From Asterionella formosa (lineage: Eukaryota): 38,017 nucleotides of DNA. Made by a program: the position numbers and the translations under genes. The stretch lies in contig NKIB01015149.1 of assembly GCA_002256025.1 (NCBI GenBank), positions 1 to 38,017 on the forward strand, in the 5' to 3' direction. The notes under the pieces were generated by a model. That model had not been told where the DNA came from. It saw only the letters and a list, made by a program, of their open reading frames with translations, and did not search any database. Of the stretch, positions 1 to 38,017 are shown piece after piece. How positions within the stretch are numbered: the first letter of the stretch is position 1; every line of letters begins with the position of its first letter.

Positions 1-1
1 T

Positions 2-241
2 TTCCTAAGCAAAAACCAACAAGTTGGATCAAGGACAAAGCATATTGATGTCAGATATCATTTTATACGTGAGAAGACTGAAGATGGATATGTTGTTGTG
101 GTCTATGTACAAACATGTGAAAACCCTAGTGACCTGCTGTCAAAGAATGTAACTCAGAAGGTGCATGAATTGCATGCATATGATATTTGCAATGGGACAA
201 TGGATTGTTGGAACTGGAACAGGGAGGATGTCAAGATTTAG
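2..241 (+). mobile_element. Ty1/Copia retrotransposon pol 3' end (RNase H C-terminus), truncated by the window edge
   Basis: Frame 2 reads FLSKNQQVGSRTKHIDVRYHFIREKTEDGYVVVVYVQTCENPSDLLSKNV...NREDVKI*. It contains the Copia RNase H motifs RTKHIDxRYHFIRE and NxxDxxxK. The stop codon (239-241) falls just inside the LTR. Confidence 0.95.
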
Positions 242-691
242 TACTGCGTGCATATTAGTTCAATCGAACTAATCAATCTTGAATAATATTCCAGCCAAAA
301 TCCCGTATTGAAATGCTGTGAGAATTTGAACAGCATTGATTGCCAAGAACTGTATCAGCAAACCAAGGTAAATATTCGAATGGAGAATGTTCTAAGTAAT
401 CAATATTTCAATGAAGGAAAGGTATATATGCAATGCAGATAGCATTGAATATTCACGATTGTTCTACTAAGTGAGTGGAGTTAAGTTGTCAGTTGAGAAT
501 TGAATGTCTAACAACACAATGAATATCTATATACAAATTTGGGAAGAGAACCTTGATAATTGGTCATGTGAACGATTACAAGATAGATCAAATAATCTCA
601 CAATAAGGTGGGATTAGAACAGAAGGTTTTAATACACTGAGCTTGTCTAGAAAGAGCTAGCATTGCAGTCAGACTGCAGAAGAATTTAACA
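221..691 (+). mobile_element. Polypurine tract and probable 3' LTR of the Copia element
   Basis: AGGGAGGA (221-228) is followed directly by TGTCAA (229). The most plausible LTR end is ...GAATTTAACA at 691 (TG...CA, imperfect terminal inverted repeat TGTCAA/TTAACA). The 3' boundary is inferred because the 5' LTR is outside the window. Confidence 0.7.
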
Positions 692-715
692 CAACCACTC
701 CATTGGCTGCTGCTG

Positions 716-801
716 TGCATGTTGCAGTAATTGTGCTGAAACTAAAAGTTTAGCTATCTTTATCCGATATTAAATTGATTTAAGCAAAATGACCGCAACT
801 T
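716..801 (+). repeat. ~85-bp dispersed repeat, copy 1 (copy 2 at 24669-24757)
   Basis: TGCATGTTGCAGTAATTGTGCTGAAACTAAAAGTTTAGCTATCTTTATCCGATATTAAATTGATTTAAGCAAAATGACCGCAACTT aligns end to end with 24669-24757, with a few substitutions and one small indel. Confidence 0.9.
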
Positions 802-1233
802 ACCTTGTGTGCAAATCGTTGGTTCCCCACGACGCACGGTCGCGGCCGATCAAAAGATACGGCATGTGTATTTAGCAAAGATGCATAATTACAGGATCAC
901 TGCCTACTACAGTAGTGCATTATTGCCAGTCCAGATTCACGTACTTACAAACTATGGCTGAGGAGTCGCTCCTATGGAAACCACACACAAACTTGTCTAT
1001 TGGCAATTGTCAGCACCCTCTCCCAAGGTCATCGGCCATGACGCATTTTTTTTTGAAACATCGTCACAATCGCTTATACCGGTAGCTAAGAGATATACCG
1101 GTAGACGATACCGGCGTTTAGGAAATTAAAACGGTTTCATATCTTCCACTAGATAAAAGAATATGCACAGATTCTTGTTCGAAATCCACTCTTTTCTGCC
1201 CTTCTGTGATGTGAACAATCACACAACAAATCA

Positions 1234-3738
1234 ATGATTCACGTCAGGAAGACTCCAAGGATGACGAACCTTCTCCAGACAAGTCCTTCTAGGCAGATGA
1301 TTATTCTTGCTTTGGTCTGTCAATTTTCGCTTGTAGTGCCTTTTTCTTCCAGTGTCGGACCTTACGATGGGTCTAAGGCATGTGCTTACGCCTTTACTTT
1401 TCGGAAGTGGCCAAAGTATCAGGTGAAGTCCTCGTCGTTATCAGGACGCTGCAGTTACATTTCACATTCAAACGATATACAATCAAGAACTCCCTTGCGT
1501 TCACGTTCTACGAGACTTCATTTATTCTCAGTAAACCTCAACAACAACAAAGGCAGCAACGACAACGACAACAACGACGACGACTTTCCAACTTGGGTTC
1601 GAGCGCTGCAGCAGTGGCCTCTAACTTCTCCAACACCATCTATTAAACGAATTTCATTGAAGGATAAAGAAAATACCAACCTCGGGGCTATACTCCCCGA
1701 CGAATCCACAACCAAGAAGAGATTTCCAAGTATTGGTACGACAACGAATGTTCCTCTTGCTAGTCTACTCAATATCGAAGCGTTGTTAATGGCAAGTGAA
1801 GGAGAGAAGCAAGTTGAATCAGTTCAATTAACGGATGTAAAAAGCGGTGACGATAACACGAGGCTCCAAAAACTGGGCACAACCGCACTCCAAAAATTGG
1901 GAGACTGGGATAAATTAATGTCGAATTTGCAACGATCCATTTCAGATTTGACCGACGGTGTTACTGTGTCTTCGGGAGCAGTGATTGGAACTGCGGCTGA
2001 CTCAATCCTTAAGGAAGCAACCTCGAGACTCGATTATTTCGTGGCGTCAACAAGTACGGCAATATCACCGGCGGCGTTGCAAGAGTTGATTTTCAAGGCA
2101 AGTCAAGCCCTGACTCTAAGAGATGGAGGGATTGAGACAGCGGCAAACAGTTTTGTGGCAGCGGCAGAAAAGCTGGCGAGAGAGCAAGGTTTAGATGTAC
2201 GTGAGGCTGCAGAGAGAGCGAGAGAGACAACAAAGTATACAGCAGACCTTGTCACACTTGCGAATGGACTGTTAGTTGCGGGATATGCGAAGGGCGACAA
2301 AGGCTCGACAAAAGCTGTTGGTGCATCCAGCAACCTCGACCCCCAACCTCTCTTCCATGAATTCGAGTCAGCCAAGATGCTTCCGCTCTCAGACTATTCC
2401 TGCGGGGTCGCCAAGGTAGCCGAAATGGGGTCACTTTCCGGAGCTATTTATCAAGCAACCATCGATAACACGCGTCAACTCGGCCATGCAATTGTTCAGA
2501 ATGGGACAGCGGCTGATGTCACGTGGATGATTACAGACAGCATTGGTTTCCAGGAAGATTTTGTAGTTCATACCACTCGTGGGCGCGATCCTATTTTTGT
2601 ACGTACGTTAACGATCCGTGGATTTGACGCCTCGGACGAATCAGTGGACCGTGAGCAGGTACTCAACGAAGTTTGCACCGCGAATCCCGTGCGAATGGGA
2701 AAGTCAGGACTTATGGTTCATGCTGGTATGCTACGTTTGGCCAAGGCTGTATATGCAGACATCAAGGACTGCCTTGATCTGACTGCTCCTGATCATAAAA
2801 TTGTTATTAATGGGCATTCCATTGGAGGATCTATATCTGTTTTGATTCTCCTTCTCATGGTTGATGATCGAGGTGCTGATTATGTTAGGAACAAGATCGC
2901 CCGTGTATACACTTTTGGATCGCCACCTGTAGTAATGCTGAGCAATGAACCTACTGCCATGAAAGATAACGATTACTTGAAATCCATCCAACTTCCTCCA
3001 TCTGATATCAAGTTCGAGCAGAATGGCCGTGATATTCTTGCTGCTGTTGGCTTACCTTCCTCAATGGTTTATGGTTACGTACAACCATGGGACCCCATTG
3101 TCCGATTGTTTTCAGCCGTCGATCCATTATATCCCTTGGTTGGAGATTTGGGGGACGATGGATTGACACCATTTGCATCTGGTCCTCCCCGAACGTTGCG
3201 ACCAGTGACTCGAGCAATTATTGAGTCTTGGGAAGGGTGGCCACGGTTCCGAGACAATTTTCGTGCTACTGTGAGCCAGGACTATGTACCAGTGGGTCTT
3301 CAGCACATTCTTGTACCCGAGCCTGTACGTTATCTGTCCGATCGGTTAGTTGCAGTCAATGTACAGGTTCCTGATGTGGAGGGTGTTGTAAGAATATCCT
3401 CGTCAGAGTTACTACCTGCTCTTCAAGAGCTCTTTCCTCTTGACGTATTTCGAATTTCACTTCTTCCATCTGGCATTCGTTCCTTTATTCATCACTTCTT
3501 CCCTGCGTATGGATTTCCGATCGTTGACTATAGTGCCAAGACCAAGCCTAGCGTCGTGCCCCAAAAGGTCCGAGATCAAGAGAGAAGGGAGTATGTAGAA
3601 GTGATGGAAGAAATCAAAGAAAAAGCCAATGAAAAGATTAAAGAAAGCAAAGCGAAGGAAAAGGACGAAGTCTCAACAGCGAAAGCAGGAGGTTGGTCTC
3701 CAGCTCAGTGGTTGCAGTTCCCTAGAAACGAGCCGTGA
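1234..3738 (+). CDS. Class 3 lipase (alpha/beta hydrolase) with long N-terminal extension; possibly plastid-targeted. True start may be the downstream ATG at 1261 or 1297
   Basis: 834-aa ORF with VHAGM, the GHSIGG nucleophile elbow (GxSxG), YTFGSPP and DPIVRL motifs typical of Lipase_3. A hydrophobic N-terminal stretch is followed by a Ser/Arg-rich transit-peptide-like segment. Confidence 0.88.
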   Translation: MIHVRKTPRMTNLLQTSPSRQMIILALVCQFSLVVPFSSSVGPYDGSKACAYAFTFRKWPKYQVKSSSLSGRCSYISHSNDIQSRTPLRSRSTRLHLFSVNLNNNKGSNDNDNNDDDFPTWVRALQQWPLTSPTPSIKRISLKDKENTNLGAILPDESTTKKRFPSIGTTTNVPLASLLNIEALLMASEGEKQVESVQLTDVKSGDDNTRLQKLGTTALQKLGDWDKLMSNLQRSISDLTDGVTVSSGAVIGTAADSILKEATSRLDYFVASTSTAISPAALQELIFKASQALTLRDGGIETAANSFVAAAEKLAREQGLDVREAAERARETTKYTADLVTLANGLLVAGYAKGDKGSTKAVGASSNLDPQPLFHEFESAKMLPLSDYSCGVAKVAEMGSLSGAIYQATIDNTRQLGHAIVQNGTAADVTWMITDSIGFQEDFVVHTTRGRDPIFVRTLTIRGFDASDESVDREQVLNEVCTANPVRMGKSGLMVHAGMLRLAKAVYADIKDCLDLTAPDHKIVINGHSIGGSISVLILLLMVDDRGADYVRNKIARVYTFGSPPVVMLSNEPTAMKDNDYLKSIQLPPSDIKFEQNGRDILAAVGLPSSMVYGYVQPWDPIVRLFSAVDPLYPLVGDLGDDGLTPFASGPPRTLRPVTRAIIESWEGWPRFRDNFRATVSQDYVPVGLQHILVPEPVRYLSDRLVAVNVQVPDVEGVVRISSSELLPALQELFPLDVFRISLLPSGIRSFIHHFFPAYGFPIVDYSAKTKPSVVPQKVRDQERREYVEVMEEIKEKANEKIKESKAKEKDEVSTAKAGGWSPAQWLQFPRNEP

Positions 3739-3975
3739 TAAAAATCATTGTTGTTGCTTTAAAACTACATGTAAACTACCTTTATACACGACTTGTCTTG
3801 AGTTCGTTCCCTTACACAACGTACCGGCAATTGAGATCTTTTGTTACGACCTTTTCCATGTACGGGCACTGAAAAACTGCCGTGCGCGCCCATATTACCC
3901 CAATAACGTTTGATCACGAAGAAGGACTCACTAAGCCACTTCATCGCCTCCCTGACCCATAATATGCTGTTTGTT

Positions 3976-5163
3976 CTAAAACATGTCATTGCCTAGACTC
4001 TGTCGCTTTTTATTTTCCCAAAATCCAATGGCTTCCAGCTTTTGCACTCGCTCCCAAGTCATTCCCTTCGCCTTTGATGGTCCATGTTGTTCCAACAATT
4101 TACGTCGATGACGCTGATTCTCCACCCACTTGTGTAATTTTGAAGCATATACTTTCGGCACCGAACAGTGACCTTCCTTCAACTTGAATTGAATCAAGCA
4201 ATCAAATGATTCTTGCCACTTGCTCTCATTGGGTTGATTCGAGCCAATGACCCACGTAAATCCAATGCTGTCCAAGGCATCAATACGCTCTTGACACATG
4301 TCCCCACCCCCCGAACTGACATTGTATGCTTTGCGGTCGACTCGTTGTTTGCGGACCCAGGCATGGAGCGGACCAGGAAACGATTTTGGGACATTGCAAT
4401 GTCCATTCTTGAGTTTGTACTGTACAAGTTCTTGAAAGCGTTCTTCCCACTTGACATGCCGAACGTATTTGTATTGATACTTTGGATTTTGAGCCACGGC
4501 AATACTAATTGTCGCAGCAGGCTTCTTGTCGTCCGTGGTAGCTTCAGTTGCGGTGGGTGTTGCCTTTGGTTCCTCCACCCTGCCATTGTAGATACTGTTT
4601 GCCTTTGCGTTTCTACGGAATTGTGCTATCTGAGCCTTGAGAGACTTGACTTCCGCAGTCTTCTGTTCCAGTTTCTTCTTGAGCAAGGCGGCTTCAATGG
4701 CTTTGTCCTTGTACAACTTGATGAATATCTGTTCCTTGTGTTGAGCCAAAGCGAGGGGATCAACTTTGGAAGGGTCCACCGCTGCAGCGACGGCTTCTTG
4801 CAAAGTGGCATCATGGTCGATAACATGGTCCATGCCAGGCTGATGGTTGTGCTCGTCATGGTCGAGTTGAGATGCTTGTTGCTGCCTATCATCTGTCTCC
4901 AGTTCATGATGACGATCATGATGATGCTGATTTGACACCATCATGGCTTCCTCGGCAAGGCCAACGACAGAGTCATCGTGAAGATGGTGGTGAGGCTCAT
5001 GAAGATCTTCAGCTCCATAATGGCTGGGGTCTTGCAGAAAGGAAGGCTCGGACTGATGCTGCATCAAATGCGGCTGGTGATGAGTGTATGCATGATGAGG
5101 AGGCTGCTGATCACTCTCGTCACCAAGGCCAACAGCAGCGGCGAGATCCGCAAGATCGGACAT
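3976..5163 (-). CDS. Helicase-associated (HA) domain protein with two HA domains, a coiled coil and a His-rich disordered N-terminus
   Basis: Two repeats of the HA pattern: WEERFQELVQYKLKNGHCNVP..LHAWVRKQR..ERIDALDSIGFTW and WQESFDCLIQFKLKEGHCSVP..LHKWVENQR..ERVQKLEAIGFW. Confidence 0.92.
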   Translation of the reverse strand: MSDLADLAAAVGLGDESDQQPPHHAYTHHQPHLMQHQSEPSFLQDPSHYGAEDLHEPHHHLHDDSVVGLAEEAMMVSNQHHHDRHHELETDDRQQQASQLDHDEHNHQPGMDHVIDHDATLQEAVAAAVDPSKVDPLALAQHKEQIFIKLYKDKAIEAALLKKKLEQKTAEVKSLKAQIAQFRRNAKANSIYNGRVEEPKATPTATEATTDDKKPAATISIAVAQNPKYQYKYVRHVKWEERFQELVQYKLKNGHCNVPKSFPGPLHAWVRKQRVDRKAYNVSSGGGDMCQERIDALDSIGFTWVIGSNQPNESKWQESFDCLIQFKLKEGHCSVPKVYASKLHKWVENQRHRRKLLEQHGPSKAKGMTWERVQKLEAIGFWENKKRQSLGNDMF

Positions 5164-6309
5164 GCCTGTCAGCAGCGCGCAATTCAGAACTCAACCTTGA
5201 AGCACTTTTTAAATTGCTTTGGAGGGAGACGATGGTATAACGTAGACAGTACCTGGTAGCGACTTGTACTAACTATTATGTGTCGATGAAAGGCGCTATG
5301 CCAAGTTTAAATTGCCAACCTGTTGAACACACTCCCACTCTTCAGGTGTCCGACTTGCAACAAAAGCACCTCGAAGTGGACGGCATTACCCAGCGAACTC
5401 GATCGATCGAGTGCGTTGCGAAGGTGTTGGAGAACACCAAGAAGGCTGGCGCACACCTTGTGCGCACGGCCAGACGAAGAACAATAACATTTAAGTATGC
5501 ATGTGCGTGCTGTAGGTTCCCAATTCCCTTCCCGTACCTGGAGCTGTTAGAGGAATGATACATACCGGTACCTACCGCTACTCTTATCGTATGTATGTCC
5601 TGTGTACGCGCAAGTATGGCTGGTCTATGGTCAAAATGGTTGCCGGTGGTGTGAATGGAAAACGTGCTACTTGGCACCGCAAGTGTTGCTTTTCCGGTGT
5701 AATGCCGTTACAGGTATGTGTGTCAATGCCACTACAGTGCTCCAATACAATGTAAAGCAAAATACTGGTATGAAGGTTGAATACACTTCCTCCATATGAT
5801 ACCGGCATTAAAATGCAGACTATGTACGACTAAAAGCTCTATCATTATTGTATTTATCATTTTTTCAAAGACGAATGACCATGGCTCCGGCAACGACTGT
5901 TCCGGATTTCTCAACTCTGCTGAGCTGTCGTACCGGAATCTAGTATTACGCGAGAAAGTTTCAAAAATTCCTTATATTCAGGGACACTTGTTGTGACTAT
6001 AGAAATCAAGAAAATTTCTCGCCCTTCTGCGAACGCGAGAATATGTGCAGCTAGATGCCCTTTACTCAAATGCATCACATAGTGAATACATTTGGAGAAT
6101 GTATGGCGTCAGAATAAAGTTGGATTTGAAATGGTGCATCGTTGTCACGGCACCTTGGTTCTAATTTTGGTTTCGAGTTCGTCGGTTTTCAATTTTAGAA
6201 TTTTTCGAAACTGCCAAGCCGAAGTAAATGTTTTGGATTCTTCTCACAATTTCATCATCCTCACAACCATTATAAAAATACACGCACAAAACTAAAGCTA
6301 TCAATCACA

Positions 6310-7190
6310 ATGTTTTGTACCCTTAGACGCAACCAGTCCATCATGGAGCAGAAAATCCGTAAGGTAGTAGCTCTGTGCAAGGGCAATACTCCTAGCGTCG
6401 AAGGAACTATGGGAACTAATAACTCTGGCGCGACTGGTCGATGGGAGCAACACGAGCGCCACGCGTTTCTTCGAGCCCTTCGCACTCATGGAAAGGGAAG
6501 ATGGAAACAAATTGGGAAAATGATTCCTAACAGGTGAGTTTGTTCTGATTTCGGAGATGCAACAGTATATTTTCACATATTTATTGACTTCTTTTTCGAA
6601 AATTCAGAACAACCATTCAGGTCAAGACCCACGCTCAAATGGTGCTCAGAAGAATTGATTCTGGAGAAGACGTCTTTGCCGACTTGGACGAGCCACATGA
6701 GGAGCCAACGATTGCCTCCATTTCCCGTCCAGCCTTCAAGTCTCTTTCTCTGAACTTTCAGGCCAACCAAATGCCAGTGAAAAAGTCTTTTCATTCCAAG
6801 AAAATGCCAGTCAAAAAGTCTCTTTCTCTGAAGGTTCATTCCAAGAAAATGCCAGTCAAAAAGTCTCTTTCTATGAAGGTTCATTCCAAGAAAAAAACAG
6901 CCAAAAAAATCAAGCGTGGAATTTCTGCCTCGACCATTAAGTTCCCTGTGAAGAAGGGAGCCTTCCCATCAACAAGGGCAGACTTAATCTCAGCTGTTTC
7001 AACTGGTAACTCTGAATCAGCGCCAGTGGCCGCTTATCAATTAGATGCTGGGAAAATTGATTCCATTGATTTCAGTGCCGCCTTCATCCTGAGTAGCTTT
7101 CGAACTGAAAGTTTGTATGAGAGGCTTGATCTGTTAGTGTATTTGGGGACACTTGGAGCAATGCCACATCATTATTCGGTGTCTCGATGA
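6310..7190 (+). CDS. Single-repeat MYB (SHAQKYF-class) transcription factor; exons 6310-6533 and 6608-7190
   Basis: Removing intron 6534-6607 (GTGAGT...TTCAG, 74 nt) joins the two ORFs in frame: GRWEQHERHAFLRALRTHGKGRWKQIGKMIPNR|TTIQVKTHAQMVLRRIDSGEDVF. The start codon (6310 or 6343) is uncertain. Confidence 0.88.
6738..6893 (+). repeat. In-frame 45-nt tandem repeat (KKMPVKKSLS[LM]KVHS) in the MYB gene
   Basis: Two near-identical 45-nt units (6798-6842 and 6843-6887), with partial copies upstream. Confidence 0.93.
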
Positions 7191-7938
7191 ATTCGCGAAC
7201 ATGTGCAGTAATGTCATTTGGGACGAGTATGGGTCAAATGACATTGATTCAGAAACTAATGTTTGATGAATGAACAACTATATAGACTGGTCGTTGCTAA
7301 AATAGAGTGATGACATTTCCAATCCTATTACCGGTACCAGGTACCCATTTCCTCAAAACCTGGTTTCTTGTATCCCCCAACATACCTGTACCCCTTTTGT
7401 ACATCTGGTGCAACACTCCCAAATATTTCATGTTGACAGAAAAAATAACAAACATAAAGGTATTCTATTTATTGAAATGTGTTTTGGTATTACTGGTATT
7501 GCTCTTTCCTGCATGTATCGTCGTCACCTGTAAAATATTGTCACAGACATATAAGCTCTCCCACTTGGCTGATTTGTGTATGTATGACATATTAGCCAAA
7601 TACACATACATTAATATTTACATTGATTCGGGGCATTTTGGGTCATTAATAATGGTGGTAAAGCGCGTAGTTGTGAACTGGGGCAATAATAGGTCATCGT
7701 CCGTTGTCGTTTCTAGATATTCATAACTATGACATGTATGATTTGTTAATATTCTTCTCTGTGTTTTCAAATTATCACTTGGTGGTTCCCGTCGTGCTTG
7801 CTCACCGGCCGTTGCCGCACCATCTCTCCTAATAATAAAAACGAAATTACATGAAGCATATTACATGTTGGCATTGGCTTGACTACCCATTAGTCTACCG
7901 GTAATTCTATTGCCGCATAAAGGGGAAAGAACAACACC

Positions 7939-9426
7939 ATGTCGACTCAAGAAGTCGGACAGATCTTCGGCGAAGGCTCGGGACCTGCTAATGCAATGCT
8001 CCGATCGCCAACAGTCATTATTGCCAGCATAGGGCTCTGGGGAATGAATGTCTACTTCTTTCGACTCTTCAAGATCAACTACGTAAAAGTCCTCAATGCT
8101 GACCTTGTCAAGGAACAGCGAGAACTGAAAGGACTGGCAGAGGATTATGAAAATGGCGATGCGGACGATTCGTCGCTGTCCAAGGAAGACCAAGAACCCC
8201 TGGTGCGAGCAGCCTCGACAATTCCACAAGGCAATCGCATCACAGAAGGCAAGCTCCTTTGCTTGTCAGTTTTGCTGCTCTGTCTCTTGCACTTAACTAC
8301 GTATATATGGATGAATGTCTTGGGACGTGGGACCATTGGAGCCGTCTTTTGCTTTTACGGTGCCGTATCGTTTGCTATTATCTTCCCACTACCATCGACG
8401 CGCTGGCTGAGAATTTCGACGGTCTTGGTCTTGCAGCGAGCATTTGAACTCGTCCATCCGAGATGTTCTTGCTTTTTTATGCCGGCTAATGGACCAAGAC
8501 CGATTCCATTCATCGATGTGTTCTTTGCTGATGCCATGTGTTCCTTCAGCAAAGTGTTTTTTGATTGGGGCATGTTGTGGCATCTGGCATCGCATTACGG
8601 ACACCCTGTGCCCAAATCGACACATAATATATTGATTCCCTCCTTCTTTGCGGCGATTCCTTATTTGATACGAGCGAGGCAGTGTTTAATTATGCACAGG
8701 GTTGGACTCATCAAGGTAGGAGAAATACTGAACGATAACCCATTATATCATCAAGTGCTCTAAACAAACTAACCCCATTCTATTGCCTCGCCCCCATGTC
8801 ACTGGTTTCACCACATCCCCTGTCGTATATAGCACGACCCTAAACGCTATCAGCACATTTTGAATGCCATCAAGTACGCAACATCTATTTTTCCGATCTG
8901 CCTTTCTGCTTATCAGCAAACACTCTCGTCGGACCACGAGCATGCAATGGTCGAATACTATCTCATTGCCCTTCTCGTTGTCAACTCGTTTTATTCACTA
9001 CTTTGGGATATCGTCATGGACTGGGGCATGTGTTCAGATCCTGCCGCCATTATGGAGCACACTTGTGTTGGAGCCCCAGAACAACTCAAAGCGCCATCCT
9101 GCGGACATGCCATCCTACGACCTCGACTGCGCTTTGGTCTATTGGCATCAACCGGGATCTTGGTGGGAGATGCGTTTCTAAGATTTGCGTGGACCTTAAG
9201 ATTTCATCAAACCATGTTTCCAACTAAAGATCACTTTGTACTCTTTACGCAATTTTTGGAAGTCTTTCGACGGGCCATTTGGAATTTGTTGCGCGTGGAA
9301 TGGGAGAATCTTAAGCATCAAAAGGAAAGATCAACGATTGACGAGGTAGATGACGAAGAACTTCCCTTTATCAGCAAGCCTCCTATCGGAATCCAAATGG
9401 CACCAGTCATGACTCATCGTTCATGA
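7939..9426 (+). CDS. EXS-family (ERD1/XPR1/SYG1) multi-pass membrane protein lacking an SPX domain; exons 7939-8715 and 8833-9426, ~456 aa
   Basis: Motifs LWGMN, FIDVFFADAMCSFSKVFFD, IPYLIRARQCL, HILNAIKY, YSLLWDIVMDWG, LRPRLRF, LRFAW and LEVFRRAIWNLLRVEWE. Intron 8716-8832 (GTAGGA...TATAG) is phase 0. Confidence 0.93.
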
Positions 9427-9614
9427 CTACTATCCTTCAGCCATCGACCGAACTATGAATTCTTTTGGTTTTCGCTCTTCACTACGAGAAAAAGCGACTG
9501 AGTCGCTTTGTCAAATACTATTTATCGGTTTCGTAAACCCATTTGTGAATGCCAGTTTCGTCCTTGCTTGTACGCCAGGAATTGAGCAGAAATTGGGAAA
9601 TAATAGCTAGTAAC

Positions 9615-12485
9615 TTAGTTCAAAGATGTTTCCTTTTTCTTTGATTCAAACAGGCGCCGTACTACCAATTCGAGCACCTCCGCAATCGGTTTGGATCGAT
9701 TTGCCATATCTTTCATAGTAGCCGCCCACAACTCACCGTGTTTGGGTTCAGCAGTTATACATCGTGCTTTCACCTTTTCTTGTTGCTCCTTTGTACCAGC
9801 TCCGAGTTCAAAGGCATAGTAGAGAGCAAAGAAGTCACCTATGCCAGGATTCAATACCACAGCGCGATCAAACCATTTTCGGGCTTTGTCATGCTTGCGA
9901 TCAGACGCAAAGAGTGATGCAACCGCTGCGATCACGTAAGGATCTTCCGGACATCGTTTTATGGCGTCCGCGCACTTGGACTTTTGTTGAACCTTTGGGG
10001 CAGTGGTAATATTTTCGGCGAGAAGTAGACCAGAGGAAGGACAATCTTGAAGCGCTCGAGCCATCAAGGCTTCTGCTAGTTTCTCGTTTCCAGCTCGACG
10101 TTCCAGTCGAATGCTCTCTAACCATAATGCTGGATTTTTCGGGCAGTTCAGGCGGGCTTGGTCGAGCACACTTCGAGCTTTGATTACTCCAGAGCCAGAT
10201 TTCCCCGAATTCTTGGGGTCGAACGTATGTGCCATTTCTTCCAATCGACTTGTGAGAATCCAAAGAGTCACATTGTCGGAACATTCCTTGAGCCCACGTT
10301 GGTAGAATTTTCTTGCACGGCCCAACGACGACTTGTCCTTCTCAAGATCATCCGATAATATTTGACCACCTATCATATAGTTCTTGGCAAACTTTGGGTA
10401 CTTCAGAATCCCTTGTTCAATCAGTTCCAGCGCTTCAAAGAATTGGTGTTTTTCCCTTTCTAAAATAGCAGATTTCATGAACACACGGGCAGTTGGCGCT
10501 CGCTCTCGTGCTCGTTGAAGGAGCACCCTAGCTCGTTCTGTTTCCCCAGTTTCCCACTCCACCTTGGCAGCTGCTAGCCACACAGCTTCCGAGTTGGGAT
10601 TAGCTGCAAATGCTTCGGTCAGAATCTCCCTCGATTTGTCGATCTCACCAGCTAGCCATCGCTCTTTGGCACGGAATAACCAAAAGATCTCAACACTTGG
10701 TAAACGTGTACACGCCGCAGCCAAGACGTCGTCCAGTGATGCAGCAGTCCCGTGATTGCGTTCCAAGTCGACTGCTTGCATCCAAAGAACTTGCTTGGCA
10801 GGAAATGCAGCGAGAGCATGAGCTATTATTGCTCTTGCAGTAACGATCGCCCCACGCGACAATGAATTCTTGGCATCGTCCGCCCAAGTTCGTTGGCGAT
10901 CTTCTGGATCTACCCCCAGCCCGATGGAGTGCTGAACAATGGCTCCACATGTCAAAGGCGCCCCCGAAAATTCTGCACTTTCAGCCTCATGCAGCCACTG
11001 GCCTCGAGTGACAATAGCGTCATTTTTGGCCAATGACTTGACGGCCTTATCGACAATCTTGTCAACCATTTCGACGTGATCTTGTGATTCTTCTAGTTTG
11101 GCTGCAGCAATCCAAATCGCCCTTTCTGCTGGTAAAGCTTTTCTAGCTTGATTCAGAACCTTGCGAGCATTTTCATAGGATTCCAGTCTCGCTAATGCCA
11201 GCCACATTTCAACAGATTGAGGGACTTTTTCTACTGCCAAAGATAGCAAGACTCTGGCATCGTCAGCTCCCTCCAATTCAATGGCGGCCTTCCAAAGCAT
11301 CACTGATGTTGGGTTCGCTTCCAGTGCTTTTCTCAGCACAGCTTTTTTAGCAGATTCGATTTCTTCTAAATCTGCTGCTCTCAAAAATATTTTGACTGAT
11401 GTTGGTATTTTTCGCACAGCTGTCGCTAGAATCGATTTGGACACTTCTGGAGGGTGCAATCGAGCAGCCTCTAACCATACATCTTCGTTGGTGGGACAAA
11501 CTTCACAACCCTCTTGAATCAATTTTCTTGCTTGTAAAATCTTCCCAGCCGCTTCTTCTACACGCGCCGATGCTATCCAGCCCGGCCCATGCTTTGGGTT
11601 CGTGTCTCTAACTGACTTGAGCAAAAGTCGTGCCTTATTGATGTCGCCGATTTCGGCACTTGTCGCAATCTTCGTACTGGAAAGGGACGTCAAATATCCA
11701 CTGCGGTCCACTTCGGTTTTTGCAGCCACTGATGAATCCGCCATTTTATCTAGACTCATCCCTAACACAGTTCCGCGAGCTTCTGCTAACCCTGACATGT
11801 TGGTGACGGTGGACTGATACCCAGACATGTCTACGGTTGTGGCGGATATGGCCTTATTTCCAGCAGTCGCATCTGAATTCGCCATTGCTTTAGTTTCAAG
11901 TAGAGTGTCAGTGATGGGCGTGAATATTTCTTCTCGTCTATTTTTTTGTTTGAACTTGAGCGAGTTATCTCCAACATCAGGAATATTCATCCATTCATCT
12001 TCTGTGACATCTGCTAACTTCTCCTTCAGTTCTCTAAATTGAGCTCCAATCCGTTGCCTAGCAGTTTGCGTCGCAATCTCATCCACCTGGTATTCACGCT
12101 TTCGTTTTGAATTCATTCGTTCCTCAATCGCCGCATAAATATTGTCAGCTTCGTCGTCATCTTGATCAAAACGCTGTTGAATATTCGGCCTACTATCGTC
12201 GTATCCAGAAAATTCATCGTAACCAGTCGGCCCATCATTATTCGATGCTGGAGTTCCTGCTCCTCTTCCAGCTCCCGCAATGTATCCCTTGGGTGCGTTT
12301 CCAAATGCTGCTCGTAAACCGGACGCTCGACTTCCCGAGTCTGCGCCAGTCGATTCGGTGGTGGAGGCGCTCGCTGCGGTCATTGGTCCTATGTCCGACC
12401 GGGTCGTAAATCCAGCAGCTCCACGCCCTAAGCCGGGTATATAGCCTTTCGGGGCTGGTTTAGAACCGCCACGAAAGGATGACAT
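9615..12485 (-). CDS. PRP6: Pre-mRNA splicing factor PRP6 (U5 snRNP HAT/TPR protein)
   Basis: 956-aa intronless ORF with PKGYIPGLGRGAAGFTTRSDIGP, DDDEADNIY, GDINKARLLLKSVRDTNPKHGPGWIASARVEE, many HAT repeats and C-terminal AEPKHGELW. Confidence 0.98.
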   Translation of the reverse strand: MSSFRGGSKPAPKGYIPGLGRGAAGFTTRSDIGPMTAASASTTESTGADSGSRASGLRAAFGNAPKGYIAGAGRGAGTPASNNDGPTGYDEFSGYDDSRPNIQQRFDQDDDEADNIYAAIEERMNSKRKREYQVDEIATQTARQRIGAQFRELKEKLADVTEDEWMNIPDVGDNSLKFKQKNRREEIFTPITDTLLETKAMANSDATAGNKAISATTVDMSGYQSTVTNMSGLAEARGTVLGMSLDKMADSSVAAKTEVDRSGYLTSLSSTKIATSAEIGDINKARLLLKSVRDTNPKHGPGWIASARVEEAAGKILQARKLIQEGCEVCPTNEDVWLEAARLHPPEVSKSILATAVRKIPTSVKIFLRAADLEEIESAKKAVLRKALEANPTSVMLWKAAIELEGADDARVLLSLAVEKVPQSVEMWLALARLESYENARKVLNQARKALPAERAIWIAAAKLEESQDHVEMVDKIVDKAVKSLAKNDAIVTRGQWLHEAESAEFSGAPLTCGAIVQHSIGLGVDPEDRQRTWADDAKNSLSRGAIVTARAIIAHALAAFPAKQVLWMQAVDLERNHGTAASLDDVLAAACTRLPSVEIFWLFRAKERWLAGEIDKSREILTEAFAANPNSEAVWLAAAKVEWETGETERARVLLQRARERAPTARVFMKSAILEREKHQFFEALELIEQGILKYPKFAKNYMIGGQILSDDLEKDKSSLGRARKFYQRGLKECSDNVTLWILTSRLEEMAHTFDPKNSGKSGSGVIKARSVLDQARLNCPKNPALWLESIRLERRAGNEKLAEALMARALQDCPSSGLLLAENITTAPKVQQKSKCADAIKRCPEDPYVIAAVASLFASDRKHDKARKWFDRAVVLNPGIGDFFALYYAFELGAGTKEQQEKVKARCITAEPKHGELWAATMKDMANRSKPIAEVLELVVRRLFESKKKETSLN

Positions 12486-12760
12486 GGTGATTTCAAAAAA
12501 GATGATCTAGACAGGGCAAATACATGAGTGGTAGATTATGACACACAGAATGAAAAATGAAAAATAAAATAAAATGGTTTCTTCGACGTTTCGATGTACC
12601 GGCATGTCGGCATGCCTCCTCCTAAAATGATGATAATTTATTGTCATATTGTCTGTCATCACTAAAATTTTCCTGTCCTCATGATAACGTCATGAGACAA
12701 ACAAACAAAGTGGTATGTTGCTGTACATTTTTAATTCTAATCATGCACATGCATATGATT

Positions 12761-12805
12761 ACTGGTACCAGGTACCTGGTACGGTACCTGGTAGCTGGTA
12801 CCAGT
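12761..12805. repeat. Quasi-palindromic GGTACC/CCWGG micro-array abutting the left TIR
   Basis: ACTGGTACCAGGTACCTGGTACGGTACCTGGTAGCTGGTACCAGT; the first and last 10 nt are reverse complements. Confidence 0.9.
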
Positions 12806-12992
12806 AAAAAACCGCCATGACGCATTGAGTTGGGGTGTTTGTTTGACTTCTCCAACAAAAGGTAAATTCTATCGAATTTCGGACCCATCTGTTTGATAGA
12901 ACAGCATCGATCAATCAAGCTGTCATGTTAAAATTCTAATCAAATGATTACATCAGAAGATACAATGATAATAAAACAGCTAAGAAGTGATT

Positions 12993-13010
12993 TCAATGGG
13001 TCATGGCAGT
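12993..13010. repeat. Internal partial TIR copy, inverted relative to the left TIR
   Basis: TCAATGGGTCATGGCAGT is identical to 24623-24640. Confidence 0.9.
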
Positions 13011-13196
13011 CGTATATACATTTTTTCTGGATAAATTTATATACATTTTCGAAGACGGATTAGGTCATGTGTTATTGCACTTTTATTTCATTATAATACA
13101 TTTTTACTAAAATCATATATTCATGATCCCACACCTTCTACCATCATGATACTCTTCCGACTTTCAAGTCCAATGGTCAGATCATTGCAATCCCAT

Positions 13197-13550
13197 CGTC
13201 TGCAAATAAAAACTATCATGAATATAGGATCAAGGGTATCATACGCTAAGTGGCACAGGAATTTTACATATAAGATAGTTTTTCGATCAAAAATATGATC
13301 AATGTATCATATAATTATAATCATGCAGTAAACTTTTACCAAGCTTGAAGTATGATGATAATATCATAGTTAAAATGGATTCCATTGCATCAAATAATTA
13401 GTTAAACATGGTCATATGATGTGTATACTTTTGTCATACATCTGTCTTAGCATGATCGTAATTCTCATCGATATCACTGTCTAAAAAATAGAATGAAATT
13501 GATCGAAATTTAGAATTATATTTAAGAATGTTTTTATGTTGCTTTCTATA
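13197..13550 (+). repeat. Internal repeat module R, left copy (inverted copy at ~23430-23884; partial copy from 14076)
   Basis: CGTCTGCAAATAAAAACTATCATGAATATAGGATCAAGGGTATCATACGCTAAGTGGCACAGGA...CTTGAAGTATGATGATAATA aligns with the reverse complement of 23718-23884. Weaker similarity continues to ~13550 versus ~23430. Confidence 0.85.
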
Positions 13551-13770
13551 TCTTGACTGGCTACAGAATGTTCTACAATGCCCTCATCGCAATGATTGGT
13601 GCTTCAGCTTTCACTTCCACCTTCCCCCCAATCAAGTTCTGAAGGTTGTTGTACTGGTTGCCTTGCCGTTATTCCCCTGCTTTGTTCCATTTAATCCTGA
13701 CGGATCTGAGTTTACATTCACGCATTTTCCCATTACTATTGAATCCGTTTCGTTGTTCCAATCAGCCATA

Positions 13771-14077
13771 CTAACAAAGAGAAGCAATTCATTGTTAGCT
13801 AGCTGTTCATGTTTTGCTTACACAACAACATGCATTTCGCTTCTATCTTCACTTACCACAAATTGAGGAAGTAACTGATGCATATTTCTGTAAAAGAATG
13901 TGTCAGTTGAAGATTGAATGAGAAAGTTTCGATCAATAAATGGGCTCCAACTCTGCTCTTCTTTGTAACTTACAAATACTGCTTGTCTACCATTATCTTG
14001 AAAGAAGCAACACATATGTGTCAGTTTTTCTAACAGTTGTGGATTGATCTAAAAATGATAGCACTTACCGATTTTGT
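13771..14077 (-). other. Micro-exon/intron unit in the left transposon arm (coding status unclear)
   Basis: Three GTAAGT donors (14068, 13973, 13856), each with a CTGAC/CTAAC branch site and AG acceptor (13997, 13888, ~13771). Exons are 9, 23 and 31 nt. The unit is homologous to 22927-23254 on the opposite strand. Confidence 0.65.
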
Positions 14078-14786
14078 CTGCAAATAAAAACTATCATATT
14101 TCCATGATGCATCATAAAATCGTGATCATCTGATCATAATTTTTCGTTATATCATCTAATAATTTTGAAAAATGCCCTTGTAATTCAAATAGTAACCCTT
14201 TTGACTACATATATTTAATTATTATATGTATTGTTTCTATTAGATTCCTGTATTCGAATTTCTTGGCAGGGTAATATACCAGCTAAAATAATGCAATTTG
14301 GCTTGTCATTTCCATCCGTCATCACTCCGATTTTTGCAACAATAACGAAATACTAGCGATGACAAGTGGAATGATTGTTTGCGATAACGACGTCTTCAAT
14401 TGTTGGTCATGTGATCATTATATCTTTGAGTAATCGTCATGTGCAGAGAACCTTTGTTCATAACCATTCAATTAAGAGTTTACAGAGAAGAAATCATTCA
14501 AACTCGTAATGGTTCCGCACACAGCGCACATTGTGAATCCGTTTCGTCGACCACCAGCATTACAATCTCGCCAATCAACCCATAAACAAACACATTCTAC
14601 TTGTTCTCGTTGACATTTTCAATTCTCACATGATACTACATCTACTATTGAGATTCAGCATAGAAGGAGATACGAAAATGTACGTAACAGACTACAGTCC
14701 ACATAGCTATAGTTCTTATAGAATGATTCAGATTACAATTTCTTTCTCATGTCGCTCGTTTCTGCATTTGGCATGAAGCAGGTGGC

Positions 14787-15167
14787 TCTCTTCATTGTTG
14801 TTTGCTTGTAGGAAATATTTGTTGGAACTGTCCGTTGCCTCAAACCTGCTTGGCGTGTGCGTACACACACTGCCGACTTGTTTTCATTGGTATGTTGTTC
14901 TTGTATTCACTGTTGAGCTTATCCGCATCTTTGTTACCATCAATTGAGCGACAAGTGGGTGCGTCTCTTCATTGTTGTTTGCTTCTGGAAAAGTCGGTGT
15001 CTGTGTCATCCTCATCAATAGAGGGACAAGTGTCCTTCATCATTGCGGTTTGCCGCTGGAAAAATTGGTACCCGTGGTATCGTCATTCGCTCGTTGGAAC
15101 CAGCCACTGTCCGTTGCCTCAAACCTGATTAGCGTGTGTGTATGTGCACTGTCAACTTGTTTACATT
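14787..15167. repeat. Degenerate internal direct repeats inside the transposon
   Basis: TCTCTTCATTGTTGTTTGCTT...GGAAA occurs at ~14787 and ~14965, with a weaker third copy at ~15033. GTTGGAAC..CTGTCCGTTGCCTCAAACCTG...ACTTGTTT.CATT occurs at 14821-14888 and 15093-15167. Confidence 0.85.
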
Positions 15168-15514
15168 ACAGGAGTGACTTAGCTACTAAAGTGCATGTTA
15201 TAATATCATGCTCCGTAGTACAATGCAAAATACTACAGTTCCCAATCATCTCATCATGATTGAAAAGCAAGGTGATAATGTGATATCAGGATAGGTTTAC
15301 ATTGATGCATACATCGCCAAAGTATGATACGTAATATTGAATAAAGCATATCACATAACTATGATACATTGATCATAGGACTGTGATGATTTTTAAAATG
15401 TTTATGATATAATTTTGATCAAAATATGATCATGTTAAAATAATACAATGACAATAAAATACGATAAAATATGTATGCAAGTGTTATCGATACATCAGAG
15501 AAAATAAATAAGTC

Positions 15515-16283
15515 TCACTATTCGTCCAGAACGCACATCAAGATGAACATCATGAAAGCAGAGAAACTATCGCATTTCTAAAAGAAAAGCATTATATTCA
15601 AGAAAAAGTCCGAGCTAGATCAAGACCTCGAATTCAAGAAGATCAATGCAGACAGAGATGTGATGCTGGCTAAGGCAGTTGATGCACTGAGCGAGTCAGG
15701 AACGAAGTTTGAAGAAAAAAATTGTCCAAATCATACATGGAAGAAAAAGAATTTCTCTGTAAAATCATCGAGAACAATCCCGAAGGCAACTAGCTACTTT
15801 TGTGAAGAGTCAGCATGTGAAATATGTAGAGTTATTATGCCAAGCAAAGCAAACTGCATTTTCCTTGAGTTTGCCGAAAACGCATGGACAACTAAAGTTG
15901 TGAAAAGATTTGTACACACGTACCCCACAAGAACTATGCAATTACGCCTCTGTATTTTATGGATTCAAAGGTGGTATCAAAAAATCATCTTCAGATATTA
16001 AAGATCTTGCATATTGGGTCCTTGAAAAAATTACCTCTATGATCCATTATATAATTCATGAACTTTATCCAACTGATGTAAAGGTTATACTATATTTGAT
16101 CTGGGTGATAACCCAGAAAAGGGTAATAACAAACCATCTATATACCAAGGTGATTTTCATCCACTTCATCATGAAAGTAACTATGTGCTAATTGTTTATT
16201 GCAAACGATCAGATGAGGAGGAAAACAACCATTCAAGGAACGAATACACGCTAAGAGAATGGTTGTTGTGTTGGAGAAAATAA
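15515..16283 (+). pseudogene. Decayed ORF of unknown function, convergent with the transposase
   Basis: Overlapping + strand frames (15660-16001, 15910-16191 and a third to ~16283) give protein-like text across frameshifts: ...LAKAVDALSESG...CPNH...CEESACEIC...DLAYWVLEKITSMIHYIIHELYPTD.... No family recognised. Confidence 0.4.
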
Positions 16284-19200
16284 CATTTCCCCAAAGAAGT
16301 ACTTTTGCCGGAACTGTGTAGGAACTTGATACATCTCCTTTCTCTCAGGTCACTTCAACCCAGTCAAACCATTCACGACCAGAGATTCCTGGCTGCATTT
16401 GAATCATTATTTCATTTCGGATGGCATCTGAGAATAGTAGTTTGGCCGGGAACATTACTTTCAATTTGAACATGATAATGAAAGTCAATCCTTACAATGG
16501 AAACAGGCCCAACCCCATCCTCAAGACTTTTAATTCTTGCTATTTCTTTTGCTGAATTCGCAATTCTCTTTACGTAGTTGGCCCCCTTTGGTAAATCAGG
16601 ATGAACCAATTGAGACAAGGGTGCATCCTTCCTCCGTGATACATGCCCAATCTTATTAGGGACACCTGCTATAGTCCATATGACCAGCTATTTGATGATG
16701 AAGCAGAGAATTGAACTTTAACAGACAGGAAGGGATGCATGGTGAATGGATCTTGGTAGGCGATATTCCCAAAATATCAGGCGACATACTCCTAGGCAAC
16801 ATCCTTGTATCCTGAATCATTCCCTCGAAATCAATTTCTGTTGAAATACCCTCAGATACATTGATGTATACTTTACTCATCTTCTTTTGTTTGTTTTCTG
16901 TATGTAATGAATCACTTGCAAAAACAATTTTTCGTGCCAAGGAAAACTGCCTTGTTTTATATGACCTTGTTAAAATGTCATGCTTTAATCGATGTAATTG
17001 GCTGTCCATTGACGCGCTTACTGGGTTGCTGCTCGTTTCAGTTTGTCTTTCGAAAAAGACTCCAAATATTCACCAAAGAAATTAAGAGGAGATCTAAACT
17101 TCCTAATCAGATGAGGGTAATGTTTCATTGCATGAGATTTTGCCATTCGTAAGTCAATTTGAGATATCATTTCCCGTTGGGGACCAATCATAATCTTTGT
17201 AACTGACATAAATCTATCTCTTAACTCTTTCCTCTAAAATATCAATACTGTACATGTTGATGTATGCTGCGGTATGAATAAGTTTCATTGATAGATATAC
17301 ATAACCATAACAGCAATGTGAAATCCTTTTCTAGGTGCATGTTCTCTGAACCCATCATTCCACCCATTGAAAAAATAGTTAACAGACATAATCCGGGAAT
17401 TTCTTGCCTTGCCTGACATTTTTGACAAAGCTGTCATCCCAGATCTGTATGACAATTTTGGAATATCACGATCGCTTTGCCTTGCTTTTCAAATGACTAT
17501 TGATATATCTAGCAGCCACTTTGTTCGAAGTATACTTTCGAAAATAGATGCATTTCTGGTGCTGGTACAAGTGTTGGGTCTTGATTTTTGCCAGTGTAGA
17601 TATTTTTGGTAAATGGTGCGAGTGTCGCTCCTTTTTTGTCTTTGCCCGTTTCTCCGCTTCCTCTTGATCAAGAAAAATATTGTCTGTTGTTTGAGTGATA
17701 CGTTTCTGATCCGAGATGTTCTATGGAATATCTGGTGTGGTGATTTTCTTTCTTTAAAAAAACATGTCCATTCTTCAGGGATAGTCCGATAATTGTACAA
17801 TGATTCCAAAATGTGTGAACTTAAATATTCCAAGTAGTAATTGATGAAGAACCTCAAATGGAGTTGCACCAAATAATCCTTCTAAGTCACCACCAAAAAA
17901 ATGATTAATTAGTGCAGGCATAATAGGATTTTGCGATATAACTCGGCACCACTCGTTTGCTGTTGCGTATTTGCCATTAGATTGGGAGACACAATACTCA
18001 GGTGGGATGCATGGAGGCCGATATGCATTTTTGTCAAGAAATTTGTTTAAAAACTTTTAAACATCTGTTTTTATCATCTGACACTTTACAATGTTCACAT
18101 CCAATATCGGGATTATCAGCATCTTCAGTTGAAACCAGGCAATCACGACAAACATATAGTCGATATAATCCATTACCACCCCTGAAACCACAAATTTTGT
18201 GTGCCCTTCTGTATCATTAATGATCATTCCAATCTGGAAATAAACTTTTGTCATACCAAGACCATGAACCCAAATATCGTATAACTTGTTTGGATCAATC
18301 TTCGAAAGGCGATAATAGAAATCCTGTAACAGAATGGTATAATTTGAGTCGACATAAGGACAAGTCGTCACCAGATAACTTATTATTCATTTGTTTCTCC
18401 AGATCACTTACTTCAATGTCTGGCAAAAGAGATACCAATTGCCATCCATCAACTTTTTTCATTCCTTCATTCTAACGTTAAGTTTAACATTGTCATCAAA
18501 AACGGATGCTCGGAATGTTTCATTTGTTTATCAATAGGTGAACCATCACTGAAAACTGCTAGGGCAACAAATAAACACCCTGTCTTGCCTTCAACACTCC
18601 ATTTTCTGATGCAGGAGAATTGTTGAATGCATTTTCAAACCAAGTCGCGGAAGTTACTTCGTTATATATGCGTTCTCCACAAGTTGTAAGAAATTTCACT
18701 TGTGGTTGACATAAAAAATGTTGCATGATATCGGAATCACGTAACAATCCTGCCATGATCTGTACTGGTGCGAAATAATGGAGTGTGCGTGGGATGATCA
18801 TGTTTGAATTGTTATCAATCTGTATTTGTTTGGTCAACAGTTGACCACCAGCTAATGTTGGTGGAAATGAAATATCCATGCGTTTTTTCAAAGTCTGGTA
18901 GGATGGAGCTTGATACGCCACCTTCCATCAAAATATTTCATTGCTTTGGCCTTGAACAGCCATTTCATTAGATGATCAAAGTAAACTGGTGGAAGGTAGG
19001 TAATTCTCGTTAAGGAGTAACATGAGTTCTATTTGATTGGATGTATGTTTAGAGAATGTTTACTTGGAAGTTGAAATTGAGGAGGAAGGGGCATTTCCAT
19101 TGCATTTTCAGGGAGAAAGCCGGTGTGATCTTGGAAATCTGAATATTGCATGGTCTCTGAATTCAATCCTTGGAGAGTTTTTAGTCTCAATTGTTCGTCT

Positions 19201-19562
19201 TGTTGTAAATGAATATTGTTATAAACTGAATTGTCGCTGTCGTCATGAAATGAATAACTGTGGCCACTTGATTCAAGGAAAGGAAACATAATCTCTTCTT
19301 GTTGTCTACTCTCCCTAAATGCTGCAGCAGTTGTTACTACACTGCCATTAACTTCTTTCCTTGAATGATTCAATGCACTACCGCAATACATAGTTTCATT
19401 ATGCTTTCCAGGAACTCGATGTTCTTGCATGCAATGTCGACAGTGACCATATGCATAGAAAACACGGTTGCTACAATTTCGTTTGTGAGACTCAGATGGG
19501 GATTTGTTCTTCCGAAATTTGTAGTTACACAGATAACACCATTGCAATGTCCGCAAAGACAT
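16230..19562 (-). pseudogene. Plavaka-type DDE transposase with N-terminal Zn-finger-like motifs, disrupted by many frameshifts and stops
   Basis: Manual translation across frames gives, in order: CYLC..H..C and CRHC..H..C; GERIYNEVTSATWF; LAVFSDG (D ~18546); HPFLMTMLN; GWQLVSLLP; RLKLYHSV; IINDTEGH-K-ICG (D ~18214); CRDC; FGGDLEGLFGATPFEVLHQLLLGIFK; RQSDRDIPK..GMTALSKMSG; KSHAMKHYPHLIRKFxSPLNFFGEYLES (E ~17061); RCHP...WFDWVEV...PAKVLL. This matches the motif order known for Plavaka transposases. The 3' end is approximate. Confidence 0.85.
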
Positions 19563-19861
19563 TGCAAATTTCAAATGATGACAAAGTCAGGATATGAACA
19601 GGATAAAATGAAAATGAATGATTAATAATAAATTTAGCATCACTCTGATCATGCTGTGCTGGACAATACAGAGTCGTGAAATTAGCACTCCACCATAGTA
19701 GTAAAAATGGAGGTATACCACTACATACAGTAAAGGCGCCACTACTAGTATAGAGCAACATCAATGTTTTCCTAACATCTATGATATGGTTTGTGCATTG
19801 TAGAAGTCTCACACTAACTATATATATTATGTAACTACTAAGCATGCATTCTTGGATTCTG

Positions 19862-21860
19862 TTAGAGCCATTCAAAATCAACGTCGTCATCAATGTCCTA
19901 TTGATTAATGCGTTCATGGTAATCAATATTCTTCTCAGGAACATTTGGCTGAAGTGGTTCAACATATTGATGCATATCCTCTTCACTTACATTGGGAAAT
20001 GAGAAGTATGAGTTTGGGTAGATGATATTTGTTGTGGAAGTAGCAATTCCACTAGGAATCCTTCCATATTCAGATCGATTCTTTTGTGAAAGTCCAGTGT
20101 AGATTTCCTTATAATAACCGAGTAACTCATCAGTCCATTGATCAGTGAGACCATTTGAAACTGAACTTTCTTCCCTCACATTTTTTGATAAGTGGTTGCC
20201 CACCAATGTCGACAAAATCAGTAGAATGACGAATATTGTTGCTTCTCTGAAATTTCCTGCGTATCTGGATTGAAACCCAAATTTTTGTTGCAATCGGAAT
20301 TTTCCTTTCAGCACCAAGAAGCAAAATGCTTCTGTACTGGCATTGATTAGAAAACCAACAAAACGTGATTTTAATTCACACTGTGCCCAAGGACTCAGTT
20401 GAAATTTGATCACACCAGATTTGTCTCTTGTAAAAATGGTTCTCCACAGCTTGTTCTGCCTATAAAATGCACTGGAGCAAGAACATCACGCCAGACTTGG
20501 TATCCTTGGCCTGGCTTCCCCTGTCAATGTCCTTTGACTGCGCAAAACGATAAAGCGTGAACGCCCAACTAATAAAGTCATCAATATCCATAGTCTGGAA
20601 GGAGTTATATTCTGTTAGACCAGCTGGTGTGTCATGAATTATGTTAGCATTTTTAATTCAAACATATTTGATAAGAATATAATCAGCAACTCAGAACATC
20701 ATGCTTTCAGAGCATCTCCCACCCTGCAAGAACTTACCTAAGATTCCTTTAATTTGATTATTCAATACATTCTGACATTCTCTAGCTCAACTTTTTAATG
20801 CACATGCCACCAAATGTTGTTTTAATATAATCTAAACGTGCCTTGTTGGTATGTTCAATGGTCTGATTCATTGGAAGTAGTGAATCAGAACCATTCCATA
20901 TGAAATCGGCAAGCTCTGAGTCACTTTCCACTTCTTTGCCTAACTCCGGTTTCACTGTGTGTAGCCGAGTTAGGCAGGTAAACATTGGGCAAACCAATCC
21001 TGGCTGTTTGTGATTGGAAATGCCCTTCATACTACTTGGACCAGATTGGCAGGGCGGGATGTTTGATTCTCTTTTGGGACCAGAAAAAAGCACATTAGAT
21101 TGAAATTCTTTTCTACAGTACCTGCAATTCACGAACTATAACATCAAACTTACATGTTCACAGCAAAACTTCTTGGTCTTGAAAACAAATAAAACTCACA
21201 ACCTTTGTGACAATTGATGGATCGGTTCAATTTTAGCTAAGCAGTAAGCGGGAACGACGTTCTGATTAGGCTGCTGAAATTGAAGATTCTTGATAACCTC
21301 ATATGGACGAGTTTTGAACCGAATTAGGACCTTTGTAGTGATTGAGTTCATTGACCAATTGAAAATATCCTTTGGCAATTGCAGATTGTTTTTCCCTCAG
21401 TTTTTCTTGTACTTGTTGGTCCGTGTGATTAGAAAATTTATGATATGGTACCATGTTGTCCATCTGTTAATGGTATCATCGACAGGAGCCATTTTTCTTG
21501 TATCAACAACTGAAAAAGAAACGTCATCATCGCTTTCAGTATCAATTACGGGAGCCTTTGTACTAGTTGCTGATGGTGTCCCCATCAACGGTGGGGTAGT
21601 ACCCCCACTAACTCCCTGTTGCCGATTGGGTTCCTTTGGATAGTCGTCTATTCGCTTTTTCTTTGTTATCTCATTTTGGTACTTGCTTCTTTGTTCCATA
21701 CCAGCAGTATTTGCCACATGTCACTTGTTTCCATGAACCTCTTTATTGTTTTTTGAAGACATTGTACTACTCGATAACTGTTGTCGTTGTCTGCCTTAAA
21801 GTTCGATGATCTTAAAATCAGGTGTTGCAAACTACAATGAAATGAATCATCAGCCAGCAC
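19862..21860 (-). pseudogene. Second decayed ORF of the transposon (accessory protein, unknown function), co-oriented upstream of the transposase
   Basis: Consecutive minus-strand fragments (21666-21860, 21397-21717, 21196-21378, 20782-21132, 19898-20413) are separated by stops and frameshifts. There is a probable intron at ~20737-20624 (GTAAGT...GCTAAC...CCAG). It ends in an acidic tail DIDDDVDFEWL*. Confidence 0.6.
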
Positions 21861-21968
21861 TACATGTAATATTTTACGCTGTCTAGATATGATACCATAA
21901 AACCAACAGTGCTATTTACATTATCATATACAAAATCAGAACCGAGTTTGAGTAATAGCATATCTTGT

Positions 21969-22203
21969 TTTCAATTATACGATTATATGATCTTGAAACT
22001 ATGATGCTTTACTGTCCCACTGTAGTCGCAACAGCCCTGAATATATGGTGTTCTGTTGCTCGCTTACTACTCCGACTACCCTCTTTCAATTATACAATCA
22101 TATGATCCTGAAACTATGATGATTTACTGTCTCACTGCAGTAGCAACAGTCATGAACAAATGGTGTTCTGTTGCTTGCTTACTACCTGGTACTCTGACTA
22201 CCC
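21969..22203. repeat. Two-copy 115-bp tandem duplication inside the transposon
   Basis: TTTCAATTATAC.AT.ATATGATC.TGAAACTATGATG.TTTACTGTC.CACTG.AGT.GCAACAG...ATGGTGTTCTGTTGCT.GCTTACTAC starts at 21969 and again at 22084. Confidence 0.93.
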
Positions 22204-22819
22204 CCAGTATATCACTTCCTACCTGCTACTGGTACTCTGTATATAGATGATAAAATGTTATTGTCATATGATGTACCGGTACACATGAAGAACTCCCGCC
22301 CAAAAAAGGGGCTTAAACAATATGCTACCAAAATCCTTGTGTATAAAATGGGTTATGACTTACACCAATTGAATGGTCTGCCGGTGAATAATTAGTTCCA
22401 AAGGTCATAGATAATATTGATGCAAACAAATTTCAGAAATAATACCAGTACACGAAGTCGTGGAAAACAATGGACATATCATGCATTGAATATTTTCGAA
22501 TTATCTATATGCAAATATGATCATCTCAACAATAGCTACCCGACGTTCCATATTGAGAGTGCCTTTGATTTTTATAAATGTACGACACTTGATTTATTTA
22601 TATATTTACATGGCAAATATATTTGAAATCGTTCTGTCATGTTAACAAACAATGCCTGCTTCATGAAAAGAAATATGCAAAGTAGTAAAGCACATGACAA
22701 GAAAGGAAAGTTTACGCAATAACGAAAAACATTGTGGCTTCGACACATGGCGCCTTCGAAGGATGGAGTATGTTTAAGGTAATGAAGCCATCACTGTGGT
22801 ACTTGGATGAAAATCGTTG

Positions 22820-23254
22820 GTAGGTAGTTCAACAACAAATTGTAAACTAAACGCACATTTCCTTTTTTCTCGGTTGAATCAACAGCTTGTTTCGCTTTTT
22901 GGGGAGCACCAAGAATGTAAAACAAAACAAAATTGGTAAGTGCTCTTGTCATTGGACCTATTCACTTCTGATGGAACATAACTGACGCCGGACACGCAAC
23001 TTTACCTTCTCTCAAGTTAAGCTAATGAAAATGAATCGGTAAGTTTTATTCGGCAACATTGGAAACCTGAAACTCACTTATTCAAGAATTTAGCTACTGA
23101 CAATTTACTATTACAGACTTATACATCACTTGCTTTGATTTGGCTGTGGTAAGTTAAGCAAGCAAGAGGATACGATGGAATGGCGTGATGTTGTGTCAGT
23201 GTAACATGTCTAGCTAACAAGTCGTTCCTTCTCATTGTTATTGTAACTGCATAG
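22820..23254 (+). other. Micro-exon/intron unit in the right transposon arm (four short introns)
   Basis: Candidate introns 22820-22885, 22936-23016, 23039-23116 and 23149-23254 have GTAGGT/GTAAGT donors, CTAA/CTGAC branch motifs, pyrimidine-rich tracts and AG ends. Internal exons are 50, 22 and 32 nt. No intact long spliced ORF results. Confidence 0.7.
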
Positions 23255-23429
23255 GACAATAAAAACGATCAAACGGAATAGCCGGCGAGTTCAGAATGAC
23301 ACTAACAGCAGTGAGAGAGACGCAATATTAGTAAGGCATTGCTTGGCACAAGATTCAGAAAAGAGGAAGAAAAGGGTGAGACAGGAACAATATACATTGA
23401 GCCGAGTAGAGAGAGAAACGTTGGGTCAC

Positions 23430-23884
23430 TGGCATGTAGAATAATAGATAGCATTGTTGCTAAATTTGATAGCTAAACTACGATACATTTCAATCTATTT
23501 TGAAAAATGCTTGTGATTAGAATTATGATGATGTTTACGATAGATTTACGATGAAACAATTTAAATGATAGCATAGAGTTGAGCTGATTTTAGGATGCGT
23601 TGTAGTAATAATTTACATCGGGCAATCATGAGAATTGAAAATAATATGAGAGGGTTTATGATGATGTTGAGTAATGTTGTTGATCAGTTGATATACATTG
23701 TGTGATGATAACATTCTTATTATCATTATACTTCAAGGTCGGTAAAATATTTATAAATCATCATAGTTATAGGATACCTTGATCATATTTTTGATCCAAA
23801 AATTATCATATAAAAGAAAATCCTGTGCCACTTAACGTACAATACCCTTGATCTTATATGCATGATACTTTTTATTTGCAGACG
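23430..23884 (-). repeat. Internal repeat module R, right copy
   Basis: Reverse complement begins CGTCTGCAAATAAAAAGTATCATGCATATAAGATCAAGGGTATTGTACGTTAAGTGGCACAGGA, matching 13197 onward. Confidence 0.85.
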
Positions 23885-24168
23885 TCTTTTCTTGAAAGAA
23901 TACCCATGTTGGGGACAGCAGTGACACTTGCCTTTTGTAACCAGTACTAGTCGACTTTCTTTTTTGTCAGCCAAGGTAAGTATACCTTCTAAGCTTTCAC
24001 CATGTTAGTAATTGTTCTGTAAGGGAGCTTTCCATTATTGTTCGCCTTGATTGCTTCAAGCTCTGTAACAATGCCAAGCATGTTGCATTGAATAACGACC
24101 TGAGCATAATGAAGTGCTTTTGTCTTCTTCTTGATGTTGGAAACTCGACTCTTTCTTGACTTTGGCAT
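23872..24168 (-). pseudogene. Truncated, decayed gene fragment in the right arm, possibly the N-terminus of another transposon protein
   Basis: CCACC-ATG at 24168 gives MPKSRKSRVSNIKKKTKALHYAQVVIQCNMLGIVTELEAIKANNNGKLPYRTITNMVKA*KVYLPWLTKKKVD*YW...RKDVCK*. It has two in-frame stops and ends in the first bases of repeat R. Confidence 0.5.
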
Positions 24169-24668
24169 GGTGGGCTAGTGATGGTTTGCGTAATAGCTGT
24201 GGACTTTTTTCCTATGTATTGTGGACTGACGAATGCATATATATCAAAATCCTCAATCAGATATAGGCACGCCCATATCATTTGCCATCTCTGTAGTACA
24301 ATTCAATACCAAAACAAAATCTATATTGCTGTAAATGTGGTTAACGTTCAGACACTTATTAAATCAATCTCGAAATTTTTGTATACATCGTTGTATATTA
24401 TATGACAATGAGAACTCCAAACTTACCCTAATCCATCTTCTCTGTGTTTTTTTGGTCGATTCATCACTATTTCCGGCAATCTACAGAGATGAACAACTGA
24501 CTCCAAATCTCAAACTAAATACATAGCTGACTAGCCTACATGCTCAAGAAGGAGCCTGAACTCTCAGAATTTACATTTACTAAAGTTTTGTAAGCAAAAC
24601 GTGTTATTCTTCAAAAATATTCTCAATGGGTCATGGCAGTTTTTTACTGTTGCCAGGTCCCTGGTACC

Positions 24669-24757
24669 TGCATGCTGCTGTAATTGTGCTGACTCTAAAT
24701 CTTTAGCTGTCTTTATCCTATATTAAATTGTTTATTTAAGCCAAATGACCGCAACTT
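24669..24757 (+). repeat. ~85-bp dispersed repeat, copy 2
   Basis: TGCATGCTGCTGTAATTGTGCTGACTCTAAATCTTTAGCTGTCTTTATCCTATATTAAATTGTTTATTTAAGCCAAATGACCGCAACTT; see 716-801. Confidence 0.9.
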
Positions 24758-24758
24758 G

Positions 24759-25020
24759 CTGGTACCAGGGTGCCAGTGGGTAGGTACTCCATACCTATTA
24801 GAGGTACATACTGTAATTCTGCATGTTAACTACGTATAACATAGAATCGTTCCTGGTACCAGGTACCAGGTACTCTTGCACACCTACCGGTACCATGGTA
24901 CCAGGTACCAGGTTAAAAGGTACAGTACCAGTGCACCTGGTACAGGACGCCGTTGTACCCCGAGAACAGGTGGTACCAGGTACCTGGTACCTGTTACGCT
25001 CTCTGGAGCTCTGGAGTACA
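24759..25020. repeat. GGTACC/CCAGG/CCTGG-rich low-complexity array
   Basis: Dense runs such as CCTGGTACCAGGTACCAGGTAC, CCGGTACCATGGTACCAGGTACCAGG and GGTACCAGGTACCTGGTACCTG. Confidence 0.9.
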
Positions 25021-25811
25021 TATTACCTGATATAGTTCTTGCAAGGTTGGCCAGCCTGTGCGATAAGAAATGATCACCATGGTCGGACTTTTAGGTAACA
25101 GCCAATCAGAGTAGTGTATTCTTGATAATCTCTTTTGTGTAAGTCTGTCCATCAAACGCTATTGGTGATAAAAGTCAACTTCTATTCTTCTATATTCCCA
25201 AAACGAGCAATGCTTCTCGGAATGCTAAGGAGTGGCACAAAAACGGGGAACAAAACAAAGCCGCACACACACTGTGTCTACCGGGTATCTGATCGAAAGG
25301 AGGCAGGATCAAATAGCTGTTGGGTCAGAGTTGCTTGATGATGCGATTGTGTATTCCGAGAAGCATGCAAAGCTAGCAGCAGCCATTTTGAGGCTGAGGG
25401 TCTTTCTTCATGAGAATCTTGTCTGCAACTATTTAAGCTTCTGATAACCCTCCATCTCAACACGTCGTCTTCTTCTCCTCATCAATTGCGTTAATCTGCC
25501 GGAATAGCCAATTGTCCTTCCATTGGCTCTATCTGCACTTTTTCGAGGTAAGAGCCTTGAGGATCGTTTCCTCCTAACGACTGGTACTAATTCCCTGTAG
25601 AATCGGTACTGTTACGATCCTTCCTGTCAATCTTGACAGTCTGTTTCGTCTTTGGTGCTACACACATGCTGCCCATGCCTCCCCATTCATCTCATCATTG
25701 CTTTTGCTAGTCTCTGTGGTATTCTGCATTAGACTACAGTGTAATTGCGGGTCCCGCAGTGCTACCTATTGCACTACAACTACTACTCCTTCTCATACAC
25801 ATATATCTAGA

Positions 25812-28800
25812 ATGAGCGGAACCTACAGCGATTGCGAAAGCGACTCGGAAGTCGCGCAACATACGTCGTACGAGGATGCGCCTTCAGCCTCCATTGTCGA
25901 CGATGCTGAGGATGAGGACTCCGACGAGGACGAGGACGAGCCTCAAGTTACGGCGGCGGTAGTTGTGAATGACGATGAACCAGAAGCAGTGGCAGCTGCT
26001 GTCAGGACTCCTTCCAAAGCTAAGGGGAAAAAGAAGCGAAGGACAAATGAGATTTCTCGAGACAATTTTGAAGCTGCCCAAGCGGCACGATTGATGCTGG
26101 TCCAGGCGGTCCCTCGACTGCCGCTGACAGTATCAGAAACTCATACCGTTCGCTCGTTTGGACGTTTACGCGTGGAAAAGCAAGAGGACGGGCCTCTGTT
26201 TAGCAGTACCTCTGCCCTCTATCCTATTGGCTTTTCTTGCGACCGATTCGAGTTTAGTCCTGTCCACGGGCGCATCTTAAAACTAAGGTGCACAATTCTA
26301 GATGGACACCTTGTGCAAGAAAAGCAGCGTGAACTGAAGCTTCCCGTCTTCCCTACTAAGGGACCCATATTTCGCATCATGTGGGGCGAAGGAATTGATG
26401 ACGAGTCAGAAGCTTTTGACTACCCCTATAACCCATACAGCAACTCGTCAATCATTACCAACAACGGCAACCCCAAAAAACCCGGCCATGTTGGGTCCGA
26501 CACATTCCCAGAGGAGGGCATGCGTGTCCGTGTCCGGTATGAACACGATCAGTGGTATACAGGGACAATTCGCGAATGCGTTGGGGGTGATGCTAACTAT
26601 CAAACTGGTGAAATGACTTACGAACTGCGCATTGCATATGACGACGGATCGGAAGAGCAGGTTTCTTTTCCCGACCCTGATATATCACTTTATCAACCTG
26701 GTGCGTTACTGAGGTTGCAATGATTCACCTGCGATTTTTATTTCCCTTTCTTTAACTCAATCTGCTTTTGCTTTCCATAGGATCTGAAGACTCTGCAATT
26801 GAAGATGGGATAATTGAGCTCACGGAAGTTGGCGGAAAACCAGTAACCTCAGTTGTCGGACATTCACCAATCCACGCTTGGGGGAAAGCATTGGCTGCCC
26901 TTGGTCTGATTGATGAGATCACACTCGCAACGGCTTTGGAGGCCCTCAACAACAACAGGGAACAGGGCATGGATATTGCTAAAGATAACTTTGAAGCGAA
27001 GAAAAAAGCTCGTGCCGAATGGAGGGCCAGACAAAAAGAGAAGGGAGTCAGTTCACCTGTACCCTCTACAGCTGAAAGTCCAGGAGGCGAGAAGAAAGAA
27101 ATGGAAGAAAAGGATGATGAACCTAACTCGGAAGAAAAGAAGAATGACAACGATGGTGAAGTATACGAGCCTCACTCGGAAAAGGAAAAAAAACGCCGGC
27201 GGGAAGTAGAATTTCTGAAAGCCGAGCTGGAGAAAGCGCGACAAGACGACCGCGAAGCGGCGATCGCTCTCTCTGATGCGCGGATCAGCTACCTGGGTCC
27301 GTTCATGTGCAACCCGTTTCAAAAGCATGACACCAATTATGCTCAAGAAATTTCCTGGCTTACGACTGTAGTAAGGAGAGAAAAACACAAGATGGGAAGT
27401 ACTGGTAGCAAAAAGAAGATTATCATGGCGACAGATTTGCTCGAGAGAAATAACTCCTTCTTCAACCCAGACATTGAAACACTTGTGGAGGGTCTTCCAG
27501 GTAGCGAATGTTGTAGCGCTTATGTTTTCCAAGCGTCTCGTGCTGGCGGTGCTGCAGCTGTCAGTTCAGCATGGATCCACGAAGCGAAGCTTCGTCAAGA
27601 ACGGGAACGAGAGAAGCAAAAGGAGAAAAAGGCCCCGAAGGAAGTGGCGATTTTATCGGTAAGCAGCCAGCACGAAAAGGACGCCAAGAGAAAGGAGCGA
27701 GAAGATCTCAACAACGCGCGAAAGAAGCAGAAGCAAGATGAGCTGGATCAAAAGAAGGCAGTTCGTGCTCAGGAACGCCTCACGCGACTCAGTTTGCAAG
27801 TAGACGAACGGCTGTTTAAGGAAGCATGTGTCCAGCGTGAGAGGGTCGTTGTTAACATGCAGAAGTTTCTCATGAAAGAGTTCGCAAAGCGACGGAAAGC
27901 CGCAGAGCTTATTGCAAGTCAATCCGTGCTGGACAGTACAGAGACTGAGGCAAATGAAGACATGAGTCATAAGTTGATTGATCTTTCGCCTCTGGGCAAA
28001 GTTTACGACGAAGTCGTCCTTCGTTTGTGGGATTTCTTTTTTGCTTACGGCGAGATCTTTTTGAAATGGGGCTACCTGGATAAAGTTCCAACCCTGGATA
28101 ATCTACAAACAGCAATTGACGCTTTGCGCGATTCTGACTCGGAGAAACGACTGTCGTCTTCATCGATGACTAGGACCGAGGCATCGGCTTTCCTGAATGA
28201 TCTTGCTATTGTGATGTGTAAGCCTATCTCAGTTAGTTTGACTCGTGTCCTGTTTGCAAGTTTGATAGCTTTGAACCCTGCTCTACAGAAGGACTTTGGG
28301 GCAGCTTTCTTTGCCGAAATTAGAACGAATGCCGATACTACCACGGAAATGACTGCTGACAGACCATCGGAAGGTAAGACAGTATCGGATCTTCTCCCTG
28401 TCACCAAATGGACCTGGCAAGAGATTGCAAGGTTGGCTTTCCTTTCCGACATTACAGTCGCATTAGGCTACCAGAAACACGAAAGTGCTCATTTGCTGCG
28501 TGGATATCGAAGTGGCGGTCATCCAAACTCAAGAGAGGCCAAGCGCCTTAAAAAGAATGAAGAGTTCAATACATCAGTGCTGAGACAAAATATTGTTCTT
28601 GGTGGTGAGGAAGAGTCAGGGACAGAAGGTTTGCGCATCAGAATTAGTGCTCCTTCCAAGCCGTCCGCTTCGGCAAGTGACTGGGATTTCTATCTTCACA
28701 ACATCAAAGGGTTGTCCTTAGGAAAGAAATCCTTGATCAAGAAGAACATCACTGCATGTCTGTCAGCTTTAGATTCAGGCAAACTCTCGGATGAGCTGAA

Positions 28801-31800
28801 AAAGAAATACGGAGTTGTTCTCCACGATGCGTTCGCGGTCTTCGAAAATTCCGAAGACAAATCATCAGATGAAGAGTGCAAAAAGGCCAAGGACAACCTA
28901 CTCAAGATTCTAAATGATTTTACCGGTGAACATTTTTCATCAGATACTCTTAATTCCATCGTCTTTCGAGATGCGAAAGAAAACGGAAATTGCTCGACCG
29001 GGAGAAAGCTGATAAGACACAACTCTGCCTCCATTCGCCAGCGAATGGGATTGCACAACGATCTTGTATTGGGAGATTGTGAATACGAAGAATTGCTCCG
29101 TAAGCGCGAACAATATATGGAAGACGCATTACAGCTCAAAGAGGACATGGAAAGAAAAGATAATGATGACGAAGACGAAGAAGGTTCAGACGACGAAGAC
29201 GGTGACAAGAACAGCGTCGCAGTTGATGAGGTTGAAGACGGAACTGAAAAAATAGCTTTTGGGGATGAATGTGGCGCAGGCAATCCTGAACCAGATCGAG
29301 ATGCCAGTGCAACTGCTTCTGCAGTTGCTACTGTGGTCGAGAACTCTGACGAGAACATTAAGGTCGAGGTGACTACTGAAAAAAGCAAGATTGGCAAAGT
29401 TACTCCTCATGACGACTTCTGCGGTGATATCCCCCAGGCTCCTGAGCTTTTGAGAAGATGCCTCGCTGTCCTTCGAACTCTTAGTCTTACAAATGCAGCT
29501 GAGCCTTTCCTCTACCCTGTGGACCCTCAATCCAATCCTGGCTATTACGAAGCAATTCTTCAACCGATGTGTCTCCGTGAAGCTGGGAAGCAACTTCAAG
29601 AAACTTTTTTTAAAAAGTTTTCTGTGTCGAAGTCGCCAGGCGCCAATGATATTGAATCTTGCGTTGCCTCATTCGCCCGCAATCTTCGACTCATCGGCAG
29701 AAATTGCTCGTGTTACTCAAGCGCAGGACCAATGATCATAGCCGCTGGGGACGAAATGCTTCGTATTTTTGAGCGGCTCTTCCTTGATTGGGTTATCGCC
29801 CCCAATCGACTTCTTCCTCCGTTGGATTCTTTAGACGACGATAGGTGTGTTGACTTCCACGAGTCAGACGAGGAAGCAATGGTACTTTTGTGTGATGGAT
29901 GCGAAGGAAAGTACAACATGAGTCGCTTGCAACCACCGCTTCGCGAGGTGCCGAAAGGAGATTGGTTCTGTCCTCGTTGCGTGTCTGGACGTATTTGGGA
30001 GGATCTAGACCCAAGAATAGGTAAGGAAGTCTTCAAAGACAGCGGCAACATCAAAAGCTCGGGAAAGATCAAAAAATTATTTTTCATCTTCCCAGAAAAA
30101 CCGAAGTGCAAACCTCGAATGATGTACGAAATAGATTTCGAAGGCAAGACAGATATATGGACTCTCGACGAGGTGGACAAGAGTTTGTCAGATCGCGGTG
30201 ACGCAGTCGATCCTGTGTGTTGCATCGAAGCCATCGCTGAAAGTCCAGGATATGGAAGGGGGACTGACCGCGGCCTCTATATGGACTTAGTCCCCTCGGC
30301 GTTGAATCCAAGGATTTCTGATAATGCTGCCAAGGCGGCCATTGCAAGTTCTGTGTATCGAAGCACTTTGGCGGGTGCGAACACTTTTCTCCTTGCAGCT
30401 CCAGGAGATTTTAATGCGTCCGAGTGGTTACTACTGTTTGATCTATTGCTCATATCATGCGCGTCGAGTGAAATGATGTTATCGGCGGCGACCAAAATGG
30501 AAGTTGACACAGCAGAAAGCATGGCAAAGGTTCAAGCGAATGTGGGACTTCGAATGCCTCTTTCTAAAATGCTACCTCTTGTATCCGATGACGAAGGTGA
30601 GACAAACGAGCCTGGGTCAACCCCCAAAGTCGAAGACGAGAACGGTAAAGTTCTAACTCCAGCACCACGAGAGACGCCCATTGGAGCGGGCGAAGCGATG
30701 GTCATTGATGCCGGAGCTGTTGAAGTAGTATCTAATGTCAACGTAAACTCTATGCCTCATTTTGGAGATCATGGTTTCGGGGAAGGCGAGCCGCAACCCA
30801 ATGCAGTGATTTCAGAAGTGGAAATTCGAACGAAAATGAGACAAGCTGCCTTTGACGCACAGGAAAAGCGACAGAAGACCCGAGAGGATGCTATGCTAGC
30901 CTTCGCTATCAAGGCACAACTTCGCCCGACGATCGCTTCGTTTGAAATCGACACAGTCTCCCAAGTTGTCGATAGCACTTTGGCACCAACAGATCCAAGT
31001 TTACAAGTTGCCCCTTGTCGTTGTCGTGGCCTCACGTGCGACTTCTGTGGATTGTCCGATGTTGCTCTCGGATCGCCACTCGTTCGAGTACCGAATGCTA
31101 AGGAGTGGAAAGAGATTATGCCACATTCAACGCGGTCGCGGAAGACCCTCCTCGTAGCTGAAACATTCCAAGGCGAGATAGATGGTGTTCCTCAGAAACA
31201 ACATCTAATGGCTGTCAAGATTCGCGTTGGTGGTGAACTATTTTCCAATCCTGATGAAAATTGTTTTTTTGATGGGACGGTAGATGGCGGACTTCTGGCA
31301 TTTCTCCCACGCAACGTGGATGGTTTTCAGGATGAATTGGCTTTCAGGGCTTATGCCAGCCTTCCATTCGTCACTGGTTCATTGTCAGCGCATGAATGTT
31401 GCGCAGTTGCAGCACATAACTCTCGAAAAGAGCGAGTTGTGCAAGAATTCAAGGAATTGAAATCTAGAACCACAGAGGTAGACTCCGGGAACTTCTGTGG
31501 GCGCACACTTGCACTCGGGCGAGATTATGCTGGGCGATCGTACTGGCAGCTGAAGGACAAAGAGTCTTTGTTTGTCGGACCACGAGATTGTGAATCTAAA
31601 CTCTGGCGGCGATATTCAGAGCCCGATGTGATTGCGAGTGTTATCAGCTCATTAGGAGACGATCCAATCACATTTGATTTAAAGCGATCGTTTCCACAGG
31701 CATCGTTGCTACTTCATGGTCGAAAGTGGTCGAATATTTTGCAGAAGAGACAATTTGATGGTACAGCACATTCTCTTTCTACCATACTGGCTAGCGTTGA

Positions 31801-32584
31801 AAAGGATGAAGAAGAGGCAGTAACTGATATCAATGAAGAGGATGAACCCTACAATGCTGGCGAGGAAGTGCTCGTAGAATCGAAATGCGGAAAACTATTG
31901 TGGGATGCAAAAGTCGTGTCTGTGTCACAATCCAGTGAGACTCTTAAGGTTACTGGTTACCGAGTTCGCTATAAGAAGTGGAGTTCTCGATTTGATGAAT
32001 GGGTTGAACCTTCAAGGGTTGTCGAACCCAACGACAACAATCTACAAGTTCAGGAAGAAATGTTGGAAGAGATGATCGCACTAGGTGATGGGGTGCCCGA
32101 GCCCCTGGAAAATATGCTAGCCAAACAATTCCTTCGAGCAAAAGATCGGGCAAGGGGTACAGCCTCGGTTCCAGACCTCCTTAACATCGCTTCAGCAACG
32201 CCAGCTGCACCATCAGGCGAGAAAGCGTTTGCGATAGCAAAGGCAGCTCTGTTACTTGTAGAGGCATCCCTGCCTATTGGAGCGGTCGATAATTCAAACA
32301 CAGGCGCTTGGCGACCGTTATATGCAGCAAAGTGGCGAAAGTTGGTGGAGAATGCAGAGGGACCGTGCGCTTTGACAGCTTGCGCTTATGTCCTTGAAGA
32401 AAGTATCACGCCAGAGTGGATTGACCAACATATTATACACATGCTCTCGTGCCTGCCAGTGAAGTGGAAAGCTATTCGAGATGCGACTGTGTCCAACGTT
32501 GCACTTCGTATTGCACTTCTCGACAAGGGCCTCAATTATGAGAAAATTGACAAGACCAAATTCAGGAACCGTGCTCGAAAATGA
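25812..32584 (+). CDS. Large multidomain chromatin protein (FYRN, Tudor-like, FYRC, DDT-like, bromodomain, PHD, Zn-knuckle, WHIM2/3, chromo-barrel); BAZ/ACF1- or plant MBD9-like architecture; exons 25812-26700 and 26781-32584, ~2230 aa
   Basis: Intron 26701-26780 (GTGCGT...CATAG, 80 nt) joins the ORFs in frame. Motifs: LYPIGFSCDR..LRCTILD (FYRN); GMRVRVRYEHDQWYTGTI..IAYDDGSEE (Tudor); VLRLWDFF (DDT-like); AEPFLYPVD..YYEAILQPM (bromo); LLCDGC..VPKGDWFCPRC (PHD); LGRDYAGRSYW (WHIM2); LWDAKV..YRVRYKKWSSRFDEWV (chromo-barrel). Confidence 0.92.
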
Positions 32585-32741
32585 TAAAATTTCAGCAAGT
32601 ACGGAACACTTTCCTAAATCGAAATTTTTTTAGCAGAACAATTATCGGTACATTTGGAGTAGAATATAAGCTTATTTAAAATAGATGTATGGATAGGAAA
32701 ACGTGTGTGCGTTGCCTGGTCTGAAGCAATATCAAAATAAT

Positions 32742-35308
32742 TTACTGCCACTGGTTCCAAACGACAGGCTTGAGAGTGGGCACAAACAGTTTTGTCCGTT
32801 TCTTGTTGGGTCGGTCCATTGCTTGACCAGAAGTAGCAATCTTGCGAAGCCAGTGACTCCAGGTCGCAAGAGCATCACAGGCAAGGTATTGCATCATTTC
32901 GGTGACAGTTTCGTCGCCACCATGGGCTAATTGCATAATCGTTGCAAAGCATTCCGGAGTATTCGACATTGGGATCAAATTGGCGGGCTCGTCCGTTAAG
33001 TTCTTCAAGGCACTTATTGCTGCCAACTTTTCGTCTGGATCAGTCGCTTGTCTTGCCCTTTGGCACATAACCAAGACAAGCCCTTTCGTGCTAGCGACCT
33101 CTTGGCGGCACGCTTTATCTTGCGAGAGATTTTGCAAGGCACAGCAGGCAAATTTCCTGGCTTCTTCGTTATCTGACGATGACGCTTGAACAAAACACGG
33201 AACCACAACCCTGAGACTAAAAACAATCCACTTCGAGTTCTCTCTATGGCGAGTCAAGTGAGCAAGAATTTTGACAGCATGAACATGACAGGATGCCTCT
33301 TGCAGCTCAGCGTTTTCGACAAGAACATGAACAATGCTGTGTCGAGCGATAGCAAACTATAAATGGCAAATGTGAGATCAATTTTTTAAGGGAGATGACC
33401 AGTTACCTATGCAATACTTACCGCATTATCCTTTTCTTTGATCACATGAAGAAGCATTGCAAATACGTTCTGTCGGGAGCCACGCATGAAAGTGTTCGGA
33501 CTTCGATCATATTGCTCAGCAATGCTCCATGATGGAGAAGTCGGTGAGGTAGTTCGCTGTGGCATTGTGTCTGAATCTGAATCATCATCGTCGGTGTGTC
33601 TCGGCGACGAAGCCATACTCGTGATTGTCATAAACTTGTCCGACTCTTCCGACGTTATGGTTTCATTTCTCTCCATTTCTTCGGAAGAAACCGACGATTC
33701 ATCACTGTGATCCCAAAGGAATTTCTTCTTTGATTTGGATTTCTTCACGATGACTGGTTTGACGACTGACGCAACAGCATCAAGTAGACCAGGAATCTGG
33801 ACCATCAAAAGTCTATTTTCGTTTGTTTTCGACAAATATGCCAATATTCCGCAGCATCCTTGGCGCGCTTCGCCATGGTCGTCTTCAATTACACTGATGA
33901 CTGCTTGAACCAATCCAGCGGAGTGGAAGATTGGCAAACGATTTTCTTTGGGAATACAAAGATTTAACAAGGATGCAACAGCTCTGATACGAGCTTCCAC
34001 ATACTCTCGCCTGGTATAGACATCAACAAAGGATCTCCCAGTATCTTCCAAGAGTGACGTTAATGCTGGCAGGACACCTACGGTCCAGCAAATACGAAGT
34101 CGATTGGCTTCATTGGTAGTAAGGACCTTCAAGGCTCCACATGCATTCTTACGGCGCACCATGTAACCTCGGTCCATAGGCTGGACGTTCTCATCATTGG
34201 GAGACGCAATGGCAGTAAGTAGTTCTGATAATTGTTTATTAGGATCTTTCATCCTTTCTTGAATATTCTCGAGCTGGCGCTCGGCAATATTGCTCAAAAG
34301 GGGCTTTGGAGCTCTGGACGGCGATATAGGCATAGCAGGATGGGAACTTTCCATAAAGGCTGAAATCCCACTCACCACACTTGCATTGTCGGTATTGATC
34401 TGTGGAGAAGCAAAGGGAGAACCAACAATCGGCATGACATTAGACACCGTAATTCCAGTAGCGCCAGAAGTGACTTGAAAATCCCTTGCCACACACGACA
34501 TTCCACTAACAACCGACATTTTGTCGTCTCCATGACCACCTGGGCTCCTTGGAGTTAGTAAGGCGAGAATAGCTGCAGTGGCATTTTCATGAAATATCTC
34601 AGAACGGTTGAGAATGGATGGCACACTTGCGTCACTCATGACACTAGTCCTAGTGTCAAAATTATCGATCGCCGTGTCAACGCGGTAACGAGAATTCTCT
34701 TGAGGTCCCAACCTAAACTCGTCTCGAGCCTGCTTCCGAACATCATCAAGTTCTTGCGATGCAGCGGCTAGCTTTTGAAGTTGTTCTTCCGTTAGTGTGT
34801 CATCGTGGGAATTGCCGTACTTGTCGTCCTCAACTTGCACAGGAGAACCCAACAACTTGGCGGCAGCACCTCCTGCGACCCGTTCACGTCGGGTCCTAAT
34901 AGCGCGTTTTGGGGAAGCCGGCCCAGGTGCCCCAGTCTGTGGAGCGGAGGCAGAAAGTGATGTTTCACTCTTGAGAGATGACGCAGAGATCGGGGAAAGC
35001 GGAGGAGTCGCAGGCCCATTATCAACGCGAAGTACTTCCACGACGCTTCGTCGCAGGCTCGTTGGCAGCGTATCAACGGAAGCAATAGATTTGTCATCAA
35101 CCTCAAAGCAAGGTTGTTTCGGAGATTGAGTCTTTTGCCTTCGATCTTTTCTCGCTCTGAGCAATCGAGATGCTGCCAAGGAGTTTCGTGACAATCGTCC
35201 AGCTGATGCTGGAGAGGCTGGAATGCCGTTGTTGCCCCGTTGATTCGTCAAGATTTGGGCAGCCGTATTCTTCATTATGAGCCCTGAGGCATCCGACGCT
35301 TCATCCAT
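32742..35308 (-). CDS. Armadillo (ARM)-repeat protein with long disordered Ser/Pro-rich N-terminus; exons 35308-33422 and 33356-32742, ~833 aa
   Basis: Intron 33421-33357 (GTAAGT...TATAG, 65 nt, phase 0) joins the two ORFs. ARM-like helical repeats include NACGALKVLT..NR..GVLPALTSLL, RAVASLLNLC..ENR, FACCALQNLS and AAISALKNLT. Confidence 0.87.
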
Positions 35309-35809
35309 GTGGTACCGATGCCTTTCCTTACTGCTGTTGCTTCGATTTTCTGGAGGGGTAGGTTATATCGCACTTATTTGCTCGATGGAGGGGTAAACAT
35401 AAACTATCAATGGTTGGACTACCAAACTCACTGATCCGTGTACTCGGACTAAGAGCCTTTTCTCACTCTCTTACTCACTCTCACTATCTGTCTCTTCCTG
35501 CACTTGGTCACCAAACGACGGCAGAAGTGATCACCTCCTTCTTGACCCAGGAATCATAAAGGATTGATGAAAAAAGGCGGAACAGAAATTTCACGCAAAA
35601 GTAGAAGTATAATCAAGATACTCTCAAGCTTTAGCTATATTATTCCCATAGTCTCAAGATGATGGCGGGCGAACACTGCCAACAGCCAGTTCTCCGTTGA
35701 TTACTTTACGCAGTAATTACGTATACATCCACGACATGCAATGGCCACCTCAACGGAAATAACATAACCGTTATTGACTAGCCGTTTCAAAGTGCCAATG
35801 AGCATGACT

Positions 35810-35832
35810 CGGTACCAGGTACCTGGTACTGG
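35810..35832. repeat. Short GGTACC/CCWGG micro-array
   Basis: CGGTACCAGGTACCTGGTACTGG; a similar one lies at ~7331-7346. Confidence 0.8.
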
Positions 35833-36869
35833 TTCTACCTACTATACAGTAAATGTATTTGTTAATGTACGAAGGATTAAAATACTGAATCACATAAAAA
35901 TACCCGGTAATATCTTCGGATGCGGTGAGGAGCGTTGAATATCAATCATAGCTGTAGTTGAACCGCTTAAGATTCCTGATTCCAGTTTGGTTTTAAGTGT
36001 GACTGATGCTTGGAATGGAGCTGATTCCTATAATAATGCTTCAATAGATCAAAAGAAACATTTTAAATGATCTATCAGTTGATCCTCCTGACTGCACCTG
36101 GTATAAATGGAGATTAAAGGAACAAAACTAATGGAGAGCTACTTTGATCAATCCCAAATCTAGTGTAATAAATGGAATCACCAGAGGTATGCTGGTTATA
36201 GCAGTAAGCATCATGGTGGTAGTGGTATGCATCATAGAAGTACTCGTAGATGATAATAGTCATTGTCAAGATGTATCCAGAAGGTCAGGAAATATTCAAG
36301 AGGAATAGAAGTGGCCTAGTATTATTGATTAAGAAACCAACTTAAACTATGTTTTAGTAGCTAGTAGCTACCTACAATCAATCACCAAGAGCACCTGCTA
36401 GGAGCATGTCACAGATGTAGGCTTAAAAACATAGTCTAGCAATGGCTGACAAGAATAGCTATGTTAATAGATATTTTAAAGGCGGGTTACCAGATTAGTA
36501 AAGAATTTGGTACCAGTTCAAGTTGTCTGGGGAAGCAGAAAAATCAGACAAGTGAGAAGATTCCTGCTTGCTTGCTCTTCTTGTGTTGAAAGATGTGAAG
36601 CCAATTCCTATTTTTGTTTCCAAACCATACAGTTTAACTATCTTGTCATGTGATGTGATTTATGTTGGATGAATTGGCATTCTAAATCAGCGACATGGAT
36701 AAACAGAGACAAAAAAGATGAGGGAGCTGACAAATGATGTGTGATTATTTTGTGAATTTTTTATTTGTTGATGCATAATAAGGCATTGAGCACCAGGTAT
36801 ACTCAATAAATGTATGTCTTGGCAATATGATGTGAAACAAATAGCGTATTATTGGTGACTAATACAGTA

Positions 36870-37301
36870 CACAGGAAACCAAAGTACCTTGTATTGACAG
36901 TATTTTGCATTTCAAGGTTGACCCTGTATTGGTCTATAGTGCTGGATACTGTAATTGTTTTCGCAAATGAGTTATTGGGTCCCATTCAAGAAGGGCTAAC
37001 TTCTATTGGGTCCAAATCAAGGGACACCTTGTATGGGCATGTCCAAAACAAGGTGTACCTTAAATTGGAACTGATGATCTGATTTGTTTATCAATACAAG
37101 GTGGATGCTAAGAAGTAGTAAAACAAATACAAGCTACACCTTGTTTAGGACATTAAACCCTATTTCGGCAAAACGATTCATACCTTGTATTGGCAAAAAT
37201 GCCGGTAATTTCGTGAAATACCTAGTACTGAAAAAAGAGCTTGTTTCCTTGTATTTGCCAAAGCACGGATTCGCAATCTTAAGGTTGCGGCCCTGTAGTT
37301 G
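36870..37301. repeat. Cluster of ACCTTGTATTG-like motifs in both orientations; possible non-autonomous DNA transposon or subterminal repeat region
   Basis: Forward copies at 36886, 36921, 37026, 37057, 37138, 37182, 37220 and 37246. Reverse copies (CAATACAAGGT-like) at ~37044, 37092, 37125 and 37274. Confidence 0.7.
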
Positions 37302-38017
37302 TACTTCAATCCACAATGAGCGAGCAACGAAATAAAATAGTTAAAGGTAAAATTAGCTTTCACCAATACGACCACTTTGCATATGCTTAGATACAGTCAT
37401 GGGTCGACTTAGGGGTATGATCTATATACAGATATGCTAAGGACCTCATTTCTGGAGAGAAGTGGATTGTATGACATGCAATTCCCGCTCCAGCTATCGT
37501 CTTGCCATTCGGGTACTTCTAAGTAATTTTTAGTCTCTAAGTAATTTCTTAAGTAATTTTTATTTAAGGGCAATATGGGGCACATCGAATTTTTCGGCAA
37601 TAAAATTGCCGATTTTAGCATGACAACCAAAATAACGGTAATATGCATGGAGATGGTACAACAAGCGTAAAACACACGAGAATGATTGTAACATGCAACA
37701 TCAATGAAAATTGAACATGATGTTTGGAGCAACCAAAGTATGCAATGCGATGTAATAAGTAGCATCAAATGAGAAATAGAAAAATTGTTTTGGGTTAGAA
37801 ATGAAATTAAAAATAAGAGTTCCAATGGAGACGTATGCATTGTGAATCATTGTAGTACTTACACACCAGCAGGCAACATTGACTTTCCACCACCACACAA
37901 TCGAAGACCAAAATAAGAAGGGAAAAGCTGAACCCAATCTTGACCTACATCGTTATGTAGCGTAAATGGTCTGGTTTCTGCAACCATGCGCATCGCTGTA
38001 GTAGCCTGACACCAGTA

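Follow-up and report, generated by a model that had tools for sequence, protein, structure and literature searches.

The 38,017-nt window of Asterionella formosa analysed here (contig NKIB01015149.1 of assembly GCA_002256025.1, in full) contains a short repeat, R, that begins at the same base in three places and appears to cut into its neighbours, which raises the question of what kind of junction it marks. The first-pass annotation had seen in it either the long terminal inverted repeat (TIR) of a nested element at 13197-23884, a site at which cargo segments are captured or shuffled, or a portable splice acceptor. It can be concluded with high confidence that R is the 23-bp TIR of an abundant family of Plavaka-type (CMCT clade, CACTA-related) cut-and-paste transposons, that 14075-23884 is one decayed copy, and that the piece at 13197-14074 represents the B end of a copy from a diverged sister subfamily, the rest of which is gone. 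The arrangement is ordinary transposon nesting, R occurring three times because a near-whole copy abuts the truncated end of a related one. The first of the earlier options survives as far as the identification of R with a terminal repeat of a transposon goes, and gives way as to its length, 23 bp, and its pairing, 14075 with 23884.

The three starts at the same base were reproduced: the motif GTCTGCAAATAAAAA occurs exactly three times in the window, at 13198 (+), 14076 (+) and 23883 (-), against a chance expectation from base composition of about 2e-4 copies, and no further copy was found within the window at one or two mismatches. The conserved boundary lies one base further out, with C at the 13197 and 23884 ends and T at 14075. 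The ends at 13197 and 23884 are of the same type (82% identity over the first 176 nt, 62-71% deeper in); the copy at 14076 resembles them for only about 22 nt, after which a different end type follows. Both truncations described earlier also stand. A 50-nt candidate exon of the right arm (22886-22935), lying between TCAACAG and GTAAGT, is reduced at the 14077 junction to a 9-nt remnant, and the MPKSRK frame is ended by the third R start, reading into GTC TGC AAA TAA.

A metagenome scan for R returned 23 matches, 14 of which (six of type A and eight of type B) run on into element sequence and represent true ends, with local scores of 32-52 of 60. The other nine (L001, L003, L007, L009, L010, L012, L013, L015 and L020) scored at most 13 and were dropped as chance matches. 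Three B loci (L004, L006 and L017) correspond to one site, leaving 12 independent sites, and eight of the 14 loci derive from a single metagenome assembly. All true ends begin at the identical base, and the flanks of 11 loci and of the three window ends are mutually unrelated, bar three exceptions, namely stretches of GGTACC, a further repeat and the flank at 14077, which matches the right arm. Tabulating flanks and cargo in this way, as had been suggested for genomic copies, revealed sharp boundaries with variable flanks, neither ragged nor invariant; the abrupt start after unrelated sequence therefore holds outside the window too, and the family shares this trait with the Plavaka lineage. 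In all 14 loci, the sequence following R belongs to one of two fixed classes, A or B. No opposite TIR (at up to five mismatches) was found inside these loci, none of which carries both ends; no empty allele was seen in the loci and runs examined, and a scan of viral contigs gave no match to R.

The main element carries one end of each type (Table 1). Beyond the TIR, ends A and B are only 59% identical over the next 100 nt (gapped alignment), end A being linked to 14077-16233 by four loci (L021, L022, L005 and L023) and end B to 23884-23033 by two (L019 and L008). Before 14076, 113 contigs of run X1 carry loose, mutually disagreeing letters (agreement 0.39). Summed contig depth of the element in this run reaches 700-2700 times that of the flanks, a ratio that is not a copy number, and depth steps occur in contigs near ~13190 and ~23840. 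From the mechanism of the family, the transposase would cut at the first base of R, which would explain the uniform start after unrelated DNA and the truncation of the neighbour. The ATGAT/ATCAT-rich stretch at about 15250-15480, previously called R-like, is indeed dense in these motifs (9 per 250 nt at 15251-15500, versus 0.7 outside the repeat zone and a mean of 2.2 within the element) but holds no R start at up to two mismatches; it resembles the B subterminal region (67% over 100 nt) and is best read as internal family sequence, not as a fourth terminus.

Table 1. Features at and around the three copies of R (window coordinates).
Feature	Position	Strand	Basis or remark
Outer lower-copy repeat(s), left part	12803-13196		Inverted match to 24622-24668; partial internal copy 12995-13012
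Truncated B end of diverged sister subfamily, carrying R copy 1 (13197-13219)	13197-14074	+	Opposite orientation to main B end
9-nt pseudo-exon from junction	14069-14077	-	TIR-derived AG plus rest of sister-copy exon
Main element, decayed Plavaka-type DNA transposon (very probable), 9.8 kb	14075-23884	- (transposase strand)	End A left, end B right
TIR end A (R copy 2), starting with T, not C	14075-14097	+	21/23 identical to end B
Internal ATGAT/ATCAT-rich segment	15250-15480		Covered by L022 (to 15414) and L005 (15356-15486)
Accessory ORF remnant, convergent with transposase	15513-16233	+	88% match to L021, which runs on past it
Frameshifted Plavaka-type transposase pseudogene	16225-19430	-	tblastn of sister-copy and relative proteins; Pfam PF18759
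Transposase motifs	AVFSDG 18559-18542; INDTEG 18221-18204; CRDC 18150-18139; HAMKH within 17137-17120; GEYLES 17074-17057	-	
Candidate small exons, spliced accessory gene in B arm	22886-23400 (right limit approximate)	+	GT/AG sites from sequence
TIR end B (R copy 3)	23862-23884	-	End type of L008, L014, L016, L018, L019, L004/L006/L017
Outer lower-copy repeat, right part, with truncated MPKSRK ORF (24168-23887, two in-frame TAG)	23885-24647	-	

Transposase remnants tile 19430-16225 in tblastn with the sister-copy proteins P0001, P0010, P0012, P0014 and P0015 and with the full-length P0097 and P0109. The latter two score 61 and 66 bits against PF18759 (cut-off 26.3), align along 18574-16246 and match the sister-copy proteins with E values between 1e-11 and 1e-59. 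The window's own fragment reaches 17.1 bits (E 0.0034), below the cut-off, and the Plavaka Pfam match is absent in 14 of the 15 window ORFs tested; membership in the Plavaka transposase family (PF18759) is supported by the full-length relatives, not by the window fragment. The C(2)C and H(3)H motifs of Plavaka can be recognised in the window transposase, CRDC and HAMKH (HGMKH in P0012 and P0015) both sitting between INDTEG and GEYLES. The acidic residues of AVFSDG, INDTEG and GEYLES align with FVDG, IGDTEG and GGPLE of P0097, and we take them, by position, to be the putative DDE catalytic triad. The P0015 match stops at residue 507 of 595, and the 3' ends of both the transposase and the accessory ORF were lost at a deletion near 16225-16233. 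In L021, the accessory ORF has no Pfam, PDB or Atlas match. Pfam matches of window ORFs to CbiQ, ISP_coupler, Imm63, Gag_p10 and PH_24, all below cut-off, were discarded as noise. The candidate exons of the B arm are conserved in the sister piece at 13732-14074.

The fungal PlavakaA and PlavakaB elements of the CMCT clade (PMC12730594), in the parts of that work consulted, are alike in their PF18759-type transposase, which bears C(2)C and H(3)H motifs, their short TIRs, a terminal Y-R-T-C followed by an A-rich run, and a size of 6.2-9.9 kb among the supplement rows seen; they differ in host, which here is an alga, and no TET/JBP gene was detected among the 15 window ORFs scanned. The terminus of the present element is probably CGTCTGCAAAT, in register with fungal ends, two of which, CATCAGGAAAT and CATCAGCAAAA from the same supplement, each agree with it by eye at 8 of 11 positions. 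It departs from the TGT..ACA termini of PlavakaA, since CGT opens the end at 10 of 12 outside sites and two of three window ends, with TGT only at 14075, and from the CATCA..TGATG termini of PlavakaB, CGTCT sharing three of five letters (8 of 11 positions with two PlavakaB-like ends). In its sequence, the family terminus stands between those of the two fungal groups.

A terminus beginning at TCTGC instead (TCT..AGA ends), with insertion specific for CG (CpG) and duplication of that CG, would agree with the CG that precedes TCTGC at those same 10 outside sites and two window ends, and with TG standing both at window 14075-14076 and at the corresponding position of the right arm, where the homologous sequence is not interrupted; the remaining outside sites carry CT (L004/L006/L017) or GT (L023). 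The TG is nevertheless explicable by a microhomology join or CpG decay, and in a homolog of the L011 flank (77% identical) that is not interrupted, GG stands at this place, a weak point. The CG-inclusive end, moreover, fits the register of the fungal Plavaka termini, whose duplications, in the material seen, are variable 2-3-mers (PMC12730594); on this comparison, CG target duplication is considered unlikely.

With CGTCTGCAAAT as the terminus, neither pairing shows a target duplication of 2 or 3 bp that matches exactly, the outside triplets being TTT and TCT for 14075/23884 and CAT and TCT for 13197/23884. The 14075/23884 target site appears to have been altered by deletion. A single deletion beside one end of the main copy would have removed the remainder of the sister copy together with the middle of the outer repeat. 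The chances are about even that it began at end A and closed at a GT microhomology of 2 nt, a course that would account for the T at 14075. Somewhat below even are those of the main copy having inserted into the sister copy, with the deletion starting from end B, which would account for the near-duplication TTT/TCT.

Very unlikely is a role of R as a splice signal, in which the GT at the second position of the TIR, together with an AG that follows a T-rich tract and lies four bases from the end, would allow insertions to be spliced out or onto their flanks. TTTTTATTTGCAG does read at every end, a 9-nt AG..GT unit arises at 14077-14069, and introners are known to arise from TIR DNA transposons, likewise with splice-site-like dinucleotides at both element ends in the portions consulted (PMC12130899). 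The donor context GTCTGC, however, is unlike the element-internal GTAAGT donors, and none of the 11 flanks is an evident intact host exon, since stop-free runs there span only 5-246 codons versus a median of 517 inside a host gene. The termini gave no RNA joint among the joints listed (15 of 596; contigs, one RNA run), whether at 13200, 14078 or 23881, where the first-pass annotation had placed a TTTGCAG acceptor; weak as this test is, the portable acceptor found no backing in it. Equally improbable is that the TIR doubles as a splice mask whose excision, in either orientation, would leave four element bases plus the target duplication. If true, the residue would be in frame when the duplication is 2 bp, and the family or its short derivatives would be an algal source of new introns derived from Plavaka; the main text of the introner paper mentions neither Plavaka, CACTA nor EnSpm (PMC12130899). 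Contigs of RNA run X23 cover the element and also the flanks, and are not informative on transcription or its level.

The sister piece bears on whether 13197-23884 is one element with diverged TIRs of ~900 bp, or a composite moved via its two B ends, R at 14075 being an inner boundary. The arms align over 880/960 nt, both ends carry intact B-type termini, and depth is high over the whole stretch. Yet the left piece is absent at five of five A ends with usable flanks (at least 78 nt), the loose ends at 14076 mutually disagree, and another B end, that of L019, shares 91.5% identity with the right arm but 74% with the left piece. Furthermore, the outside 3-mers CAT and TCT mismatch, and homologs of the outer ORF lack any continuation into the sequence left of 13197. 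Such an element is highly improbable, and as a family structure largely refuted; under the nesting of two copies, the apparent 900-bp TIR arises because a sister-subfamily B end lies in opposite orientation. The homology between sister piece and right arm ends at 14077/22927 and resumes nowhere else in the window, and the piece is itself strongly repetitive at 80% likeness, with a depth ratio of ~1400-1550. That R is a recombination or capture site shuffling cargo in an R-cargo pattern is scarcely credible: although 14076 continues differently from 13198/23883 and L004, L014, L016 and L023 diverge 70-700 nt after R, these divergences fall at varying distances and not at R, as expected of subfamilies, internal deletions (L005, L021) and nested insertions, and no shuffling is seen because each end type leads into its own fixed interior.

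These results add one more Plavaka-type family with its ends fixed (CGTCTGCAAAT, types A and B), and the mimicry of a long-TIR element by nested subfamily copies is something that those annotating repeats can use. Red algae harbour giant Plavaka elements (bioRxiv 10.1101/2025.02.11.637652), which, as far as that account was consulted, likewise carry several genes, are very abundant in their algal host genome and are for the most part degenerate, but measure 17.4-19.1 kb and carry methylase/SET and oxygenase genes (accessory PAG1-3), versus 9.8 kb for the present copy. Among the literature matches, judged mostly by title, none concerned Plavaka elements of diatoms, so that a host of this kind may be a small addition to the published range. 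The findings would carry more weight if CpG targeting were specific, or if the ends were spliced, should that be true.

The main element and sister piece are enclosed by a repeat of lower copy number that has lost its middle, with depth ratios of ~200 for its right and ~110 for its left part. All 15 candidate homologs of the MPKSRK ORF are 71-90% identical, and several run past the 23884/23885 junction; a longer homolog was absent among 30 candidates, and the ORF gave no convincing Pfam match and no Atlas match. The left part was rejected as a direct continuation of this ORF, whose homologs do not continue there. Also rejected as an empty site was a joint between 12782 and 24852 that all four runs list and that rests on 19-22 letters in GGTACC runs; no 13196-23885 joint occurs among the joints listed (15 of 596). 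In P0123, an A end is fused into a further copy of the outer ORF, at a point other than that seen in the window.

The repeated start R, placed by the first-pass annotation at 13198 (+), 14076 (+) and 23883 (-), was recovered as an exact 15-mer at these three positions in the window, about 2e-4 copies being expected from base composition; a search of the window with one or two mismatches returned none. The 50-nt and 9-nt exon-like units and the stop codon provided by R at the right junction also matched their description. R is a real feature, and it is explained by nested transposon ends of the ordinary sort. The earlier reading of 13197-23884 as one element with long terminal inverted repeats (TIRs) is right in that R is a transposon TIR, but the element spans 14075-23884 and its TIR is only 23 bp, with 21 of 23 positions identical between end A (left terminus, 14075) and end B (right terminus, 23884).

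Features of the window and its repeats
Feature	Position	Strand	Remark
PRP1_N/TPR splicing-factor gene	9615-12506	minus	flanks the 13-kb stretch of 34-40% GC
Outer repeat, left part	12803-13196		lower-copy repeat around the element
Frameshifted transposase	19430-16225	minus	tiled by sister-copy proteins
Outer repeat, right part	23885-24647		contains the truncated MPKSRK ORF
Bromodomain/PHD gene	about 25.8-32.6 kb	plus	flanks the 13-kb stretch of 34-40% GC

Exact searching of metagenome contigs with a 21-letter R pattern yielded 23 loci, 14 of which continue as the element over the next 60 nt (score 32-52); the other nine, scoring 13 or less, were dropped as chance matches. One assembly supplies eight of the 14, and three (L004, L006, L017) are a single site at 99% identity, leaving 12 sites. 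Only two classes occur, six loci continuing as 14077 (end A) and eight as 23882 and 13199 (end B), with onward matches into 14077-16233 at 78-94% identity and to 23033 at 89%, respectively. All 14 begin at the identical base, and their 40-nt flanks are visibly different: in BLAST comparison of the flanks of 11 loci and the three window flanks (matches of 99.5% or more removed as self or same-site; L023, with 9 nt of flank, omitted), the only sequences shared were GGTACC runs, a single unrelated repeat, and the flank at 14077 with the right arm (the end B arm). Likewise, 113 contigs of sequencing run X1 carry mutually disagreeing loose letters before 14076 (agreement 0.39; among the 24 loose ends listed of 5,529), which is the signature of a terminus present in many places. 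Contigs of four runs were aligned at 80% likeness. In X1 the flanks had a summed depth of ~1,100; the outer repeat reached 110-200 times this value and the span 13188-23843 reached 700-2,700 times it. The ratios are not copy numbers, though the steps are clear. Two loci are family copies with internal deletions, joining 14207 to 15356 (L005, 3425-3686) and about 14280 to 15513 (L021, 80-1152). The low-coverage contig L014 follows the B end for 298 nt and passes after base 1077 into unrelated bacterial-looking sequence, possibly an assembly chimera.

The R copy at 13198 belongs to a separate piece. Positions 13197-14077 align to the reverse complement of 23884-22927 at 82% in the first 176 nt and 62-71% deeper, and the copy at 14076 has only ~22 nt in common with those at 13198 and 23883. 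The piece 13197-14074 is a B end of a sister subfamily: locus L019 shows 91.5% likeness to the right arm against 74% to the piece, which is absent before all five A ends with usable flanks. The ATGAT-rich patch reported at 15250-15480 is present, but holds no R start and is internal to the element (covered by L022 and L005). It is 67% similar over 100 nt to the B subterminal region, a likeness that repeated protein-binding motifs may cause; 22086-22126 is similar to that region as well. Direct repeats of 102 nt (88%) and 62 nt (84%) also lie inside the element (21969-22185 and 14776-15167).

By its transposase and motifs the element belongs with the Plavaka lineage, CMCT clade, and works alike. 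The window fragment scored 17.1 bits against Pfam Plavaka, below the 26.3 cut-off (one of 15 window ORFs), and a cluster-representative search returned 99 relatives, of which two are full length; these, P0097 (61 bits) and P0109 (66 bits), align along the remnant (three of eight proteins scanned exceed the cut-off). The C(2)C and H(3)H motifs assigned to the clade in PMC12730594 fall between the residues that are candidates for the second D and the E. The element's termini differ from both PlavakaA and PlavakaB, falling outside the terminal definition of each. Other decayed ORFs stand on either side of the remnant. The transposase and a convergent ORF have both lost their 3' ends to a deletion near 16225-16233. 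An accessory ORF in L021 (1177-1515), with no database match, terminates in QPEDDSGWSCGPF, reminiscent of the Q..CG motif that Ulp1-type cysteine proteases carry. For red algae, bioRxiv 10.1101/2025.02.11.637652 describes Plavaka elements that are abundant, degenerate and multi-gene; among the literature matches listed, none had a title on diatom Plavaka.

CG precedes TCTGC at 10 of 12 outside sites and two of three window ends. These two bases might be read as a target duplication but are probably the element's own first bases, judging from terminal sequence: fungal Plavaka ends given in the PMC12730594 supplement start TGTCGGAAAAA, TGTCGCAAAAA, CATCAGGAAAT and CATCAGCAAAA, with variable duplications of 2-3 bp, and CGTCTGCAAAT matches CATCAGGAAAT and CATCAGCAAAA at 8 of 11 positions by eye, which makes a duplication less likely. 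Against this, the right arm, which is uninterrupted at the homologous position, has the same TG there as is seen at 14075. No exact target duplication is left at either pair of ends (TTT/TCT at 14075/23884, CAT/TCT at the outer pair).

All 15 candidate homologs of the MPKSRK ORF were taken as homologs, and several run beyond the junction seen in the window. Their continuation was not found left of 13197, nor the rest of the sister copy right of 23884; the outer repeat thus lacks its middle and the sister copy its remainder. Both losses would follow from a single deletion beside one end of the main copy. It could have proceeded from end A, joined at GT to give the T at 14075, or from end B after insertion into the sister copy, giving TTT/TCT. 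An independent A end within another copy of the MPKSRK outer ORF (protein P0123) indicates that nesting in the outer repeat recurs. The right junction, 23880-23887, is an 8-nt palindrome, AGACGTCT, and outer-repeat contigs of runs X10 and X23 cease aligning at 23893, so that 5-8 nt beside the end are of ambiguous origin.

In every TIR, base 2 begins a GT and an AG lies four bases before the end, so the TIR could be read as a splice signal by which the insertion is spliced out; four bases would stay behind together with the duplication (in frame with 2 bp, out of frame with 3 bp). This reading is unlikely and has no positive support. The TIR donor context differs from the element's own GTAAGT donors, and no joint falls at the termini among 15 listed of 596 in contigs of one RNA run, where the first-pass annotation had proposed to look for acceptor use. 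Stop-free runs at 11 flanks measured 5-246 codons, against medians of 517 for a host gene and 57 for the transposon zone; the longest resembles a retroelement reverse transcriptase by motif.

The window is eukaryotic, from a putatively diatom-like host, and the nested ends lie in a 13-kb stretch of 34-40% GC between two host genes. Algal and freshwater metagenome runs supply most of the related reads. Observed/expected CpG is 0.65 in the element (14076-23882), 0.50-0.81 in other repeats and 0.96-0.97 in two host genes, and the low ratios of the element and other repeats are consistent with methylation-driven decay. The motif AGTAAAAAAC(C/T)GCCATGAC(G/C)CATTGA, at 12783-12829, 12995-13012 and 24622-24668, bounds the outer repeat in inverted and partial direct copies; it may serve as TIR for a second DNA transposon family or for a MITE at 12803-13012. 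Palindromic GGTACC(A)GGTACC runs cluster in intergenic DNA at 12759-12807, 24848-24998 and 35788-35834, as well as in L005 and L016, and give rise, in each of the four runs aligned, to a joint 12782-24852 that looks spurious. A dispersed 89-nt direct repeat (87%) recurs 24 kb apart (716-801 and 24669-24757), and another dispersed repeat near the right end of the window (37322-37657) also adjoins insertions of the family in L011 and L022.

Follow-up and report, generated by a model that had tools for sequence, protein, structure and literature searches.

Both ends of a decayed DNA transposon in the freshwater alga Asterionella formosa carry homologous units of micro-exons and short introns. These probably specify an outward-reading, intron-dense, non-coding leader RNA (the 5' part of a short transcription unit) of a Plavaka-like, CACTA/EnSpm-related element, in which splicing itself is under selection. 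A first-pass annotation had proposed a heavily spliced transcript in both arms, possibly non-coding, with selection on its splicing; joints in RNA contigs, conservation of the splice signals and loss of reading frame support that proposal.

Organization of the two units

The window, meaning the whole stretch of DNA analysed, comprises 38,017 nt of Asterionella formosa (GCA_002256025.1, contig NKIB01015149.1, positions 1 to 38,017, forward strand). Both units lie within the final ~1.45 kb of the Plavaka-like transposon. We also found 9 related loci in metagenomes (L handles below), which fall into two types, L and R. The features of the window copy are:

13197..13372 (-): left terminal inverted repeat block, with the transposon tip (...TTTATTTGCAGACG) at 13197
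13373..13770 (-): last exon region of the left unit, unconserved relative to the right arm and with no common ORF (MAFFT alignment)
13771..13856 (-): left intron 3, GTAAGT..CTAGCTAAC..TTGTTAG
13857..13887 (-): left micro-exon 3, 31 nt; the RNA joint has an aligned side of just this length (31 letters)
13888..13973 (-): left intron 2, GTAAGT..ACTGACA..TTACAG, with an RNA joint
13974..13996 (-): left micro-exon 2, 23 nt; aligned sides of the RNA joint 24 and 21 letters
13997..14068 (-): left intron 1, GTAAGTGCT..AACTGAC..TCAAG, signals common with the right arm
14069..14077 (-): left exon 1 remnant, 9 nt; L006 and L008 have a longer exon 1, an upstream intron and the presumed promoter block
14076..14097 (-): extra 22-nt tip copy, abutting and truncating left exon 1 (blastn, 95% against 23883-23862; also picked up by a motif scan)
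15513..21820 (-): decayed interior; minus-strand transposase pieces at 16234-21795, plus-strand remnant of a second gene at 15500-16232 (tblastn with the L011 ORFs)
22457..22646 (+): upstream block, presumed promoter, kept between L-type and R-type arms (alignment of WR, L011, L005, L006 and L008)
22779..22885 (+): right intron 0, AAG/GTAATG..CAACAG/
22886..22935 (+): right exon 1, 50 nt
22936..23016 (+): right intron 1, counterpart of left intron 1 (pairwise z=6.7), signals conserved
23017..23038 (+): right micro-exon 2, 22 nt
23039..23116 (+): right intron 2, counterpart of left intron 2 (z=4.4), fitting the pattern GTAAGT..CTRAC..YAG
23117..23148 (+): right micro-exon 3, 32 nt (28 nt in the remaining R-type loci)
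23149..23281 (+): right intron 3, candidate acceptors 23254 and 23281
23282..23708 (+): last exon region of the right unit, unconserved relative to the left arm
23709..23884 (+): right terminal inverted repeat block, with the tip (...TTTATTTGCAGACG) at 23884

The stretches 14077-13771 (-) and 22927-23254 (+) had been described as collinear inverted homologues in the two arms, and a repeat search, blastn and a MAFFT alignment all bear this out. The repeat search recovered two inverted pairs, I4 (14028-14077/22927-22976, 72%) and I2 (13743-13802/23210-23269, 70%), and blastn aligned 13772-13907 with 23240-23096 at 69%. Words identical in both copies of the MAFFT alignment are GGTAAGTGCT, CTTCTyTCAAG, GTAAGTT, ACTGACA, TTACAGA, TGTGGTAAGT, CTAGCTAACAA and CTTCTC.TTGTTA. 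The micro-exon sizes first given (23/22 and 31/32 nt) stand, as does the outward direction of both units, towards the transposon tips; because RNA contigs give no strand, start or end, 'outward' rests on the orientation of the splice signals. The search for a similar unit elsewhere in the 38-kb window found none. The idea of a 'duplicated' transcript holds in part: the two arms do carry homologous units, but these differ by ~30% within the unit and represent old, diverged arm types in a rearranged element, not a recent or clean duplication.

The left unit ends abruptly inside exon 1 at 14076, with its promoter and most of exon 1 lost. On the right, the conserved upstream block contains a TATA-like word at 22570-22581, and it presumably serves as the promoter of the leader. 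The donor of intron 0 is kept in WR, L011 and L005, its acceptor in both arm types, and L008 reads ATG/GTAAGT near the donor position. The first right-arm donor had been placed at 22820 (GTAGGT; junction 22820-22885), a site that the related R-type loci lack; they retain AAG/GTAATG at 22779. Where the acceptor of right intron 3 lies, L005 reads AATAG/TCGGCGAG.

Splice signals are conserved above all other positions

Comparison of the left and right units showed identity at 18/18 donor positions, 15/15 branch-point positions, 23/29 positions of the pyrimidine tracts and 6/9 of the last three intron letters, as against 37/63 in exons and 91/218 in intron interiors. The original observation that splice signals are kept better than exons and intron interiors is thus confirmed: signals are identical at 39 of 42 positions and all other positions at 151 of 296 (Fisher p=4e-8), with the branch-point columns, though not the donor columns, picked after viewing the sequence. 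Independent metagenome copies behave alike (L006 versus L011, signals 39/42 and other positions 162/285; L008 versus L005, 38/42 and 156/286). The contrast is weaker at intermediate distance (WR versus L005, signals 40/42, other positions 222/280, p=0.007) and absent between close copies. The query that retrieved the loci consisted of acceptor 2 and 17 nt of exon 3, and dropping these columns leaves the contrast unchanged.

All 6 matches to GTAAGT..CTRAC..YAG in the 38-kb window fall within the two units; the window would be expected to hold 0.39, and 0/100 shuffles reach 6; this count is descriptive, since the pattern was derived from the units themselves. The two host introns in the window (GTAAGA..CTAG and GTGCGT..ATAG) lie further from the consensus than those of the units. 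Individual signals vary in other copies: donor 1 reads ATAAGT in L010, donor 3 reads ATAAGT in L008, and L006 has lost acceptor 3.

Neither unit keeps a reading frame

It had been stated that neither unit gives a long spliced ORF, and this proved correct: starting from ATG, the longest spliced ORF has 45 aa on the left and 41 aa on the right, and the two are unrelated. Exon lengths change by non-multiples of three (23/22 and 31/32/28), so the frame is not kept; L008 has lost the start codon of the left arm, and L006 has a shifted frame. The check for an intact spliced ORF in family copies, suggested at the outset, yielded no ORF common to L-type and R-type ends. Together, the unrelated ORFs and the exon lengths rule against the micro-exon peptide gene that had been offered as one of two readings.

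Splicing in natural RNA

RNA contigs from three runs, X1 and X2 of one study and X5 of a second, contain joints at the units. For left intron 2, the joint 13887->13974 (X1, X5) skips 86 letters, exactly the predicted junction 13973-13888, and ends CT..AC (minus strand GT..AG); a variant joint, 13887->13977, occurs in X1, X2 and X5. For left intron 3, the joint 13764->13857, with 2 extra letters, is present in all three runs. Its donor is exactly the predicted 13856, and its acceptor is compatible with the predicted 13771 given an indel in the paralogue (cf. L006). For right intron 3, one X5 contig lacks 23149-23281 (joint 23142->23283, with 3 letters between); the predicted removal of this intron is therefore seen in one contig, but with the acceptor at 23281 instead of 23254. 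X5 also holds a loose contig end carrying R-type exon 3.

Splicing at predicted sites is thus found for left introns 2 and 3 in three runs of two studies and for right intron 3 in one run. The aligned sides of 24 and 21 letters at left micro-exon 2 correspond to the exon part plus one letter, so that the contigs leave the genomic sequence at the border of intron 1 and exon 2; for left intron 1 the RNA support is indirect. Among the joints listed (15 of 81), none falls at 14068-13997, 22779-22885, 22936-23016 or 23039-23116. The 2-3 extra letters at joints indicate that the spliced contigs stem from paralogous copies and not demonstrably from the window's own. It is the units of the transposon family, represented by paralogues of the window copy, that are spliced in natural RNA. 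In these runs the adjacent PRP1/Prp6 gene is covered with 0-1 differences, and transcripts of the family occur in natural lake populations. Expression was not ranked by contig depths, because these are summed across organisms and copies.

Two arm types in related loci

Conservation between the L and R types is confined to the presumed promoter block, the splice signals and the 176-nt terminal repeat; outside the splice signals the two arm types differ at about half of positions. Five of the loci (L001, L002, L004, L007 and L011) may represent a single locus recovered from different metagenomes, so independent copies are few. At the right end the unit is divergent from the transposase gene and has the conserved upstream block. 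The L-type copies L006 and L008 have no transposase-like ORF within 1.4 kb upstream.

Two retrieved sequences were set aside: L003, a phage-like contig with a 48-nt end match that is probably an assembly chimera, and L009, a chance match. L001 and L002 belong to the L011 type and carry, within intron 3, a 442-nt palindromic insertion. Exon shuffling, considered when homology appeared to break at splice signals, was largely withdrawn, the breaks being explained by this insertion, the probable L003 chimera and the chance match of L009. One break, between L011-type and window-type copies, falls within a letter of acceptor 3 (23254/5). Viral contigs scanned with an exon-3 pattern and with a terminal-repeat pattern gave 0 matches each.

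Borders and family of the transposon

The terminal inverted repeats (13197-13372/23709-23884) are 176 nt long and 82% identical by repeat search (83% by blastn). The tip ...CAGACG is followed by four different flanks in four copies (window L, window R, L005 and L006). Such terminal inverted repeats with mobile-element borders are expected of the Plavaka/CMCT clade. One report gives fungal PlavakaA/B termini as 5'-TGT..ACA-3' or 5'-CATCA..TGATG-3' and those of the clade as 5'-CA..TG-3', with target duplications of 2-5 bp, and groups Plavaka with EnSpm, Mirage, Chapaev and Transib (PMC12730594). The window's tips, CGTCTG..CAGACG, match none of the Plavaka/CMCT-clade termini given there. No target-site duplication is recognisable at 13197/23884 (flanks ...CCCAT and TCTTT...), a weak test given that the copy is old and its two ends may come from separate insertions. 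A further RNA joint, 12785->24663 (X1, X2; side 23), lies in GGTACC repeats; it could reflect an outer element's empty site, but its shortness and repetitiveness make it unusable.

A Plavaka-domain transposase is found through homologues: the 786-aa ORF of L011 has 10 homologues at E<=1e-3 (best 1e-217), and 7 of the 10 carry PF18759 (Plavaka). Searched directly, the six L011 ORFs have no Pfam match at E<=0.01. One of 15 window ORFs (18559-18927) has a weak direct match to PF18759 (E=0.0034, 17.1 bits, under the 26.3 cut-off). The window interior is 89-91% identical to L011, and RNA joints within it mark minus-strand introns at 20624-20737 and 21071-21153. The window copy's transposase is riddled with stops and the interior is truncated near 15513; the element is an old, rearranged, decayed composite. 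In the literature found by search, Plavaka-like transposons are described mostly from fungi. Whatever the function of the unit, this group gains an algal lineage whose tips are unusual and whose ends are long and structured.

Alternative explanations

The unit could instead be the 5' untranslated leader of a protein-coding accessory gene, the window arms being pseudogenes that lack the downstream coding exons. In L011, L007 and L002 the leader does run on: beyond its third acceptor come a 65-nt exon containing an ATG, one more consensus intron (GTGAGT..ACTGACAC..CAG) and an exon closing a 42-aa ORF, so some lineages may put the leader to coding use. We nevertheless think this rather unlikely. 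The L011-type leader is 96% identical to that of L005, which has the window-type end, so the L011-type arrangement is derived, and the older L-type and R-type ends share no ORF. Short upstream ORFs precede the 42-aa ORF in the spliced leader, and the 3 differences among L011, L007 and L002 within that ORF, far too few for a test, all alter a residue. Quite unlikely, in our judgement, is the capture of a host-gene 5' fragment (promoter plus intron-rich 5' UTR), kept as a strong portable promoter or passively carried. DNA transposons of this wider group capture host fragments, and the units' introns have a stronger consensus than the two host introns, both of which speak for capture. Against it, nothing similar occurs elsewhere in the window, and both of the anciently diverged arm types carry the unit beside the terminal repeat, so that any capture must be old and the unit since maintained.

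That the conserved words are DNA-level sites merely resembling splice signals, for example subterminal transposase-binding repeats, is very improbable. Subterminal repeats are typical of CACTA-like elements, and ACTGACA and GGTAAGT recur within each arm; yet the words stand in a single orientation and in the order donor, branch point, acceptor, three to four times over, and RNA contigs are joined exactly at them. A host gene for intron-borne small RNAs (snoRNA host or mirtrons) is barely credible. Intron sizes of 72-133 nt do fall in the mirtron range, but the intron interiors are the least conserved class (91/218), 0/7 introns fold better than shuffles (z -1.17 to +1.51), and the 5 Rfam matches (E 0.25-0.37) are all far under gathering scores; with no conserved structured small RNA in the introns by conservation, folding or Rfam, we rejected this candidate. 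Introner elements were rejected as well: the unit introns are not copies of one another (z 1.5-3.5 within a unit versus 4.4-6.7 for left/right counterparts), and many near-identical introns were not found, with no intron copy elsewhere in the 38-kb window.

A probable leader RNA selected for being spliced

The non-coding leader remains our preferred reading. It would start at its own conserved promoter block and read outward to the tip. On the way it would cross four short introns of consensus type (about 72-133 nt), with exons of 22-50 nt between them, and its unconstrained last exon would extend into the terminal inverted repeat. The right-end leader and the transposase gene would be transcribed divergently. 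In active lineages of the family, what selection maintains would be transcription and the act of splicing, rather than the RNA sequence or a peptide. The function of the leader may be expression licensing, anti-silencing or a boost to the transposase promoter. Its most likely use would be promoter-proximal splicing that keeps transcription of the ends productive and away from the silencing of unspliced or badly spliced transcripts. Splicing of the leader may also stimulate the shared divergent transposase promoter; the lack of an upstream transposase-like ORF in L006 and L008 makes a role limited to that stimulation a poor fit.

A bolder version, which we regard as doubtful, sees a 'splicing cassette' at each end, with a promoter, four optimal introns and throw-away exons, in which only the act of splicing matters, as a counter-defence against RNA-based silencing. 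Splicing would mark transcription of the ends as gene-like, keeping the ends and the divergent transposase promoter active, and the 3'-splice-site-like tip (T-tract plus CAG, 3 nt from the end) may let outward transcripts splice into flanking DNA. In fungi, nematodes and plants, RNA silencing of transposons has been linked to poor or absent splicing. Should the same hold here, the element would be the mirror image of this, a mobile element with splicing as its passport. If the leader reading is true, the units provide a compact natural case of selection on splicing rather than on RNA sequence, in an intron-poor host where the splicing signal is therefore easy to read. Literal word searches of open-access literature, which do not prove absence, found no account of transposon ends that contain an intron-dense non-coding unit.

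Comparison with known systems

The terminal repeats of maize Mutator contain an outward-reading promoter and, like the units described here, are associated with transcription from a transposon end into flanking DNA. There, the promoter lies in a ~200-bp terminal repeat, whereas here it would lie 1.4 kb inside, and we know of no introns or micro-exons described for the Mutator outward transcript. The LINE-1 antisense promoter (ORF0) has splice donors that join to flanking exons. It resembles our units in being an element-borne promoter that faces away from the main gene and has functional splice donors, but it belongs to a retrotransposon and has one or two donors without an internal row of complete introns; to our knowledge it has no two-ended arrangement. 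Introner elements are transposons turned into introns of host genes. As in the present case, consensus splice signals go together with a DNA transposon in an aquatic alga, and the window's tip resembles a 3' splice site; here, in contrast, the introns lie inside the element's own transcription unit and are not copies of each other.

Two sources bear on host loci. For divergent spliced lncRNAs, it is the promoter, transcription or 5' splice site, and not the RNA sequence, that acts on a neighbour gene (bioRxiv 10.1101/050948), and selection acts on splicing motifs in lncRNAs (PMC4338330). The likeness lies in a spliced RNA with no conserved ORF, splice positions kept over exons and divergence from a neighbour gene within about 1 kb. 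They concern mammalian host loci, whereas ours is a mobile-element locus and its cis effect is only hypothetical.

En/Spm (CACTA) of plants produces a multi-exon transcript that starts in the subterminal region, reads inward and encodes TnpA/TnpD. Splicing of CACTA elements in soybean is the subject of PMC2613891 and PMC4219821. En/Spm too is a large DNA transposon of the same wider clade, with several introns and a subterminal transcription start. The En/Spm transcript is inward and coding, whereas the units described here point outward, appear non-coding and stand at both ends, with their signals alone conserved.

Two inverted units with conserved splice signals

The first-pass annotation had described two collinear, inverted micro-exon units in the transposon arms, with exons of 23/22 and 31/32 nt and with splice signals better kept than exons. 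Alignment bore out each of these points, and the quoted sequence words matched letter for letter.

14077-13771, minus strand: left unit
22927-23254, plus strand: right unit
22457-22646: block homologous between both arm types, with a TATA-like word; putative promoter

Each unit contains three complete introns, 72-106 nt long and of consensus form: GTAAGT at the start, CTGAC or CTAAC further in, then a pyrimidine tract and a closing AG. Within a unit, no intron is a copy of another. An intron search pattern built from the units themselves matched six times in the 38-kb window, every time within the two units (expectation, 0.39; shuffles reaching six, 0 of 100). In the left-right alignment, 39 of 42 signal positions were identical, compared to 151 of 296 in the rest (p=4e-8). 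Identity was complete at donors (18/18) and at branch points (15/15; these columns, unlike those of the donors, were picked post hoc), followed by pyrimidine tracts (23/29), the final three intron letters (6/9), exons (37/63) and intron interiors (91/218).

A search of metagenome contigs for acceptor 2 together with the adjoining 17 nt of exon 3 yielded 11 loci (L001-L011), nine of which are relatives: L001, L002, L004, L005, L007, L010 and L011 resemble the right unit (R type), and L006 and L008 the left (L type). L009 was rejected as a chance match. L003, a 9.7-kb contig of phage-like content (by eye, its ORFs resemble terminase, portal and capsid genes), matches over 48 nt at one end; there, at positions 1-48, it carries the R-type unit from the intron 2 branch point, and it is probably a metagenome assembly chimera.

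Independent copies repeated the contrast between signals and the rest (39/42 vs 162/285 for L006 and L011; 38/42 vs 156/286 for L008 and L005). At intermediate distance, between the window's right arm and L005, it was weaker (40/42 vs 222/280); between close copies it was gone, and some copies (L010, L008, L006) have broken sites. A contrast present across old types and lost in close copies is what selection in active lineages, followed by insertion-by-insertion decay, would be expected to leave. What the two old arm types have in common is limited to the putative promoter block, the terminal repeat and the splice signals, together with a part of exon 3; past intron 3 they are essentially unalignable up to the terminal repeat.

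Both units lie inside the element, each 630-880 nt from a tip, and read tipwards. Alignment of the upstream regions extended the homology between L and R types through one further intron, with its acceptor kept at 22885; its donor is AAG/GTAATG at 22779 in the R type and ATG/GTAAGT in L008, of the L type. The donor originally proposed at 22820 is unconserved and gives way to 22779.

RNA evidence for splicing

RNA contigs from four runs (X1, X2, X5, X7) of three studies were aligned to 9600-27000 at 85% likeness; they are strandless and without transcript ends. Contigs of X1, X2 and X5 match the PRP1 gene of the window with 0-1 differences, indicating that the organism was present in those runs. 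In the left unit, each of these three runs provided one contig that is joined at two places. The joint 13887->13974 (variant 13887->13977) skips exactly the 86 bases of the predicted intron 13973-13888, and its ends are CT..AC on the plus strand, that is, GT..AG on the minus strand. The joint 13764->13857, which carries two extra letters, places the donor at the predicted 13856, and the predicted acceptor at 13771 fits given an indel of related copies. The aligned sides agree in length with the exons, at 31 letters for exon 3 and at 23+1 or 20+1 for exon 2, so that the contigs also depart from the genome where intron 1 meets exon 2; the 15 of 81 joints listed include none for left intron 1. 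On the right, one contig of X5 connects exon 3 with 23282/3, in keeping with a predicted intron from 23149 except that its acceptor is AATAG, at 23281, rather than 23254. The extra letters at joints indicate that the contigs derive from paralogous copies.

Interior joints 20623->20738 and 21070->21154, in contigs of 1.6-3.7 kb, are GT..AG on the minus strand. A 3673-nt X5 contig joins 15535-16233 to 19746-21820, with 979 other letters replacing 3512 bases; its source may be a family copy with an internal deletion, or it may span two convergent genes.

A Plavaka-like transposon and its decayed copy in the window

The most intact copy, L011 (10.8 kb), shares 89-91% identity with window 15513-21820 and 82% with 22008-23255. 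It encodes ORFs of 786, 374, 276, 130 and 218 aa on the minus strand and 729 aa on the plus strand, none of which a Pfam search named directly. The 786-aa ORF has 10 homologues (best E=1e-217), seven with a Plavaka transposase domain, and one window fragment gave a weak Plavaka match. The 729-aa gene (L011 328-2517, plus; window 15500-16232, plus) has no Pfam match; a protein-atlas feature search returned low scores (0.81-0.84) toward CE-clan cysteine proteases (Peptidase_C48/C57) and unnamed giant-virus proteins, a leaning that serves as a lead only. Two tandem repeats of ~115 nt (88%) occupy 21969-22185, between the transposase start and the putative promoter block, and recur in L004, L005, L007, L010 and L011. 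L001 (about 192-635) and L002 (665-1107) have a 442-nt palindromic (foldback, MITE-like) insertion in place of the leader intron 3 branch point and acceptor, the copy being otherwise L011-type.

The tips are set by a 176-nt inverted repeat (13197-13372 / 23709-23884, 82-83%) finishing ...TTTATTT[G/A]CAGACG, after which four flanks (window-left, window-right, L005, L006) are unrelated; no target duplication is visible at the element ends. On the outward strand the tip resembles a strong 3' splice site, a T-rich tract and CAG three letters from the end (TTTTTATTTGCAG/ACG).

13197-13218: tip copy
14076-14097: tip copy
23863-23884: tip copy
These match the family ends in L005 and L006, which read ACAG.

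The window copy is a decayed composite. Its transposase is fragmented, about 1.36 kb of L011 is absent at 16232/3, and the left unit, without a promoter block, is truncated inside exon 1 at 14076 by the 22-nt tip copy, whose abutment on the exon remnant accounts for a 9-nt 'exon' noted earlier. The duplication proposed by the first-pass annotation stands as homology between the arms and not as a recent event, the units being about 30% different. Sequence at 14098-15513 is unrelated to L011; the match to L011, like that to all RNA contigs, begins at 15513-15535. Within the unrelated stretch, 14776-15167 has direct repeats, 40 and 62 nt long, and very high summed RNA contig depth (X5 and X7); a further high-copy repeat may have been inserted here, between left arm and interior.

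GGTACC-rich repeats (12759-12829, 24622-25000) and an outer inverted pair (12783-12829 / 24622-24668, 85%) flank the element; CAATGGGTCATGGCAGT is found again at 12993-13010. An RNA joint 12785->24663 (X1, X2; 23 letters of repeat) may represent an outer element's empty site. The sole likeness of the element region to the remaining window is an 82-nt repeat (716-794 vs 24669-24750, 85%).

Host setting

The window comes from an intron-poor eukaryote, and G+C drops from about 0.46 to 0.34-0.39 across 13-25 kb. An unbroken ORF at 9615-12506 (minus) encodes a PRP1/Prp6-type splicing factor (PRP1_N, E=1e-31, plus HAT/TPR repeats), a gene present in lake-water, freshwater and algal metatranscriptome runs; other large ORFs have bromodomain, lipase and HA domains. 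Two host introns (25548-25710, 26701-26780), both backed by RNA joints, have weaker signals (GTAAGA..CTAG, GTGCGT..ATAG) than the leader introns.

Interpretation

We propose that the units would form a non-coding leader, dense in introns, of a transcription unit that reads outward and is carried within the extended ends of a Plavaka-like transposon, the right-end leader being divergent from the transposase gene. A rival reading, that they are the 5' UTR of an accessory coding gene, finds a counterpart in L011-type copies, where the leader continues into a further exon, a further consensus intron and a 42-aa ORF. That end sits on a leader 96% identical to that of L005, which has the window-type end, so the arrangement looks derived. 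The reported lack of a long spliced ORF held up: the longest ATG ORFs, of 45 and 41 aa, are mutually unrelated, and the left-arm ORF no longer has its start in L008 or keeps its frame in L006. Exon lengths also differ from type to type, by one base or by four (23/22; 31/32/28), and these features point to a non-coding RNA.

The units might alternatively host small RNAs; leader introns folded no better than shuffles, and an Rfam search found nothing. They might be DNA-level binding sites, a reading against which the RNA joints speak, or a captured host 5' fragment. The data show the splicing and how conservation is distributed; promoter, selection and function are inferences. For the leader we favour a splicing-dependent role: it could license transcription from the ends, allow escape from unspliced-transcript silencing, or stimulate the divergent promoter.

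Literal word searches of an open-access library, which are not proof of absence, did not turn up a unit of this kind. The element tips (..CAGACG) are unlike those of fungal Plavaka elements, reported as TGT..ACA or CATCA..TGATG (PMC12730594).
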